Shown here piece by piece: positions 1 through 64,000 of a DNA stretch of 64,000 nucleotides (position 1 is the stretch's first letter; each line of letters opens with the position of its first letter). This DNA is from a virus (lineage: Duplodnaviria > Caudoviricetes), in the IMG/VR virus record IMGVR_UViG_3300043438_000518, positions 32,001-96,000 of that record. The stretch is one strand, 5' to 3'. The position numbers were made by a program, and so were the translations under genes. A model generated the notes under the pieces. It was not told where the DNA came from and did no database searches. It saw only the letters and a list, made by a program, of their open reading frames with translations.

Positions 1-219
1 AGTTTAACAGAGAAAAGAGGTAAATTTGAACAAGACGAAAACCTTAAAGCTATGGGTATTCCTATTGTTGCTCCTGGCTATGATGTTAATTCTACAGGTG
101 ATATGAGTTTACCTGCAAATATGAAAGCTGCTTTTGACTATTATAATTATATGAAAGATCAAGATGCTAAAGCAACTAAGACAGCTAAAAAAGGAATGTA
201 CAAAAAATCTAAAAAGTAA
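1..219 (+). CDS. 3' end of an upstream gene (partial), probable virion cargo protein
   Basis: Frame 1 open from base 1 to TAA at 217-219, ending TAKKGMYKKSKK; lies directly before the cargo/RNAP block. Confidence 0.65.
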   Translation, partial: SLTEKRGKFEQDENLKAMGIPIVAPGYDVNSTGDMSLPANMKAAFDYYNYMKDQDAKATKTAKKGMYKKSKK

Positions 220-222
220 ACC

Positions 223-1941
223 ATGCCAATTTCAGCACAACATACAAAGTTTGAATATCCAGATTATATTTCTCCTTTACCAGCAGACGACCTATTAAAG
301 TTTGCTCAGAAAAAGCAAGAAATGTATGATGAAGGTGTAGCTAAAGTACAACAGAACATTGACAGTTATCATAACTTACGTTCTTCTATTCTTACTGACG
401 TAGAGAAAGAGTACTTTGATAAGAGTATGGGTAACCTAGTAAAGGCTATTAGTTCAAGCGCAGGATTAGACTTCTCTAACAAAGCAAATGTACAAGCAGT
501 TTTAAACGTAGGTAAACCCTTAGAAAGAGATCAATATATCTTAACAGCTATCTCTAACGGTAAAGAAGTATCTCGTAGGCAAGAACAATTGTCTAAGATG
601 AAGCCTGGAGAACGTAGTGCAGTTAATGACTACTTCTATATGAAGGACGTTAACGACTATATGCAAAGTGGTAAGTTAGGTCAAAAGATCGGTTACGGCA
701 AAGACTATACTCCTTACGTAGATCTTTCTAAAGATTGGATGGAGTTTATGAAGACTCAAAAGCCTAATCAAAACGAGACTTTTAATATGCAATCTGGTAT
801 GGGACCTGCTTATATTGAAAAGGTAACCGTAGAAGGATTTAACACAGCAGACTTAGCAGAGAAGTTTAAAGCTTTCATTGCAACTGATCCTAACAAGTTA
901 CGTCAGTTTCAAATGGATGCTGGTTATAGTCTAGACCAAATAGGTAAAGATAATGCTTATACAGGTTACGTAGAAGATATGCAGTCTAAGGCTACTACAG
1001 CAGCACAGAATGCACAGATGTTTAGGAATGAGGCAAACAGATTAGAAAGAGCATACGCTACTACTAAGTCTCCTACTGTTAAATCACAATTAGAACAGGC
1101 TAAACAAAAAGCAACTTACTACGAACAATCTCGTTTGTTAGCAGAACAAAAAGCTTCTACTACCTTAGAAGACTTTGACTTAGGTGAGTACATGGAAATC
1201 TACCAAGACAAGTTTGCTACAAACATGGGTAACATGTATGCTAGTCAAAAAGTAAGTAGAGATCTTATCAGCAACGAATACTGGAAAGAAGCTAGAGCAG
1301 ATGCTAGACAAATGCAAAAGATTAACGCTGATAGACAGACTGCAATTGATATTAATAACTTAAATCAAAAAGTAAGTTTCCAAGCTGACACTTCTGTAAT
1401 CAAACCTTTGTTACAGAACTTTAGTAAAGTTCAAAGTAGCTTGGCTGTTATTGCAGAACAAGCAAGACAAGATGGAAATGCTGGAGCTGCTTCTAACCTT
1501 AATGAAGCTGTACAGAATTTTAGAAGAGCTGAGAAGGCTACAGGAAAAGATCAACTATTCTACATTGAACAAGCACTTGCTAAACTTCCAAAGAGAGGTA
1601 TCAATTCTAAATATCAAAATGCAATCTCAGCAATCCTTTCAGGTTCTGAAGGCACAGACTACGAGTCTACTAATACCAGACTAAGAGAAGACCTTAGAAA
1701 CATTAGAACTGCTATAGATAAGTACGGTGAGGGAGAAGATATTAATTTACCTGTAAGTGTAAACGGTATCTTCGATAGAACCTTAGGGGGTATGACATCT
1801 TTTGACTTTATTAGAAATGCTCCTAATTTAAATAACTTTTATATAGGTGCAGCTGATATTAGTACCTCTACTACAGATGATGGAGGAACTACTAAGACTA
1901 CTAGATCTGTGAAGTATTCTTCCGATATAGATAAGAAATAA
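223..1941 (+). CDS. Putative virion cargo/ejection protein preceding the RNAP gene
   Basis: 572-aa helical, Q/K/A-rich ORF; position matches crAss-like gene order; no catalytic motif seen. Confidence 0.55.
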   Translation: MPISAQHTKFEYPDYISPLPADDLLKFAQKKQEMYDEGVAKVQQNIDSYHNLRSSILTDVEKEYFDKSMGNLVKAISSSAGLDFSNKANVQAVLNVGKPLERDQYILTAISNGKEVSRRQEQLSKMKPGERSAVNDYFYMKDVNDYMQSGKLGQKIGYGKDYTPYVDLSKDWMEFMKTQKPNQNETFNMQSGMGPAYIEKVTVEGFNTADLAEKFKAFIATDPNKLRQFQMDAGYSLDQIGKDNAYTGYVEDMQSKATTAAQNAQMFRNEANRLERAYATTKSPTVKSQLEQAKQKATYYEQSRLLAEQKASTTLEDFDLGEYMEIYQDKFATNMGNMYASQKVSRDLISNEYWKEARADARQMQKINADRQTAIDINNLNQKVSFQADTSVIKPLLQNFSKVQSSLAVIAEQARQDGNAGAASNLNEAVQNFRRAEKATGKDQLFYIEQALAKLPKRGINSKYQNAISAILSGSEGTDYESTNTRLREDLRNIRTAIDKYGEGEDINLPVSVNGIFDRTLGGMTSFDFIRNAPNLNNFYIGAADISTSTTDDGGTTKTTRSVKYSSDIDKK

Positions 1942-1971
1942 ATTTATCTATCTTTATTAATTACAATTAAT

Positions 1972-1979
1972 TATATTTG
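1972..1979 (+). promoter_or_regulatory. Bacteroidota-type -7 promoter element (TATATTTG)
   Basis: Matches TAnnTTTG, intergenic, 29 nt before the RNAP ATG. Confidence 0.6.
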
Positions 1980-2008
1980 TTTACACAGTAATTTTAACTA
2001 ACTATTAG

Positions 2009-5000
2009 ATGCCACAAGATCCTATAATTGCATTACTTCAGAATCAAGGACTAGATCCATTTACACAATCTAAGCCAGTATCTCGTCTACAGGCTGCTAG
2101 TATATCTACATCAGCTGCCGAAATAAGTAGAGCAGCTGCAGCACCTTTTCAAGCACAGTTGACTATTGGTAAAGGAGTAAATGATATTTTAGCAGGAGGA
2201 GCTAAAGCAGAGATGCTTAGCCCTTATGAAAACGTATCTAGTTCTATGCTTAAGGGAATTGAGATTCCTCAGATAAGTTTAGACAAAGGAATACAACAAG
2301 AGATTAAAGTATCTGCCGATGTATTGAGTAGGACTTTAAGAGAAGGAAGTCTTGAAGAAAGTCAAGCGGCATTAAAAGAACTACGTGATAAGTATAATAA
2401 TATTTCTAAGTCTGTTTTAAGTAACAAAGAAAAAGAAAACTTAAGACAAGCTTATGCAGGTTTAGTAGAGCAGGTTAACCAGATCAATACGTTTAAATTA
2501 GCTAAACAACAGACTGATTCTTTCTTTTCTGAAAATGCTTTAGAGGACAGAGAAAAGGGACTTAAAGACTTTAATGCTAACTCACGTCTTCCTCTTTCAC
2601 TTAAATCTAAACAAACTAAGAACTCTGACATTATCAATAGTCTTGCAGATTTAGAATCTAATAGAATAGGATCTAGACTATATAACGAAGAAGACTTATC
2701 TACTTTTAAATCTACCTATGTAGATACTGATAAGGATCTTTATGCTGGTATGGAAATGCAGTATAATTATGCTGTTAAGCAATCAGTAGATGAAAAGATC
2801 AACGACTATCAGAAACAAATCCAAGATTTAGATTCTCAAATTAAGCAGTCATATGATCAAGGTCAGAAGAATGCGTTAGCTATGCAGAAAGCAGGTGTAG
2901 TAAAAGAACTTAACTACGCTAATAACCTTTCTCAGAAACTTAAGCCTTACACTAATGAAGATACTTACCTAAAGAACTTCTACCCAGAAGAGTATACTAA
3001 GAAAAAAGATAGACAAAAACAGGAAGTATATCGTAATGAAATGCTTGCTGAAGGTGATCAAGGATCTTGGTCAGAAACTCTATATAGAAGTGCTCAGAGT
3101 ATAGGTTCAAATTTTACCAAACAAATTTCAGGTGCAGCTTATTTTTTTGGAAACAAAGAACTTGGATACAGACTTAAGTCTGCTGCAGAGTCTATTGCTC
3201 CTCCTACTTACTTTGTAGGTAAAGATCTAAACAAGAATAGTAAAATAGACGATTCTGAAATTACTAGAGACATTCATGGTAACCGAGTTACTATGAGTCA
3301 AGTAAGATGGATAGATAAAAGCGGAGAGTCTCATTGGAACCTATGGGCTCCTGTAGAACAAACTCTTCCTATCTTAACAGACGTACTTACTACTATTGCA
3401 ATTTCTAAAGGATTAGGTGCAGTAGGTAGAGGTGCAGGATTAACTTATGGTAGGATGGGTGCTGCTGCAGGATTAGGTGAAGCTGCAAATGCTAGCTTTG
3501 TAAAAAACTGGGCTCCACGTATTTCTACTATGGGTATAGTAAGTGCTACAACTTTCCCTAGATTTTATGCAGAAGAACGCTCTAACTTTAAGAACTCTGA
3601 TGATGCATTTAAAGTAGCTACTATGCGTGCGGCTGTAGAAGGTCTTACAGAATCTATTGTACCTGATGTAAACATGTTTAGTGGCAAGATTGCTTACGGT
3701 GCTTTAGATCCTGCATTTGCTAAACTAGGTAAATTAGATCCTGCTAGTCTGAGTCGCTTAACAGTTAAGAGAGATGTTCTATTAGGACTATTACCTAAGG
3801 GAGCTATATCACCTGCTAAGGCTGCTTTGTTAATGGCTCCTGCAGCTCTAAGAAGAACTCTAACAGGAGCTTCTCAAGAAGCTATAGAAGAACTAGGTTC
3901 TTTAGTAGGTAACTATGTTGTAGATCAGTATGCTTCTAATCAAAACTTTGAAGTAGAAGAAACTAATCAACTAACAGGTGAGGCTTTCTTAGATACTTTT
4001 GTAGAAGGTTTTATTCCTTCTTTGTTTATTTCAGGGGGTTCTACTTTACTTGCTAAAGGAGCAATGAAAAAAGAACGCTTAGATCAAGCAAGATGGAACA
4101 TAGCAAACAACCCTGAAAAGTATAAACAGTTAATCGCTAACCAAGTTCAAAACCAAAAGATCACCAAAGACGAAGGTTTAAAAAGAACTGTTGCAATTGA
4201 TAGACTAGCTAAACAGTTAGACGTTATTCCTGAAATTCAAAACATCAAGAGTCTAACTACCTTATTGGATGACAAAGAAGCTCAGTATAACTTCTTTAAT
4301 AATGTTCTTTTTCAAGAAGATCTTCTTACTGTAGATACTACACAGTTAAGTGAAGAACAAGTAGAGCAACATAAAGAGTCTTTGGCTAAAGTAAGTAAAG
4401 ACATTCTTACTACGAAAAATCTAGCTGATAAGTATGCTGGACTAGAGGAGAACGATAAGAAAGCAATCATATCTAAACTGTTTGATAAGCAAGCTCAGGC
4501 TGCAACCTCAGAGGATGCTACTCTTTCTTCTATTATGTTTACTGCAGAGCAAACTAAACAAATGATGGTTACTGCTCCTGTAAACGATCCTAGATACGAA
4601 TTTATTAACGAACAGTATAAGAACTTTCAAAGCAAGGTAGATGCTAATATTAGAACTAGGGTTGAGAACTTTGCTTCTAGATTAGAAAACACTCCAGAGC
4701 AAGTAACTCTACTTGAGTTGCAGATGGCACAAGATACCTTCTTACCTGCATTAGAACGCTTAGATGCTTTAGATAAAGGTATGCAGGTAGAGAACTCTCC
4801 TATGGCTCCAGAGATAGGGCCTATGCCTGAGAATACTCCTGAGTTAATGCAGGCTATTAAAGATGAATTAGCTTCTAGAAAAATAATATCAGCAGAAGAT
4901 TTTAATCGTGAAGTAAGTCAGAACTTAAAGAATCCAGAAACCAAACAAGTACAAGAAGCTCAGTTAAGTGTAGCAGAGTTGTCTGAAGAAGAACTTGCTA

Positions 5001-8000
5001 CTGGAGAGCTGAGTGAAACAGCTCACGAACATTTAAGTGATACACAAAAATTTTCTTTAGCGACTAGTTTACAAAATCACAAAAAACAAAAAGATCAGTC
5101 TCCTAGTGAGTTAACTGACTTAGAAGAGTTTAGAAACAGAACTCTGTTTAATATATACAAAAGTAGTTTAGAAGGTCTTACTCCTGAAAATCAGGTAGCA
5201 AAGATTATAGAGATGAACAAAGTTGCTTTGGGCATAGCTGTAGATACTCCAGCGGTTAATAACTTCTCTGCTAATCCTACTAACACTGCTGTTCCCGTAA
5301 CTCCTGCACCTGTAGTAAACATACCAGGTCAATTAGACGAAGTAGACAGAGAGGTTTACACTGAGTATGCTAATTACTTGGCTGAGTTTAATCAACAGTT
5401 AGCAGACTTCGATCCAACTGCTGATGAGACTCGTACAATGGTAGCTGAGTTTAACAAGAATCTTTTTGACAGTCTTTTATCCTTAGATTCTTTAAACGCA
5501 GTTAGGTCTGCTTTGTTGGCTGTTTATCCTGAGAATGTATTAGGAATTGAAGCTATGTATGAAGCAGCTAAGCAGGGTAATATAAACTTAGATTCAATAC
5601 AATTTAGCCCAAAGAAGAAAGAAAGATTTATTGCTCGTTTAAAAACTCTTATGGGTGAAGCAGACTCTACTCCTGAAACTCCTGTAGTTGAAACACCAAC
5701 TAATGAAGTATTAGAAGAAGCACCAGAGATTGCAGAAGATGGAGAAAATAATCAAACAGATAATTATGACTCAGCACAAAAGTCAACTGAATTAAGTCTG
5801 ACAAATCTTCTTAAAGGAACTAAAGGATTAGAACTTCAGTTAATATCTGTAACAAAAGAAGACGTATCCCTTAACGATCCAGCAGTAAATCTTGCTTATA
5901 GCATTATGGAGTTTTACTCTGAAGCAGAGCGTTTAGGAAAGAGTCTTGCTATGAAAGTTAGAATTCAAAGCATGATGGGTATTTATGAGTTCGTACTGCC
6001 TGCAGGATCTGTAGAAAGATTAAACGAATTAAAACAACTTAAGTCTTTGTCTCCTGAAGAGAAAATAGAGTTAAGAGATTTATTATCTGTAAACAATCGT
6101 CCTATTCATAATGAAGGAATGTTGTCTTTCTTAGAAGAGAATCCTTCTGAAATAGGTACTGGAGTAGGTACTGCGTTTGTAAACTCTGACAATAACTTGC
6201 TTAAGTTTACAGCTAAAGGAAAACCATCTACTGCTAAGACTGCTTTTGTTTTCATTCCTGCTATAAAGAAAACAGGAATACAATCAGAGAAAGAGATTAG
6301 AGAAAGAGTTGGCAGAGGAGAAATTTTAGTATCACCAATTTCAGGAATTGTATCAGGAGTGGATAAAACTTCTCCCTTAACTAACGCAGTAGGTGAAAAC
6401 ATTTATGTACACACAGGACCTGCGACTACTATTAAAGGGGCACAAAAAGTCTATACACTTAAACCTGGGGTTGTGTACTTACAGAAGGAAGATGCTCGTT
6501 ATCAGTACACAGGTATAAACATTCCTACTAACGGAAGTGATATTCAAATTCTTGTTAATGCTTTTAACAATGGTACTCTTCCTCAAAATATAGATGAGTC
6601 TATCAGACAAGATGCTAGTCTATTCTTAAACTACTTAAACAGACAGATAAACTCTACCAAAGTAGGCAAGGAAGAAACTTTAAAGATTAGATTCTTTAAA
6701 GGGGCTAATCTATTCCTCTCAACTACTAATGATAATAAACTTATAGTAAAGTATCAAGTAGAAGGTAAGGATGGTAAAAAGTATTTAAAGCCATCTAAGA
6801 ACCAAGACGAAGACTTGCTTAAGATTGGACAATCTTCTTACAAATTAGTAGATGCAAGATTCTTAGAAGATAACAAGCCTTACACTGCTTTAGTAGTAGA
6901 TGCTAAAGGTAAAATAAGCACTAAGCAATTTAACTCTTACTCTGACTTTATTAAGAGTCCTGAGTTTGGAGCAAACTACGTAAGAGAAGAGAATAGAACA
7001 TTCTCTTTTAGTCCTGAGCTTGAGTCTCTGAATACATCTTCAGTTGCTGTGGATGAAATAGATACAACTCCTATTGCACCTATTAGTGAAGTACCGACTA
7101 CTCCTACTCAACCTGCAGATGCTAGAGCTGATATAGAAAAAAGAACTACAAAAATAATATCTTCTGAAATTGTAGAAAAAGGAAATAGAAAAGGTCAAAC
7201 AAGAATCGTAAGTCAGACTAATTCTATTACAGATTTAGAGGGTACACTAGTAAGTGTCACAGAGTATGAAGCAAAAGTGGGAGATACTACAGTTGGACTT
7301 GGAGGTAAATCCATGACTCTTAAACAATTTAAAGAAGAGTTTCCATTAGACGAGGATTATGTAGGAATATTTGAAGGATTAGATGATGACTCAATTATTA
7401 CAGTAATAAAAGTAAAAAGAGTTCCTACTAGTTCAAGATTTAATAGTGTAGTAAGTATTTATACTGTCCAGTATGGTAAAATGGATGCAGGCATTAAAAA
7501 TGATGATGTAAAATATAACGCAGAACTGGCTGCTTTAGAACAGCCTACTCCCCAACCTGCAAAAGGACCTAAAAGACTTAGTAGAAGACCTACACTTTAT
7601 AAGGATCCATCAGAAGACTCTCTTATTGATCCAGACTTTTTCTTTAGAGCAAAAGCTTTAAGCAACTCTATCACAGGTAGGCAGAATACTTTAGCAAAAG
7701 CTTGGGTAGCTAATCATCCTATATTTAAAAATACTCCTTTCATCTTTGATGAGACTATCAGTCATCCTGAAGCTTATGCTGTATGGTCAAAGGCAGGTAT
7801 CTTCTTATACGAAGGAGCTAACTATGCAGAAGCGTATCATGAAGCATGGCATGAATTCTCTCAGTTGTATTTAACTCCTGAACAGAAAGCTGCTTTGTAT
7901 GCAGAAGCAAGAGAATTGTATGGAGATTTAACGTTTGTACAACTAGAAGAAAGATTAGCAGACGACTTCCGTGCTTACGCTTTAAGCGAAGGCAAAGAGT

Positions 8001-11000
8001 TTCCTGCTCTTATCCAACAAGCAAGAAAGAGTAAATCTATCTTTAAAGAGATCTGGGACTTTATCTCTAATCTATTTTTAAATAAGAAAACAGTTGACCA
8101 CTACTTCAGTCGTTTGTACAAAGGAAATCTTAATGGTTTTAAACGTAGAGAGTCTAATCAATACTTTAAACAACTCTACTCTGGTAAGTACACTTACAAT
8201 GACGCTGAAGGAGTAAGTCATGCACTTTCTTATGTAGACTCTAAAAAGTACCTAGACGACTTAGACAGTCTTTATGTAGCTACTACTAGTGCTATGTCTA
8301 AAGACAAAGGAGTTACGTTTGTAAACATACTAGCTAATCCTAAGCAAGCAAATCTAGTCTACTCTATGATGGCTAAGCGATTAGACTCTGAATATACTCA
8401 GTTGTTAGAATCATACGAACAAACTGATAATGTAGAATACGTTCCACGTATTGATGCTATTGTAGACCTTTTAGAAAACTTTGAAGCTACAGTAAAATTC
8501 CATAAGCAAAACTCTTTCTTATTTGAAGATAAAGTTAGAAAGGCACTTTTAAATAATCAGATAGTTGAACAAGAAAGTGTCAATGCTGAGTTTGCTTCGT
8601 ATGAAGCTAGCGTAAACGAAATGTCCCAGAAGCAGTTGGCTTCACAAACTTTAATTAGTGCTCTTAGAACGCTTCCTAGATATGAAAACGGGGTACAAGT
8701 ATTTCATCCTGTATTTGGAACTCCTCTGTTGAGCGACTTTAGTTCTAACTGGAATATCCTACAACGCAGGTTGTCAGGAGTAAACTCTTACTCAGAACTA
8801 TTTAGTAGGGTAGAAAACATTGCTGAAGTGTATCCTCAATTTACTGAGTTTCTATCTTATTTGCCTACACCAGAAGAAGACTTAACTTTTACTAGTGACT
8901 TAAACTTTAAGAATGAATTCTATCGTATCTTTAGTATGCCTTACATTGAAGGCTACACTACAGACATCAAGAGAGATGAAGATGGAAATATTGAAGACGT
9001 AAGAGTATTCCAAGCACAATCATTAGATGCTCAAAACATTAGGCGTTCTTTTGACTCAGCTTTTTCTCTTAACCCTTCTGAGTATTCTTTGACTAATGCA
9101 GAGACAGGTACAGCATACTTAAATACAACAAAGTACTTTAATACTTTCCCTGGTATCCCTGCAGTACCTATTGACGAAGAAGAATTTGAAGACTACAATC
9201 GTTCTTTGTATAATATGTTAACTCCATTAGGATTTAACTTAAGTCCTAACTCTATTGAGTTGTTTGTTAAGGAAGATCCAACTGTACAGTCTGCTAGAGT
9301 ATCTTTAATTTATAATAAACTTAAATCTTTATCTCAGGTACAGGCTTACATTGCAACTCCTTTAGCAAGTATTTCTAGTTCTCATATGATTGAAGATAAA
9401 GGATCTAAGATTAAAGTAGAAGGAGAAAATACTAGTATATCAAATATTATACAATATGAGGTAGAGGCTAACCCTCAGTATGTTAATGACATGAGGTATA
9501 ATGCAGTACAGAAACAAATCTGGTCTGTAAACCAACATACATTAATGACTAGAGTTCTTGGAGTATTAAACGATGAGGTATCTTATCCTACATTAGAAGA
9601 TGTTTACAGAGAACTTCCTCATCTAGATCCCACAAATAATCCCAACACAATAGGTTCTTTTGTATTGTCTTACTTGTTTAATACAGCAGGTAACCGAATT
9701 ACAGATAAGATGCAGAACCAACAAGTCTACAGAAAAGTAGAACTTGGTAACTTGTTAGGAATTAAAGATAGAGGAGAAGGCGAAAAGACAATTGACTCTA
9801 ATGAAGCTAAGAAACACTATGCTGATATTTTAGGATTAGTTAAGTCAGGTGTAGAAGAGATTAACCGTCTTAGTGGTAAGTCAACTACTAGGGGATTAAT
9901 CATGGATCTTCGCTTAAGAAAGTTCTTGGGCTTTAACAACTCTACTAACCAAGTAGATGAGTTCATTGCTTATGGGCCAGCGCAAGTTCCTTACAGTTTG
10001 TTTGTAAGTAGAATTCTTCCTCTTATTAAGTCTGAAGTTGAAGTTACTCTTAAGGATTCTGATAAATATAAAATTAGTCCTTTAGACGGAGATGGTTCTC
10101 CTAAACTTACATACTTCCATAAAATCTTTACTCCTGAACAACGTACTGCTTTATACGCAGCATACACATCAGCAGACTCTACAAAGTCTTTAGAGGACGT
10201 ATTTAAAGAAATGCCTGAGGCACAAGCAGTATTTAATAAGTTTCAAGAATACATTGCAAGTAATGTAAAAGGATCAGAAGCTATCTTAGGTACGACTTAT
10301 CCTGTAGATAAAGTAGATTTATTTAAGTATCATTTCTTCTCTTTTGTTTCTCGTATTGAACAACATAAGATATTCTTTAACCATCCTTACTACTACAAGA
10401 ATCCTAAAGATATCGAAAAGCGTTTGAGTATGTGGAATGCTTTTGGTTCTTATGCTATAATTGATCAACAGAATATAGATTACTTATTATCTGATAGGTC
10501 TGGTTTAAGTATGTATTCTCACAGAGATGCTTTCCATGCACATGCAGGTCAAGTAGGAATTAAAATAAATGCTAATAGAGCTGCAGTAGATCAAATCTCT
10601 TACCTCGTTTTAAAGGATGAGCCAATTAAATCCCCTACAGCAAAAGCAAGTAAATTCTACGGTAAGTACAAAGATGCTTATACAAATGATCCTAAATCAG
10701 AAAAACAAAATGCTGCAGCTTTCTGTACATTAGATTTCTATCGTAAGTTCTATTCTTTGTCTACAGGTATTACTCTTCCAATGAAGCAAGAGTTTGATCG
10801 TCAAGATAAGATCTATAAAAAATACCTAGAGTTACAAAGAGCAGACGAGTTTACTAGAGACCAGCTCAGTAAGGAATTAGAGGAAGAATTAAATAAAGGT
10901 CCTTTCTATAAGTTTACTATTAAGAAACTACAGTACGCAGGTCATAACAAAATAGAAAGTGGAGAGTCAGTTCCTGTAGGTCACAAGTATTCTATGAAGC

Positions 11001-14000
11001 CTATTCTTCCTTCTGAGATTATAGGTGATCCTAAACTCGCTTCTATTCTTCAGAAACTTCATGCTTCTTCTGCAGAGTATGCAGTATTTGAATCAGGCAC
11101 TAAGTTGTCTGAGACTGTTAAGCCTGTAAGTTTATTTAATGCTAAAGGAGAAGTACAAGACAAAGCAGTACCTGTAGGATTGATTGATCTTAAGAACCTT
11201 AAAGAGCAGGTATTAATTGAAAACAAAGAAGACTTTAACAACATCTTCAGTACTCAGTTCCGTAAACTTGTATATAAGGATATCACTACTCCTGACGGAG
11301 AAGCTTTGTATGAGTCTTACAAATCTATCATTGAGAATCTTACTAACTTTGATAAACTTAATTTCTTAGAACAGTTAGACGACAAAGAGAAACTTGTAGA
11401 GTTCTTGATTCGTGAGATTTCTAAAAAGAATGCAGCAGAGTCTACTAAAGATCTTCTTAGATTAAAAGAAGATGGTACTTTAACTCACAGCCTTGATAGT
11501 ATGATTGATCGTACTGTTATGGAGAGTGCAGTTGTATCTAGTGTTAAGAATCAAATCATTAAACAAAAGCTTCCTGGTGCACAGAGAGTACAGTATCCTG
11601 TATCTTTGATTAGACCTTCAAGGAAGTTAAGATTCTATGATATAGTAGATGGAAAGATTACTAAGGCCGAAGCTATGGTCTCTTTCTCAAAAGGATATTA
11701 CCCTTTGCTTAATCTTCTTTCACCTGTAGACAAACAACCTATTGGTCAACTAGACAATGAGGGTAATGTAATAAACCCACATACTGCGCTTACTCGTTTG
11801 AATGAAGCACTTGCTAATCCTAAGTTTAGAAGTCGTTATGCTAATCAACTTACCATGGAAGCTATTCGTATTCCTGGAGAGAAGCATCGTTCAATGGAGA
11901 ACTACGAGATAGTAGAATTCTTACCCGAAGAAAGTGGAGAAATTATTTTAGTTCCTGACGAGATTGTAATTAAGTCTGGTGGTGACTTTGATATTGATAA
12001 GTTGTTCTGTTATGATCCTGTATTGAATGCAGACGGAAGTTTTACATACGGACCTGAGATTACCTCACAAGAAGCTTTTGAGTTAAAGAAAGATCTTATA
12101 AATAGATTACAAGAAAATAAAGAATTGTTTAGAGAGTTCTACCAGGATAAACAAGACCTTATTCAAGACTTACAAGATATCCTTGTTAGTCGTGGTATTG
12201 CTGCAGACACTAGAGTATCTGCTTTGTATAAAGAACTTCGTTCCTACAAGTATGTAAACGAACAAGAACTTGTAGACGAAGGTGCTATTACCGAGACAGA
12301 TCAAGAAAGATTAAGGAAGTGGGCAGCAGGAGAAGTATCTACTGAAAAGAAAGACCTCTCTAAAGACATTAAAAATAGGATTAAGGTACTCAGAGCCACC
12401 TTATCAGAGATATCGGATGAAGGACTCTCTCAAGAAATCATAAACATTAATACTAGACTTAGTGTTATTGCAAAAGAAGGAAGAGATATCAAGAACGAAT
12501 TAAAGAATCTTAGAGGTCGCTTTACAAATAGACTACTTCTTAACATCTCTAATCGTTTATCTCAGCCTGAAATCTTCGAAGACTTAATTGCCCCTAACGA
12601 CATTGCTAAAGTTACAGAAGCAGTAGAGTTGTTTGGTAGTTCATCAGATATTACTACAGCGTCTCTTACTAACCTTGTCAGTCCTTTATACCAGTTGTAT
12701 GTATTCTCTTTGAATACTTATAAGACTTCTTTGGGTACAGATGCTAAGAATAACGTATTCCACGCATTGTTACAAAGAACTACCTTCTACAGAGAAGATA
12801 AGAACGGTAACAGAAAGTTTCTTTTAGATGCAAATAGAACTGTAGATGGATTCTTAAACTTTAGTGGTGTATTTAACATAGACGGAGATAAGATATCGAA
12901 CATATCAGGTGAGATGATTAGTGCTCACGTAGATATTGAAAAGAACGATGGTATTGCTAAAATTGGACTTAACAACGTAATCACTCCTGTAGTTAACTAT
13001 GCTAACATGGCAGGTGTTAGATTCTTTGATATGGTTAAGCTAATTAACTTAACTGACGGAATTAGAAAACAATCTTCTATTATACGATACTCTAGAGGAA
13101 AGTCTATAGAGGAAGTTTTAGATGTTATGTACAAGAATGCTTCTGAAGGAAGTGTAGTTAAGTCTTTGATTGATACTTCTAAGAATGAATTTGGAAGAGT
13201 TATTCGTGGCAAACTGATTAACAATGTATTTAACCAAATGCTAAAAAACACTACATCAGAAACTTCTAAGGAGTTAATGCTTAGTGTTGAAGACCCTTTA
13301 CAGGATCTTAGAAGATTTGCACAGTTCCTTGAGCTAGAAGACCAAACAAGAGACTTAGCTACTATTTCATTGGCTACAGATTATGATACATTCTCTCCTC
13401 AAAACTTTGAATCATTCAGATCTAACATCTTAAGTTTGATTCCTTACATAAAAGAAGGTGGAGAGAAAGCAGGTATCTTTAACAAGAAAGGTCTGGACGA
13501 TATCATAAACAACTCAATCATTGCTCCTTTCCAAGTACAACAAGATGTTTTAGATAAGTTTGTTCAAGTATTTCCTATCTCTGCTAATCCTAAGATTACA
13601 AATACTATTCTCAGACAGTTTGCAGTAGTCCAGAAGATAAATAGAAAACTAGACTATGATAAGTTCTCCCGTACGTTTAAGAATGATTTGCTTTATGCTT
13701 TGTACATTAATAACGTACCACAGGTGGTTCAGTTTGAAGCTTACTTAGATAAAACAAGTCCTGCAAACTTAGCAACTATGCTTACTAACCTTAAGAGTAG
13801 ACTGCGTAATAGAGGAATTGCTGCTGATAATATTATGTTTGATATTATGAGTGCAACTACAGATGTTGACTCTAAGTATATTAGAACAGGTATCTTGGAT
13901 ACAGACTTAGACTATTCAGTTGATATGTATAAGGAAGAGTTTGAGAGAGGATTCAATTGGTCTCACTCAGAGCTAAATCCTGACAACGCTTTAGACTCTG

Positions 14001-15700
14001 AACTTATCGGAGATATGCAAGCTTTCTTTAAGGCATTTGCTTACGCTGGTATTATGGGAAGTCAATTAAATAAGAAGTTTGATTCTTACTTGCCTTTGAT
14101 TCCTGAGTCTATCTACACCCTTCCTATGACTTCTGTTATTGAAAACTTTAGTAGGGAGTTAGATGCTTCAGAAAGTGCAGTTGTAGAAAGAGAGTATACT
14201 CCTGAAAAGGTTACTAAGTCTAATTTACCTGATAATGGTTTCTTTGTATTTGGTTCTAATGATAGAGGTGTACATGGACTAGGAGCAGCAAAAGATGCAG
14301 TTAAAAACTTTGGAGCAGTTAAAGGTCAGGCAACAGGAAAACAAGGTCAAGCATTTGCAGTAAGAACAAAAATGTATCAGAACGGTAAACTTACTAAGTA
14401 TAATGACTTAACTGAGGACAATAAGAAAGTAATGGATAGAATGACTGTAGAAGATCTTAATGCATTAAGAATGGAGGCTATAGATAATCCTGACAATAAG
14501 TATTATGTTACAGTAATAGGAACTAAGTTAGCAGGAAGAAGTGTTGAACAGATGAAAGATTTCTTTAGTAGAATGAACAGTAAGGTTGGTATTCCTGATA
14601 ATATAATTTTGCCTGAAGAATTTGAAGTAAGAACAGAATCTGTTAGTGTTCCTTCTGAGTTTAATTTCTTTAAAAACTTCTTAACTCGATTTACTGAGAA
14701 TCATCCAGAGTTCCGTAATGCAGAAGCGCCTAAGACTATGACCTACTACAAAGACTATCTTTTGTCTAGGGATAACATTGTAGCTCAGTATGAAGCTTCT
14801 ATAGAGAGTATTACTAAGAGTACTAATGCCGGTTCTAAACAGATGATTTTAGGAACAAAAGTTAAAGATGGGATATACGTAAATCAATCTGCTTTAACTA
14901 AAGAAGAACAATTAGAGTTATTTGACTACTTAAAACCTTTCTTAGAGGAACAGGCAGCTAAAACTAATAAAGGGAAGTCCGCAAGTAAGATGATTGGTTT
15001 AGGATTAAGGTGGGATTATAAATCGAACAATCCTGGAAAACAAGCAATGAATATTCCAGATGTTATTAATCCTGCAAATAAGACTAAGTATGGGTATTAT
15101 GATTCTTCTATAAATAACCTACCTCTGGCTCCTATTACTAGTCGTTTCAGGGAGTTGATGCAGAAAGCTTCAGGAGTAGATATGACTAACTATGATGGAG
15201 CAATTATTAATTTATACGAGGAAACTACTTTTATTAGTTTACATAATGACGTAGATGAGAGTAGATCTGCTATTGGTTATCCTGTTATAGGAGTCAATCT
15301 TGGAGGTACAGGAAACTTCTCTATTGAACCCAGAAATAGTAGCCCTGAACAAATTAATCTTAAGGCAGGTACTGCTTACATTTTTGGAGTTGATGGTGTA
15401 AACAGAGAAGTTTGGCATAGAACATTGCCTAAGCCTCAAGACAGTTTCTTACCTGAATTAACCACCAACATAGATGGTAAGACTTACGAACCTGGTTCTT
15501 ATAGAGTTACGATAACTATGAGAAGAGTAATGCCTTTGGAAGAAGGAATGAATGCTACTCCTTTTATAGAAGAGACTCAATTGCCTAGTCCTGTATCCCA
15601 ACAGTTAACTTTAGAGTTACCAGTAGACAACAGTTTTGCACTGAAAGATTCCTTCAACAGTCTACGTGAGATCAATAACAACCTAAGTAAAAACTGTTGA
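2009..15700 (+). CDS. Virion-packaged DNA-dependent RNA polymerase polyprotein (crAss-like) with zincin, macro-like and AlkB accessory domains
   Basis: 4563 aa; RIP...GGDFDIDK catalytic motif (DFDID at 11984-11998) as in phi14:2 gp66; HEAWH zincin motif at 7838-7852; C-terminal HxD...H...RxxxxxR 2OG-Fe(II) motif. Confidence 0.88.
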   Translation: MPQDPIIALLQNQGLDPFTQSKPVSRLQAASISTSAAEISRAAAAPFQAQLTIGKGVNDILAGGAKAEMLSPYENVSSSMLKGIEIPQISLDKGIQQEIKVSADVLSRTLREGSLEESQAALKELRDKYNNISKSVLSNKEKENLRQAYAGLVEQVNQINTFKLAKQQTDSFFSENALEDREKGLKDFNANSRLPLSLKSKQTKNSDIINSLADLESNRIGSRLYNEEDLSTFKSTYVDTDKDLYAGMEMQYNYAVKQSVDEKINDYQKQIQDLDSQIKQSYDQGQKNALAMQKAGVVKELNYANNLSQKLKPYTNEDTYLKNFYPEEYTKKKDRQKQEVYRNEMLAEGDQGSWSETLYRSAQSIGSNFTKQISGAAYFFGNKELGYRLKSAAESIAPPTYFVGKDLNKNSKIDDSEITRDIHGNRVTMSQVRWIDKSGESHWNLWAPVEQTLPILTDVLTTIAISKGLGAVGRGAGLTYGRMGAAAGLGEAANASFVKNWAPRISTMGIVSATTFPRFYAEERSNFKNSDDAFKVATMRAAVEGLTESIVPDVNMFSGKIAYGALDPAFAKLGKLDPASLSRLTVKRDVLLGLLPKGAISPAKAALLMAPAALRRTLTGASQEAIEELGSLVGNYVVDQYASNQNFEVEETNQLTGEAFLDTFVEGFIPSLFISGGSTLLAKGAMKKERLDQARWNIANNPEKYKQLIANQVQNQKITKDEGLKRTVAIDRLAKQLDVIPEIQNIKSLTTLLDDKEAQYNFFNNVLFQEDLLTVDTTQLSEEQVEQHKESLAKVSKDILTTKNLADKYAGLEENDKKAIISKLFDKQAQAATSEDATLSSIMFTAEQTKQMMVTAPVNDPRYEFINEQYKNFQSKVDANIRTRVENFASRLENTPEQVTLLELQMAQDTFLPALERLDALDKGMQVENSPMAPEIGPMPENTPELMQAIKDELASRKIISAEDFNREVSQNLKNPETKQVQEAQLSVAELSEEELATGELSETAHEHLSDTQKFSLATSLQNHKKQKDQSPSELTDLEEFRNRTLFNIYKSSLEGLTPENQVAKIIEMNKVALGIAVDTPAVNNFSANPTNTAVPVTPAPVVNIPGQLDEVDREVYTEYANYLAEFNQQLADFDPTADETRTMVAEFNKNLFDSLLSLDSLNAVRSALLAVYPENVLGIEAMYEAAKQGNINLDSIQFSPKKKERFIARLKTLMGEADSTPETPVVETPTNEVLEEAPEIAEDGENNQTDNYDSAQKSTELSLTNLLKGTKGLELQLISVTKEDVSLNDPAVNLAYSIMEFYSEAERLGKSLAMKVRIQSMMGIYEFVLPAGSVERLNELKQLKSLSPEEKIELRDLLSVNNRPIHNEGMLSFLEENPSEIGTGVGTAFVNSDNNLLKFTAKGKPSTAKTAFVFIPAIKKTGIQSEKEIRERVGRGEILVSPISGIVSGVDKTSPLTNAVGENIYVHTGPATTIKGAQKVYTLKPGVVYLQKEDARYQYTGINIPTNGSDIQILVNAFNNGTLPQNIDESIRQDASLFLNYLNRQINSTKVGKEETLKIRFFKGANLFLSTTNDNKLIVKYQVEGKDGKKYLKPSKNQDEDLLKIGQSSYKLVDARFLEDNKPYTALVVDAKGKISTKQFNSYSDFIKSPEFGANYVREENRTFSFSPELESLNTSSVAVDEIDTTPIAPISEVPTTPTQPADARADIEKRTTKIISSEIVEKGNRKGQTRIVSQTNSITDLEGTLVSVTEYEAKVGDTTVGLGGKSMTLKQFKEEFPLDEDYVGIFEGLDDDSIITVIKVKRVPTSSRFNSVVSIYTVQYGKMDAGIKNDDVKYNAELAALEQPTPQPAKGPKRLSRRPTLYKDPSEDSLIDPDFFFRAKALSNSITGRQNTLAKAWVANHPIFKNTPFIFDETISHPEAYAVWSKAGIFLYEGANYAEAYHEAWHEFSQLYLTPEQKAALYAEARELYGDLTFVQLEERLADDFRAYALSEGKEFPALIQQARKSKSIFKEIWDFISNLFLNKKTVDHYFSRLYKGNLNGFKRRESNQYFKQLYSGKYTYNDAEGVSHALSYVDSKKYLDDLDSLYVATTSAMSKDKGVTFVNILANPKQANLVYSMMAKRLDSEYTQLLESYEQTDNVEYVPRIDAIVDLLENFEATVKFHKQNSFLFEDKVRKALLNNQIVEQESVNAEFASYEASVNEMSQKQLASQTLISALRTLPRYENGVQVFHPVFGTPLLSDFSSNWNILQRRLSGVNSYSELFSRVENIAEVYPQFTEFLSYLPTPEEDLTFTSDLNFKNEFYRIFSMPYIEGYTTDIKRDEDGNIEDVRVFQAQSLDAQNIRRSFDSAFSLNPSEYSLTNAETGTAYLNTTKYFNTFPGIPAVPIDEEEFEDYNRSLYNMLTPLGFNLSPNSIELFVKEDPTVQSARVSLIYNKLKSLSQVQAYIATPLASISSSHMIEDKGSKIKVEGENTSISNIIQYEVEANPQYVNDMRYNAVQKQIWSVNQHTLMTRVLGVLNDEVSYPTLEDVYRELPHLDPTNNPNTIGSFVLSYLFNTAGNRITDKMQNQQVYRKVELGNLLGIKDRGEGEKTIDSNEAKKHYADILGLVKSGVEEINRLSGKSTTRGLIMDLRLRKFLGFNNSTNQVDEFIAYGPAQVPYSLFVSRILPLIKSEVEVTLKDSDKYKISPLDGDGSPKLTYFHKIFTPEQRTALYAAYTSADSTKSLEDVFKEMPEAQAVFNKFQEYIASNVKGSEAILGTTYPVDKVDLFKYHFFSFVSRIEQHKIFFNHPYYYKNPKDIEKRLSMWNAFGSYAIIDQQNIDYLLSDRSGLSMYSHRDAFHAHAGQVGIKINANRAAVDQISYLVLKDEPIKSPTAKASKFYGKYKDAYTNDPKSEKQNAAAFCTLDFYRKFYSLSTGITLPMKQEFDRQDKIYKKYLELQRADEFTRDQLSKELEEELNKGPFYKFTIKKLQYAGHNKIESGESVPVGHKYSMKPILPSEIIGDPKLASILQKLHASSAEYAVFESGTKLSETVKPVSLFNAKGEVQDKAVPVGLIDLKNLKEQVLIENKEDFNNIFSTQFRKLVYKDITTPDGEALYESYKSIIENLTNFDKLNFLEQLDDKEKLVEFLIREISKKNAAESTKDLLRLKEDGTLTHSLDSMIDRTVMESAVVSSVKNQIIKQKLPGAQRVQYPVSLIRPSRKLRFYDIVDGKITKAEAMVSFSKGYYPLLNLLSPVDKQPIGQLDNEGNVINPHTALTRLNEALANPKFRSRYANQLTMEAIRIPGEKHRSMENYEIVEFLPEESGEIILVPDEIVIKSGGDFDIDKLFCYDPVLNADGSFTYGPEITSQEAFELKKDLINRLQENKELFREFYQDKQDLIQDLQDILVSRGIAADTRVSALYKELRSYKYVNEQELVDEGAITETDQERLRKWAAGEVSTEKKDLSKDIKNRIKVLRATLSEISDEGLSQEIININTRLSVIAKEGRDIKNELKNLRGRFTNRLLLNISNRLSQPEIFEDLIAPNDIAKVTEAVELFGSSSDITTASLTNLVSPLYQLYVFSLNTYKTSLGTDAKNNVFHALLQRTTFYREDKNGNRKFLLDANRTVDGFLNFSGVFNIDGDKISNISGEMISAHVDIEKNDGIAKIGLNNVITPVVNYANMAGVRFFDMVKLINLTDGIRKQSSIIRYSRGKSIEEVLDVMYKNASEGSVVKSLIDTSKNEFGRVIRGKLINNVFNQMLKNTTSETSKELMLSVEDPLQDLRRFAQFLELEDQTRDLATISLATDYDTFSPQNFESFRSNILSLIPYIKEGGEKAGIFNKKGLDDIINNSIIAPFQVQQDVLDKFVQVFPISANPKITNTILRQFAVVQKINRKLDYDKFSRTFKNDLLYALYINNVPQVVQFEAYLDKTSPANLATMLTNLKSRLRNRGIAADNIMFDIMSATTDVDSKYIRTGILDTDLDYSVDMYKEEFERGFNWSHSELNPDNALDSELIGDMQAFFKAFAYAGIMGSQLNKKFDSYLPLIPESIYTLPMTSVIENFSRELDASESAVVEREYTPEKVTKSNLPDNGFFVFGSNDRGVHGLGAAKDAVKNFGAVKGQATGKQGQAFAVRTKMYQNGKLTKYNDLTEDNKKVMDRMTVEDLNALRMEAIDNPDNKYYVTVIGTKLAGRSVEQMKDFFSRMNSKVGIPDNIILPEEFEVRTESVSVPSEFNFFKNFLTRFTENHPEFRNAEAPKTMTYYKDYLLSRDNIVAQYEASIESITKSTNAGSKQMILGTKVKDGIYVNQSALTKEEQLELFDYLKPFLEEQAAKTNKGKSASKMIGLGLRWDYKSNNPGKQAMNIPDVINPANKTKYGYYDSSINNLPLAPITSRFRELMQKASGVDMTNYDGAIINLYEETTFISLHNDVDESRSAIGYPVIGVNLGGTGNFSIEPRNSSPEQINLKAGTAYIFGVDGVNREVWHRTLPKPQDSFLPELTTNIDGKTYEPGSYRVTITMRRVMPLEEGMNATPFIEETQLPSPVSQQLTLELPVDNSFALKDSFNSLREINNNLSKNC

Positions 15701-15725
15701 TTAAATTTTAAATAAACTATATTTG
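15697..15725 (+). promoter_or_regulatory. Bacteroidota sigma-A-type promoter
   Basis: TTG-N18-TATATTTG upstream of the ATG at 15742. Confidence 0.6.
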
Positions 15726-15741
15726 TATTAAGCCATTAACT

Positions 15742-18700
15742 ATGTTTTGTCCTAACCTATCAGATCCTACTATAAAAGCTCAGTTTGAGTCTCTCCAATC
15801 TATAGTCCCAGAGTATGCTTATTATCTCTGGGATAAGTATCAGGGAGATGTTCCTGCTAAGTACTATAACCTATCTACTGCATTTATAAGAGATGGAGTG
15901 TCTGAATTGTTTGAGTCTAACCCTGAGTTAGTTAACATAGGTACACCTCAACAATACTCTCAGTACTTAGATTCTATCTTTCCTGGAAGTAAAGTAAAAG
16001 ATATTCTTTATCACAGTAGATTTACTATTGATAACATTAAAAATAAAGATAGGTGGAAAAATGGTTTCTACTCTGGTACTAGAGATCAAGCAGACTTGAT
16101 GGCTGAAATGGCAGAAGACGGCAGTAATGACCTGATGACAACTGTTGCTTTATTAATTAATATGCAAAATCCTAAAGTAACTGATTTCGTAGATAGAAAA
16201 GTTGAAAATTATAAAAACACAAATGATGGTTTTATTATAGAAGCTACTCAAGAAGATGCTTTACAATTAATTGGAGACAGGGATGGGTATAATCCAGAAA
16301 ACTTTAAAAAAGAGTATGTAGTATTTGAACCAGAACAGATACATATATTAGGAAACAAACAAGACATAGATGGGTTTAAAAAGTTTGTAGCTACTTCTAC
16401 TATGCCTATTAGTATGCCTACTACTATGTTTAGTAGGAAGGATGCTAAGTTTGTATCTGACAGATTTATTCGCTTAGAGAGACAGTATGACTTCCTTAAA
16501 GAGTCTCAAATGGATCCTGAGTACTGGAAACTTAATAGTATCGCAGATAAGAAACAATACGTAGCTAAGAAACAGTTTGATACTGTAGTAAAAGCAATAG
16601 AAGGTAGAGAGTCTGTAAGAGTAGCTGATAACAAAATTTACTTATCATCTACCAAAACAGTTAAAGGAGGTAAAGTTCTTTATGGTTATGCGGCAGGTTT
16701 AGCTTCAGACATAAATAAAATGTATCCTTTAGTAACTGATGCTTCTCCTGCTTATGCAAGAGAAGATTCTAATGGAGAAGTCTACGTAGAATTTGACTTA
16801 AGTGGTCGTTATGCTACCTTACTAGTAGAGGGAGTAGAGTTCCTAGAAGAAGAATCTATGAGAGCAGAGATAGAACTAATGGATATTCATGATGCTATTC
16901 GTAGAGAGAAGGCTGCTATCATGGAGAAATTAGAATCTGCAAACGAGGTAGTCATTGACGGAGAAGTTTATGCTTACACAGGATCAATGTTCCAAAAAGG
17001 ATTTGCATTAACTCAAGCCCTTAAAGACCCACAGATTAAAAACTATACTAAGTTACTAAATAGATTGGTTTCTAAATTTCCTGGAGTTACTTGGAAGTGG
17101 AACACTGAAATACCTGAGGTAGCAAAAGTAAACTTAGCTACAGGACAGATAGAAATTAATCCTACTCTTATACAAGAAGATACTCCTTGGCATGAGTTCG
17201 GGCACTTTGTAGTTAGAGGAATCAGAGAATCTAATCCTGAACTATTTGAACAGCTTAAGAAAGAAGTAGAAACTTTACATAATGAAACTCCTAATTCTTC
17301 TTCGTATTCTCATGTAGAAGCTTCTTATCCTGAGTACTTAGGAACAGATTCATTCTGGGAAGAAGTTATCGTAACTGAGTTAGGAAGACAAGCTGCTAGA
17401 AAAGAAAACAGAAGTTTGTTTGACAAGGTACTTGATTGGTTTAAATCTCTTATTAAAGACCTAGGAGGAAGAAGTACTGAACAGTTAGCTATGTCTAGTT
17501 TAGTAGACTCTTTAGTAGATCCTAGTGTTGCTTTTGAGACAGAGTTCAACGAAGAAGCAGTAAGTGATTATATGTTCCAAAGGATTGTTCCTGCAGAAGA
17601 AGTTGATGCACTTACTAGCTATGTAAAGATTTCGCCTAATGATCCTTTTGTATTCCAAGACTACGCAGAAAAAGTACAAGTAATCGCTAATGCTATTAGT
17701 GAGACTGAATTTAAAAAGATCTTAGACACAAACAAATACTTAGGCTTAGGTAGTGAGTCTCTCCAAAGAGCATTAGCTGCTATCAAAGAAGTTAAGAACA
17801 TTGTAACTAAAGAAGATGTAGCCGCCTCTGTATTAGAACTTGCAGATTACTTACAGTACAATGCACTTTACTTAACAGGAGTTGTTCGTCACTTAAACAA
17901 CATTCTAGAAGATCCTACTATCCCTTCTGGTAAAAAGCTAGGAGACTTGCATAGAGGTTATAAGCAAGCTTTAGCTATTGAGAAACATGTTAAGAAGATA
18001 GAAGCCTTGTTTACTACTCGTGCTTTAGATGAGATGATGCGTAGTGAAGTCCAGAAGGATGCTTTCCTTAAGAACCTTTCTTGGATGCGTACAGCAATTG
18101 CTACTATTAAGAATGGTCATAACAATAAGATTGTTGATCCTGTAATAACTGAACTTGCTGATACCTTTAAGGCACAGTCTAAAGACATTGAAGATTCTTT
18201 CAATAGAGATATAGAAAAGTTAAAGTCAAGGACACAAACTGCTACTATTACTAAGAGAATCAAAGAGTTAGAAAAAGAAAAGCAAGATAGTTTGCTTACT
18301 CCTGAGAACATTAAAAAGTTCTTAGCAGACACTAACTCTCCTTGGTACTTAGCTATTGACTCTGCAATGGGAACAAAGAACCCAGGAGTTCAGTTGATTG
18401 CTAACTACATAAGAAGTATTAATAACGAGTTTCAAGAAAACTTAAAGCCTATAGCTAGTGAGTGGCAAGATCTTATGGATGATGTTGCTGCTAGTGAAGG
18501 AGGATTTATAGGTTCTGCATTAGATACTAAAAAGTTTTTTGAACCTTTCATTAGAGAAACAGTTCTTTATGAAATCATTGATGGTCAATTAGTTAAAGAC
18601 AAAAAAGTTCTTTCGCTTAACACAGAAGTTAAAACAGTTGAGTTAGGTAACAGAATTACTGAGTTAAAGCATACAATTGATTTTGGAGCAACCGAAGAAA

Positions 18701-21700
18701 TCAGAGAACAAGCAGAAGAAGATCTTAAGAAATTCTACGAGGAATACACAGAGCGTCCATTTACAGACGACTACTACGAGATTCAAAAACTTCTTCCAGA
18801 TGATATTAAGTTTAAACGTAATCAAATCTACCAAGAACTTGCAGCAATTAGAGAAGAGTTTGGTACAGGTATCATTGAGGACGAAATCTTAGAACGCTTA
18901 AGAGACAAAGAACAAGAGCTTTACGAGTTAGAAAGACTTTATACAGAAGATGGAACTCTTAAAGAGGGAAAACCTTTAGAAGATGCTTTAGCTATTCAGG
19001 CTTGGAAAGAAGGTAAAAGATCTGCTAACGTTGTAAGTTTTGTTCTTACTTCCGACAGTAAAGCTGTGTTTGAAAGGATGCTAGTAGATAAGAAAGCACA
19101 GTTAGCTAAATCTTTAGCAGCAGCAAAGACTACTCAACAAAGAGATGATGCACATAAAGCTTACAATAACTGGGCGAGTATCTACACAAGAACTGTTTAC
19201 ACTCAAGAGTTCTACGATACAAGAAAAGATATTTTAGACGAAATTCAGCGATTACTTAGCGACAGAGGTTCTCTAAGTGATATGTACTCTGAGTTGTTTA
19301 ATCTTTTATTAGGAACAAGAGATACTAATGGGGTTTACAATCCTGTAAGTATTACAGACAAACAAGTAAAGAAAGCAAAAGAAGTAGAAGAACAGATCGA
19401 AGAGATTAAAGCTTTGCTTAAGCAAGATAGTCCTTTAAGTGATGCTGTAAAGGGAAGACTAGGAGAACTAATACAGGATTTACAAGCCCTTCAAAGCAAT
19501 GTAAACTCTGAATACTATACTAACGCTGTAGACAATCAATTAAAAGCAATCAGAACTAGAGTATTTACAGAACACACTGATTGGGATGTAGACTCTGTTG
19601 AACGTGAGACTAACATTAGATTTAAAAACTCTGACTGGTATAAGAATAACCACATTACTAAGTATAGATATGACCCTGAGATTAGAGGTGTAGTAGCAGT
19701 ACAAGAGCCTATATTTATGTGGAGAGTTACTAGACCTAACGATCCTAAATATATTGAGACTGATGCTCCTTCTTCTTTGTGGTATAAGTCTGTAGTTAGT
19801 CCTAAATACAAAAACGATAACTATAAGCCAGGAGAAGTTACTTTTAAATCAGTAACAGGTGGTCCTTACTATAACTCTGCTTACAATAATTTATCAAACA
19901 ATCAGAAAGCTTTACTTGGTAGAATGAGAGAACTCCACTACCGTAGTCAAGAAGGTCTGTATCAAAAAGATAAGTTAGGAGATTTGATTCCTGGTATGAG
20001 AAAGACTAGGGGAGAGTTTATAGACTTAGTTAAACTTAAAGCAAACACCATCAAACAATTCTTTAAAGGAATTAAGAACTGGTTTACAGGTGATCGTGAG
20101 GCTTTCTCTGAGGAAGAAGATATCTACGGAGACGCTTATCAAACAGATGCGTTTGGTGATCCCGTAGTAAGAGAGTCTAGAAGACTATTCAATCGTTATG
20201 CTCGTACTCTTCCTATAGAAGAACAGTCTTATGATATTATGACTTCTATGGCTTCTTACGCTACTTCTTCTGAAAGATTTAAAGTAATGCGTAAGTATCA
20301 GTCTACAGTCCTTACTATGGAAGAAGTGTTTAACCAAGGTAAGTCTGAGTCTCTTTCTTCTAAAGTAATTAGAGATTTAGTAGACAGAGAACTTTATGGT
20401 AAAGTACTTGAAGACAAAAATGATTCTAAGCTTTTACGTAGAACCAATAGTATTATTAGTGGTGTTTCTAGTTTAGCAGGATTTAAAACTCTTGGTTTTA
20501 GTCTTTTAACTTTACCACAAAACTGGATAAACGGTTATCTTAAGATATTCTCTCAGCTTGGATTTTATCATATCACAGCTAAGGATATGGCAAAAGCCTT
20601 TGGAGATACTCTAGGAGTTAGTAAAGAGTTTTATTCAACCTATAATCAATTTGGTAATAAGAGTTATAGAGTTTCTTTAGTGGATTACTTTACAGGTACT
20701 CAGTCTATGGCTAACCAAGCAAGTGAAATTAACAACAAAGGTTTGGTTAAGTATGGTAAAGCATGGAAAGCAATTTCTACGCTTAGGGATTTTACTGAAT
20801 TTGACATATCAGCTGTAACGACTTATGCTTTCTTAAACAAGTACAGAGTGCCCTTAAAAGGATCAACTACTACAATACCACTAAAAGATGCATTCGAGTT
20901 AGTAAATGGCGTTATACAGCCTAAAAACAACGTAGACGTAGATCCTAACTTTATTCAACAAGTAAGAATGAATATTCAGTTGGCTAACGAAAGGGCACAA
21001 GGTATTTATTCTGTTGAAGCTCAGCCTACTGCAATGAAGAATGCTTGGTTTAGGTCTCTTATGTTCTTGAAGAAGTGGGTTATACCTGATTTAAAAACTA
21101 CTTGGGGATCAGACACTGTACATTATGGTGCAGGTATTCGTACAATAGGTTCACACCAAGCAGCAATGAGATTTATCAGAGATGTTGTATTGTTGGATAA
21201 AGGAAACTTTGTTAGGACTTGGTCAACTAGTTCAGAAGTACAACAGGCAGGTCTAAAACAGTTTGCAGTTTCTTTAGGTACTTACACAGTTCTTGCTAAC
21301 TTAATTATTCAGATGTCTCTTGCAATGGATTGTGAAGAGGATTCTGAAGCAGATTGGAAAGACTATGTTTGTTTAGGATTAAAGAGAACTACAAACGAAG
21401 CTGAAGGTGTCTTCACTCTTTGGGGTATGAATGAAATGAAGTTTACTTACATTTCTGAACAAGCAAACGGTGTATCTATCTTTGAGAAGATTGGTTGGGC
21501 AGCTTTAGGTCCTTTTAGTGTATGGAAAAAATTCTGGACAGATGAAGATTTGTGGACTTCAGATCCTTACTATCGTTATAAGTCTAACTCTAATCAAGTA
21601 GATTGGGATAAAACTCATCCTATGCAAGCAGGACAGATTGGATTAGCCGTTTTAGGTATGGAATTTTTAGGACTTAGAGGATCGTTTATTGGTCCTAAGT

Positions 21701-22077
21701 CTATAGAGTTTCAGAACAGAGCATTTAATGATTATGCTCCTAAAACTTATACCAAAGAACTTAGGACTAGATACACTAAAGATCACGAGGGTCTTGAGAT
21801 TATGCCTACAAGAACTCGCTTAGCTCAAGAAAAGAAATTCTTTAAGAAACAACTTAAAGAAATTCAAGAAGAGATAAGAGGATATAAAGCAAAAGGAGAA
21901 CCTGTACCTGCAAGTCTAGAGAATAAGTTAGTTAAACTTAGAGACTCTTACAGAAGTAGAGTAGAAGATATTAAGGAAGGAAATACAGAAGAAGGAATTT
22001 CTATTGCTTATCCTTTCATGGATATAATTGGAAACAGAAGAGGACTAGATATTACCCCTGAGCCTGAGGAAGAATAA
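15742..22077 (+). CDS. Large virion cargo protein (RNAP-associated) with ART-like and zincin modules
   Basis: 2111 aa; MFCPN N-terminus; YH...GFY...YVVFEPEQI ART-PolyVal-like module; HEFGH at 17191-17205; hydrophobic helices near the C-terminus. Confidence 0.7.
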   Translation: MFCPNLSDPTIKAQFESLQSIVPEYAYYLWDKYQGDVPAKYYNLSTAFIRDGVSELFESNPELVNIGTPQQYSQYLDSIFPGSKVKDILYHSRFTIDNIKNKDRWKNGFYSGTRDQADLMAEMAEDGSNDLMTTVALLINMQNPKVTDFVDRKVENYKNTNDGFIIEATQEDALQLIGDRDGYNPENFKKEYVVFEPEQIHILGNKQDIDGFKKFVATSTMPISMPTTMFSRKDAKFVSDRFIRLERQYDFLKESQMDPEYWKLNSIADKKQYVAKKQFDTVVKAIEGRESVRVADNKIYLSSTKTVKGGKVLYGYAAGLASDINKMYPLVTDASPAYAREDSNGEVYVEFDLSGRYATLLVEGVEFLEEESMRAEIELMDIHDAIRREKAAIMEKLESANEVVIDGEVYAYTGSMFQKGFALTQALKDPQIKNYTKLLNRLVSKFPGVTWKWNTEIPEVAKVNLATGQIEINPTLIQEDTPWHEFGHFVVRGIRESNPELFEQLKKEVETLHNETPNSSSYSHVEASYPEYLGTDSFWEEVIVTELGRQAARKENRSLFDKVLDWFKSLIKDLGGRSTEQLAMSSLVDSLVDPSVAFETEFNEEAVSDYMFQRIVPAEEVDALTSYVKISPNDPFVFQDYAEKVQVIANAISETEFKKILDTNKYLGLGSESLQRALAAIKEVKNIVTKEDVAASVLELADYLQYNALYLTGVVRHLNNILEDPTIPSGKKLGDLHRGYKQALAIEKHVKKIEALFTTRALDEMMRSEVQKDAFLKNLSWMRTAIATIKNGHNNKIVDPVITELADTFKAQSKDIEDSFNRDIEKLKSRTQTATITKRIKELEKEKQDSLLTPENIKKFLADTNSPWYLAIDSAMGTKNPGVQLIANYIRSINNEFQENLKPIASEWQDLMDDVAASEGGFIGSALDTKKFFEPFIRETVLYEIIDGQLVKDKKVLSLNTEVKTVELGNRITELKHTIDFGATEEIREQAEEDLKKFYEEYTERPFTDDYYEIQKLLPDDIKFKRNQIYQELAAIREEFGTGIIEDEILERLRDKEQELYELERLYTEDGTLKEGKPLEDALAIQAWKEGKRSANVVSFVLTSDSKAVFERMLVDKKAQLAKSLAAAKTTQQRDDAHKAYNNWASIYTRTVYTQEFYDTRKDILDEIQRLLSDRGSLSDMYSELFNLLLGTRDTNGVYNPVSITDKQVKKAKEVEEQIEEIKALLKQDSPLSDAVKGRLGELIQDLQALQSNVNSEYYTNAVDNQLKAIRTRVFTEHTDWDVDSVERETNIRFKNSDWYKNNHITKYRYDPEIRGVVAVQEPIFMWRVTRPNDPKYIETDAPSSLWYKSVVSPKYKNDNYKPGEVTFKSVTGGPYYNSAYNNLSNNQKALLGRMRELHYRSQEGLYQKDKLGDLIPGMRKTRGEFIDLVKLKANTIKQFFKGIKNWFTGDREAFSEEEDIYGDAYQTDAFGDPVVRESRRLFNRYARTLPIEEQSYDIMTSMASYATSSERFKVMRKYQSTVLTMEEVFNQGKSESLSSKVIRDLVDRELYGKVLEDKNDSKLLRRTNSIISGVSSLAGFKTLGFSLLTLPQNWINGYLKIFSQLGFYHITAKDMAKAFGDTLGVSKEFYSTYNQFGNKSYRVSLVDYFTGTQSMANQASEINNKGLVKYGKAWKAISTLRDFTEFDISAVTTYAFLNKYRVPLKGSTTTIPLKDAFELVNGVIQPKNNVDVDPNFIQQVRMNIQLANERAQGIYSVEAQPTAMKNAWFRSLMFLKKWVIPDLKTTWGSDTVHYGAGIRTIGSHQAAMRFIRDVVLLDKGNFVRTWSTSSEVQQAGLKQFAVSLGTYTVLANLIIQMSLAMDCEEDSEADWKDYVCLGLKRTTNEAEGVFTLWGMNEMKFTYISEQANGVSIFEKIGWAALGPFSVWKKFWTDEDLWTSDPYYRYKSNSNQVDWDKTHPMQAGQIGLAVLGMEFLGLRGSFIGPKSIEFQNRAFNDYAPKTYTKELRTRYTKDHEGLEIMPTRTRLAQEKKFFKKQLKEIQEEIRGYKAKGEPVPASLENKLVKLRDSYRSRVEDIKEGNTEEGISIAYPFMDIIGNRRGLDITPEPEEE

Positions 22078-22078
22078 C

Positions 22079-22108
22079 TTGACTTTATTTTTAATTAAAG
22101 TATTTTTG
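22079..22108 (+). promoter_or_regulatory. Bacteroidota sigma-A-type promoter
   Basis: TTG-N19-TATTTTTG; near-identical to the element at 62757-62786. Confidence 0.65.
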
Positions 22109-22154
22109 TTATACGGACTAAGGTCGGACTTAACAGTCGTAAAGATAAATATTT

Positions 22155-22493
22155 ATGGAAACACATGACATTCTCAGAGAGCAATCAAAGAAACTTCGTC
22201 ACATCGAAGGTCAACTTTGTTGCATCAACGCTAGCGTAACTGCGGAAGCAGGTATGAACGGCAGTAAAGTAATCTCAGGCACATCACCAGTTACAGGTAC
22301 TTTTCAGTACTTTGTTGTTAACGCATCAGCTGTAGTTAGTGCTATCTTGGATCAGAACGCAGCTAGTCTTATGACAAGCTTAGGTCTTTCAGGAGTTACT
22401 TTGGCACCAGGAATGAAGATTAGCGTAGCTAAAGGAACAACTATCTCTTCTATAACACTTGCTTCAGGATCTATTATTGCTTACAACGCTTAA
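22155..22493 (+). CDS. Hypothetical small beta-rich protein, possibly structural
   Basis: 112 aa, S/T/V/A-rich, ends SITLASGSIIAYNA. Confidence 0.5.
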   Translation: METHDILREQSKKLRHIEGQLCCINASVTAEAGMNGSKVISGTSPVTGTFQYFVVNASAVVSAILDQNAASLMTSLGLSGVTLAPGMKISVAKGTTISSITLASGSIIAYNA

Positions 22494-22496
22494 TTG

Positions 22497-22922
22497 ATGA
22501 AGACCCTTTTAGTAACTATCACCACAGTATGTGCCTTTTTGGGCACATATTTTTTAAATCTAACTGCAGATAACGCAGAACAATACTTAGCGATTGTTGC
22601 TGTTGTATTTGTAGATGGATTTTTTGGTGTATGGGCAGGTACTAAGAAGATTGGTTTTCAAACAAGAAAAGCAGTTAAAGTACTTCAGACTTTGTTTGCT
22701 TGGGTAATGATTCTTTCTGCTATCTTAATGGTAGAGAAAGGATTTGATGGTACGTTCTGGCTTTCAGAAACTTTCTGTGCTCCTTTTATTGTTTTCCAAC
22801 TTATTAGTGCTCTTAAAAATGCTAACACAGTAGGAGTAATAAACAACAGTGTACTATCTCAGATCTTAGCAAAGATAGATCAACATAAATTTAACCACGA
22901 TAATGAAAAACCTCTCGATTAA
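22497..22922 (+). CDS. Holin (phage holin family 4-like)
   Basis: 3-4 transmembrane segments, VFVDGFFGV and ISALKN motifs, charged C-terminus; ATG at 22497. Confidence 0.7.
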   Translation: MKTLLVTITTVCAFLGTYFLNLTADNAEQYLAIVAVVFVDGFFGVWAGTKKIGFQTRKAVKVLQTLFAWVMILSAILMVEKGFDGTFWLSETFCAPFIVFQLISALKNANTVGVINNSVLSQILAKIDQHKFNHDNEKPLD

Positions 22923-23220
22923 ACTTAATATTATCTTTTTCTTCATCATTGCTTACTTACTTTTTAAGTATGAGTATGTACAGGAACAAGATACTAACCA
23001 AGTAATATCTTTTATTGATTCTATAGATAAACAAAACGATACCTACTTTGAAAAGATTGACTCTCTAGAACATATAAAGCACGAAGAGTATTTCCGTTAC
23101 GAACAAATCACCCTAAAGTATGACACAATTCAGATTGCTATTGACACTATGCCTGATATTGACGGCACAAAATTCTTACTCACAATCAGTAGACAGCTTA
23201 CCCTTAAAGGAGTTGAATGA
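22903..23220 (+). CDS. Putative i-spanin-like membrane protein
   Basis: N-terminal transmembrane helix plus coiled coil; follows the holin and overlaps the next gene. Confidence 0.45.
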   Translation: MKNLSIKLNIIFFFIIAYLLFKYEYVQEQDTNQVISFIDSIDKQNDTYFEKIDSLEHIKHEEYFRYEQITLKYDTIQIAIDTMPDIDGTKFLLTISRQLTLKGVE

Positions 23221-23479
23221 TGAGTTCCTAAAAGGAATTCAAGCACGTGAGAGAGTAGTAAGTCTTAAGAAGATTATCAAGACAGATAGCGTTCAGTTAT
23301 CCTTGTATAAAGATTCTATTATCCCTAACTATAAAAAGGCTTTAGATACCGCTAAAGTAGAGATAGTTCGCTTAGATACTAAAGTTAGGTCTCAAGCAGA
23401 AACAATTAAAACTTTAAAGAACGTTTTGAAAGGCGGGTTATTTGCTATAGCTTTGTTAACCATAGGGTTAATACTTTAA
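23120..23479 (+). CDS. Putative spanin partner (signal peptide, coiled coil, C-terminal hydrophobic helix)
   Basis: Overlaps the previous ORF by 101 nt in a different frame, a spanin-like arrangement. Confidence 0.4.
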   Translation: MTQFRLLLTLCLILTAQNSYSQSVDSLPLKELNDEFLKGIQARERVVSLKKIIKTDSVQLSLYKDSIIPNYKKALDTAKVEIVRLDTKVRSQAETIKTLKNVLKGGLFAIALLTIGLIL

Positions 23480-23490
23480 CCTACCAGCCT

Positions 23491-24810
23491 ATGATGCCAA
23501 TCTCAAAACAGATTATCCAACACTACATGGATAATCCAAATACGGATGAGTCAGCTTTAGAAGTTGCTATTCGTTTCAACTACCAACCAGAAGTATATAA
23601 TGAACTAAGAGCTAAGCGAGTTCGTGACTTAAAAAGAACTGCTATGTATAAGTTGGGTGCAGATAAACCTTTAACGCCTAACGATCAACCTACACAAATT
23701 ACAGGAACTTATGATGAGAATCTAGATAAAGGTACCCTTGAGGTATCTAAACTAGTTTCTACTCAGCCTAGATCTTCTGAAGAAATCATCGAAATCCACA
23801 AAATAGATAGATCTAAGTGGAGATTAGTACAATATTGGAGTAAAGAAAAACAATCAGGTTGGCTAGTGTCAGCCTTATTTGCTTCTATAAAGCCTGAGGA
23901 TACTTTTCCTCAAGACATAGAGAACGTTCTCAGAGAGGTTTTTCTAGAATCTAATATAACTCCGTACCCAACACCTAGAAAGTCTCCTATAGCGTCTAAG
24001 AGAGGCTTATTCGTCTACATGAGTGACAAACACGTAGGTGCTCTTACTCATCCTAACTCTATTTTCAACAATCAGTACAACGAAGATGTCTTCGAAGTAC
24101 GTATGATGAGAGTATTAGAAGAGATAGAGAAGCAAGTAAAGACCTATGGAAGGTTAGAAGATCTTTTTATTTGTGATTTAGGAGATTCATTAGATGGTTG
24201 GAATGGTCATACTACTAGAGGAGGACATGCACTTCCCCAGAACATGAACAATAAGGAGTCTTTTATGACTTATCTTTATGCTCATAAGCGATTCTTTGAT
24301 CTTTTAGTAGAAAAAAACCTAGCTAATAACATTCATGCTATTATGCAGACAGAAGATAACCACTCAGGTTCTTTTGGCTACATAACTAACCAAGCACTAA
24401 CTCTTTATTTAAATACGGCTTATCCTTTTATCAAAGTAACGATAATGGAGAAGTTCTTAGAACATTTTGACTATGGAAAACATACATTTATTTTTACTCA
24501 TGGAAAAGACTCTGAGGATCTTAAGCATGGTCTTCCCCTTTTCTTAACTGAGAAAGCAGAAAATTTCCTTAACAAGTATATAGATCACCACAATTTAGGA
24601 GAGAATAAAAACATCTCAATAGTAAAAGGTGACCTACATACAGAGAGCATGCAGCAAGTTTACAAGTTTAGATATAGGAATGTATTGTCTATGTACGGCT
24701 CTTCTAAGTGGATAATGAATAACTTTGGTCCTGGTTATCCAGGAGTTTCGTTTGATTTAGTAGAAAAAGATACGGATTTAATATATTCGTTTTATATTCG
24801 CTTTAAATAA
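23491..24810 (+). CDS. Calcineurin-like metallophosphoesterase
   Basis: Motifs SDKHVG, GDSLDG, DNH, THG and GDLH in the expected order. Confidence 0.8.
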   Translation: MMPISKQIIQHYMDNPNTDESALEVAIRFNYQPEVYNELRAKRVRDLKRTAMYKLGADKPLTPNDQPTQITGTYDENLDKGTLEVSKLVSTQPRSSEEIIEIHKIDRSKWRLVQYWSKEKQSGWLVSALFASIKPEDTFPQDIENVLREVFLESNITPYPTPRKSPIASKRGLFVYMSDKHVGALTHPNSIFNNQYNEDVFEVRMMRVLEEIEKQVKTYGRLEDLFICDLGDSLDGWNGHTTRGGHALPQNMNNKESFMTYLYAHKRFFDLLVEKNLANNIHAIMQTEDNHSGSFGYITNQALTLYLNTAYPFIKVTIMEKFLEHFDYGKHTFIFTHGKDSEDLKHGLPLFLTEKAENFLNKYIDHHNLGENKNISIVKGDLHTESMQQVYKFRYRNVLSMYGSSKWIMNNFGPGYPGVSFDLVEKDTDLIYSFYIRFK

Positions 24811-24817
24811 AATTAAG

Positions 24818-25048
24818 ATGATTAAGATAGCAGATATAGATAAACTTATAAACCAGTTCTATTTAGACTCAGAGAAGGATGGGTTAGCAGTAAGACCTAA
24901 TGTGGTACTGCTTACAGAGGATCAGTTTGAGGATCTATTAAAAGAAATGGGAGTAGAGGAAGAAGACGATGTTGTGATAGAAAGTATACTAGGATTAGAT
25001 GTCGTCATAGCAAACGGGATAGAACATCCAAGAGTAATAAGATTATAA
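24818..25048 (+). CDS. Hypothetical acidic protein
   Basis: 76-aa ORF, last gene of the + strand block. Confidence 0.55.
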   Translation: MIKIADIDKLINQFYLDSEKDGLAVRPNVVLLTEDQFEDLLKEMGVEEEDDVVIESILGLDVVIANGIEHPRVIRL

Positions 25049-25080
25049 AAAAAGGGGCCCTATTAAGAGCCCCTTTTCTT
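25047..25080. terminator. Bidirectional intrinsic terminator at the convergence of the two gene blocks
   Basis: AAAAGGGGC...GCCCCTTTT stem with A and T tracts on both sides. Confidence 0.8.
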
Positions 25081-25134
25081 TTGGTTGGTAAACTAAATAA
25101 CTAAAAACTAAAACTAAATAAACTAAAACTATGA

Positions 25135-25479
25135 TTACATCGCTTGTGGTCCTCCTGTAGCAGCTAAGAAAGCAAGAACTTCTTCTTTTACTTTCAGCTC
25201 TACTACGATTGGCTCACTTGTGATTTCAAATTTAGTGATTTTTACTGGAACTTTTTGCTTAGTTGCAGGATCAATTTTGTATTGATAGTCTACAGGGTTA
25301 AGTTTATCAGCGTTACCTTCTAAGACAACGGCTAAACCATTCTCTGTAGGGTAAGTCATAAGAACCTTGTGGATGTTAAAAGAGAAACCTTTCTTGATGA
25401 TCAATTCCATCTCTTCACCGTTCTCTACTTTTTCTTTTTCTGTGTAATAGAATAACATATTTGTCTTTTTAATTACCAA
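25135..25479 (-). CDS. Hypothetical protein (true start probably MLFYYT at ~25458)
   Basis: ORF track; co-oriented with the operon. Confidence 0.6.
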   Translation of the reverse strand: MVIKKTNMLFYYTEKEKVENGEEMELIIKKGFSFNIHKVLMTYPTENGLAVVLEGNADKLNPVDYQYKIDPATKQKVPVKITKFEITSEPIVVELKVKEEVLAFLAATGGPQAM

Positions 25480-25754
25480 ACGATAGCAATGTCTCGATCA
25501 CTTACCATGATCTTTTCTTCTCCTTCTACTTCAACTAACTCTGCTGATTGAAGGTACATGATGTTTACATAAACGAAGTCTCCTACTTTTACGTTGGTTA
25601 CTTCTTCTCCGAGAGCGTATACTTCTAAACGCTTAAGGTTAGCCAACTCTTTCATGTTCAACTCTTCTTCCATCTCTGGTGTAAGTTGAATGAGTCTTTC
25701 TTCTCTCTTAGGACGGTTGAGTAATACTCGGTGTCCTTTTACTGTGATTGCCAT
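25473..25754 (-). CDS. groES: GroES-like co-chaperonin
   Basis: 93 aa; GHRVLL, VKVGDFV and DRDIAIV pattern of the Cpn10 fold. Confidence 0.7.
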   Translation of the reverse strand: MAITVKGHRVLLNRPKREERLIQLTPEMEEELNMKELANLKRLEVYALGEEVTNVKVGDFVYVNIMYLQSAELVEVEGEEKIMVSDRDIAIVW

Positions 25755-25760
25755 ATTGTT

Positions 25761-26201
25761 TTAATTTGTTTTTGCTTTGATTACATCTAGACCTGCTGCT
25801 ATTAATAGTTCTAATCCTGTTCTATCTCTATAATCTTCTAGATATACAAATGTAGTGATTCCACTTTGAATAATCAACTTAGCACAATGCACACAGCATG
25901 CATGAGTACAGTACATAACGGCTCCTTCTGTACTGATAGGACTCTTGCATGCTTTAGTAATTGCATTGGATTCTGAGTGGAGTACGTATTCAAAGGTTGT
26001 ATCATTCTCTTCACATACATTTGGAAACCCTGAAGGAGTTCCATTATACCCAAAAGAGATAATGTTTCCGTTCTTTACGATTAAAGATCCTACCTGGAGT
26101 CTCTTACAGTAAGATTCTTGAGCGATTCTTACAGCTAAATCTAAGTAAAGTTCAGACTTATCAGTCTTAGGCATGTTATATATGATAGGTATTTTATACA
26201 T
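25761..26201 (-). CDS. dCMP deaminase
   Basis: GYNGTPSG, HSE and CxxC zinc-site motifs. Confidence 0.9.
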   Translation of the reverse strand: MYKIPIIYNMPKTDKSELYLDLAVRIAQESYCKRLQVGSLIVKNGNIISFGYNGTPSGFPNVCEENDTTFEYVLHSESNAITKACKSPISTEGAVMYCTHACCVHCAKLIIQSGITTFVYLEDYRDRTGLELLIAAGLDVIKAKTN

Positions 26202-26652
26202 TATTGTTTATTAAAAATTGTTCAGGTGGTACAAATCTACAAAGTTCTCTTGGTATTCTGTAGAAATAATCTTCTCCAGATCTTTCTCTCGTATTAATAT
26301 ATAACCTCTCTAAGTACTCTTTTTTAAAAATCTTATCAGATCTTACAATTAGAGCTGCATATGTTTTACTGCTTATAATTATATAAAAGAACAAATGATC
26401 TTTACTAAATTTTTTCTTTCTATCTAAAAAAGAAACAGTAGAATATGGAAAACTATTCATATCAGTAAAAGCGGTATTTTTCATTTCTACTTCAAAGAAG
26501 TATCTTTTACCGTCTTTGTAGGCTACAATGTCTATGTTGTAATCTTCTTCCTCCTTTGGCTCAATTGTATAACCATGACTTTCTAAGAAGGAACATGTAA
26601 GTTTCCTTCCTAGAGCGTCATATCGGTCATATTGATCTTTTACAAATTTCAA
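26194..26652 (-). CDS. PD-(D/E)xK family nuclease
   Basis: IDIVAYK...FFEVEMK motif. Confidence 0.6.
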   Translation of the reverse strand: MKFVKDQYDRYDALGRKLTCSFLESHGYTIEPKEEEDYNIDIVAYKDGKRYFFEVEMKNTAFTDMNSFPYSTVSFLDRKKKFSKDHLFFYIIISSKTYAALIVRSDKIFKKEYLERLYINTRERSGEDYFYRIPRELCRFVPPEQFLINNNV

Positions 26653-26654
26653 AA

Positions 26655-27113
26655 CTATCTTAAACTGAGTTCAAATCTAAAGATTTCTTTTGGAATATCT
26701 ACAACTACGTCTTTAAAATTTATATCACGATGTAAAAGAGATTTATAATCTTTGGACATGTCATTAAACCTACCTTGCTTAAACAATTCAATGTCTCTAT
26801 GATATAAAGAACTAGGTCTAAAGACATACATAACCATGTTATCTACTTCATAATAGTCGTAGAAAGAGTCAAATCCTGTAATTTTAGTTTCAAACATCTC
26901 AAAAGCATCTTTGTCTGTAGGCTTAAACAAAAAGAACAAACAGTTAGTGTACTTACTTTTATACCCGTAATCATCTATGTAAACATTAACTAACCCAAAG
27001 TTAGCAAGTAAACGAGCAGCATTAGCCCCTGATGTAAATATCATGGGGCTAAGAAACTTGGTGGTATTGTTTGTAGTATCTGAGTACACTTTACACAATT
27101 CTAAGTCCGTCAT
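26655..27113 (-). CDS. Hypothetical protein
   Basis: 152-aa ORF in the replication operon. Confidence 0.6.
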   Translation of the reverse strand: MTDLELCKVYSDTTNNTTKFLSPMIFTSGANAARLLANFGLVNVYIDDYGYKSKYTNCLFFLFKPTDKDAFEMFETKITGFDSFYDYYEVDNMVMYVFRPSSLYHRDIELFKQGRFNDMSKDYKSLLHRDINFKDVVVDIPKEIFRFELSLR

Positions 27114-28059
27114 TCCAGTAGTCCTCCATTGTATATGCCCACATATCGTTTTCTGAGTGCCATTTTAAGCGTTGAATTGCTTGGTGGAACCCTTCATACT
27201 CCTTACCTAAGTAAGTGCCTCCCATCTTTCCTAAATCCATTAGCTTGTCTGACATCTCATAGATCAAAGGACTACCTGGATACTTCTGACTTTCTACGAT
27301 AAATCTAAAGTTATGTATAGTCAAGTTCTCTCCGTAGATACTTAGGTCTGTCTGCTTAAGAGCTTCTGTGTAGAAAGCTGCTTGGAAATCATATCTGTGC
27401 TTAAGCAACATCTCTACCCAATAGTTTAAAGAAGTTGTGGTTGTTTTAAGGTCAATAGGATATAAGATGTTGTTCACTGTGTCAACTACCACTAAATCCA
27501 AAAGACCCTTACAAGCAATTCCTTCGTATTCAAACTGAAGAGACTGTTGGGTAAATACTTTAAACTGTGAATTCCCTACTACGTACTTAGAAGTAAAGGA
27601 ACTCATCTTAAGAGTGTTGGCTACGTTCTGAATGGTTGCATACTGAATAGGACTTACTACTTTCTTTCCTTCTCCAGCAATCAAGTCATCATAATAGGCT
27701 TTACCCTCTTTCTCGAATCTCTCTCTCACCTTAGCAAGAGTATCACGCTTAAATCCTGCTAATTCGTAGGCTATGTTTTCTGCCATAGTATCATTACGAT
27801 TAGCAAATAGATGCCATACAAAGTCTCCCATCTGTCCTGTAGGTCTTTCTACAGTACTAAAATAGAATTGCTCCATGAAAACATCCTCTCCTTGAGTTAA
27901 TAATAAATCTACTCCGTCACCTATAACTGTTACTTCTGCTGGTTCATCCATGTCAGAATTAGGATCGTAGTTAATATAAAGATTAGGGTGTAAAAGTATT
28001 TTCTTTAGCCTACTCTGGCTTTGTGCTGTGTTGGATAAATAATCCTCGTCTAAAATCAT
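27091..28059 (-). CDS. PD-(D/E)xK exonuclease (RecE/exonuclease VIII-like)
   Basis: SQSRLK, KGLLD...IDLKTT and YDFQAAFY motifs. Confidence 0.8.
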   Translation of the reverse strand: MILDEDYLSNTAQSQSRLKKILLHPNLYINYDPNSDMDEPAEVTVIGDGVDLLLTQGEDVFMEQFYFSTVERPTGQMGDFVWHLFANRNDTMAENIAYELAGFKRDTLAKVRERFEKEGKAYYDDLIAGEGKKVVSPIQYATIQNVANTLKMSSFTSKYVVGNSQFKVFTQQSLQFEYEGIACKGLLDLVVVDTVNNILYPIDLKTTTTSLNYWVEMLLKHRYDFQAAFYTEALKQTDLSIYGENLTIHNFRFIVESQKYPGSPLIYEMSDKLMDLGKMGGTYLGKEYEGFHQAIQRLKWHSENDMWAYTMEDYWNDGLRIV

Positions 28060-28232
28060 TGCTTCGTAAATTTAATAGTTAGTGTAAACCATAAGAACCC
28101 TAAATGAATACTAAACCTCTCTCTAGAGTTAGTGCGACTAAAAGTTAATATGGGTAAAGGATAGAAGAACCAATAAGGATAATTCCTTTGGCCTTTGGTT
28201 AGTTTGGAAAAGTTACTTACTTGGATCTTCAT
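28056..28232 (-). CDS. Small hypothetical protein (58 aa, not in the ORF track)
   Basis: MKIQVSNFSK...LGFLWFTLTIKFTKQ; its TGA overlaps the next ATG and it fills the gap exactly. Confidence 0.55.
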   Translation of the reverse strand: MKIQVSNFSKLTKGQRNYPYWFFYPLPILTFSRTNSRERFSIHLGFLWFTLTIKFTKQ

Positions 28233-28572
28233 GGGTCAAATCATTAAACTCAGGCTTCTCCCTTAAGATATAGGCAATAAACATAGCATTACATTGTATG
28301 TGTCCTATATGGTGGATAAGAGATTCTTTGTCGTGAGACTCTCCTGATAACAAACTAAAAGTATGTCTCAACATACTCTCTAATACTTCGCTAGCTGGCA
28401 TTCCTTTCTTCCAATTATCTTTAGCGTATTTCTTAGCTCCGAACTCTAGTACTTCTACCATAGGTTCTAAAGACTTAAAATCTACTAAAGACCACTGAGC
28501 CTTACCTTTGTTGTAGCGTAGTGCTTGACTACCCTCATTATAGTCTTCCATAGCAGGAAAATCGTTAGCCAT
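28213..28572 (-). CDS. dATP/dGTP diphosphohydrolase domain protein (DUF5664-like)
   Basis: GAKKYAKDNWKKG...RH...DKES..HH.GH..CN pattern. Confidence 0.8.
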   Translation of the reverse strand: MANDFPAMEDYNEGSQALRYNKGKAQWSLVDFKSLEPMVEVLEFGAKKYAKDNWKKGMPASEVLESMLRHTFSLLSGESHDKESLIHHIGHIQCNAMFIAYILREKPEFNDLTHEDPSK

Positions 28573-28574
28573 AG

Positions 28575-28847
28575 TTAACGTTTTAAAGCACCTGTAGTAG
28601 TTTTAGAAATAGGATAAGCAGGAACTACTGTAAGAACAACTCTTCCAAATTTCATAGGAAGAACATTAGTTACAATAGACATTACTTCATTACAGTTTAC
28701 TATAGTTCCTAATTGGATAGTTTGACTGTACTCATCTCCATAGTAAGTGACCATGTTTTCTCCATAAGCGTAGGAGTGTGCGACATCAGGGGAGCCAACA
28801 GCTTCCACTTTGTCTGATTCTGTGCGGGGTTCTATAATATATAACAT
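28575..28847 (-). CDS. Hypothetical protein
   Basis: 90-aa ORF, tightly packed in the operon. Confidence 0.55.
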   Translation of the reverse strand: MLYIIEPRTESDKVEAVGSPDVAHSYAYGENMVTYYGDEYSQTIQLGTIVNCNEVMSIVTNVLPMKFGRVVLTVVPAYPISKTTTGALKR

Positions 28848-28852
28848 AATTT

Positions 28853-29290
28853 TTAGTCTAGTTCTGGTACTTCCACTCCCAGGATTTCTCTTGCAAATAA
28901 AATCACATCTTGTATAAACTTATGTACTTCGTCCTTCTTACCGTTAGATAACGATAGAGGAGTTTTAATAAACTGTCCTTGGAACATAGTCTCTTCGTAG
29001 AAGTACTTGTCTTTAAGGAATGTTACTACGTCCTCTTTGCTATATACTTCGCCTGTAAGCGACTCAAAGCCTGCTTTTACTATAGGTACTAGGGTACTAT
29101 AGAAATAAGCTAACTGAGGGTTTGTTTTCTTAGAATCTATTCTAGTAATACAAACTTCTACATCTATACTCGGATCTTGTTTCATAAGTTCTTTAAAGTA
29201 TGATTGCATTAACTCTTTATCTCCCTTAAGATAAACGTTACCATCTATATTAAGGGAGAGAGTTGCAGGTATGTAAACTCTATTTATCAT
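28853..29290 (-). CDS. NinB-like/hypothetical protein
   Basis: KTNPQLAYF...FIQDV...LGVEVP pattern reminiscent of NinB/DUF1367. Confidence 0.45.
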   Translation of the reverse strand: MINRVYIPATLSLNIDGNVYLKGDKELMQSYFKELMKQDPSIDVEVCITRIDSKKTNPQLAYFYSTLVPIVKAGFESLTGEVYSKEDVVTFLKDKYFYEETMFQGQFIKTPLSLSNGKKDEVHKFIQDVILFAREILGVEVPELD

Positions 29291-29540
29291 TAGTTCTCTT
29301 TTCTATTTCTTCCAAAAGCAAAAATGCCAACTCTTCGTCTTCTTCTATCTGGTTACTTACGTTTCTCTTCTGCAAATATCCGTCTAAAATTTTAATAAAG
29401 TAAGCATTTTTTGCTTTTGCTTCGTTAATTGCTTTCCGTAAATCGTCATTAACAAACTCACGGATAAACTGATACTGTGTGTTAACTGCTCTAGCAAGAA
29501 GATAAGTTCTTCTTACTTCTTTTAATTGTTCATCTGTCAT
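29280..29540 (-). CDS. Hypothetical protein
   Basis: 86-aa ORF. Confidence 0.55.
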   Translation of the reverse strand: MTDEQLKEVRRTYLLARAVNTQYQFIREFVNDDLRKAINEAKAKNAYFIKILDGYLQKRNVSNQIEEDEELAFLLLEEIEKRTNDK

Positions 29541-29560
29541 TACACTACTGCTATCATAGT

Positions 29561-29707
29561 TTATTTTTTCTTAAGAGATTTAATAATCATTCTAATCTGT
29601 TGACCTTCAAGTCTCAATTTATGAATTTTTTTATCTATGGTAACCAATCTTTGGTGTAAATACTCTGGGGTTAACTCTCTTAGTTTTAAAATTTCTTCTT
29701 GTTTCAT
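29561..29707 (-). CDS. Small coiled-coil protein (48 aa, not in the ORF track)
   Basis: MKQEEILKLRELTPEYLHQRL...SLKKK; starts 2 nt after the polymerase stop codon. Confidence 0.5.
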   Translation of the reverse strand: MKQEEILKLRELTPEYLHQRLVTIDKKIHKLRLEGQQIRMIIKSLKKK

Positions 29708-29709
29708 AA

Positions 29710-31680
29710 TTACTTTTTCCAAAATTTTTCTATGCAAGGATCTGCTTTGAGAGGAACTCTCTTACAAAACTTAGCACCTGCATCTACCATTGCTTTTTCT
29801 AATTGTGCAGCAGCCTGTTGCGCAATTTCCTCAGGTGTTTCTATTAATATCTCATCGTGTATTATATTGACTATCAATACTTTAAACAATAAGTTATTAG
29901 GTACTAGATACTTAGTCCAGAAATACACACAAGCTAACTTAGTAATCTCTGCGGATTCACCTTGGATAGGATAGTTCAAAGACATGCGTTCAATGTCTCC
30001 ACGCTTTCTAAAGAATTGACTTACCTTTTCTTTCATCTCTCTAGCCGTAGGTGTGTTTGCATTCTTCATCTGCTTGTACCTGTCCCAGAAATCTTTGTTC
30101 ATCTCGTTCTTAAGTTTAGAAAACTCATCGTAGTAATCTACGTAAGACTTTTTACCTGTTACGGGTGAGATAAGAACATAGCCATTCTCTACACCAAACT
30201 TCTTTGCTTCAGTAAAGTAAGCTGCTAATCCTGGGAAGGCTCTAAAGTATGCATCATAGATAGACTGACCTTGTTCTACATTTAGTCCTAGTTGATCTGC
30301 AATACCAATACCTGAGCCACCGTAGTTAATAGCAAAGCCTGCAACCTTAGCTGATTGACGCTTATCTTTGTGTTTCTTTTTGATGTCATTAAGATCCATA
30401 CCATCTAACTCAGGATACATCTTGCTCGCAATAAAGCTGTGCATATCACCCAAGTCATTATCATAGAACTCTAAGAGGTTTTTATCTAGACACTTGTTAA
30501 CTAATACAATTTGTTCTTGGCCTGTATAGTCACAACCTACTAGAGTGTTTCCTTCTGATGCTACAAAGCAAGATCGAGTTTCTTGGTCTGAGGGAATGTT
30601 CTGAAAGTTAAAGTTCTTTACGTCTCCTGATTTACCACCACTAGATAAGCGTCCTGTGTTCATCAACTGCTTAAACTGTGTGTGAATTCTTCCGCTTACT
30701 GGATTAATTTGATCTATCCAGTTCTGTCCGTAAGTCCCTATGTCTTTTTGAGCTCCTTTAAACTTTAAATAAGTCTCAATAATGGGGTATTTTGAGCTGT
30801 ATTTTACTAGATGGTTAGCTTCAATGGTGTCTTTAGTCTTTCCTTTCTCTACTACTTTAGTGTTTACACCTAGTGCCTGAAAGAATTCTACTACCTGTGA
30901 AGGTGAGTTCCAATTCACATTAACCTTAGTCGAAGAAGAGAAGAGGTCAAGTTGAGAGTCGATAAACTTTTCCATCTTATTATCTAGGATGAATTGGTTT
31001 AACTGTGCTTCAGCTTCATCTGCTATGGCTTGTACTTTGTTTATCTTAGCTGTCCATTGCTCTACGTCTAGTTTCATTCCTGAATACTCGATGTAGGCTA
31101 GTACTAATACAAACTTATTGTCCAAATCAATGGACACTGAGGTACCATCTGCTAGCTGTAAGAATTCTTGTTTGTCCTTTAATTCGTGTAGATACTTTAC
31201 GTCATACGCAGAGTACTTTACGAAACCTTCAGTAAGTCTACCTGTAATATTTAGTCGCTCTTCTTTGCTTAGTATGATTCCACAATGACGTAGTACACAA
31301 GCAGCAAGTGAGCATCTATGGCTTTCTATACCTAGGCGAGATGTTTTTTCTCCTAAGAAGGTATCGTATACCTTTGTTGGAATTACCCTATAATGATAAA
31401 GGAATCTTAGGTCAAACTTTAAGTTATGACCAATAAGACCCTTAGTCTCTAATAACTCTTTGTATTCGTTGATGTCAATCGTAGTTAAGTCTATTACGTA
31501 TTGAACATCGTTATCTCCTAACTGAAGAGTATACAGTTTAGTAGTGTAAGGATCGAAACCTGAGGTCTCTGTGTCCAAACCTATCCACTCTAACTTGTTT
31601 AAGTATTCGAGGGACTCTTGTACTGTAGTAAGGGTAATGTCGGGTAAGGAGATATCTTGTTTGGTAACTAGATATATCAT
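29710..31680 (-). CDS. polA: Family A DNA polymerase with 3'-5' exonuclease domain
   Basis: ExoI DTET, HNLKFD, TGRLSS, motif A DYTGQE, motif B KVAGFAINYG, motif C IHDE. Confidence 0.95.
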   Translation of the reverse strand: MIYLVTKQDISLPDITLTTVQESLEYLNKLEWIGLDTETSGFDPYTTKLYTLQLGDNDVQYVIDLTTIDINEYKELLETKGLIGHNLKFDLRFLYHYRVIPTKVYDTFLGEKTSRLGIESHRCSLAACVLRHCGIILSKEERLNITGRLTEGFVKYSAYDVKYLHELKDKQEFLQLADGTSVSIDLDNKFVLVLAYIEYSGMKLDVEQWTAKINKVQAIADEAEAQLNQFILDNKMEKFIDSQLDLFSSSTKVNVNWNSPSQVVEFFQALGVNTKVVEKGKTKDTIEANHLVKYSSKYPIIETYLKFKGAQKDIGTYGQNWIDQINPVSGRIHTQFKQLMNTGRLSSGGKSGDVKNFNFQNIPSDQETRSCFVASEGNTLVGCDYTGQEQIVLVNKCLDKNLLEFYDNDLGDMHSFIASKMYPELDGMDLNDIKKKHKDKRQSAKVAGFAINYGGSGIGIADQLGLNVEQGQSIYDAYFRAFPGLAAYFTEAKKFGVENGYVLISPVTGKKSYVDYYDEFSKLKNEMNKDFWDRYKQMKNANTPTAREMKEKVSQFFRKRGDIERMSLNYPIQGESAEITKLACVYFWTKYLVPNNLLFKVLIVNIIHDEILIETPEEIAQQAAAQLEKAMVDAGAKFCKRVPLKADPCIEKFWKK

Positions 31681-32321
31681 TTTAAAATGGGTCCTACTAT
31701 CTTGTTATAATCATTTAAAGCCTGTTTAAGCTTTTCATACTTCTGTTCTTGTGAGTAGTTGCCTTGTTCAATATCGGTAAGGCAGGTTCTGTACACATCG
31801 TAGATAAGCTTTCTATCGTGGTTACTTAACTTAAGAATCTTATTCGAAAGTTGTAGCATGTCTTCTGTGGTATCTTCTCCCCATATCTTGTTTAGGGATT
31901 TACCTAAGTTCCATACGTGATGAGGGGTATAAAGATTGCACTTAGGGCAAGCTGGCAATAAGTTAGTTAAGTGATAACGAGTAGATACTTTAGTTCTACC
32001 TACAAAGTGAGCACATTGAAGTCCTTTAGGATCTAGAGTAATTTCACAAGCATGGCACTTATTGATGTGTGCACCTCTTACTAACCATGATGTTATTTGA
32101 TCTAACTTGGTTTGAGTAATAGTTTCTTGTTTGATCTTACGTTTGATTTCTTTGCGGACTTTTTGCTTAGCTTTCTTTTCTTTTACTACACATCCTGCAC
32201 AAAGTCTTTTAGTCTTGTTGGCGATAGCTTTTACTTTACCGCACTCAGAGCAAGGCTTCTGCAAGTCTCTTTCTTCGGGATTTCCTTTTACAGGAACTTT
32301 CTTGATTGTTCTCTTTAACAT
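31677..32321 (-). CDS. NinG-like/HNH recombination endonuclease
   Basis: CxxC pairs, CAHF...TRY...N...CPKCN; start moved to ATG 32321 because a promoter overlaps the TTG at 32330. Confidence 0.75.
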   Translation of the reverse strand: MLKRTIKKVPVKGNPEERDLQKPCSECGKVKAIANKTKRLCAGCVVKEKKAKQKVRKEIKRKIKQETITQTKLDQITSWLVRGAHINKCHACEITLDPKGLQCAHFVGRTKVSTRYHLTNLLPACPKCNLYTPHHVWNLGKSLNKIWGEDTTEDMLQLSNKILKLSNHDRKLIYDVYRTCLTDIEQGNYSQEQKYEKLKQALNDYNKIVGPILK

Positions 32322-32327
32322 GGTGTA

Positions 32328-32335
32328 CAAATATA
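32328..32335 (-). promoter_or_regulatory. -7 promoter element (TATATTTG)
   Basis: TAnnTTTG match just downstream of a terminator, 6 nt before the ATG. Confidence 0.55.
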
Positions 32336-32338
32336 ACT

Positions 32339-32377
32339 AAAAGAAAAGGGGATCTGTTGACCCCCTAATCTTTTTTG
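32339..32377 (-). terminator. Intrinsic terminator
   Basis: GGGG/CCCC stem followed by a U-tract on the minus strand. Confidence 0.6.
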
Positions 32378-32390
32378 GCATGCAAGAGAA

Positions 32391-33239
32391 TTACAAAGTT
32401 AATCTAGCTTCGTGTAAAGGAGTGTAGGTTTCAGAAATTAATTCTAAGCCTCTGTTGTTGATGTTGTAAGCTGTTCCGTGGATCAAAGACTCACGCTTAT
32501 GCTCTATACTCTTGTGTCCCATCATATAGTTAGTGAAACGAGTAGTAGCATTAAACAAAGCATAAGCTGTATTACCATGAGTGTTATACTCAGTAGCAAT
32601 AGCTTGTTTGAAATCTAAGATACGATTCTTAGTACGAGAAGCTTCCCCATCACCTCCGATAATACCTAAGATAAAATCGTCTGTAACTACTTCAGGAATG
32701 TTAATTTTACTCAATTCGATTAACTTCTCAACAAATTGCTCCTCTTGAGTAAGAGAGTTTTGTAGTTGAGAGATGATAATAGCTAATCTTCCGTGAGAGT
32801 TCTTAGTGTGTCTTACCCTCTGAGACTCTCTTAGAGCCATGTAAAACGTGTTAGCACATACAACTGTCACATTGGTTGCTCCGAAGCCAATAGGAGCACT
32901 ACCATCGTGTGAAGTAAGGGCTGTAAGAAACCTCTTATTGTCAGATCCACCGATAGTAACATCAGTTAGAGGGAATTGATAGTATACTTTCTGGCCGTCT
33001 CCTAAGAAACCACCTCTTTCTCCTGAGATATTAACCCTAGCAGCAGCTTCTAAAAGCATGTCTAAGATTTCTTCATTCTGTGTAGGAACATATTTAGATC
33101 CTACGATACCTAAACACTTGTTAGTATCTCCTCTGAAGATACCAAAAGCAGGAGTAGGTTCTCCGTTAGGACCTACTAGTTCACGTTTGTCTACTGTCCA
33201 GTTAGTCCTGGAGGTTTCTAATAATTGTTGTTTGTTCAT
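32391..33239 (-). CDS. DUF932 family phage/plasmid protein
   Basis: YVPTQNEE, TSHDGS, VVCANT and TAYALFNA motifs. Confidence 0.85.
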   Translation of the reverse strand: MNKQQLLETSRTNWTVDKRELVGPNGEPTPAFGIFRGDTNKCLGIVGSKYVPTQNEEILDMLLEAAARVNISGERGGFLGDGQKVYYQFPLTDVTIGGSDNKRFLTALTSHDGSAPIGFGATNVTVVCANTFYMALRESQRVRHTKNSHGRLAIIISQLQNSLTQEEQFVEKLIELSKINIPEVVTDDFILGIIGGDGEASRTKNRILDFKQAIATEYNTHGNTAYALFNATTRFTNYMMGHKSIEHKRESLIHGTAYNINNRGLELISETYTPLHEARLTL

Positions 33240-33433
33240 AAGGCTGGTCTTTTAAATGTTTCAATAAAGTTTTGTAGTTCTTCTAGTTCTTTAATTCTAC
33301 CTTGTACTTCACAATATTCGTACTCGGTGCTTTGTTCCATTAGTTTGGTTTGTTTTACTCTTTCAGTAAAGTGTTCTATTAATTTAGATTTAAATTCTAA
33401 ATGACTTAATGTCTCGAAATCTTGCCAATTCAT
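33236..33433 (-). CDS. Hypothetical protein
   Basis: 65-aa ORF with ATGA overlap. Confidence 0.55.
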   Translation of the reverse strand: MNWQDFETLSHLEFKSKLIEHFTERVKQTKLMEQSTEYEYCEVQGRIKELEELQNFIETFKRPAL

Positions 33434-33438
33434 ATTTT

Positions 33439-34140
33439 TTATTTTAAGTTTTGTAGCCAGTCTATATCATCACGATTACTGGCCATTAATATTTCGTTTA
33501 TTCTTTTAAAGTGGTTACATTCCCACTTACCTCCAGCGTATAGAGCAGCTGCAGGATGAGATGCTACTAATACGTGATGAAATTTATCATCAATCAGGTG
33601 AGCAAACTTTAAAGCGTCTTTACCCCAGAAACAAAAAATAAGTCCTGTGGTGCTTTCGTTTAAAGTTTTGAATACAGCTTCTGTAAATTGAGTCCAATGA
33701 GCTAGGTGAGAACCTGACTTACCTTCTTCGATAGTTAAAGCTGCGTTAATTAAGAGAACTCCTTGCTTAGCCCATGCTTCTAGGTCCATGTCAATAGGAA
33801 ATGATAGTTCGTCTGGATAAATATCTTCTTTAATCTTGTTATACATAACCCTTAAAGAAGGAGGAACTTGATCTTTATTTCTAGGACTGAAAGCTAAGCC
33901 ATGTGCTGTAGGTTCTCCTTTGTATCTACCTGGATACGGATCCATACCTAAGATAACCACTCTTACTTTCTGAAAAGGGGTTAAATTAAAAGCCTTGAAG
34001 ACTTCATCTTTGTAAGGAAGAATAGACTTAGTTTGTCTTTCCTTAGCAATGAAGCCCCCAAGGCTCTTAAAATATGGACTTTCTATTGTATCTCTTAGGT
34101 GTAAATACCAATCATCTGGAATATTTACTAATTTTTTCAT
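33439..34140 (-). CDS. ung: Uracil-DNA glycosylase, family 1
   Basis: VVILGMDPY, AHGLAFS, PPSL, QGVLLIN, FWGK and SHP motifs. Confidence 0.92.
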   Translation of the reverse strand: MKKLVNIPDDWYLHLRDTIESPYFKSLGGFIAKERQTKSILPYKDEVFKAFNLTPFQKVRVVILGMDPYPGRYKGEPTAHGLAFSPRNKDQVPPSLRVMYNKIKEDIYPDELSFPIDMDLEAWAKQGVLLINAALTIEEGKSGSHLAHWTQFTEAVFKTLNESTTGLIFCFWGKDALKFAHLIDDKFHHVLVASHPAAALYAGGKWECNHFKRINEILMASNRDDIDWLQNLK

Positions 34141-34744
34141 TAATCTCTTTTCTACGTTTACGTCTTCTGCTACTATCTAAAGTTTCTACAATAACATTAG
34201 CTCTAATCTCTGTATTCATCATACCAGGAAAAACATCATCTACCATGTTAAGGATTTGATTATATCTTACCTTATAGCTGTTCATTACATCGTAGAAGTC
34301 AGTATGCTGCCTAATCGAATGAATGATTGTAGAGTGATCTTTGCCTAGTAAGTTACCTACTTTGGTATATGTGTAGTGAAATTGAATAAGTAAAACAGCA
34401 GCAAACTGAAATCTAGCTTCTACATACTCTCTCTTTCTGCTTAGTTTAACAAACTCTTCTACACTGATTCTATTGACGTTACAAACTATCTTTATAATAG
34501 TCTGCTCAAAGTCTGTAAACTTAGCTAGATTTACTTTAACCATCTGAGCTTTTTCTTGTGCTAGTTTTTTCTTTCTTGCATACTCTTCAGGATCGATTAT
34601 ATTAATCCTTCTTTGATAGAACTCTTTGTTTTTAGATTTTAAATTTACTGTATTCAATAGACTCTCTTGCATAAGAGGTTCTATTTTGAGTTTTGTGAAC
34701 ACAATTTCTAAAGCTTCTTTTACAATATCTTTAACTCTTGGCAT
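34112..34744 (-). CDS. DnaA C-terminal (domain IV) HTH-containing protein
   Basis: RKREYVEAR...KVGNLLGKDHSTIIHS signature. Confidence 0.75.
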   Translation of the reverse strand: MPRVKDIVKEALEIVFTKLKIEPLMQESLLNTVNLKSKNKEFYQRRINIIDPEEYARKKKLAQEKAQMVKVNLAKFTDFEQTIIKIVCNVNRISVEEFVKLSRKREYVEARFQFAAVLLIQFHYTYTKVGNLLGKDHSTIIHSIRQHTDFYDVMNSYKVRYNQILNMVDDVFPGMMNTEIRANVIVETLDSSRRRKRRKEINEKISKYSR

Positions 34745-35709
34745 AATTTTATTAATTTATCTTTTCCGTGTTCTTTATAAATGTCACTAATGTCCTTACC
34801 TAGACTTGCATGATGGTATAATACAGGTATGTCGTACATCTCAGATATTTTCTGTGAGCCTTCTATACCTGCTCTATCTGCATCAAACCACACATATATG
34901 TTATCGAATCTTGCTCTAAGCAATTCATAGGCATTTTCCGATATAGGTGTAGTTTCGCTTCTTACTGCAACTGCATTAACTCCAATAGAGTGTAAGGTCA
35001 TAACATCTTTAGTACCTTTAGTAATGACTAGGATACTTCCTTTGTGAGGGAGTTGTGTGTATCCTTCTAGCATGCCTCCGAAGAAATTAGTTCTAAACTT
35101 TACTCTCTTTTCTGCAAAAGGACGGTATAATTTAAACTTATCTTTCTCTTTGTAGCGATAGCAAGGATCAAAGTCATTGTTAATGTACCAGATGTTATCA
35201 GCTATCCAAGCTTTGTCTACTCTTCTTATGTCAAAAAACTTAAGGATACTTGGAGTTACTCCGAACTGTGCCCAATACTCTAAGTCTTTTTGTGTAAAAC
35301 GAGTAAGTTTAACTTTAATAGATGCTGGCTTTACCTCTGCTGGTTTAACTGTTTTAAGACTGTCGACTTCTATTTTAAGACCTAACCTGTCTTCTAGGCT
35401 AAAGTTCTTAAGTTGGAAGTCAGACTCAATCTTATAGAGAATGTCTGGATACTCGTAACCAGTTCTCATTTGAGCTATGTCTATACAGTTGTAGTGGATT
35501 TTCTCAGTAGCGTAATCTATAAAATAAAGATTACCACCTTGACTCCACTTAAAGAAGCATGTTGCATGCTTATCAGATCTGAAAGGATTCTTGTACTTGT
35601 TTCTAAAGTTAATCTTTTCTCCGAAGTAAAACTCCATGAGTTGTTCTTGACCTAATAACTTGTACAAAGTTTGTACGTTAGGTCTAATTTCTATACTTGT
35701 CAGATCCAT
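34720..35709 (-). CDS. DNA primase (Toprim)
   Basis: NPFRSD N-terminal motif, ITKGTKD, WFDADRAG and KDISD. Confidence 0.85.
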   Translation of the reverse strand: MDLTSIEIRPNVQTLYKLLGQEQLMEFYFGEKINFRNKYKNPFRSDKHATCFFKWSQGGNLYFIDYATEKIHYNCIDIAQMRTGYEYPDILYKIESDFQLKNFSLEDRLGLKIEVDSLKTVKPAEVKPASIKVKLTRFTQKDLEYWAQFGVTPSILKFFDIRRVDKAWIADNIWYINNDFDPCYRYKEKDKFKLYRPFAEKRVKFRTNFFGGMLEGYTQLPHKGSILVITKGTKDVMTLHSIGVNAVAVRSETTPISENAYELLRARFDNIYVWFDADRAGIEGSQKISEMYDIPVLYHHASLGKDISDIYKEHGKDKLIKLCQELKIL

Positions 35710-35723
35710 AAGAAAGGTTTTTA

Positions 35724-35759
35724 AAAGAAAAAGGGGCTACAAATGTAACCCCTTTTCTT
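35724..35759 (-). terminator. Intrinsic terminator (bidirectional form)
   Basis: AAGGGGCTACA-AA-TGTAACCCCTT hairpin with flanking A/T tracts. Confidence 0.75.
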
Positions 35760-35782
35760 AAAAATGAAACAGTTAGTTAAAA

Positions 35783-36622
35783 TTAAAACAAGCTATCTAC
35801 GTCATCACTAACAGGAGCAGTAGCTACATCGCTTTTTTCCCATGACATCATATCACTAGCAAAAGGACTTTCTACTTCGTTAGCAGCAGGTGCATTGTTT
35901 TCGGTGTATTCTTTGAAGTCAAAGTTTCCGTAGAAACTCTTAAATCCATACTCACCAGTAACTTGTTTAGCTACGTAATCAGTGATTTTACTGTTTACGT
36001 TTACAAATACTTTAGTACATACATCTTGGTACTTGTCGTCTTTGATTCCTAAGAGAACTTTAACACCCATGTTGGCTTTGTTAAAGTGTGCAAAGAAATC
36101 TACCAACTCATTACCTTTACCTTTTGCAATAGAATTCCAAGAATCCAATACAAATGGCTTCTCTTTAGGAGAGATATTACCATAAGCCTTCAATAAAGAG
36201 TATACAGTTTCTTCACCACCTTTAGCTTCACGAACACTCTTAAGGTCCATTCTACGAGAAGGATCCAAAGATGCTTGTGCTTCACTCAAAGCAGCCAAGT
36301 TCTCAGCCCAAGAAGTTCTAGTAAAGTTGTCAATGAATTGTTTCTTACCTGCTTGAGAGGTACGAGTATCATTGTTTACCCACAAAGAAAACTTACCACG
36401 TAAGTCTGTTTTAAAATCAGGATGGTTTACATACCAGAAGTCTAAACGCATTCCGTTTTCACCGTCATAGTTAGGCTCTTTTACTTTGTCTTCGTCAATA
36501 CCTAGTAAAGCAGCAAGTGCTTTACTGTTAGGGTTAACAGCTACAATTTGAATAGGAGCAAATCCTGTGTACATCTTTTTGCCTGATGAAGGCTCTCTGG
36601 TTTCTAATTCGTCAAATTTCAT
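35783..36622 (-). CDS. Putative single-stranded DNA-binding protein (crAss-like)
   Basis: YTG...VAVNP N-terminus, acidic tail ending DDVDSLF, located between the AAA ATPase and primase. Confidence 0.6.
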   Translation of the reverse strand: MKFDELETREPSSGKKMYTGFAPIQIVAVNPNSKALAALLGIDEDKVKEPNYDGENGMRLDFWYVNHPDFKTDLRGKFSLWVNNDTRTSQAGKKQFIDNFTRTSWAENLAALSEAQASLDPSRRMDLKSVREAKGGEETVYSLLKAYGNISPKEKPFVLDSWNSIAKGKGNELVDFFAHFNKANMGVKVLLGIKDDKYQDVCTKVFVNVNSKITDYVAKQVTGEYGFKSFYGNFDFKEYTENNAPAANEVESPFASDMMSWEKSDVATAPVSDDVDSLF

Positions 36623-36641
36623 AATAATTTTTTTTTGTTTT

Positions 36642-37334
36642 TTATTTTGTTTTGGTTACTTCTTCTGTGTAATAGGAGTCAATAGACTGACATACTAAGT
36701 TAAGGTCATTAGGGATTAAAGTTTCTGAGAACATATCCATTGGGCTCTTAGCAGGATAGTTGCGGAAACGGTTAGTCACAAAATGATAAGTTGCATTCTC
36801 GTCTTTATCTTCACCTACGTGAGTATAAAGTGCGATTGTAAACAATCCTTCGAGAACAATCTGGTTGTCTAACGCTTTACCGATAGTCTTAATCTTCTGA
36901 CCTACGATATGTCCATCATCCTCAATTGTTTCGCTGTGAGTGATGTAGAATACTTTAAGGTCATTACGAAGCTTACGAGCAGTAGTAAGCATGTTAGTTA
37001 CGTCTTTAGCCAAGTTAACAAACTTACCAAAGCCTACTTCGTTAGCTTTCTTCATCATAAGAAATGACATAGAGTAGATAGCATCATCCATTACGATAGT
37101 CTTAATGTGTAATGCTTTCTCGCTAATCTGTTGTAACAAGGTAGTGATTTGGTTGATGTCGTCTACTTCCATGTAATTCTTAGATTCTAGGTTGTAGAGT
37201 TTCTCAGCTCCTTTGAAAGGCAATTCTTTCCGTGCTACGTTAATAATAAAGGTTTCTTTTGGGTCTAGAGTCCTGATAGAGGTAGATTTACCTGTACCTG
37301 AAGGACCTACAATTGCGATTAGTTTTGATGACAT
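36642..37334 (-). CDS. AAA_24/Sak4-like ATPase
   Basis: Walker A GPSGTGKS, Walker B IVMDD, AKSP motif. Confidence 0.85.
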   Translation of the reverse strand: MSSKLIAIVGPSGTGKSTSIRTLDPKETFIINVARKELPFKGAEKLYNLESKNYMEVDDINQITTLLQQISEKALHIKTIVMDDAIYSMSFLMMKKANEVGFGKFVNLAKDVTNMLTTARKLRNDLKVFYITHSETIEDDGHIVGQKIKTIGKALDNQIVLEGLFTIALYTHVGEDKDENATYHFVTNRFRNYPAKSPMDMFSETLIPNDLNLVCQSIDSYYTEEVTKTK

Positions 37335-37339
37335 ATTTT

Positions 37340-37663
37340 TTATTTTACTTTGTTTTCTTCTATGTTGTCTACAATATCACCTAGTGTATCCCAACCAAAG
37401 TTGGCTACAAAGTGTACTGCTGCGTGGAAACAATTCATAATACTTTTCTCAGGGTTTTCTAACAGTTCTTCTCTCATAGCTTCGTTGTTAAAAAGCTCTT
37501 CTGACATCCATACAATGTATTCGTTTTCTTGTTCTTCTGTCCAGGTATGTTTATCATACCATTCATCTTCTTGAAAGTCTATAGTGTTGTAATCTACGTT
37601 GATTACTTCACACATCTTCCGTATGAGTTGTACTAAATAAGGGTTCTTTTCTTCTTCGATCAT
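37340..37663 (-). CDS. Hypothetical acidic protein
   Basis: 107-aa ORF; resembles 45817-46104 (W(Y)xxxTxT...GW/WG pattern). Confidence 0.6.
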   Translation of the reverse strand: MIEEEKNPYLVQLIRKMCEVINVDYNTIDFQEDEWYDKHTWTEEQENEYIVWMSEELFNNEAMREELLENPEKSIMNCFHAAVHFVANFGWDTLGDIVDNIEENKVK

Positions 37664-37665
37664 TT

Positions 37666-38781
37666 TTAATGTTTTGCTTTTCTTAAAAAATTCTCATAGT
37701 GATTAGCTGTAGGGCTATTCATCTCTTGGGGTCTAGGTAACTCTTCAAATTCTCCGTTAGCTCCATTAAAGTATAGACCGATGCTTGAGTTTTCTAAGCC
37801 AAAGTATCTATCTTTTAGGAATTTAAGGGATCTGTAGTGGTTACCGAGTAATGATACATCATAGCCATTGTGTGTGCCTATGTTGTATCTAGCAGGACTA
37901 AACAAACCTATTACTACTTCGTAGTCTTGGTGTACACCCTTATTGATGTGAAGCTCCTCCATTGAGGGTTCTAGCTTCTCTTCCATAAGTTGACCTTTGT
38001 AAGTGTAAGTTTGCTTTTCTGAAGCTGGTGTTTGTTGGTGGACGATTACATTAACCATCTTAAAACGCTTAGAAAATATATCAAGAACATAATCCTTAAT
38101 CATAAAGTCAAACGTTTGATAAGACGATAACTTCATCTTAGTGTCAGGAGCTAGCTCATTAGATAAAAGACTAATATGATCTAATACAAAGAACACCCAC
38201 AAGTCATCTGACTTATAAGTATAACCTGTTATTATACGCTTACCTTCTTCTATTTCTTTGTAGGTGTATTCTCCTATCTCAGGATTTTCGAAGTACGCTT
38301 TTACGTACTTAGCCATACCTGTGGGATTTCTGATATAGTCAACTACCTCTACTGATCTTTCTAGTGTGTTAATGAACTTCTCTCCTTGCTTTACCTTTTC
38401 TAATAGTTCGCTACTTAAAGTATAATTACCTACTGATTTAAGTTGAGATACACTGATTGTAATACGGTGTTTCTCATACATATACATAGATAGAAATGAT
38501 AACCAAAAGTCTGTAGCACTTTCCTCTAAGGCAAAATAGAAGATTTTAGGAACTATGTTTGTGTTCTGTGTCTTCTTCATGATGTTAAGAATAGTCATGT
38601 ATTTAGCAAACTTTGACTTACCTACACCTGAAGCAGCAGTTAAACAAGTAATAGAACCTTTAGTAAATCCTCCATAATGTTCTGATAAACGAGGAAATGG
38701 AGGAGGGATAGCTGTTAAGCCACCTGTCTCTTTAATAATCTTGTTACCCTCAATCTGACTTATTAACTTTTCAAAGTTCAT
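37666..38781 (-). CDS. DnaB-like replicative helicase
   Basis: AASGVGKS Walker A, FALEE, VLDHI, VHQQ and LKDRY motifs. Confidence 0.85.
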   Translation of the reverse strand: MNFEKLISQIEGNKIIKETGGLTAIPPPFPRLSEHYGGFTKGSITCLTAASGVGKSKFAKYMTILNIMKKTQNTNIVPKIFYFALEESATDFWLSFLSMYMYEKHRITISVSQLKSVGNYTLSSELLEKVKQGEKFINTLERSVEVVDYIRNPTGMAKYVKAYFENPEIGEYTYKEIEEGKRIITGYTYKSDDLWVFFVLDHISLLSNELAPDTKMKLSSYQTFDFMIKDYVLDIFSKRFKMVNVIVHQQTPASEKQTYTYKGQLMEEKLEPSMEELHINKGVHQDYEVVIGLFSPARYNIGTHNGYDVSLLGNHYRSLKFLKDRYFGLENSSIGLYFNGANGEFEELPRPQEMNSPTANHYENFLRKAKH

Positions 38782-38783
38782 AA

Positions 38784-39332
38784 TTAGAGGATTTGATGAC
38801 TATTGTAAGCAGGTCCTGTACCATTTTTGAGTTCTTCACACCACTTAGCTAAGTCGCTTTGATCTACTCCGTCTACTTTCTTAAAGATAAAGTAACCACA
38901 TTCTCTGATGAATTTAATACTTCCTTGCTGCTTAAGCGTACTAATATACAGATCGGTGGCTTGTGAGATCTCTTCGAGAGTGTAATCATACTCAGATAAA
39001 AACTTAATCAACCTTTTAACTACACTAGACTTATCAGTTGTTTTACCTGATACTCCTAGATTCTTAGCACTGAACTTAGAAATAAAATCAGCTAACCATG
39101 TAGGAGGGATACTTAAGTCTCTGTTAGGAGCAGTGTTTATGTGTGTAGTCTTTAATTTCTCAAGAGCAGATAACTCACCAACAGACTCAGTTACATCAAG
39201 ATCTTGTAGTGCTTTAGGAGTCCAACTGTAAGTTGTTCCATTAAACAGAAGTTTCTCTTCGTAAATCCATCTGTCTATCATCTTTTCCTGTTTGGCTAGT
39301 GCCCATAGTACTTCGTAGAATGTCTTTTTCAT
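38784..39332 (-). CDS. Hypothetical protein upstream of the helicase (possible loader/initiator)
   Basis: 182-aa ORF; function inferred from context only. Confidence 0.55.
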   Translation of the reverse strand: MKKTFYEVLWALAKQEKMIDRWIYEEKLLFNGTTYSWTPKALQDLDVTESVGELSALEKLKTTHINTAPNRDLSIPPTWLADFISKFSAKNLGVSGKTTDKSSVVKRLIKFLSEYDYTLEEISQATDLYISTLKQQGSIKFIRECGYFIFKKVDGVDQSDLAKWCEELKNGTGPAYNSHQIL

Positions 39333-39522
39333 CTGTTTCTTTTATTAAATTAAAGTTTACACCTGCAAATATTTCCTTCGAATTAATCTTAGGCGGGTCT
39401 ACAAAGATAAGCGAATCTTCCTCTTTTTCCAAGTCAATTTGGTCTTCCAACCACATTTTTTTCATAAAAAGAAAGCCTGGATGTGACTCCAGGCTATCTC
39501 CATAGTGTTCTATTTCTGTCAT
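39241..39522 (-). CDS. Hypothetical protein
   Basis: Starts immediately after the peptidase stop codon; overlaps the next gene by 92 nt. Confidence 0.4.
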   Translation of the reverse strand: MTEIEHYGDSLESHPGFLFMKKMWLEDQIDLEKEEDSLIFVDPPKINSKEIFAGVNFNLIKETDEKDILRSTMGTSQTGKDDRQMDLRRETSV

Positions 39523-40971
39523 TTACATGTCTGCTATTTCTTGGAAATCAATTTTTCTTTCCACACACTCTTTAATCTTAGATTCTACGTAATCTTGGTC
39601 TTCTGCAACTACGTTAAATACGCTTTCACAAGCATGACAACAAGTGTGTAGTAAAAGATCGTTAGTAATTACTAAGCCACTTTCATCATAACAATGAGGG
39701 CAGATGTCATCCATAATCATTTCATCCAGCAAATCCTGACTTATTTCTTTAATTGTAGGGAAGAAAACAGAATAAGACTTAAGTTCCTCTCTGATTTTTG
39801 GATCTGTGTATTCAGGATAGCATTCCATAATCCACTCATTGTACGTTTCATACTCTTTGTCTTTTTCTAGTTCTGCTTCATCTATCATTTCAGAAGGCAT
39901 TTCTCTGCTCCAATAAGTGGATTGTTTACCTACTTTAGATCCAGTAGAAGCTGATGGCTCAAAAGGATCTATAATTTTAGGTTTAGATTCTACCCAATCT
40001 CCAGCTACTGCATCATAGTACCAATCATTGTCATCAGCATCAAACATATGAATTTGACGACCACCATAACCAAGAGGAATAGATGTAGATTTAACTTTAG
40101 ATCCTCCGTATGGAAGTTCTGACCTAGAGTATATAGGAAATGTAAGAGGAATGTTCCTTTCAGCAAGCATAGTAAGCATTTCATAAGCAAAGCTAAAAGC
40201 GTTGATAAGAAGACCTACACTAGCTATCTCGGTATCTGAGTGCTCGTTAAAGTAACCACATGATAAGTTATGTGAAGAAACTTTAAGTCCTCTTTTACGT
40301 AGACCACCGACATCAGTTGCTGTACCTGAGTTAAGAGTGTAACCATACTTCTCCATCAAAGGTTGGATTAGTTCATAATGATCGTGACTAAAAGTCTGAA
40401 CTCCATTAGTAAACTTAATAAAGTCATTAGTGTAAGACCTACGATCCAGCTGAGTAACTACTAGTGAGTTGTCAAAGAAAGACATATCACAGCAATTAGT
40501 ACCTACAATTCCTCGTTCCTCGCCATAAGGTAAGAAAACCTTACATACAGGCATCATCTTAAGCATTTGGATAGCAAAGCATACACCTACTGAATCATCG
40601 AGACCTAAGCCACATTGTTCACCTGTTGCATCATCAAAGCCAAAAATCCACTGATCTGTTTTAAAGATACGCATACCTACATGGTAATCTTGAGCTGTGT
40701 CATAATGACCTACAATAGTAGGGTAGAACTCAGCTTCTCCTTTAGTGCAATAGATATTCCCTCCCTTTTCTACTACTGTTACACCTTCTATCTTAGAAAT
40801 CAATTCTACAAGCCAATCTTTCTTTAGTCTTTCCATTTCTGGTTGATAAGTAGGGCTTTGTTGATACATGATATCAAACAATAGATCAAAATCTACGGGG
40901 AAATCTCCTTTAATAGTGTGGTCTATACTTTCTAGTCGGTTAACGTAACTGCTAACATAAGATTTTGTCAT
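39523..40971 (-). CDS. M20/M28-like zinc peptidase with acidic and CxxC C-terminal region
   Basis: GHYDT, GLDD, GEE, DRR and late His metal ligands. Confidence 0.75.
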   Translation of the reverse strand: MTKSYVSSYVNRLESIDHTIKGDFPVDFDLLFDIMYQQSPTYQPEMERLKKDWLVELISKIEGVTVVEKGGNIYCTKGEAEFYPTIVGHYDTAQDYHVGMRIFKTDQWIFGFDDATGEQCGLGLDDSVGVCFAIQMLKMMPVCKVFLPYGEERGIVGTNCCDMSFFDNSLVVTQLDRRSYTNDFIKFTNGVQTFSHDHYELIQPLMEKYGYTLNSGTATDVGGLRKRGLKVSSHNLSCGYFNEHSDTEIASVGLLINAFSFAYEMLTMLAERNIPLTFPIYSRSELPYGGSKVKSTSIPLGYGGRQIHMFDADDNDWYYDAVAGDWVESKPKIIDPFEPSASTGSKVGKQSTYWSREMPSEMIDEAELEKDKEYETYNEWIMECYPEYTDPKIREELKSYSVFFPTIKEISQDLLDEMIMDDICPHCYDESGLVITNDLLLHTCCHACESVFNVVAEDQDYVESKIKECVERKIDFQEIADM

Positions 40972-40995
40972 TTTTGTTTTGTTTTAGTTTGTTTT

Positions 40996-43101
40996 TTAAA
41001 TAAGGAATTGTTGTTCATCTTGTAGATCTTCCTCCATTTCTTCTGGTTCTAATTCTACTTCTTCTTCGACTGTTTCGTTAATCTGTGCTAGTGATGAAGA
41101 TACTGAAGATACTGAAGATAATGAAGATCCATGTATATTTATACCTGAACCAGTAGAATTAAGATAAGTTAAAACTGGAATATGATTATATGTACCAGTT
41201 GTTCCAGAACTACTTGTAATGAATGTATAACTAGTTTCTGTTTGAGCAATTGTTTCTCCTAGAGCACGTGCTTGTGCTATCATTCTTATAGTTTCTTCTT
41301 GTGCTCTTCTGTCAGCTTCCTGAGAGTCGTAAGCGTCTTCAGGGATATTTGGATCGTTCTTGTGATAGAAACCATTTCCGTCAGTAAAGTAAAAGTCTTC
41401 ATCTAGAATAAAGTATCCGAAACCATTTTCATACTCTCTGAGTTGTTCGTCATTTATATGAGCATACTCTCCATTATTTAGTCTAAGAGATCTACATGTA
41501 AGAATCGTTTCTACATTATAGGTTTCTACTGTGTCATCTTCTATAGTAACATAAGAATCGTCTGCTTCACAATAAATATAACAACTACTGCAAGCATAAG
41601 AATCTGAATGATCACCTGCAGTAATATAAGTTGAGTCGTCTTCGTTTATCTCATCTCCACAGATGCAACATTCTAGTCTTTCACTAGAGTTGTAGCGACT
41701 AAAACAACCTCCAGTAGATCTAAACTGCCAATATTCATCCCTAAGATGTTGGTTTGTCAGAAGCATTCTATGAGGGTCGTAGTTACAAAGAGTGTCTACA
41801 TAAGGAAACTGATTAATACCTGTTAAGTCAATGTTTAAGGAGAAATTCCTATTTGATTGAAATAAAGTTTCATAACCAGCTCCTATTAGTGTGTTCTTAA
41901 GCAAGTTATGAGTCTCGTCATTTGAATAATAGATACGGTCAAACATAAACTTACCTTCGATATTCCACATAATAGAACGAGCAGCAATCTTATTTGATCT
42001 TTTAAGTACAGCCATCTTTACTTTCTCTGGGTACTTAGTGTAGATTTGAAAATAATTCCTACAGTTTTGGTAACGCATACAAGAATTACCTAAGGTACCT
42101 GAGTGTTGATAGTAATTATTTTCGTGATAAGCGTCTTTAATATCTTCTCCCTCGATAATCTGAAAGTCATACAAAGGATTGGAAACAGTAATCAAAGAGG
42201 CATATGCTTCTGCAAATGCAGTAACCTCTCTATCTGAATACTTGTCTGCAAATAACCTACGTACAATCTTACCTATGGAAGTGTGATAACGCTTCTTAAA
42301 GTTCCATACTTCTTTAACAGTCATTGAAGTGTTCTCAAATTCTACTGCTAAGAGTCTTTCCCAGTTATTTGAATTTAAAATAACACCATTAGTAGTTAAC
42401 GTAAACGCATCTGCTCCTCTAGTTCTTGAGTTTTGAATACGTAATGTTCCTGCTTCGTGTGAAAGATAAGTCTGTTTAAAACTAAAAGAATAAGTTTTAG
42501 TTGGAGAATCGTCCCAGAATTCTTGAATAAAGTATACGTCAGCGTCTTCTGTACGTTCAATAGGATAAAATCTATCGCCTAGATGTCTTGCAGTCAACTT
42601 TAAGGTAAATACCATCATCATATCTTGTGCTGTAGAATCATCTGGAGTCTGTTCTCTGCTTCTACGTCTACTTCTCTGTACATAGAATTTAGCAACAGTT
42701 CCAGGACGAATCATCTCCATTGTAGTTTCTTGTCCTGCAAGTCTTTCTTCACGGTCTTTATCTAGATAAGAAATCTTAGTATAGTCCGCTTGAGATAAAC
42801 CTAGATAGTTACAATACTTACCTTCTAAAGGAACATACTTAAGGTTTAGAATGTCTTCAGCTACTGCTTTTGCTTGTTCGCTACAGTTACTAGCAATTAA
42901 TCTAGTTAAGCGAGTCTTTAGGTCTTTGTGTAATACAAATTTGTCTCTTGCTATCCTTACTCGTCTTTTAGGTAAGCTACCAAGTGAGTGAGCAGATACT
43001 TGTAAGGTATTTGCTGTTTCCATAAACTCCATTGAAAATGGATCATCGGGGATTAGAGCTGCAATTAGCTCCTGTGGTTCTTGTGGTTGTGAATTAGGCA
43101 T
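40996..43101 (-). CDS. Large hypothetical protein (SCM...R...DRIY...PYxD family) with Cys-rich domain
   Basis: NSCMR, IAARSIMW, FDRIY and PYVDT motifs followed by CxxC repeats. Confidence 0.6.
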   Translation of the reverse strand: MPNSQPQEPQELIAALIPDDPFSMEFMETANTLQVSAHSLGSLPKRRVRIARDKFVLHKDLKTRLTRLIASNCSEQAKAVAEDILNLKYVPLEGKYCNYLGLSQADYTKISYLDKDREERLAGQETTMEMIRPGTVAKFYVQRSRRRSREQTPDDSTAQDMMMVFTLKLTARHLGDRFYPIERTEDADVYFIQEFWDDSPTKTYSFSFKQTYLSHEAGTLRIQNSRTRGADAFTLTTNGVILNSNNWERLLAVEFENTSMTVKEVWNFKKRYHTSIGKIVRRLFADKYSDREVTAFAEAYASLITVSNPLYDFQIIEGEDIKDAYHENNYYQHSGTLGNSCMRYQNCRNYFQIYTKYPEKVKMAVLKRSNKIAARSIMWNIEGKFMFDRIYYSNDETHNLLKNTLIGAGYETLFQSNRNFSLNIDLTGINQFPYVDTLCNYDPHRMLLTNQHLRDEYWQFRSTGGCFSRYNSSERLECCICGDEINEDDSTYITAGDHSDSYACSSCYIYCEADDSYVTIEDDTVETYNVETILTCRSLRLNNGEYAHINDEQLREYENGFGYFILDEDFYFTDGNGFYHKNDPNIPEDAYDSQEADRRAQEETIRMIAQARALGETIAQTETSYTFITSSSGTTGTYNHIPVLTYLNSTGSGINIHGSSLSSVSSVSSSLAQINETVEEEVELEPEEMEEDLQDEQQFLI

Positions 43102-43124
43102 ATTTTAGTTGGTTTAGTTTAAAA

Positions 43125-43150
43125 CAAAAAAGCACCCCTAGAGGTGCTTT
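43125..43150 (-). terminator. Intrinsic terminator
   Basis: AAAGCACC-CCTAGA-GGTGCTTT with a U-tract on the minus strand. Confidence 0.7.
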
Positions 43151-43170
43151 CATTAAATTTTCTTCTTAAT

Positions 43171-43368
43171 TTAAAGTTGTTCTGGTGTTTTTTCGCTGTC
43201 TTTTTTGTAACGATGAGCTAGCAGTAAGTTTTTTTCTCCTAAAGCTTTTTTAAATTCTCTGTCTCTTTCTTTCTCTGAGTAGAACTTGTAGTCTTCGTTC
43301 TTTTTCATTGTCTTTACAATCAGATGGAATTCTATGACTGTACCTTCTTCGCTTAACGTATACTCCAT
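43171..43368 (-). CDS. Hypothetical protein
   Basis: 65-aa ORF. Confidence 0.55.
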   Translation of the reverse strand: MEYTLSEEGTVIEFHLIVKTMKKNEDYKFYSEKERDREFKKALGEKNLLLAHRYKKDSEKTPEQL

Positions 43369-43517
43369 TATTCAAAGATAGCACATAAATCTACTACAAT
43401 CCCTATTAACAGGGAGAATACGGAGACAAAGAGAAGAGAGAATGCGAAGAACTCGTTACTACTCATACAGTTAGTGTTCTTAAGCTTTCTTCCAATATTT
43501 TTACATGCTTTTCTCAT
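43368..43517 (-). CDS. Small membrane protein (49 aa, not in the ORF track)
   Basis: MRKACKNIG...FFAFSLLFVSVFSLLIGIVVDLCAIFE; TAATG overlap with the next gene. Confidence 0.45.
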   Translation of the reverse strand: MRKACKNIGRKLKNTNCMSSNEFFAFSLLFVSVFSLLIGIVVDLCAIFE

Positions 43518-43722
43518 TGATGTGCTGTTTTACTTCTTTCCAAAATAAAACTGCATTATGTACAGTTTTGTTGTTTAGATAATTATCCATGTCTCTGTAC
43601 TCAGCAATGATCTTATCTAGGGTATAATTAGCAATCTGCTTAAATCGGTAGTGGTCCATTTGAAAACCTAAAGTCTTCTTGATTTCCACTTCCATAGCTT
43701 CTGCCTGTTGTTTGGGACTCAT
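43501..43722 (-). CDS. Hypothetical protein
   Basis: MSPKQQA...FWKEVKQHI small phage protein; TATATTTG promoter at 43727-43734 directly upstream. Confidence 0.6.
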   Translation of the reverse strand: MSPKQQAEAMEVEIKKTLGFQMDHYRFKQIANYTLDKIIAEYRDMDNYLNNKTVHNAVLFWKEVKQHINEKSM

Positions 43723-43740
43723 GTTACAAATATAAGTTAG

Positions 43741-44142
43741 TTAAAGCTTTTCTGCCTTCTCTTCGAATCTATATTTTAACTCTTCTTTAAAAACCTCTTT
43801 GTAAAAATCAGAGAGTTGATATTGAGTCTTTAGTATAGCTTCTATGTGATCGAAGTCTAAGTCTTTAATAGGTTTGTAGACTAAGGGTTGTCTTCCGTCT
43901 ATACCTCTAGTACCCCAATGAACAGCAGATCTCCTAGTTAAATGTGAGCCATCGTCATAGACGCTTAACTCTTCGTAAGTTCCTATATGTCTTCTAAGAT
44001 AATCTGTTCCTCCATCTACCATAAGAACTTCTTTAGTAATAGTATCCTTGTAAGTCACATAATCATGACGATTATAAGAAGTAAGGATAGTACCATCTGG
44101 TGTTTTAATCCTGTTTAAAAGGATCTTGTTTTCCGTAGTCAT
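43741..44142 (-). CDS. Hypothetical phage protein
   Basis: SxxRHDY, VDGGxDY and WGTRG motifs. Confidence 0.65.
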   Translation of the reverse strand: MTTENKILLNRIKTPDGTILTSYNRHDYVTYKDTITKEVLMVDGGTDYLRRHIGTYEELSVYDDGSHLTRRSAVHWGTRGIDGRQPLVYKPIKDLDFDHIEAILKTQYQLSDFYKEVFKEELKYRFEEKAEKL

Positions 44143-44644
44143 AAGTTAGTATATAAGCTGGTTTAATTGTTGTTGTGATGCTTCCGTTGATGTCAACTGT
44201 TTCACTCCTACACTCATAGGTTTTGAACTTGTAACCTGCTTTAGTAAAGAAGTTAAGCGAAGTTAAGTTATTCGCTTTAACTCTTGTAATTACAGTTACA
44301 AATTCTTTTGTCTCTTCATAGATAGATTTAATAACATAATCTATGAGAAAACTTGCATAACCTTGTCTTTGATACTTTTCTGCTACATGAATAAAGTTAA
44401 TACGATAGCATTCTTTCTTCTTTCTCATTAACATTACAGCTACTATATCTAGTCCGTCTTGGATAGCGTGTACTGTTAAATTAGGGTCGTTAAACGACTT
44501 TTCCGTAAATTGTACTTCAAAATGATCTGAAATAAACTGAAAATATTTAGGATCTTTTCTGTTGTAATAAGAAATTTGAGTTAGCATAGATAGTTTTAGT
44601 TTCGTGTTTATAGATAGCTCTTTTGTAGAGCTCCCTAAAAGCAA
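44105..44644 (-). CDS. GNAT-family acetyltransferase (true start probably ~44587)
   Basis: IHVAEKYQRQGYAS acetyl-CoA motif A; NxxSLNFFTKAGY motif B. Confidence 0.8.
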   Translation of the reverse strand: MLLGSSTKELSINTKLKLSMLTQISYYNRKDPKYFQFISDHFEVQFTEKSFNDPNLTVHAIQDGLDIVAVMLMRKKKECYRINFIHVAEKYQRQGYASFLIDYVIKSIYEETKEFVTVITRVKANNLTSLNFFTKAGYKFKTYECRSETVDINGSITTTIKPAYILTYDYGKQDPFKQD

Positions 44645-44783
44645 ATCTATTAAGACCTAAACGATTTCCTGCTCTTTCATAGCTGTACCCTAGTTCATCT
44701 CTTAAGATAAGGGCAGCATATTGTCTAGGAGTAAAACCTTTTAGGTCTAGTTTGAGAGGGGTGCTTTGATCGGGGGATGACAT
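44547..44783 (-). CDS. Sigma-70 region-4-like HTH protein
   Basis: TPRQYAALILR...GYSYERAGNRLGL pattern. Confidence 0.55.
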   Translation of the reverse strand: MSSPDQSTPLKLDLKGFTPRQYAALILRDELGYSYERAGNRLGLNRFAFRELYKRAIYKHETKTIYANSNFLLQQKRS

Positions 44784-45820
44784 AAGTAGTTTTCTAAAAT
44801 AAAGTCAGTATTCTCTAAGTGTGAATGTAGTGATTGATCTTTTGATAGTGACTCATAAAAGCTATCTGTTTTTAGATGCTTTAATCTGGGTAACTCATAA
44901 AAATCTCTTTCTATTTGCTCTTTAGCCTGTTCGATATGATTTAAGTAGAGGTGAGTATCGCCTAAGTTACCTATTAATTCATCAGGAACCATATTTACCT
45001 CTTTAGCAAGGATAGTTAAGAGAAGAGCATAGGAGGCGATGTTGAAGGGAAGGCCGAGGAAAGTATCTACTGAACGTTGATTCCACATTAAAGAGATTGC
45101 TCTGGTTGGTATGTTAGCTTGAGTTAAAGCCACATCGATAGTATTTTCTATTGCATCTCCCAAGTTTAATTTTATAAACGGTACTTCTATTTTATTTTCA
45201 AATTTAGAGTTATAATTTTCTACTCTTTCTGCTCTACTCAACTCTCTTGTATAAACTTGAAATCCATAATGACAAGGTGGAAGAACCATATCTTCAAGAG
45301 CATCTACATTCCAAGCACTAACCATTAATCTTCTAGAGTCTGGATTGTGTTTAAGATTATAGATTAGACTTTTAATCTGGTCAATTGAACCTCCTGCTAA
45401 GTCTGTTGAAGGCCATCTTCTCCACTGAGCACCATAAATAGGACCTAACTCACCGTATCTAGCAGCAAAGTCAGAATTAGTCTTGATTTGTTCTGCAAAC
45501 GCTTCTATAGTGTAAGCATGATTATCGTCTGGTCTTGCTTCACGGTAAGATTTATAAGCGTCTCCTGTCCAAATATTACATCCGTTGTCTAAAAGGTATT
45601 TAATGTTAGTGTCACCCTTTAAAAACCACAGTAACTCAGTTACTATTGTCTTCCAAGGCATCTTCTTAGTGGTTAAGAGAGGAAATCCATCACTCATCCT
45701 GTGTCTGATGGTGTAGCCAAAGATTGACTTAGTACCTGTTCCTGTTCTATCTGACTTCTCTACTCCGTAATCTAAGATAGATTGAAGTAAGATCTGGTAT
45801 TGTTTGTCTATGCTGTTCAT
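44747..45820 (-). CDS. thyA: Thymidylate synthase
   Basis: DRTGTGT, FPLLTTKK, ELLWFL, LPPCH, QRSVDTFLGLPFN and DTHLY motifs. Confidence 0.96.
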   Translation of the reverse strand: MNSIDKQYQILLQSILDYGVEKSDRTGTGTKSIFGYTIRHRMSDGFPLLTTKKMPWKTIVTELLWFLKGDTNIKYLLDNGCNIWTGDAYKSYREARPDDNHAYTIEAFAEQIKTNSDFAARYGELGPIYGAQWRRWPSTDLAGGSIDQIKSLIYNLKHNPDSRRLMVSAWNVDALEDMVLPPCHYGFQVYTRELSRAERVENYNSKFENKIEVPFIKLNLGDAIENTIDVALTQANIPTRAISLMWNQRSVDTFLGLPFNIASYALLLTILAKEVNMVPDELIGNLGDTHLYLNHIEQAKEQIERDFYELPRLKHLKTDSFYESLSKDQSLHSHLENTDFILENYLCHPPIKAPLSN

Positions 45821-46104
45821 CCGTTAAAGTCTGAGTATTTAAGTCCCCACTGTAAGTTAAACCAAGTCATTTCGTTTTCAGCTCGTTTCTTAGTGAATTT
45901 TAACTCTTTTCTTAAGTAAGCAATGCTCCACTGTTTCCACTCTTCTGCTTGTGCAGTAGTCATAGTCCACTGAGTATACCAATCGTCTGTTCTATCTTTA
46001 ATGTCTTCGTACGTAACTTGATGACCAGCAATAACAAACATCTGATTAAGGATATCTATCATTGCTTTTCTTCTTTTTTCGTCTCTTGTTATTCGTTTTG
46101 CCAT
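45817..46104 (-). CDS. Hypothetical protein
   Basis: 95-aa Trp-rich ORF. Confidence 0.6.
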   Translation of the reverse strand: MAKRITRDEKRRKAMIDILNQMFVIAGHQVTYEDIKDRTDDWYTQWTMTTAQAEEWKQWSIAYLRKELKFTKKRAENEMTWFNLQWGLKYSDFNG

Positions 46105-46394
46105 AATTCGTAAATGCTATTTGTTGTTGCAAACTTAATGTAGTTTTCTTTCTGTTCCAAAATCTCTGTAACAGTAGTAGTCAGCCAGGTATAAGACATT
46201 CTTTGAGGATCTAGGATAAGCGACCTACCTACTGCAGGTTCATCATGTAGTTCTTTAAATTTACCATCTTCAGACCACTCAATCCATCCAGCTTTGTGAC
46301 CTACGTTAGATAAGCCATCTCTTTCCCTGACTAACTTGTATCTGAAGAGATCCTCTACGTTTAAGTTTATTTTAACTTGTTCTATTTTGGTCAT
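46089..46394 (-). CDS. Hypothetical protein
   Basis: 101-aa ORF ending FxTxNSxYEL. Confidence 0.6.
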   Translation of the reverse strand: MTKIEQVKINLNVEDLFRYKLVRERDGLSNVGHKAGWIEWSEDGKFKELHDEPAVGRSLILDPQRMSYTWLTTTVTEILEQKENYIKFATTNSIYELWQNE

Positions 46395-46641
46395 TTTGTA
46401 TTTGTATTAGTTCTTGTTTTATCTCTTGGTACATTTCTATTACTTTTCTGTTTTGCCAAGCATGATGCTCTAATGCTTCTATAATCTTGTCTACAGAAAT
46501 CAAGGAGCAAGTAATCGCTTCATTGTACCTCTTCTCACAACTCAATAGTCCTTCTTTATGGGACCCATTGTTAGGCAACTGATAATAAAAGTCATTAATC
46601 AGCTGCCTAGCTGGTGTTGGATTAATAATATCTTCTAGCAT
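46372..46641 (-). CDS. Hypothetical protein
   Basis: 89-aa ORF; similar pattern to 43501-43722. Confidence 0.55.
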   Translation of the reverse strand: MLEDIINPTPARQLINDFYYQLPNNGSHKEGLLSCEKRYNEAITCSLISVDKIIEALEHHAWQNRKVIEMYQEIKQELIQIQNDQNRTS

Positions 46642-46644
46642 AAC

Positions 46645-46911
46645 TTACCTCCAGTCGATTTTGGTATAACTAGCTGCACCTGTATCCATGATACGATCCC
46701 ATCTATACCAATTATACTGACTATTCTCATCCCATATTTTGTCTTTTACAAACTCCTCATGATAGTCTTGTAGGTTTTTTCTAATCCTATTAAACTTCTC
46801 TACATAGGCTATTGCAAGTTGTTCATCGTGTGTAACAAACACAAGGTTCTCATAGTAAGTGTCGTAACTTCCTGTGGGATAACTAACTAAGTACATTATT
46901 TGATTTTGCAT
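46645..46911 (-). CDS. Hypothetical protein
   Basis: 88-aa ORF. Confidence 0.55.
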   Translation of the reverse strand: MQNQIMYLVSYPTGSYDTYYENLVFVTHDEQLAIAYVEKFNRIRKNLQDYHEEFVKDKIWDENSQYNWYRWDRIMDTGAASYTKIDWR

Positions 46912-47108
46912 GATTTACATTGGTCCGTCACCTCACCCTTGACTAGTCTACACCATCCTTCTATACCTTCTTGATGCTGATAGAAAGGACAAGACTTAAT
47001 CCAGTAAGGGAATAACTCTTTTTGCTGTGCGTTTTTCTTAAAGTCTGGAACATAGCAGTAAGGAGTATTCTTAGGGATTCTCTTCTTTAGTTTTCTAGGA
47101 ATTCTCAT
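46896..47108 (-). CDS. Small Cys-rich hypothetical protein
   Basis: MRIPRKLKK start; YCY, CPF and CKSC. Confidence 0.55.
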   Translation of the reverse strand: MRIPRKLKKRIPKNTPYCYVPDFKKNAQQKELFPYWIKSCPFYQHQEGIEGWCRLVKGEVTDQCKSCKIK

Positions 47109-47280
47109 CTGTATCTTTATTTGTTATGTTACGGCTTACACCAGTATAAATCATAGAATATGTAAATGAAATAAGTATTATTGCCGCAATTCCTAGTAAA
47201 ACATAAAAACTCTTATGTATTCCTATAACTAACAAAATTAGTAGTACTAGTATTAATATTGAAATTAAGTGTGTTTTCAT
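47095..47280 (-). CDS. Small membrane protein with two transmembrane helices
   Basis: 61-aa hydrophobic ORF. Confidence 0.55.
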   Translation of the reverse strand: MKTHLISILILVLLILLVIGIHKSFYVLLGIAAIILISFTYSMIYTGVSRNITNKDTDENS

Positions 47281-47531
47281 TGTCCACTTCCTTGTATTTT
47301 ATCACGCATCCATTTTGCGCCATAAATTCTACCAAATTTTTCTGCACCTGTTGGTTCACACAAAGATTGCATTTCAGCCCATTTTTCTATCTCCTCATCA
47401 CTTAGTAGTTCAATAGGGGTTAAAAGTGATACAAATGAATCGGCTTGATCTTCGTCTGCTAAATGTATTTTTAACAAACTTAAAATTTCTTCTTCTGTGT
47501 ATAGTTTCATGATTTGTTTATTGTTGCTCAT
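47277..47531 (-). CDS. Hypothetical protein (array gene, MSNNKQ start)
   Basis: 84 aa, ends GAKWMRDKIQGSGQ. Confidence 0.6.
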   Translation of the reverse strand: MSNNKQIMKLYTEEEILSLLKIHLADEDQADSFVSLLTPIELLSDEEIEKWAEMQSLCEPTGAEKFGRIYGAKWMRDKIQGSGQ

Positions 47532-47542
47532 TTGTTACCTCC
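47516..47542 (-). repeat. Gene-junction repeat (GGAGGTAACAAATGAGCAACAATAAAC)
   Basis: Identical to 49286-49311 except for a 1-nt indel. Confidence 0.8.
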
Positions 47543-47722
47543 TTTGATTTCAGTTAGTTTTTCTTCTATGCATTGTTTTTGATACTCAAGATGCAGTATT
47601 TCTGAGTGTTTTTTGATTACTAAATACGCATTGTCTAATAATTCTTTTTCTTGTTCTGTTCGCCATCCTGTTTTCACAATGCAAAGTGCATCAATTAGCG
47701 ATAGATTTTTATAGTTACTCAT
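47528..47722 (-). CDS. Hypothetical protein (array gene)
   Basis: 64 aa, MSNYK...KGGNK. Confidence 0.55.
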   Translation of the reverse strand: MSNYKNLSLIDALCIVKTGWRTEQEKELLDNAYLVIKKHSEILHLEYQKQCIEEKLTEIKGGNK

Positions 47723-48002
47723 TGTTCCCTCCTTGTTCTACATAAATGTGTTTCAATGTTTTACCACTCTCAGTAATAATGTAATAATGAGTGTTTGATA
47801 CAATTGGCATTTCTACTTGCTCGGAGTAAATCATACCGATAACTTCAGGGTCAAGAAGTGTTGGGTTGTTTGTTTTAGTGTGAAAATTCCATTCAGCAAT
47901 AAAGCTTTCTTCATTGTTTTCTCTCATGACGATTCTAAAATTGTCGCCAATCCATTGATTTGTTTCTTCGGAGTTACTTCTCCATGTTCTTAGTGTGTAC
48001 AT
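47715..48002 (-). CDS. Hypothetical protein (array gene)
   Basis: 95 aa, ends QGGNNE. Confidence 0.6.
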   Translation of the reverse strand: MYTLRTWRSNSEETNQWIGDNFRIVMRENNEESFIAEWNFHTKTNNPTLLDPEVIGMIYSEQVEMPIVSNTHYYIITESGKTLKHIYVEQGGNNE

Positions 48003-48061
48003 ATGTTTGTTTGTTTATTTGTGTGTATCTAAATTTACGAACTTTCTTTTTAAAAGCCAAA

Positions 48062-48928
48062 TTAAAGTTGAATAATTTTTTTCTTTGTTCCGTCATCATA
48101 TAGGTAGATCATAAGTTCATCTTTGCGGATATATTGAACAGGTCTACCCATCATATCATAGATTCCAATGAGTTTAGGCTCTGGTTTTTTGACTTCAGAT
48201 GTGGTAAGTGTTACACATGGGTCAATAGTAAATCTTATCAAAATGTTAGTATCATCGCCATGACAGTAATGAGACCATGTTAACACCAATAAGTATCTAC
48301 CCGGTTTTCTGAATTTATAATTTATTTGTCTACCAGCATCTAAAGTGTCTCGCTTTTCGTAAACAATATCTTTGGAACTCCAGCTCAAACCATTATCAAA
48401 TATATTAGGGTCATTAGACCATTGGCTGTCTGTAAATCTGTCTAAATTACCACTATGCAATAACATGGTCCTGTACACCCAACAAAAACTAGGAGGTTCA
48501 AGTGTACCCTTGGTCATTTCACCAGCTATGCTATCAATACAACTAGAGTCGTAAGTTGATAACATTTTGTAGTTGAGAACACAGTGATTAAAGTAATGGT
48601 AATCAACATAGTCGTAAATGATTGTATCACAACCAGTACAAGTGTTTGTTAATTTTAGATTGAATTGATATTTCCCTTTATGTGGAAGGTAAATTCTTGG
48701 AAAAAGTCTTTGACTCTTGTTTAAATTAGTCAGAACTTTGTGCGTTGACAGGTCAATAATGTCATAGTCGTACTTGACACAAGTATCCTTGAACGCATCT
48801 CCGGTTATTCTCCAAAGAAAGTAGTTTCCACTACTCATTTGTTCAATGTTAACAGAAGCCCATGTACATTTTGCATTCGCTGTTGCTAAGGAGACCAGAA
48901 GCATTAACAGCATTATTAGTTTTTTCAT
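48062..48928 (-). CDS. Secreted Cys-containing protein with T9SS-like C-terminal sorting domain
   Basis: Signal peptide MKKLIMLL...ANA; PKD/Ig-like GKYQ/PGRY motifs; C-terminal IYDMMGR...YDDGTKKKII. Confidence 0.65.
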   Translation of the reverse strand: MKKLIMLLMLLVSLATANAKCTWASVNIEQMSSGNYFLWRITGDAFKDTCVKYDYDIIDLSTHKVLTNLNKSQRLFPRIYLPHKGKYQFNLKLTNTCTGCDTIIYDYVDYHYFNHCVLNYKMLSTYDSSCIDSIAGEMTKGTLEPPSFCWVYRTMLLHSGNLDRFTDSQWSNDPNIFDNGLSWSSKDIVYEKRDTLDAGRQINYKFRKPGRYLLVLTWSHYCHGDDTNILIRFTIDPCVTLTTSEVKKPEPKLIGIYDMMGRPVQYIRKDELMIYLYDDGTKKKIIQL

Positions 48929-48932
48929 TGAT

Positions 48933-49301
48933 TTAATTGCTTGAGTAGAACATTGTATTAATGTAATTAGACTTCTTTGAGGATTTCATTTCCTCACGAT
49001 TGGCATAATCAAGTTCTGTTTTCTGTACTTGCTGGTACAAAGCTAAAATCTCTTCGTGAACATGAACGCTTATTTTTGCGTGAGCCAACCCTGATAATAC
49101 ATTTTTGTAGAAGATATAACTTGGGAGCCAATTTACCGAATTGGAAATAAAACCTTTCTCCAATGCGAATAAATAACATCTGTAGATGTGGTTTGTTTGT
49201 GCTGATGTCAGAGTTACATCCTTTAAGCATTCTAAGAGGCCGTCTTTGAATACTTGTAAAATCTGTTCTTCTTTATTTTTCATACGTTTATTGTTGCTCA
49301 T
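48933..49301 (-). CDS. Hypothetical protein (array gene, MSNNK start)
   Basis: 122-aa ORF. Confidence 0.55.
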   Translation of the reverse strand: MSNNKRMKNKEEQILQVFKDGLLECLKDVTLTSAQTNHIYRCYLFALEKGFISNSVNWLPSYIFYKNVLSGLAHAKISVHVHEEILALYQQVQKTELDYANREEMKSSKKSNYINTMFYSSN

Positions 49302-49311
49302 TGTTACCTCC
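49286..49311 (-). repeat. Gene-junction repeat (GGAGGTAACAATGAGCAACAATAAAC)
   Basis: Second copy of 47516-47542. Confidence 0.8.
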
Positions 49312-49503
49312 GAATATTTTCTGCTTCATAAAGATTTCCCACCTCATTCTAACAGTACCTTCACTATCAAGCTCATCAGTTTCAAAAAGTTCTCTAGGTG
49401 TAGATATAATATCCCAGCCCTCAGAACCTAATTCGTTTAGTTTTTTGCTTAATTCTGGTCTACTTAAAGTCATAAACCCGTATTGATATTTAAACTTGTC
49501 CAT
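49288..49503 (-). CDS. DUF4177-like small protein (array gene)
   Basis: LNELGSEGWDII motif; ends FGGNNEQQ. Confidence 0.6.
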   Translation of the reverse strand: MDKFKYQYGFMTLSRPELSKKLNELGSEGWDIISTPRELFETDELDSEGTVRMRWEIFMKQKIFGGNNEQQ

Positions 49504-49512
49504 AAATTATTT

Positions 49513-49878
49513 TTAACCTCCAAATGTTTCGTTGTAGTATTGTTCACCAGTTATTGGTAGTGTACTTTCAGGATAATCAATTCCATGAACTGTTCCTTTG
49601 TTGTATGCAGTTTCAATTCTTTCCTTCTCAATTTCTTTGCATTGGTCTGCATAAGATTCTATCATTTCAAGATGTTCTTTACTCAGTAGAATTTGGTCTT
49701 TAATAGCATTTAGAAATTGTTCAACTGCCGTTTGTTGTTTATCCTTTTCCATTAGTTCTTTGAGTTTTTCTTTACGCTCTTTTCTTAGTTGTTCTCGGTT
49801 TTCAATACGCCATTTGTTCTTTGCTATTGCATCAGATTGCTCTGCGTTTTCAAGTAGTTTTTTTATCTTGTCGTTCAT
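49513..49878 (-). CDS. Hypothetical protein (KQQTAV...EKE...EQYYNETF type)
   Basis: 121 aa; paralog of 49875-50138; internal copy of the junction repeat at 49726-49742. Confidence 0.6.
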   Translation of the reverse strand: MNDKIKKLLENAEQSDAIAKNKWRIENREQLRKERKEKLKELMEKDKQQTAVEQFLNAIKDQILLSKEHLEMIESYADQCKEIEKERIETAYNKGTVHGIDYPESTLPITGEQYYNETFGG

Positions 49879-50138
49879 TGCTCACCTCCTCCGTAGGTTT
49901 GTTTGTAAAACTGTCCAAATGTCATTACATCCGATTCATTCATCATTACATATAATTCGTATTCATAATACAACTTAATGGCTTGCTCCTTTTCCATTAC
50001 TTTGGCTTGTTCAAGCAGTTGGATTTCCAACATAACAAATTGTTTTCCTGTTATTTTACCAGTTATCAAATCGCTTGTTAATCTGCCGATTTCTTTGGAG
50101 TAATAGTCCAATGCTGTCGGTTGTTTATTGTCTATCAT
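49875..50138 (-). CDS. Hypothetical protein (array gene, MIDNKQPTA start)
   Basis: Start moved to the TAATG overlap at 50138; ends QFYKQTYGGGEQ. Confidence 0.6.
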   Translation of the reverse strand: MIDNKQPTALDYYSKEIGRLTSDLITGKITGKQFVMLEIQLLEQAKVMEKEQAIKLYYEYELYVMMNESDVMTFGQFYKQTYGGGEQ

Positions 50139-50287
50139 TAGTGCCATCCGTTTTTAAATGCTGCGTTGTAATCATCAAACATTGCTATCAATAACTTACA
50201 TATGATACCAACTGTTAAAAATAATACTGCTTTTATTGTAAATACTAATATCTTTTTCATTACGGTTTGTTGTTTATTGTTTGTCAT
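50138..50287 (-). CDS. Small membrane protein (49 aa, not in the ORF track)
   Basis: MTNNKQQTVMKKILVFTIKAVLFLTVGIICKLLIAMF...; translationally coupled on both sides. Confidence 0.6.
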   Translation of the reverse strand: MTNNKQQTVMKKILVFTIKAVLFLTVGIICKLLIAMFDDYNAAFKNGWH

Positions 50288-50463
50288 TGCTTTTTATTTC
50301 TAAGTATGGTTGAATAAATACAGAAGTATGCGAATACCAAAACTGGAATTGCCATAACTGCTATTGAAATTGCTTTACTATTTGCTACCCCTATGCAAAT
50401 AATGATAACCCCAATTAAAATAATTAAGGAAGTAATTGCCGTTTGTTGTTTATTGTTTTTCAT
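50284..50463 (-). CDS. Small membrane protein with two transmembrane helices (59 aa, not in the ORF track)
   Basis: MKNNKQQTAITSLIILIGVIII...; ATGA overlap with the next gene. Confidence 0.6.
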   Translation of the reverse strand: MKNNKQQTAITSLIILIGVIIICIGVANSKAISIAVMAIPVLVFAYFCIYSTILRNKKQ

Positions 50464-50469
50464 GATTTA

Positions 50470-51144
50470 TTATCCTCTAAGTTTATCATTAGCTTGTTGA
50501 ACAAGAGAATCTAATTGCTTATCTCTTTTTTCTTTTTCAGCTTCTAGTTCTTCTAGTTGTTTTTCTAAGCGATCAATACTACCCCAGATAATGTTTGAGT
50601 TAGGGTCTAGTCTTTTAATCTGAGCTACTAGTTCTTCTTGCCTACCCCTACTGTAAAATCCGCTTTCTATATCATCAGCTAGGTCTTGTAAGTGTTTAGG
50701 TGCTGAAATACTGATACGTAAGTCATAACTACTCCACTTAGTCTTGTAGTCCCAGAACATAATACCTTTGGTTAAGTTTCTAAATAAGTTGTGTAGTCTT
50801 CTGTTTCTTACTCTTACTAGAGAGTTATCACAACCAAACAAATGTAAGAAGCGTAGAAACCATCTGGGGCACCATTTAGGCTTAGCTTCATAGTCCATAG
50901 CTAGAATTAACGGGTAAATAGCCCTAAAGCAGTCTCCGTCTTCACTGTAAGGAATAGAACCTAAGTAAGAATACTTATCATAGAAACCCTTAGGGAAGAA
51001 TATAGGCTTAATTTCTCTCCAGCCTATATGCATAGTATGAACCATACCTTTCTTACGTCCTTTCCAAAACAGTAAGCCTGCTAAGAAGAAGGTTACTTTC
51101 TCCTTAACAGGTCTATTGTCTTTTACTTCAAATTTGGTTCTCAT
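50470..51144 (-). CDS. Hypothetical protein
   Basis: 224-aa ORF with KPKWCPRWFLRFLHLFG motif. Confidence 0.65.
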   Translation of the reverse strand: MRTKFEVKDNRPVKEKVTFFLAGLLFWKGRKKGMVHTMHIGWREIKPIFFPKGFYDKYSYLGSIPYSEDGDCFRAIYPLILAMDYEAKPKWCPRWFLRFLHLFGCDNSLVRVRNRRLHNLFRNLTKGIMFWDYKTKWSSYDLRISISAPKHLQDLADDIESGFYSRGRQEELVAQIKRLDPNSNIIWGSIDRLEKQLEELEAEKEKRDKQLDSLVQQANDKLRG

Positions 51145-51419
51145 TTGCTATTTTCCTTGTGTATAGGGTTTTTGCAGTTACCTTTGTGGCAAAGAATGTT
51201 ACCCTTGTGATTTTTACAGATAAAGTATTCACAATCTTCAATTACACACACCTTAAGTGGCTCTGATGCTATGTTACCTACTTCTGGTATTGTGTAGTTT
51301 GTTTGTTTACTCTGTACTGTTGGTTCTGTGCATCCTGTAATGAATAGCATAATGAAATACAATCCTCCTACTGTAAGCAGAAGGAAGAACAGTTCTTTTT
51401 TCTCGTTTCTTTTTATCAT
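51141..51419 (-). CDS. Putative lipoprotein
   Basis: Hydrophobic N-terminus ending ITGC; C-terminal HKGNCKNPIH. Confidence 0.6.
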   Translation of the reverse strand: MIKRNEKKELFFLLLTVGGLYFIMLFITGCTEPTVQSKQTNYTIPEVGNIASEPLKVCVIEDCEYFICKNHKGNILCHKGNCKNPIHKENSK

Positions 51420-51517
51420 AAGTTAAAGTTTACCTTGGGTCATATAGACATGAGTGTCTATGGTCCACAAGAAGTTAAGTTTTTTGATTAAGTTTCTCAT
51501 AAGTAAAAAGCCCTCGA

Positions 51518-51865
51518 TTAAGAGGGCTCTTGAAATTTTAAGTAGTTGTCTAGATATCCTTGTATGTTATCTCTTCCTACAGGATTCTGAGAGTGTACAA
51601 AGTACTTTGGTAGCTTAACTGCATTATTCATGCAGTATTCTATAAGCCATTTTGCACAATCTAACCCTGTTAACTCTGTGCCTAAGTCGTGATCAAGAGA
51701 CATTCCATCAGGCATAGGATTTTCAGTTAGATAGTTTACAAATTCTCTGTAACCTTTTACCCAAGTAACTTTTACATTTTCACCAAAGATAACTGTAATC
51801 CAAACTCTGAATTGTGCTTGAGTAGGATTACGTAAGTCATCAAGCCAAAGAATTTCCTTTGTCAC
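51518..51865 (-). CDS. Cyclic-phosphate-processing receiver-domain protein
   Basis: LWLDDLR, SLDHDLG, TGxDCAKW and VHSQNPVG signature. Confidence 0.75.
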   Translation of the reverse strand: MTKEILWLDDLRNPTQAQFRVWITVIFGENVKVTWVKGYREFVNYLTENPMPDGMSLDHDLGTELTGLDCAKWLIEYCMNNAVKLPKYFVHSQNPVGRDNIQGYLDNYLKFQEPS

Positions 51866-52091
51866 CGTTAGTAGTTCTTTTAGTGTTTGTTGACCTACGC
51901 TTAGCGTTGGCTGCCTTACGTTTTTTACGCTTAATGGCTTTTTGAATATCCTCCTCTACGTGGTCATAAGTAATATCACTATGTATAGGGTATCTTTCTT
52001 TTTTATCTGTACGATACAGTAAGTAAAGAATGATTATACCTATAGCCGAAGCTCCAAATAAGATTGCTAAGCCTGTGAATATGCTTTCCAT
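51840..52091 (-). CDS. Membrane-anchored basic protein
   Basis: N-terminal transmembrane helix, K/R-rich tail. Confidence 0.5.
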   Translation of the reverse strand: MESIFTGLAILFGASAIGIIILYLLYRTDKKERYPIHSDITYDHVEEDIQKAIKRKKRKAANAKRRSTNTKRTTNGDKGNSLA

Positions 52092-52321
52092 TATTTCTGA
52101 CTTAAGTCTATGGAACCTGTAATGAAGTTAAGTTGTTCTGTGAGATGCATCTCTCCATAAGCATTGTCTACTTCATACGTCTTAGCAATCTTTACTACCT
52201 TCTCTTCGATTTGTTTTTCTAGTGTTTCATCGTGAAGTTGAGACCAAGAGTCTCCGTTTTTAATACAAATCATTAAGATGTTAGCGTTGTGTTTGTCGAT
52301 CTGATAGTTTACCCGATACAT
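52091..52321 (-). CDS. Hypothetical protein
   Basis: 76-aa ORF, coupled to the next gene. Confidence 0.55.
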   Translation of the reverse strand: MYRVNYQIDKHNANILMICIKNGDSWSQLHDETLEKQIEEKVVKIAKTYEVDNAYGEMHLTEQLNFITGSIDLSQK

Positions 52322-52323
52322 AA

Positions 52324-52527
52324 TTAGTTTAGCTTTGTGTATTTTCTACTGATTTTTCTTTGTTCCCAAATTAGATGTAATTGCCACCTGTACCATTTGA
52401 TTAAGTCTATACCTTTCTCGTTACAGTGGTCTATAAACTGAGGAGTCATCTTACCTTTAAGAGATACTACCTTTTCCATGGCTGTCGGACAATTGATCAT
52501 CATCTGCAAATATACTACAAATAACAT
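52324..52527 (-). CDS. Hypothetical protein
   Basis: 67-aa ORF. Confidence 0.45.
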   Translation of the reverse strand: MLFVVYLQMMINCPTAMEKVVSLKGKMTPQFIDHCNEKGIDLIKWYRWQLHLIWEQRKISRKYTKLN

Positions 52528-52687
52528 CGTTTGTTACTTCTTGTTCATTGATTTCGAACAAAGTAAATACACTTGGTTGATTTTTAAACTGTTCTAATTC
52601 AGCCTTAGCCGCAGCAAAGTCTGCTTCAATTAGAATGTCTAGCTCCTTAATGAGCTGTTCTGCTGATTTTTCTTGGTTAGTTTTCAT
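52457..52687 (-). CDS. Hypothetical protein
   Basis: 76-aa ORF after the helicase. Confidence 0.5.
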   Translation of the reverse strand: MKTNQEKSAEQLIKELDILIEADFAAAKAELEQFKNQPSVFTLFEINEQEVTNDVICSIFADDDQLSDSHGKGSIS

Positions 52688-52695
52688 GATCTGTT

Positions 52696-53769
52696 TTATT
52701 TTAAGTGTGTGATTTTGTTTTGATCGTAATTTTTAAGATTGTCGCTTACCCATTTCTCATCTACTGTGTTACTGTAGCAAAGAATATGTACAGTAGCTGT
52801 TTGATCTGTTGGTAAGCGTAACATCCTCCCGAATTTTTGTTGGGCTTTGGGAGAACCTCCTGAATAAGAGTGTAGAATAATAGCATTTTTAAGGTTAGGG
52901 ATGTTAATACCTTCGCTTAACTGCTCTACACATGATAGTTTAGTGATTTCACCTGTTTTAAAGGCTTCTAAGGGACTATTCTTGTTCTTGGAATGGTGAG
53001 AGTCCTTACAGAGTCTTTCAGCTTGATCTATGGTGTTTGCAAAGATTATAACTTTCTCCTCTGAGTCTATCTCTGAGATAAGTTTCTTAGCATAATTTTC
53101 CTTAGTTTCAAACTGCTTTAAGAAATTGATTCTTTGAATGGTCTTAAACATTAGATTGTTACCCATTGCTCCATCTATCTCTCTAGTGATCCAATCATAC
53201 TGTGCTCTTTCACTGGTCATCCAACCTTGCTTAGTCTTAATGGTTTTATTTCTGTTTAAGTCTAAGTAGTGTACAAAGATGTGATAGTCGTTAAGAATCT
53301 CATTCTCTACGGCTTTATCTGTCTTAAATACGTACTTAATAGGGTAGTATTCCATCATAAGTTGCCCTTTCTCTGAGGTTAAATACTTAGGAGGAGTACC
53401 TGTTAAGCCTAAAATCCTACCCTTATATCCTTGTAAGAAAGGAAGAGCAGTAGCTTTAAGAGAATGTGCTTCATCTAAGATAAGAATATCATATTCTTCA
53501 GGATTGTGTTTTATGAGAGAAAGATAAGTAGTGAAGGTAATACGCTCTAAAAGCTCTTCAACCTCAAACTTAACTGCATCAGCTGTCCAAGACTTAAAGA
53601 TATCTACCTTAGGAGCGACTACAAGAACTTTCAAGTGATCAGGTAAGACATTGATATAATCTAATCCTATCTTAGTCTTACCTGCACCTGTCGCTAATTG
53701 TAAACCACACCTTTTAAACTGTAAGGCTTCTTTAAGAGCCTGATGTTGTATTAAATCTCTTGTTATCAT
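52696..53769 (-). CDS. Superfamily 2 DExH helicase
   Basis: ATGAGKT, DEAH, LTGTP, EGINIP and QKFGRMLR motifs. Confidence 0.9.
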   Translation of the reverse strand: MITRDLIQHQALKEALQFKRCGLQLATGAGKTKIGLDYINVLPDHLKVLVVAPKVDIFKSWTADAVKFEVEELLERITFTTYLSLIKHNPEEYDILILDEAHSLKATALPFLQGYKGRILGLTGTPPKYLTSEKGQLMMEYYPIKYVFKTDKAVENEILNDYHIFVHYLDLNRNKTIKTKQGWMTSERAQYDWITREIDGAMGNNLMFKTIQRINFLKQFETKENYAKKLISEIDSEEKVIIFANTIDQAERLCKDSHHSKNKNSPLEAFKTGEITKLSCVEQLSEGINIPNLKNAIILHSYSGGSPKAQQKFGRMLRLPTDQTATVHILCYSNTVDEKWVSDNLKNYDQNKITHLK

Positions 53770-53775
53770 ATATTA

Positions 53776-54276
53776 TCATTTGTAACTCTTTAGTTTGCTT
53801 ACGTAAGTAGGATCTTCAGCATAAACACCGTCTATGTTTTTAAGATACCTTTTTTGAATGTGAGCATAACACTTGATATTGTCTCTATAAGTGTCATACT
53901 TAGCATAGACTCCGTGTTTACCTGCTACATGTTTACATTTATGAAAAGTAATACCAAACAAGTTCTTTGCTTGAATACCTACATTAGACTTACCGTGGTT
54001 ACTTTCAATTCTAGATTGTAAGCAAGCAACTGCTGCTAGGATTACTCCTTGCTTAGTAAGTTCTGCTGTAATTCCTGAATCATTAAGAATAACATCCTTT
54101 TCTGTGATAACTTCTTTTATCACTTTAGTCTTAGTTATTACCTCTGATTCTGGAAACATAAATGATACTAATAGCAATACTGCAAAGATAACATTAATAG
54201 TTAAAGAGATGTGAAAATACTTCTGATAATTGGGAGCTTTTGATAAGCTAAGATCTTGATTTTGTTTGTAGTACAT
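53776..54276 (-). CDS. Membrane-anchored glucosaminidase/muramidase (GH73/FlgJ-like)
   Basis: N-terminal transmembrane helix; QSRIES, NLFGI and YAEDPTY motifs. Confidence 0.8.
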   Translation of the reverse strand: MYYKQNQDLSLSKAPNYQKYFHISLTINVIFAVLLLVSFMFPESEVITKTKVIKEVITEKDVILNDSGITAELTKQGVILAAVACLQSRIESNHGKSNVGIQAKNLFGITFHKCKHVAGKHGVYAKYDTYRDNIKCYAHIQKRYLKNIDGVYAEDPTYVSKLKSYK

Positions 54277-54377
54277 GATTGTTAATATTAAATGTGAAAC
54301 ATAAATTAAGGCAACAACTATGCCAAATGGTAATAATTAGAACTTAGGGCAGGTATCTCTCCTACCCTAAATTAAAG

Positions 54378-54770
54378 TTAAATAGTATCGTCTTGCCAGT
54401 TAATAACGCTTACTACTTCAGACTCTTCTATAAAAGTCTTAAGATAATTCTTACCTACCTTGTAGTCTCCTAGAATGATATCATGGATAACTTGGTAGTC
54501 TTGAGGTACTATTACTTCTTTGATGAAGGTAATAGTTTGCTTAGTAGTAGGAAGTTCTCTTAATCCTCTTAAATAAGTCTTTTCATCAATCATAGACTTA
54601 ACTGTTAGGTGTTTAAACATCCTTTTAATCTCTCTTTCTTGGATACGATCTAGCTTATCTAAGCTAGTAATCCTACCCTTAAGTTGAAAAGATTTAAATT
54701 GTGGCTTCTCCTCCCTTACGGAGTAGACTTTCTCTGCTACAATAGCAGTCGAAGTGATTCTTTTTCTCAT
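54378..54770 (-). CDS. Hypothetical protein
   Basis: 130-aa ORF. Confidence 0.55.
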   Translation of the reverse strand: MRKRITSTAIVAEKVYSVREEKPQFKSFQLKGRITSLDKLDRIQEREIKRMFKHLTVKSMIDEKTYLRGLRELPTTKQTITFIKEVIVPQDYQVIHDIILGDYKVGKNYLKTFIEESEVVSVINWQDDTI

Positions 54771-54809
54771 ATAAATGTATTTTAAGTGTTTCTAAATTAG
54801 ATATCTGTC

Positions 54810-54842
54810 TAAAAAGAAAAAGGAGGCCCAATAACCTCCTTT
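54810..54842 (-). terminator. Intrinsic terminator
   Basis: AAAGGAGG-loop-CCTCCTTT with a long U-tract on the minus strand. Confidence 0.7.
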
Positions 54843-54986
54843 GACGTAATACAGATATGAAAAAGATTTTAACCACTCATTGGTTAGGGCTAATATTGGT
54901 TAGCCTTTGCAGTTAGGATAAACGCTAATCTATCCTAACTAAAAAGTCCTGGAAGCAGATCTTACGGTATGCAACCAGGAACATTT

Positions 54987-55182
54987 AAAAAACAACTTCT
55001 TGCATGCTCACCATGCTTTTAGATTTTACTGGACATAGTTTACTGTCCACCTGTTGACGTGCACATCAGAGCAGGGTCCATCACAGTTCACTTTGGGTCA
55101 TGTAACTCATTTGGGTAATTACTCCCAAGAGCCAAAGTATCTTTCAACGGTGCTAATCCGCCCTCTGTAAGAAGTTGTTTTT
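54987..55182 (-). ncRNA. Putative structured RNA immediately downstream of tRNA-Leu
   Basis: ~17-bp closing inverted repeat (AAAAACAACTTCTTGCA / TGTAAGAAGTTGTTTTT) enclosing several hairpins; no ORF. Confidence 0.5.
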
Positions 55183-55271
55183 TGGTTCTATTGATGGGAA
55201 TCGAACCCATACTGACATTGCTGTCAACAGGATTTTAAGTCCTGCGTGTCTACCTATTCCACCACAATAGA
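55183..55271 (-). tRNA. tRNA-Leu(TAA)
   Basis: Cloverleaf: TCTATTG/CAATAGA acceptor stem, CAGGA-CTTAAAA-TCCTG anticodon arm, long variable arm, TTCGATT loop, encoded CCA. Confidence 0.92.
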
Positions 55272-55296
55272 ATAAAGGGAGCCTTACGACTCCCTA

Positions 55297-55304
55297 CAAA
55301 TATA
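55297..55304 (-). promoter_or_regulatory. -7 promoter element upstream of tRNA-Leu
   Basis: TATATTTG on the minus strand, 25 nt upstream of the tRNA. Confidence 0.55.
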
Positions 55305-55314
55305 ATTCATTTAG

Positions 55315-55905
55315 TTAAATTACTTCTGCTTTAGCTTTAACTTTGTTTTCTTTGATAGCATCCATAGGATTAGCTGTCATGTTAGTAATGCTACGAGACA
55401 AGTTTTGATCTTGCTTAATAGTAGCATTAGACATACCTGGTTCAGCAAACTCTACAGAAGTGTAGATCAAAGCACCTTCAAAAGTTAACTCTTGACCATC
55501 ACGAGTCTTTTTAACAGACCATTGAGGCTTAAGAGAACCATCAGCATTTTTTACTACTGCATCATCAGTAGTATCTACTCTGCGAAGGATTAAGTCTTCA
55601 CCATACAACTGAGAAGTACTTACGTTAACAGGGATAGCTGTTGAATAGTCACCAGTTACATCATCAGCAGTAAAGCCAAACTGACCAAAGTCTTTGTCAA
55701 AGTTGTCTTCAGTGAAGTTAAGCAATGCAGTCATACGGTTGGTAAGGTTACCACCAAGACCACGGCTAATCATACGTTGGTGAACAGATAAGTTAGCAGG
55801 AGTGTAGCACTCGAACATAACAGTAATAGGAGCTGTAAGTCCAGAATTGCGGAAAGCTTTGCTAGCGAAAGCTAAATTAGTTGATTTGAAATCTTCGTAA
55901 GTCAT
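55315..55905 (-). CDS. Hypothetical protein
   Basis: 196-aa ORF with an A-rich leader. Confidence 0.65.
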   Translation of the reverse strand: MTYEDFKSTNLAFASKAFRNSGLTAPITVMFECYTPANLSVHQRMISRGLGGNLTNRMTALLNFTEDNFDKDFGQFGFTADDVTGDYSTAIPVNVSTSQLYGEDLILRRVDTTDDAVVKNADGSLKPQWSVKKTRDGQELTFEGALIYTSVEFAEPGMSNATIKQDQNLSRSITNMTANPMDAIKENKVKAKAEVI

Positions 55906-55939
55906 AATTTTGTTTTTAGTTTTTTAAATTTGTTAATTT

Positions 55940-56269
55940 TTAGTTGTCTTCTAATACTGTTACTTTATCTTTCTCATAAATATAAATAGGCCCTATATAG
56001 CCGTCTTTAATAAGATAAGTCTTTTCACAGTCTTGTAACTTGTAAGAGATGATCATGTTCCATTCTGAGAACTTAAACACGAAACAATCTATTACTTTAG
56101 GAGGATTAGGATTACCTTCTCCTATGAGATCTTCAATAAAGAGAGTATCTGAATGCGTTAAGCGTTCAAGTTTTACACAGCTATCAGAACAAAGAGATCT
56201 AATAGGAAATAATTGGGCTTTTAGATTAGTAAAGCCGTTTAAAATTAAGATAAAGAACAGTTTTTTCAT
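55940..56269 (-). CDS. Putative secreted protein
   Basis: MKKLFFILIL...KAQ Bacteroidota-type signal peptide. Confidence 0.5.
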   Translation of the reverse strand: MKKLFFILILNGFTNLKAQLFPIRSLCSDSCVKLERLTHSDTLFIEDLIGEGNPNPPKVIDCFVFKFSEWNMIISYKLQDCEKTYLIKDGYIGPIYIYEKDKVTVLEDN

Positions 56270-56279
56270 AGTTTTAAAT

Positions 56280-56302
56280 TAAAGGGGCCATTGCTGACCC
56301 CT
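56280..56302 (-). terminator. Intrinsic terminator
   Basis: AGGGG...CCCCT hairpin after the stop codon at 56311. Confidence 0.5.
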
Positions 56303-56310
56303 AGTTTTAA

Positions 56311-57294
56311 TTACAAGCCTTTACGCAAGAACTCAAGTGCAATTTCTTTCTTAGAAGCACAGAATTTTAATTGATCTGCATTTTCTTTTACATACGACAT
56401 TAAAGCTTTATGCTTAGCGTTAGTATAAGTTTCTTCTGTAAAGATATTAATAGCAGCACGAGTTAATGCTCTTGTAGACCATCTGTCCATTTTAGGAACA
56501 ATAGTAAGCAAGTTTGCTACACGTTGACAGGCTAATTCAGATTTAGCAAAGTCAGGCATTTCAAATTTACCTGCTTTCATAGTCTTAACAGCTTCACCAC
56601 CGTCATTACCTGTAGATGCGGTAATAACAACATCAAAGTCTAAGTTGTACTTTTTCTTCAAGAAAATAAGTTGCTTATAATCTTCTTTAGATTGAGCCCA
56701 GGCATTTACATAATCGCCTTGTTTCCAAGATCTAGAAGAAGAATTAAGCATAGCAACTAATTCAGTAAGCTGTTCAACATTTTCAATTCCATTTACAACT
56801 ACATAAGGAATAGGAATACCTAAACGCATACAAGCCATAAGAGCATGTTGACCGTCTGCTACATACTTACACATATAGCCATTAATAAAAGATACTTCTA
56901 CTACGATGATAGGACGAATCATACCATACATTTGAATAGAATTAGCTAAACGATCAATGTGTTTTAAGATAAGAGTACGTTGAACACCTGGCAAAAAGTT
57001 AAGTGTTTCGTTTGCTTTAAGCCACTTTAAGTTGTTTTTAAGACTGTTTCCGCTTACATACAACATCTTCTTAGTTTTGCTTACTGCTGTTTTAGTAACT
57101 TCTTTAGCTTTCTCCATAAAACTAATAGGAGTAGTTCTAGAAGATGACTGTAACAGAGAATTAGTTACTGTTGTTTCTTTAGAAACAATAACATTTTTAC
57201 GAGGACGACCTTTTCTACGAGGAGTAGGAGTTGGTGCGTCATTTTTGGTTACCAATTTAACCTTTAATTTGTTTGTTTTCTTTGTTGTTTTCAT
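56311..57294 (-). CDS. ParB/Srx-fold DNA-binding protein with N-terminal AT-hook
   Basis: RRKGRPRK; QR...SIQMYGMIRPIIV...ADGQH. Confidence 0.7.
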   Translation of the reverse strand: MKTTKKTNKLKVKLVTKNDAPTPTPRRKGRPRKNVIVSKETTVTNSLLQSSSRTTPISFMEKAKEVTKTAVSKTKKMLYVSGNSLKNNLKWLKANETLNFLPGVQRTLILKHIDRLANSIQMYGMIRPIIVVEVSFINGYMCKYVADGQHALMACMRLGIPIPYVVVNGIENVEQLTELVAMLNSSSRSWKQGDYVNAWAQSKEDYKQLIFLKKKYNLDFDVVITASTGNDGGEAVKTMKAGKFEMPDFAKSELACQRVANLLTIVPKMDRWSTRALTRAAINIFTEETYTNAKHKALMSYVKENADQLKFCASKKEIALEFLRKGL

Positions 57295-57333
57295 AAATGT
57301 TTTTTTTGGTTTTTTGTTTTTTTGTTTAATTTG

Positions 57334-57408
57334 TGGTAGCCCCTGGGTGAATCGAACACACCATCTCTAGGATGAAATCCTATTGTCCTACCATTAGACG
57401 AAAGGGCC
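57334..57408 (-). tRNA. tRNA-Glu(TTC)
   Basis: GGCCCTT/AGGGGCT acceptor stem, GTC/GAC D-stem, TAGG-ATTTCAT-CCTA anticodon arm, TTCGATT loop, encoded CCA. Confidence 0.85.
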
Positions 57409-57437
57409 AATTACACTTTAACCTTAAGTGTGAAGGA

Positions 57438-57587
57438 TTAGTCTATGCCTACTTCTTTAGCAGCATAATAAGCAGAGAAAGCTCGGCTTACACCTTGCTT
57501 TCTAAAATACCTGTAGAAATCCAAGAACTCCGCTAAGAGTCCATAAGATTTAGCTACATACCAATGTTCTAAGAATTGATCTTTCAT
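57438..57587 (-). CDS. Small hypothetical protein (49 aa, not in the ORF track)
   Basis: MKDQFLEHWYVAKSYGLL...; ATGA overlap with the upstream gene. Confidence 0.5.
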   Translation of the reverse strand: MKDQFLEHWYVAKSYGLLAEFLDFYRYFRKQGVSRAFSAYYAAKEVGID

Positions 57588-57769
57588 AATATTTCAGTTA
57601 AAGAGTTAATTTCTGCTTTAAGAGTTTCTATGTAACGTTCTTGATCTCTTACCCAATTCTCTTCACCAGAATCCATAGAAGGTACTGTAAAACAAAATAG
57701 GTCATTCTCTGCAGCATTTAGTTCTTGATACAAGTAAGTCAATCGGTCTTGAATGTCTTCAGTGTTCAT
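57584..57769 (-). CDS. Hypothetical protein
   Basis: 61-aa acidic coiled-coil ORF. Confidence 0.55.
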   Translation of the reverse strand: MNTEDIQDRLTYLYQELNAAENDLFCFTVPSMDSGEENWVRDQERYIETLKAEINSLTEIL

Positions 57770-57993
57770 AATGTAATTAGATTAAGTTCTTCTTTAAGTT
57801 GATTAAAAGGGTTGTGTTCAGTAATTCTGTTTAGTGCTACTCTTAAGTCTTGAGTTTGTTCTAAATAAAACTCATCAGAGATGTTGCCTAACTCATACTC
57901 TTCATCTAGTCTTTCTAAGAAGAAGTATAAGCGGTTAATCTTCATGATGATCACACTAACAGCTAAGGCTTCTACAAATTCTTCTGGGTTCAT
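57766..57993 (-). CDS. Hypothetical protein
   Basis: 75-aa ORF. Confidence 0.55.
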   Translation of the reverse strand: MNPEEFVEALAVSVIIMKINRLYFFLERLDEEYELGNISDEFYLEQTQDLRVALNRITEHNPFNQLKEELNLITL

Positions 57994-58085
57994 AGTTTTG
58001 AGATTACTAGATAGTTAGCATAAGCATCTTCATAAGTCAATGCCCAAATTCTGTAGCCGTCAATGATAAATAGTTGTTTTTCCAT
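57990..58085 (-). CDS. Micro-protein (31 aa, not in the ORF track)
   Basis: MEKQLFIIDGYRIWALTYEDAYANYLVISKL; coupled by TAATG and ATGA overlaps. Confidence 0.55.
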   Translation of the reverse strand: MEKQLFIIDGYRIWALTYEDAYANYLVISKL

Positions 58086-58261
58086 TAGTTTTTAAAAGGT
58101 TTAGAATCTACTATTATAGAGCCAATGCCTGTAGCAATGGCTCCAATAGAGAAGAAGTTAGAGATAACGGTCAAGCCCATTTGTTCGCTTAGGTATGCTG
58201 CTAGAATAGCAACAATACAAGCAATCCCTAATAGAAGGGAAAGTAAAGTAAGTCTTTTCAT
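58085..58261 (-). CDS. Small membrane protein with two transmembrane helices (58 aa, not in the ORF track)
   Basis: MKRLTLLSLLLGIACIVAILAAYL...; coupled on both sides. Confidence 0.55.
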   Translation of the reverse strand: MKRLTLLSLLLGIACIVAILAAYLSEQMGLTVISNFFSIGAIATGIGSIIVDSKPFKN

Positions 58262-58491
58262 GCTTCTTGGCTTAAATAGTAAATAGTACCGATAATAGTA
58301 AACACACCTACTATAAAAGTAGTAATGCCTGTATTAAACAACCCATAGAAACATTCAGTAATACTTCCTGCTCCTGAAAGATTTCCAATGATAGCAAGAA
58401 AGAAGTTAAAAATAGTAGTAGTAACTACTAAGAAGACGATTGGAAGAACTACTATCAGCAGTGCTTTCCACATAAATTTAAGTATATTCAT
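58258..58491 (-). CDS. Small membrane protein with two transmembrane helices
   Basis: 77-aa hydrophobic ORF. Confidence 0.6.
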   Translation of the reverse strand: MNILKFMWKALLIVVLPIVFLVVTTTIFNFFLAIIGNLSGAGSITECFYGLFNTGITTFIVGVFTIIGTIYYLSQEA

Positions 58492-58514
58492 ATCTGTTTT
58501 GTTCTAATTAAGAG

Positions 58515-58537
58515 AAAAGGGGATTATTAGTCCCCTT
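58515..58537 (-). terminator. Intrinsic terminator
   Basis: AAGGGGA-TTATTAG-TCCCCTT hairpin with a U-tract on the minus strand. Confidence 0.65.
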
Positions 58538-58829
58538 ATAGATTTTTTGCAAGCACTAAAATTTCTACTAAATCATCAGTACTTACACGAGGGTTAACAT
58601 CTGTACCGTCTGGAGTGATAGTCAGATTACCATCATAATAAACATACCAGTTACCATCTTTGTCTATGACAGCAACTTCAGCAGTTGTTACACCCTGATC
58701 ACAGTAATGACCTGTACCAAATCTTACGCTTACATAAACTTTGTTAGCAAACGTAAGACAAAAACCTTCGTCAATAAAGTCTTTAGAGAATCCACGAGTA
58801 GTCTCTTTAATAGTAATGTAGTTATTCAT
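58536..58829 (-). CDS. Hypothetical phage protein
   Basis: GFxLTFxN..VSVxFG.GHYC..AEVAV pattern. Confidence 0.65.
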   Translation of the reverse strand: MNNYITIKETTRGFSKDFIDEGFCLTFANKVYVSVRFGTGHYCDQGVTTAEVAVIDKDGNWYVYYDGNLTITPDGTDVNPRVSTDDLVEILVLAKNL

Positions 58830-58856
58830 ATCTGTATTTATCTGTATTTTTTAAAG

Positions 58857-59267
58857 TTATCCGCAATAAGGATCTTCTTCATCCATCCAATTATCAGTGT
58901 TGAACATCATATTAAATTGTTCTGCTTGCTCTATAAGAGCTTCAAGGTCAAAAATACTGAAGCCACTAATTTGCTTAGCATAGTCATTAACCTTAATGTA
59001 GATAGCATTAAGTCTTTCAAGTTCCAGGAGATTATCCTTAACCATTTGTTCTTTTGTCCTACTCATAGTTTGGTCTATTACATAACAGGCAAGATCAGCA
59101 AGAATTTTTGCTTTATCTTCGGTCAGTTCAAGTTCAGTCATAAAGAAACTAATAGCTTGATAATACCCAAGAGTATTAACAATTTGCTTAGCAGTGTCTT
59201 TAAGTTCATCATTCATACCATCTAACATGATAGTATGTTCATCGGTTAGTTTAAATGTATTTTCCAT
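58857..59267 (-). CDS. Hypothetical acidic protein
   Basis: 136-aa ORF, first gene downstream of the ribozyme. Confidence 0.6.
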   Translation of the reverse strand: MENTFKLTDEHTIMLDGMNDELKDTAKQIVNTLGYYQAISFFMTELELTEDKAKILADLACYVIDQTMSRTKEQMVKDNLLELERLNAIYIKVNDYAKQISGFSIFDLEALIEQAEQFNMMFNTDNWMDEEDPYCG

Positions 59268-59323
59268 TTCTATATCTGTTTTAGTTTAGTTTATACTAAT
59301 TGGTATTATACCATAAGGTATAA

Positions 59324-59438
59324 TTTACTTCCATCTGCACTCAGTTGTAACAAGGCTACATGTTACCTTGCTTAGGGATTAATGTTTTCATTACAACTGC
59401 TCACCCTTTGGAAGTGAGTTGTGGTGCATTAAAGTAAA
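59324..59438 (-). ncRNA. Twister ribozyme (P1 type with extended P5), copy 1
   Basis: P1 UUUACUU/AAGUAAA; UAA; P2 UGCA/UGCA; P4 CUCAC/GUGAG with loop UUCCAAAGG; P5 CAGUUGUAA/UUACAACUG; GA-UGG pairs with loop CCA. Confidence 0.82.
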
Positions 59439-59445
59439 GGGGTTG

Positions 59446-59616
59446 TTACACCCCATATAGAGAATTATGAATCTTATATAGAACACCATTATCTTCAAAG
59501 ACCATCCAATACTGATAATTAACATCAAGTCTTGTTTGTCCTTTAAATTCAGGATTCTTTAAGTTCATGTAATCAGACGAACTGATTTCCTTTGCAATGT
59601 TTAATAGATTTTCCAT
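59446..59616 (-). CDS. Small hypothetical protein (56 aa) between the two ribozymes
   Basis: MENLLNIAKEISS...; ATG at 59616 preceded by an A-rich leader, preferred over the TTG at 59736. Confidence 0.55.
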   Translation of the reverse strand: MENLLNIAKEISSSDYMNLKNPEFKGQTRLDVNYQYWMVFEDNGVLYKIHNSLYGV

Positions 59617-60047
59617 ATGTATATTGTTTGTTTTAATTTCAAAATAAAAAAGCAGTTTAAACACTTGCTTAGGTGTAGATACAATAGCACTAATATTAAT
59701 AATACAAAAATTATTAACATTACCCCTTAGATTCAATAAGACAACCGATTTGACTTACGTCCAGTAGTCTCTCCCCTAATAGGCCGTTACAAAGTAACAT
59801 TTGTCTGCTATTACAGTAACACAGTAAGTGTCACTTTGTAGAGCTGTATCTGTAGCTCAACAGAAACCTGGTTCTTAAATTATAATCCCTATGAACCAGG
59901 AAGTTCAGGACATTATCTACAAGAGGCAGATACTCAACAGTTATTTCGTGCTGTAACACAAGTTATACTGATAAACTTAAGCTGGTCTTTTATGTAAAAT
60001 GGCTTACTTGCTTAAGGTAAGTTAAAAACTGCCTGCTTACGCTCCGG

Positions 60048-60216
60048 CTACTCCACTCTGCATTCAATTGTAATAAAAAGCCAATAACACAAAAATGTTA
60101 TCCGTTTGGGGCAACTAATTGTTCACCTATAAATAGGTTTAGTGTTTATCCATGCTTTATATCTCGTTACTACAATTGCCGGTCCTTGTGAAACCGGTTA
60201 TGATGCATTAAAGTAA
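60048..60216 (-). ncRNA. Twister ribozyme (P1 type with extended P5), copy 2
   Basis: P1 UUACUU/GAGUAG; UAA; P2 UGCA/UGCA; P4 CCGGU/ACCGG with loop UUCACAAGG; P5 CAAUUGUA/UACAAUUG; GA-GUG pairs with loop CAC. Confidence 0.82.
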
Positions 60217-60496
60217 GACAGTTTCACTTCGCATTATATCTGTCTTGAACCCCGCTTCTAGGGTTTTATTAACCAAGCAAAACTTTCGCTTAGCATTAGA
60301 TAACGTCTCTGATACAAGAGACGAATAAGAATAACAGATAACAACTTATAAGAGATTATATAAGAGGTTATCTGTTAGTAGGGTTAGTTAAGATTTAACT
60401 TTTTAGTCATATCACAACCTAAAAGGCATTAAAATCCACTATTTTGGACAGTTAGAAAGAAGATAGAGAGGGAAGAATCCCTTATTTCTAATGTAA

Positions 60497-60564
60497 AAAA
60501 GTTAAACAAAACATGATTTGTCTCCGATTTTCCCGGGTTTAGACTTTCAAAAGTTAAACAAAAC
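60497..60564. repeat. 16-bp direct repeat AAAAGTTAAACAAAAC (two copies)
   Basis: Exact copies at 60497-60512 and 60549-60564. Confidence 0.75.
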
Positions 60565-60744
60565 CTATTTTACCTACATTTCATGACATTTCTATGACAA
60601 TTGATAGATTGATGTCTTGATTTGTCGATTGATAGTTTGATGTGTACTTCCCCGAAAGTCAGGAGGCAATCAGGCGTTAGCATAAAACACTACCATGCCG
60701 CAGGCATACCATTTTAACAGAGGCAATTTGCGACCTTACTAACG

Positions 60745-60767
60745 AAAAAGGGGGACAGAGTCCCCCC
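60745..60767 (-). terminator. Intrinsic terminator
   Basis: GGGGGAC-AGA-GTCCCCC with a U-tract on the minus strand, after the ORF ending at 60779. Confidence 0.75.
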
Positions 60768-60778
60768 GAAGGCAATCA

Positions 60779-61078
60779 TTAGCCGATGCTTACGTCCCAG
60801 AAGCGAGGGTAGTCAACACCGTTTACGGTAGTCACGTTCTTGAAGGTAGCGTAGATGCTTCCGCCAAATTGCTTCGCTTGAAGTAGGTCGCCAAACTTGT
60901 AGTCGGAACTGCTACCGATAAGGATTTCCAACTTGCTGTCTTTGTAGGAGACAGTTGCGAAGGTGAAGTTGTTACGTACTCTGAACGAACGCATCGAGAA
61001 GATGTACTCTGTTTCAGGTACGAAAGAAATTGTTGGGGCTGCGCCAGCAGCATCTGTTGTGTTAGTTTTGGTTGTCAT
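60779..61078 (-). CDS. Hypothetical protein (probable first/early gene)
   Basis: 99 aa; ACAGAT-ATG leader, own terminator, visibly higher GC than the rest of the window. Confidence 0.65.
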   Translation of the reverse strand: MTTKTNTTDAAGAAPTISFVPETEYIFSMRSFRVRNNFTFATVSYKDSKLEILIGSSSDYKFGDLLQAKQFGGSIYATFKNVTTVNGVDYPRFWDVSIG

Positions 61079-61209
61079 ATCTGTATGTATTAAAGGTTTC
61101 GGTTGTCAGTCTACCACGGGGGTAGAGGCAAGTGCCGAAGGCATACGGGGATAGTGAAGGTGGACACCCCCACCCTCTCATAGATATAAAGTGGGGGGGT
61201 TCTAAAATT

Positions 61210-61238
61210 TTGAAAAAAATTTTTTTAGTTTACCTTTG
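61210..61238 (+). promoter_or_regulatory. Bacteroidota sigma-A-type promoter
   Basis: TTG-N18-TACCTTTG, 5 nt before the ATG at 61244. Confidence 0.55.
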
Positions 61239-61243
61239 AACCC

Positions 61244-61819
61244 ATGAAAAAACTAGTCTTTATCTTATCTTTCTTTCTTTCCTTACAAGGGTTCTCTCAG
61301 AGGGATTCTGTTTATGTTAAGACCTCTATCTATTCTTGTGTGTATTCAGAGGTGTTACAACAGCCTAAGCGAGTTTGGTACACTGTTCAATGCCCTCTAG
61401 GTTCTTATCCTAGAAAAGGAATGGACTTCTACACTAACGATTCAGTAAGGACTTCAGATGGTAAGGACTATGAGGCTAATGTATGGGATAAAGGACATTG
61501 TGCTCCAGCAGCTGACTTTAACTGCGATAGAGATAGACTATGGGCTACCTTCTCTTACCTTAATTGTGTTCTTCAACACGAGAGATTAAACAGAGGTGCT
61601 TGGAGACTTCTAGAAGTCAGAGAAAGAGAACTAGCTAAGTCTCAGGTTGTCGAGGTAGAGATTAAAATGGTCTACTCTAAGAGCAGTTTAAAATTGCCAA
61701 CAGGAGCTACAGTCCCTGATGGATTCTTAAAGACTATCAAGTACGGCAAAGTAAAAGAAGTTTACTATTTCAAGAACGAAGATCCAGGTACCACCGATTA
61801 CTTAAGGTTTAGGAAGTAA
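61244..61819 (+). CDS. Secreted DNA/RNA non-specific endonuclease (NucA/Endonuclease_NS family)
   Basis: Signal peptide; DKGHCAPA, TFSYLN..Q...LNRGAW..LE and VP..FxK motifs. Confidence 0.88.
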   Translation: MKKLVFILSFFLSLQGFSQRDSVYVKTSIYSCVYSEVLQQPKRVWYTVQCPLGSYPRKGMDFYTNDSVRTSDGKDYEANVWDKGHCAPAADFNCDRDRLWATFSYLNCVLQHERLNRGAWRLLEVRERELAKSQVVEVEIKMVYSKSSLKLPTGATVPDGFLKTIKYGKVKEVYYFKNEDPGTTDYLRFRK

Positions 61820-62005
61820 ACGACCAAAGGTTATATTACTTCTAACCGTTAAGTCCTTATGAGTAAACTGCCACATCTCTCCACTGTCTAGGATGACTGT
61901 GTATATGGTATCGGTTTCATAACCATAGTCTGTTACTAGCCATATTATTCCTTTGCCTTTAGGGGTATTTACTTCTAAGCGATTTGTAGGTTCAAAAATT
62001 ATCAT
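61802..62005 (-). CDS. Hypothetical phage protein
   Basis: TPKGKG...DYGYE...NITFGR; 67 aa. Confidence 0.6.
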   Translation of the reverse strand: MIIFEPTNRLEVNTPKGKGIIWLVTDYGYETDTIYTVILDSGEMWQFTHKDLTVRSNITFGRLLPKP

Positions 62006-62673
62006 AAGTAAGTGTCTCTTTTACATAAATTTAAGTAGAGTGTTTTGTCTTCAGACCACTCCTTTCCTGTCCACCATTCAAAGCCTTTAAAGTCTGCCTT
62101 GTAAGCTGAAGCTAATTCGTAGCCTCCTAAAAGGTAGACGTGATTACATCTAAAGAACTGGGCTATTCTACACTCGAATAACTGAGACACATTACCTAAG
62201 GATAGTTTTGGGTTTTCATAATCCCACAGAAACTGGTAAGAGACTAAAGTCCTTCCAGTAGTGTCTTTGTATAGTTTAAAGATATTAGCTCCTACTAGTT
62301 TTTCTTCGTAGTAATAAAGCAGACATTCAAATCCTTTAAAATCTTCTAGGTTTATATCTCTTTTAAAACTGTGTTTGTCTGTGTACTTTCTATAAATAGG
62401 CTCTAGAAGAGTTAAAACTTCTTCTGATACAAAGTGCAGAGAGTATTGTATTTGTTTGCTTAGTTTTTTTACAGTTTTAGTAGGCTCATAGTCTTCTACT
62501 CTAAGTCGAACAGACCTTAGATTATACCAGTAGTCTTGCCACTCTACCCATCCCTCACTTAGATAGGTTAGATAAGTAGTATCTAAGGCTATTCCTTTGG
62601 GGTCAGAGAAGATAAAGTCTTCTTTTGTGACCTTACCGTACCCTGTTATATGATCAAAGATAACCTGTATCAT
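62002..62673 (-). CDS. Aminoacyl-tRNA-protein transferase-like protein (ATE1/Bpt-like)
   Basis: RSVRL...F.WDY..PKLSLG...E...VYL..GY....YKADF pattern of the ATE C-terminal domain. Confidence 0.65.
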   Translation of the reverse strand: MIQVIFDHITGYGKVTKEDFIFSDPKGIALDTTYLTYLSEGWVEWQDYWYNLRSVRLRVEDYEPTKTVKKLSKQIQYSLHFVSEEVLTLLEPIYRKYTDKHSFKRDINLEDFKGFECLLYYYEEKLVGANIFKLYKDTTGRTLVSYQFLWDYENPKLSLGNVSQLFECRIAQFFRCNHVYLLGGYELASAYKADFKGFEWWTGKEWSEDKTLYLNLCKRDTYL

Positions 62674-62756
62674 AACTTTATCATAGCTCTATTATAGTTC
62701 TATTGTAAATCAAAGATAGTTAATTAAACAAAAACCACTCTTCTACTTAAGTTTTC

Positions 62757-62786
62757 TTGACTTATTTTTTTAAAGAGCTATTTTTG
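62757..62786 (+). promoter_or_regulatory. Bacteroidota sigma-A-type promoter
   Basis: TTG-N19-TATTTTTG. Confidence 0.65.
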
Positions 62787-62790
62787 TTCT

Positions 62791-62926
62791 TAGGGGGAGA
62801 TCTGTGTTTTTCTTGGAGTTACGATTGTTTTGTGACTAGTTTCTTTAGCCATGTTTTTGGAGGGTTACTAGGTAGGGATTCAGATCTTTCTCCTTTCATG
62901 TATTCCCCTACCTAGAACCCTTTTTT
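62791..62926 (+). ncRNA. Putative small RNA or leader (promoter to terminator-like hairpin)
   Basis: Promoter upstream; long stem 62861-62878/62904-62921 followed by a T-tract; no ORF. Confidence 0.5.
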
Positions 62927-62949
62927 AGTTTATAAACTTCTAAATTTAT

Positions 62950-63324
62950 ATGCGTAACAACTTCTTTCAGACACCTGGCTACGCTACAGACTTAGTAAAT
63001 GTAATTATTAAGGGGTTTTCGGAGAAGACTTATGTTTGTCCTCATGACTGGCAGCAGTTATACACTTTCAAAGAAAGAGTAGGAATAAAGATAAGAAGAG
63101 AAGGACATAAATGGTTTGTCTTACTTAGAGGAGGAGATAACTACGGAGGAGAATTTGAAACACAGGTTATAGAAGATAACACAGTTACTTGTTCTAAGCC
63201 TAGGTTTGAGGGTCCCTACCAGAAGTTAGGCTTTCTTAAGTACGAAGGCCAATCCGCTAAGGGTACTTTTCTAGAAGATGGTTATATTTTAAATGAAGAA
63301 GGTCAATATATAGTTTACGAATAA
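62950..63324 (+). CDS. Hypothetical protein
   Basis: 124-aa ORF. Confidence 0.6.
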   Translation: MRNNFFQTPGYATDLVNVIIKGFSEKTYVCPHDWQQLYTFKERVGIKIRREGHKWFVLLRGGDNYGGEFETQVIEDNTVTCSKPRFEGPYQKLGFLKYEGQSAKGTFLEDGYILNEEGQYIVYE

Positions 63325-63335
63325 GTAAGAATAAC

Positions 63336-63944
63336 ATGAATTACAAAGTTTCCCAACTACAACCACTAACAGGTCCTGAAATTGCAGGAGAAGATCTTCT
63401 GTTATTAATTGACGTCAATCCCACTACAGGAAACGTAAGATCTCGTAAAGTTAGAGTAGAAGACTTAGTAGACTTTCGTTTACTTAATTCTGGTTTAAGT
63501 AATTTTGTTCTATTATCAGGGTCTTATGCCAATCCTTCCTTTATTACTTCGTTAGACTGGAACAAAATCATCAATACTCCAGACACTTTAGCGGAATATG
63601 GCATTACAGACGCCTATACCAAGACACAAGTGGACAATTTATTGGACACTGTAGAAGGAAATCAGATTGCTTCTATGTCTATTACAGGAGCAGAGACCAA
63701 AAGTTTAAACTTACACCAAGTAGATGGAGGCGTAGTAAGCGTTTCTTACGTAGATACTTACACTCACACTCAAAGTTCTCCTATTAGTACCTGGACTATC
63801 ACTCATAACATGAACAAATACCCTTCGGTAACGATTGTAGATTCAGCAGGAACTACCGTGGATGGCTCGGTAGATTACATTAGTTTAAATGCAGTAACTA
63901 TTAATTTCTGTGGAGCGTTCAGTGGTAAAGCTTACTTTAACTAA
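63336..63944 (+). CDS. Virion structural protein (tail/head fibre-like)
   Basis: KVSQL N-terminus, PDTLAEYGITDAYTK fibre repeat, WTITHN..YPSVTIVD...FSGKAY C-terminal domain. Confidence 0.65.
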   Translation: MNYKVSQLQPLTGPEIAGEDLLLLIDVNPTTGNVRSRKVRVEDLVDFRLLNSGLSNFVLLSGSYANPSFITSLDWNKIINTPDTLAEYGITDAYTKTQVDNLLDTVEGNQIASMSITGAETKSLNLHQVDGGVVSVSYVDTYTHTQSSPISTWTITHNMNKYPSVTIVDSAGTTVDGSVDYISLNAVTINFCGAFSGKAYFN

Positions 63945-63975
63945 AATAAACAAAACAAAATAAAAATATAAAATC

Positions 63976-64000
63976 ATGTCAAAAAAATTCTTATCTGGCA
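63976..64000 (+). CDS. Start of the next gene (partial)
   Basis: A-rich leader followed by ATG (MSKKFLSG). Confidence 0.45.

What the first reader, a model, noticed from the sequence alone, without database searches (positions are those of the whole stretch)
59324..60216. Tandem twister ribozymes bracket a ~780-nt RNA: possible excised or circular phage RNA
Seen: two minus-strand elements share the twister core (P1, U^AA, P2, L4 U-NNN-AA-GG, GA-NNN). They show compensatory changes in P4 (CUCAC/GUGAG vs CCGGU/ACCGG), P5 (CAGUUG/CAACUG vs CAAUUG/CAAUUG) and the pseudoknot (CCA/UGG vs CAC/GUG). Both carry long P5 insertions and GG in place of the usual GC at the second pseudoknot. Predicted cuts at 60210/60209 and 59431/59430 release a 779-nt RNA with 5'-OH and 2',3'-cyclic phosphate ends. 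Established: these are the ends RtcB ligates. The fragment contains a structured region and a 56-aa ORF. Inference: ribozyme-programmed processing of the earliest transcript, giving a stable or circular RNA and a 5'-OH early mRNA.
Basis: partly seen in the sequence, partly recalled or inferred. Interest (0 to 1): 0.85.

Follow-up and report, generated by a model that had tools for sequence, protein, structure and literature searches.

The report
Phage twister-like ribozymes bracketing an RNA cassette
Two copies of a phage-borne variant of the twister self-cutting RNA, one that RNA catalogues miss, flank a 779-base stretch holding a conserved folded RNA and a tiny gene; they probably cut it out of a phage message, but nothing found here shows that the piece becomes a circle.

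Summary
Two minus-strand elements have the twister layout: A at 60216-60048 (cut U60210^A60209) and B at 59438-59324 (cut U59431^A59430).

They belong to a large family. A 27-nt core pattern hit at least 117 viral contigs. P1, P4, P5 and pseudoknot T1 all covary.

Rfam misses the family. There is no hit in the window even at E<=10. A short-P5 member gets twister-P1 as best hit at only 18.8 bits against a cut-off of 67.2. I call it a twister variant: long P5 insert, invariant GG in L4, five-pair P2.

The 779-nt interval holds:
- the body of twister A;
- a roughly 310-nt structured RNA conserved in 14 viral loci;
- a real 56-aa gene.

Close relatives vary this layout. Some have the RNA between two twisters without the gene. 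One has a single twister and no cassette.

The most likely role is self-cleavage that releases a linear RNA and a 5'-OH downstream mRNA. Circularisation is unsupported: no junction in RNA contigs and no RtcB in the phage record. It is not excluded.

This scan has noted the same family before on other DNA.

The parts
60048..60216 (-). Twister-like ribozyme A. The predicted cut is between U60210 and A60209. Its P5 stem carries an insert of about 92 nt (60167-60076).
   Evidence: Read. CM R1 gives 87.7 bits, E 4.9e-23, over 60046-60218; A was in the training set. The MFE fold recovers P1/P2/P4/P5.
59324..59438 (-). Twister-like ribozyme B. The predicted cut is between U59431 and A59430. Its P5 insert is about 40 nt.
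   Evidence: Read. CM R1 gives 103.1 bits, E 1.6e-27; B was in the training set. The MFE fold has z = -4.1.
59431..60209 (-). The predicted 779-nt product between the two cuts.
   Evidence: Arithmetic from the two cut sites. This unit is present in the window and absent from L062, which has one twister between the same flanks.
59665..59975 (-). Conserved structured ncRNA module of unknown family. In the closest relatives the conserved block extends over 60047-59651.
   Evidence: Found in 14 viral loci by a 22-base pattern. RNAalifold on 11 of them predicts 57 pairs, 25 with compensatory change. L043 and L070 are 95-97% identical over 60075-59650. No Rfam match at E<=10. Contigs of 4 RNA runs cover parts of it.
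59641..59670 (-). Hairpin (59670-59651) followed by a U-run (59650-59641), which looks like a terminator. In L043, L070 and L052 the same hairpin abuts P1 of the next twister instead of a U-run.
   Evidence: Read and the alignments. The hairpin shows G-C to A-U changes in L052 and L128. The terminator scan does not list it, because it has too few G-C pairs.
59446..59616 (-). A 56-aa gene. The 213 bases 59650-59438, which hold it, are absent from L043 and L070.
   Evidence: ORF list. tblastn gives 50% identity over 50 aa in L036, L044 and L066, each upstream of a twister. No Pfam or PHROG family matches.
59439..59454 (-). G+C-rich hairpin that abuts P1 of twister B. It is P0-like or terminator-like.
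   Evidence: Listed by the terminator scan.
60215..60266 (-). Leader module in front of twister A: two hairpins, the second (60246-60240 with 60221-60215) abutting P1.
   Evidence: Read. The stretch from about 60266 to about 60200 recurs at 80-89% identity in L011, L037, L064, L073, L084 and L095. In L064, L073 and L084 the match runs on into a twister; in L037 the matching stretch lies downstream of that locus's twister.
58857..59267 (-). First gene (136 aa) of the downstream message, which would start at A59430 with a 5'-OH.
   Evidence: ORF list. Homologues at 38-46% identity follow twisters in L056, L062, L070 and L108.

Best explanation
A and B are active members of a phage-borne subclass of the twister self-cleaving ribozyme.

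Shown:
- Each has P1, the U^AA site, a five-pair P2, P4 with an L4 loop that forms the T1 pseudoknot, and the G-A step after P2'.
- Each carries a long, variable insert in a conserved 11-pair P5.

Inferred from twister chemistry: as the minus-strand message is made, each element cuts itself between U and A. That would give three RNAs:
1. A short leader.
2. A linear 779-nt RNA with a 5'-OH and a 2',3'-cyclic phosphate. It starts with the folded body of twister A and carries the conserved ~310-nt structured RNA and the 56-aa gene.
3. The downstream small-gene message, which starts with a 5'-OH and the folded body of twister B.

Inferred purpose: to uncouple the fates of neighbouring RNA modules and give them ends that 5'-end-dependent decay does not recognise.

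Because all copies share about 45 nt of core, they also serve as joints at which cassettes are gained and lost by recombination.
For: **Family size and a matched control**
- The same skeleton with any non-G as the last L4 base gave 22 hits. None of the 22 had a complementary P4 or a T1-complementary 3' half, and none had a CM match.

**The 3' half was not in the search pattern**
- Of 111 unique instances, 107 have a T1-complementary triplet after the GA step. The pair types are CCC/GGG 69, CCA/UGG 21, CAC/GUG 16 and CUC/GAG 1.
- In 107 of 111 the fifth P2 pair is C-G or U-A.

**Covariation on 68 sequences**
- 91.9% of cells are paired, against 78.2% in shuffles.
- 23 of 30 pairs change on both sides, and 0 of 500 shuffles reach any of the five measures.
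- With partners slid by 1-3 columns, only 31-52% of cells pair.
- All 5 P4 pairs, all 6 P1 pairs and 9 of the 11 P5 pairs covary.

**Resemblance to twister**
- The best Rfam family for a short member is twister-P1. The match is full length and aligns P1, UAA, P2 and GA-GGG-P1'.
- These features match the twister description in PMC6154101 (passages read): the U-A cut, the double pseudoknot, a conserved G at the bottom of P2, and an optional P5.

**Copies lie along one message**
- All copies sit on one strand in all 26 multi-copy loci.
- 19 of 100 loci are multi-copy, and 7 of 26.

**Cargo**
- In 20 of 29 adjacent pairs the cargo has no ATG ORF above 40 aa.

**Cassette behaviour**
- L062 keeps the window's flanks with one twister.
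- L043 and L070 have the ncRNA between twisters without the gene.
Against: - No cleavage was observed.
- Rfam's own twister models do not reach their thresholds.
- The second pseudoknot, T2, could not be tested. The GG of L4 and the C-A after P2 never vary, because my pattern fixed them, and no non-GG relative exists.
- Whether a twister with GG and a five-pair P2 is active is unknown.
- A2 was selected for an exact P2'/T1' match, so those helices are 100% paired there by construction. Only one search tests them.
- Both window copies were in the CM's training set.
- The RNA data are contigs. They show neither ends nor strand, and DNA carry-over cannot be excluded.
- The ncRNA has no twister within the fetched DNA in 6 of the 14 loci (L121, L122, L123, L124, L126, L127). 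Several of these are short fragments or carry the ncRNA at the fragment's edge. In L128 the only twister lies about 1.7 kb upstream.
Confidence: 0.62

Rival explanations
1. The excised 779-nt RNA is closed into a circle, either by host RtcB or by the twister's own reverse reaction. That would give a natural counterpart of the engineered twister-flanked circular RNAs: a stable circular phage RNA carrying the ncRNA and the small gene.
For: - The two ribozymes have the same polarity, and twister cleavage leaves the ends RtcB joins (established chemistry).
- The 3' tail of the product is B's P1 5' strand. It pairs 6 of 6 with A's P1 3' strand, so the nick would sit in a re-formed twister A.
- The same cross-fit of 5 or more pairs holds in 10 of 29 adjacent pairs.
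- RtcB rang in the Bacteroides control genome. Seven of the 13 cellular MAG hits are Bacteroidota, which is only a weak host hint.
Against: - Contigs of 4 RNA runs from 4 studies show no joint between 59431 and 60209. Contigs drop rare forms, so this does not exclude one.
- No RtcB or RNA-ligase domain was found in the phage record. The search rang nowhere, so it says nothing.
- The cross-fit of P1 is expected anyway, because copies in this clade share the same P1 sequence, single-copy loci such as L062 included.
- 19 of 29 pairs do not cross-fit.
- The long-range stem closing the ncRNA in the single-sequence fold has no comparative support. The competing local hairpin has.
Confidence: 0.13
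2. The twister copies matter mainly at the DNA level, as shared recombination joints that let phages swap RNA and gene cassettes. Cleavage would be incidental, weak or lost in some copies.
For: - The cut-to-cut unit is an exact insertion or deletion between the window and L062.
- The P5 inserts, the ncRNA and the 56-aa gene each occur in different combinations in L043, L070, L052, L036 and L081.
- Low-scoring, probably decayed copies (21-47 bits) lie beside intact ones.
Against: - A pure DNA joint would not need compensatory changes that keep P1, P4, P5 and T1 paired.
- It would not need every copy to lie on the transcribed strand of its array; all 26 multi-copy loci do.
- This reading complements the best explanation rather than excluding it.
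Confidence: 0.15
3. The elements are a twister-shaped structured RNA that does not cleave, for example a protein-binding or stabilising 5' structure.
For: - The score is far below Rfam's cut-off.
- The canonical second-pseudoknot bases are altered: GG is invariant.
- No experimental data exist.
Against: The parts kept invariant are those twister catalysis needs. Per PMC6154101 these are the U-A-A site, the G-A step right after P2', and the three-pair T1 next to P1'. They sit in the canonical order with covarying helices.
Confidence: 0.1

Closest known systems
Twister self-cleaving ribozyme, type P1 with optional P5 (Rfam RF03160; described in review PMC6154101, passages read)
   Same: - Same order of elements: P1, U^AA, P2, P4 with L4, and then P2', G-A, a three-base T1 strand and P1'.
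- T1 covaries.
- The cut site is U-A.
- P5 sits between P4' and P2'.
- It is the best Rfam family for a short member.
   Different: - It scores 18.8 bits against a 67.2 cut-off, and the inner part does not align to the model.
- P5 is present in every member seen here, with a conserved 11-pair base and inserts that put the 3' half 45-345 nt from the cut. The review says P5 occurs in 1% of annotated twisters.
- L4 ends in an invariant GG.
- P2 has a fifth covarying pair, C-G or U-A.
- My inference: that fifth pair replaces one T2 pair.
- The family is almost confined to viral contigs: at least 117, against 13 MAG contigs among 185,579 species genomes.
Engineered twister-flanked circular RNA expression (the 'Tornado' design; recalled, not read here) and retrozyme or viroid-like RNAs with repeated hammerheads (PMC4918200 and PMC7761336, search listings only)
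   Same: Two self-cleaving ribozymes of one polarity flank a cargo. The cargo's ends are the ones RtcB joins and can be held together by a re-formed ribozyme helix.
   Different: No circle, junction, ligase or replication function was found here. The cargo is an ncRNA module plus a gene inside a DNA phage operon.
Hammerhead and twister ribozymes near phage genes in bacteria, proposed to process polycistronic mRNAs (review PMC6765202, passages read)
   Same: They sit between genes in phage-type operons, with a proposed role in splitting messages into parts of different stability.
   Different: That review calls the role undetermined. It does not describe this variant, its P5 inserts, or arrays with non-coding cargo.

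Membership tests
Twister ribozyme (Rfam RF03160/RF03154/RF02684) | Match to the curated covariance model at or above its gathering score | tested here: not met
   There is no hit in the window at gathering or at E<=10 and none in the whole record. There is none in 10 loci that hold short-P5 members. L015:261-325 scores 18.8 bits, E 0.071, against a cut-off of 67.2.
Twister ribozyme | Helices P1, P2 and P4 around a U-A cut site, kept by compensatory change | tested here: met
   P1 has 6 of 6 pairs and P4 5 of 5 pairs with changes on both sides, and P4 is 99.4% paired. P2 is invariant except for its fifth pair, which is C-G in 80, U-A in 27 and other in 4 of 111.
Twister ribozyme | Pseudoknot T1 between loop L4 and the strand next to P1' | tested here: met
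   107 of 111 unique instances are complementary, with four pair combinations. The 3' strand was not part of the search pattern.
Twister ribozyme | Pseudoknot T2 between the end of L4 and the junction after P2 | tested here: inconclusive
   L4 ends in GG in all members, and no non-GG relative exists (0 real among 22 hits). The junction bases C-A were fixed by my pattern, so covariation is impossible. One C-G pair could remain; that is inference.
Twister ribozyme | Conserved G at the bottom of P2 and A after the scissile phosphate | tested here: met
   G60058 with A60209 and G59335 with A59430 are present. The feature is named in PMC6154101. Invariance across the family is by construction of my searches.
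Twister ribozyme | Site-specific self-cleavage | not testable with these tools
   This needs in-vitro transcription or end-specific RNA sequencing.
Ribozyme-bounded circular RNA | A junction that joins the two cut ends | tested here: inconclusive
   No such joint appears in contigs of runs X1, X4, X6 and X8. Contigs cannot show absence, and raw reads were not available.
Ribozyme-bounded circular RNA | A 3'-phosphate RNA ligase on hand | tested here: not met
   PF01139 and PF09414 are absent from the 104-kb phage record, which is 88% complete. The host is unknown, so a host enzyme is not excluded.

The most novel reading that the evidence does not exclude
The two twisters cut out a unit whose 3' tail re-forms helix P1 of the upstream twister. 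The nick then lies in an intact twister active site and is sealed, by the ribozyme's reverse reaction or by host RtcB, into a circular phage RNA that carries a conserved ncRNA and a small gene. The same cut-to-cut unit is the piece gained or lost between related phages. Twister-bounded cassettes could therefore be a mobile RNA-module system in freshwater phages.
Probability: 0.12. Interest if true: 0.9.

Novelty: new variant of a known kind. Interest (0 to 1): 0.66.

Why it matters
What bacterial and phage twisters are for is still open; review PMC6765202 says so. This work adds a large, phage-confined twister subclass that the standard models miss. Its members lie in one-strand arrays and usually bracket non-coding cargo, here a conserved structured RNA. 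That gives concrete, testable units: defined cut sites, defined products and natural with/without-cassette relatives. These can be used to ask whether ribozyme cuts set RNA stability, release functional ncRNAs or make circles. It also shows that ribozyme counts in viromes based on Rfam thresholds are too low.

Tried and rejected
- **Rfam as a membership test.** No twister hit at usable thresholds. Only a sub-threshold hit on a short member.
- **Annotated phage genomes.** blastn of 58800-61300 found nothing.
- **T2 covariation.** The non-GG scan gave only chance matches, so T2 stays untested.
- **Sigma-70 promoter scan.** 10 sites against 8.5 expected, which is uninformative. I could not place a transcription start, so 'earliest transcript' is untested.
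- **Closing stem of the ncRNA.** The long-range stem in the single-sequence fold was rejected. The local 3' hairpin is the one with compensatory changes.
- **RNA runs.**
  - 23 RNA runs hold 0.10-0.24 of the sampled words, and none holds half.
  - In the four runs laid, contigs cover parts of the ncRNA and twister cores with other P5 inserts.
  - No contig spans the stretch, and there is no cover of 59430-59645. These are relatives and contigs, so this says nothing on expression of the gene, on RNA ends or on circles.
- **Other ribozyme classes beside the ncRNA in relatives.** None found.
- **RNA_lig_T4_1 search.** It rang nowhere, controls included, so it is void.
- **Literature.** Four searches found no description of this variant, of P5 cargo or of phage twister arrays. 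Subscription papers and supplements were not visible, Roth et al. 2014 and its supplement among them.
- **Rows dropped.**
  - One search leaves out 6 of 125 instances without a 3' motif, 2 of them close to a locus end, and 8 duplicates.
  - A2 uses 68 of 105 unique full elements: those of 150 nt or less, plus window A.
  - One search leaves out L084, L054 and L104 as duplicates of L064, L001 and L007. P1 offsets of weak CM hits there may be off.

Full report
**What is in the sequence**

On the minus strand, two elements have the same layout. The order is P1, U^AA, P2 (UGCAY), CAYAA and a 5-pair P4 closing the loop UUCNNAAGG. After P4 comes a long P5 hairpin, then one A, the P2 partner, G-A, three bases complementary to the NN-containing triplet of the loop (pseudoknot T1), and the P1 partner.

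- Element A runs 60216-60048, with the cut site at U60210^A60209.
- Element B runs 59438-59324, with the cut site at U59431^A59430.
- The cuts would release 779 nt.
- A 27-nt core pattern finds exactly these two places in 64 kb even with three mismatches allowed, against 0.02 expected.
- Each element alone folds into P1/P2/P4/P5 as its minimum-energy structure.

**Is it a twister by the catalogue?**

No.

- Rfam 15 gives no twister hit in the window at gathering scores or at E<=10.
- It gives none in the whole 104-kb virus record.
- It gives none in ten related loci that hold members with short P5.
- Given only 131 bases around the shortest member (L015), the best family is twister-P1. The match is full length and aligns P1, UAA, P2 and GA-GGG-P1'.
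- That match scores 18.8 bits against a cut-off of 67.2, and the inner part is left unaligned.

**Is it a real, conserved RNA?**

Yes, strongly.

*Family size and control*
- The same skeleton with any base but G at the end of the loop gave 22 hits. None of the 22 has a complementary P4 or a T1-complementary 3' half, and none matches the model. That is the chance background.

*The 3' half, which was not searched for*
- There are 125 instances, of which 119 have a 3' motif and 111 are unique.
- In 107 of 111, the three bases after G-A complement the loop triplet. The counts are CCC/GGG 69, CCA/UGG 21, CAC/GUG 16 and CUC/GAG 1.
- In 107 of 111 the fifth P2 pair is C-G or U-A.
- P4 occurs in 26 combinations.

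*Covariation on 68 aligned members (A2; counts)*
- 91.9% of cells pair, against 78.2% after shuffling.
- 23 of 30 pairs change on both sides, and 0 of 500 shuffles reach any measure.
- Sliding the partners by 1-3 columns drops pairing to 31-52%.
- Caveat: A2 was chosen for an exact P2'/T1' match, so only P1, P4 and P5 are free tests there. T1 and the fifth P2 pair rest.

*Covariance model R1*
- It scores B at 103.1 bits and A at 87.7 bits. Both were in the training set.
- It finds no third copy in the window or in the record.

**Why I call it a twister variant**

The review PMC6154101 (passages read) describes these twister features:
- a U-A cut;
- co-linear P1-T1-P2-T2;
- two pseudoknots made by loop L4;
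- a conserved G at the bottom of P2;
- optional stems P0, P3 and P5, found in 21%, 78% and 1% of annotated twisters.

All of these except T2 are visible here, in the right order.

Three things differ from canonical twisters:
- P5 is always present, with a conserved 11-pair base and very variable inserts. The 3' half lies 45-345 nt from the cut.
- L4 ends in an invariant GG.
- P2 has a covarying fifth pair.

My inference, not tested, is that this fifth pair takes the place of one T2 pair, leaving one C-G pair of T2. Cleavage itself was not and could not be tested.

**What lies between the cuts**

1. The body of twister A, with an insert of about 92 nt.
2. A structured RNA.
   - Bases 60075-59650 are 95-97% identical in L043 and L070.
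   - A core of about 310 nt (59975-59665) is found in 14 viral loci.
   - RNAalifold on 11 of them predicts 57 pairs, 25 with compensatory change.
   - No Rfam family matches it.
   - It ends in a hairpin that keeps its pairs through G-C to A-U changes. In the window, that hairpin is followed by a U-run.
3. A 56-aa gene (59616-59446). It has 50%-identical homologues upstream of twisters in three loci and no known family.

So the fragment is a composite of modules, not one non-coding RNA.

**Relatives show that the modules are separable**

- L043 and L070 have the ncRNA running straight into the next twister. The 213 bases that hold the gene are absent.
- L062 is nearly identical to the window upstream of A and downstream of B, but has a single twister. 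The whole cut-to-cut unit is therefore an insertion or deletion with its ends inside the shared twister core.
- The ncRNA lies beside or close to a twister in 8 of the 14 loci and has one on both sides in 3. In L128 the only twister lies about 1.7 kb upstream. In the other 5, none was detected in the DNA fetched. Twisters are therefore not obligatory for it.

**Arrays are typical of the family**

- R1 gave 123 matches in 100 loci and 28 matches in 26 more loci.
- 26 loci hold two or three copies, and in every one all copies are on one strand.
- Cut-to-cut spacings are 164-2466 nt.
- In 20 of 29 adjacent pairs the cargo has no ATG ORF over 40 aa.
- Only 13 contigs among 185,579 species genomes carry the core. 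All are MAG contigs, and 7 are labelled Bacteroidota.
- R1 matches 10 of those 13 at E<=0.01, two of them weakly at 21.7 and 29 bits.

**Circle or not**

*For a circle*
- The polarity is right and the ends are the ones RtcB joins.
- B's P1 5' strand fits A's P1 3' strand 6 of 6, so the nick could sit in a re-formed twister.

*Against, or neutral*
- That fit is expected anyway, because this clade shares one P1 sequence, single-copy loci included.
- 19 of 29 pairs elsewhere do not cross-fit.
- The phage record has no RtcB or RNA-ligase domain (one search is void).
- 23 freshwater, river, lake and estuary RNA runs hold part of the stretch.
- In the four runs laid, contigs cover parts of the ncRNA and twister cores with other inserts, and show no joint between the cut ends.
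- Contigs cannot show ends, strand, level or absence, so the question stays open. I put a circle at about 0.13.

**Context**

- The elements lie in a minus-strand run of small genes without known families. Two tRNAs and a freshwater-1 RNA lie downstream.
- The record has a 4,563-aa ORF and a family-A DNA polymerase.
- I could not place a promoter.

**Novelty**

- Four literature searches and two reviews gave no description of this variant or of phage twister arrays with non-coding cargo.
- Supplements and subscription papers were not visible.
- Earlier notes of this scan describe the same family on other DNA and flag the ncRNA in this genome. This window is therefore a further instance, not a first sighting.

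**Verdict**

It is a new variant of a known ribozyme kind. Processing is likely and circularisation is unproven.

Noticed in passing
window 59665-59975 (-): A ~310-nt structured RNA conserved in 14 viral loci, with 25 compensatory pairs and no Rfam family. Invariant stretches include TTCTGTTGAGC and CAGAT.CAGCTC. Its function is unknown. The scan lists it as a separate finding (e1-6221821).
   Followed up: partly
window 55024-55085 (-), 55186-55271 (-), 57337-57408 (-): A freshwater-1 RNA (84.4 bits) and two tRNAs lie downstream in the same minus-strand region. L062 has the same trio downstream of its twister.
   Followed up: no
window 60215-60266 (-): A two-hairpin leader module in front of twister A recurs at 80-89% identity near twisters in six other loci. 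Its second hairpin abuts P1 like the optional P0 stem of twisters.
   Followed up: partly
window 59272-59323 (-): A conserved stretch right after twister B (hairpin UAUACC-UUAU-GGUAUA, then ACAGAUAU before the ATG) is shared with L062, L007, L104, L077 and L009. It holds a TGnTATAAT-like box.
   Followed up: no
window 60300-60400 (-): An inverted repeat around AACAGATAAC ... GTTATCTGTT and a hairpin CGTCTCT..AGAGACG lie in the conserved upstream block, which is 91-93% identical in L062, L007 and L104. This may be an operator or promoter region.
   Followed up: no
window 2009-15700 (+): A single 4,563-aa ORF. First-stage notes call it a virion RNA polymerase with extra domains. I did not check this.
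   Followed up: no
L005:69-403, L051:885-1274, L128:9067-9294: Related viral contigs carry tmRNA genes and a group I intron.
   Followed up: no
L156 (a 3.68-Mb Cellvibrionaceae MAG contig), L152 and L163: These three MAG contigs hold the core pattern but have no R1 match at E<=0.01. They may be chance matches, decayed copies or copies cut by the locus end.
   Followed up: no
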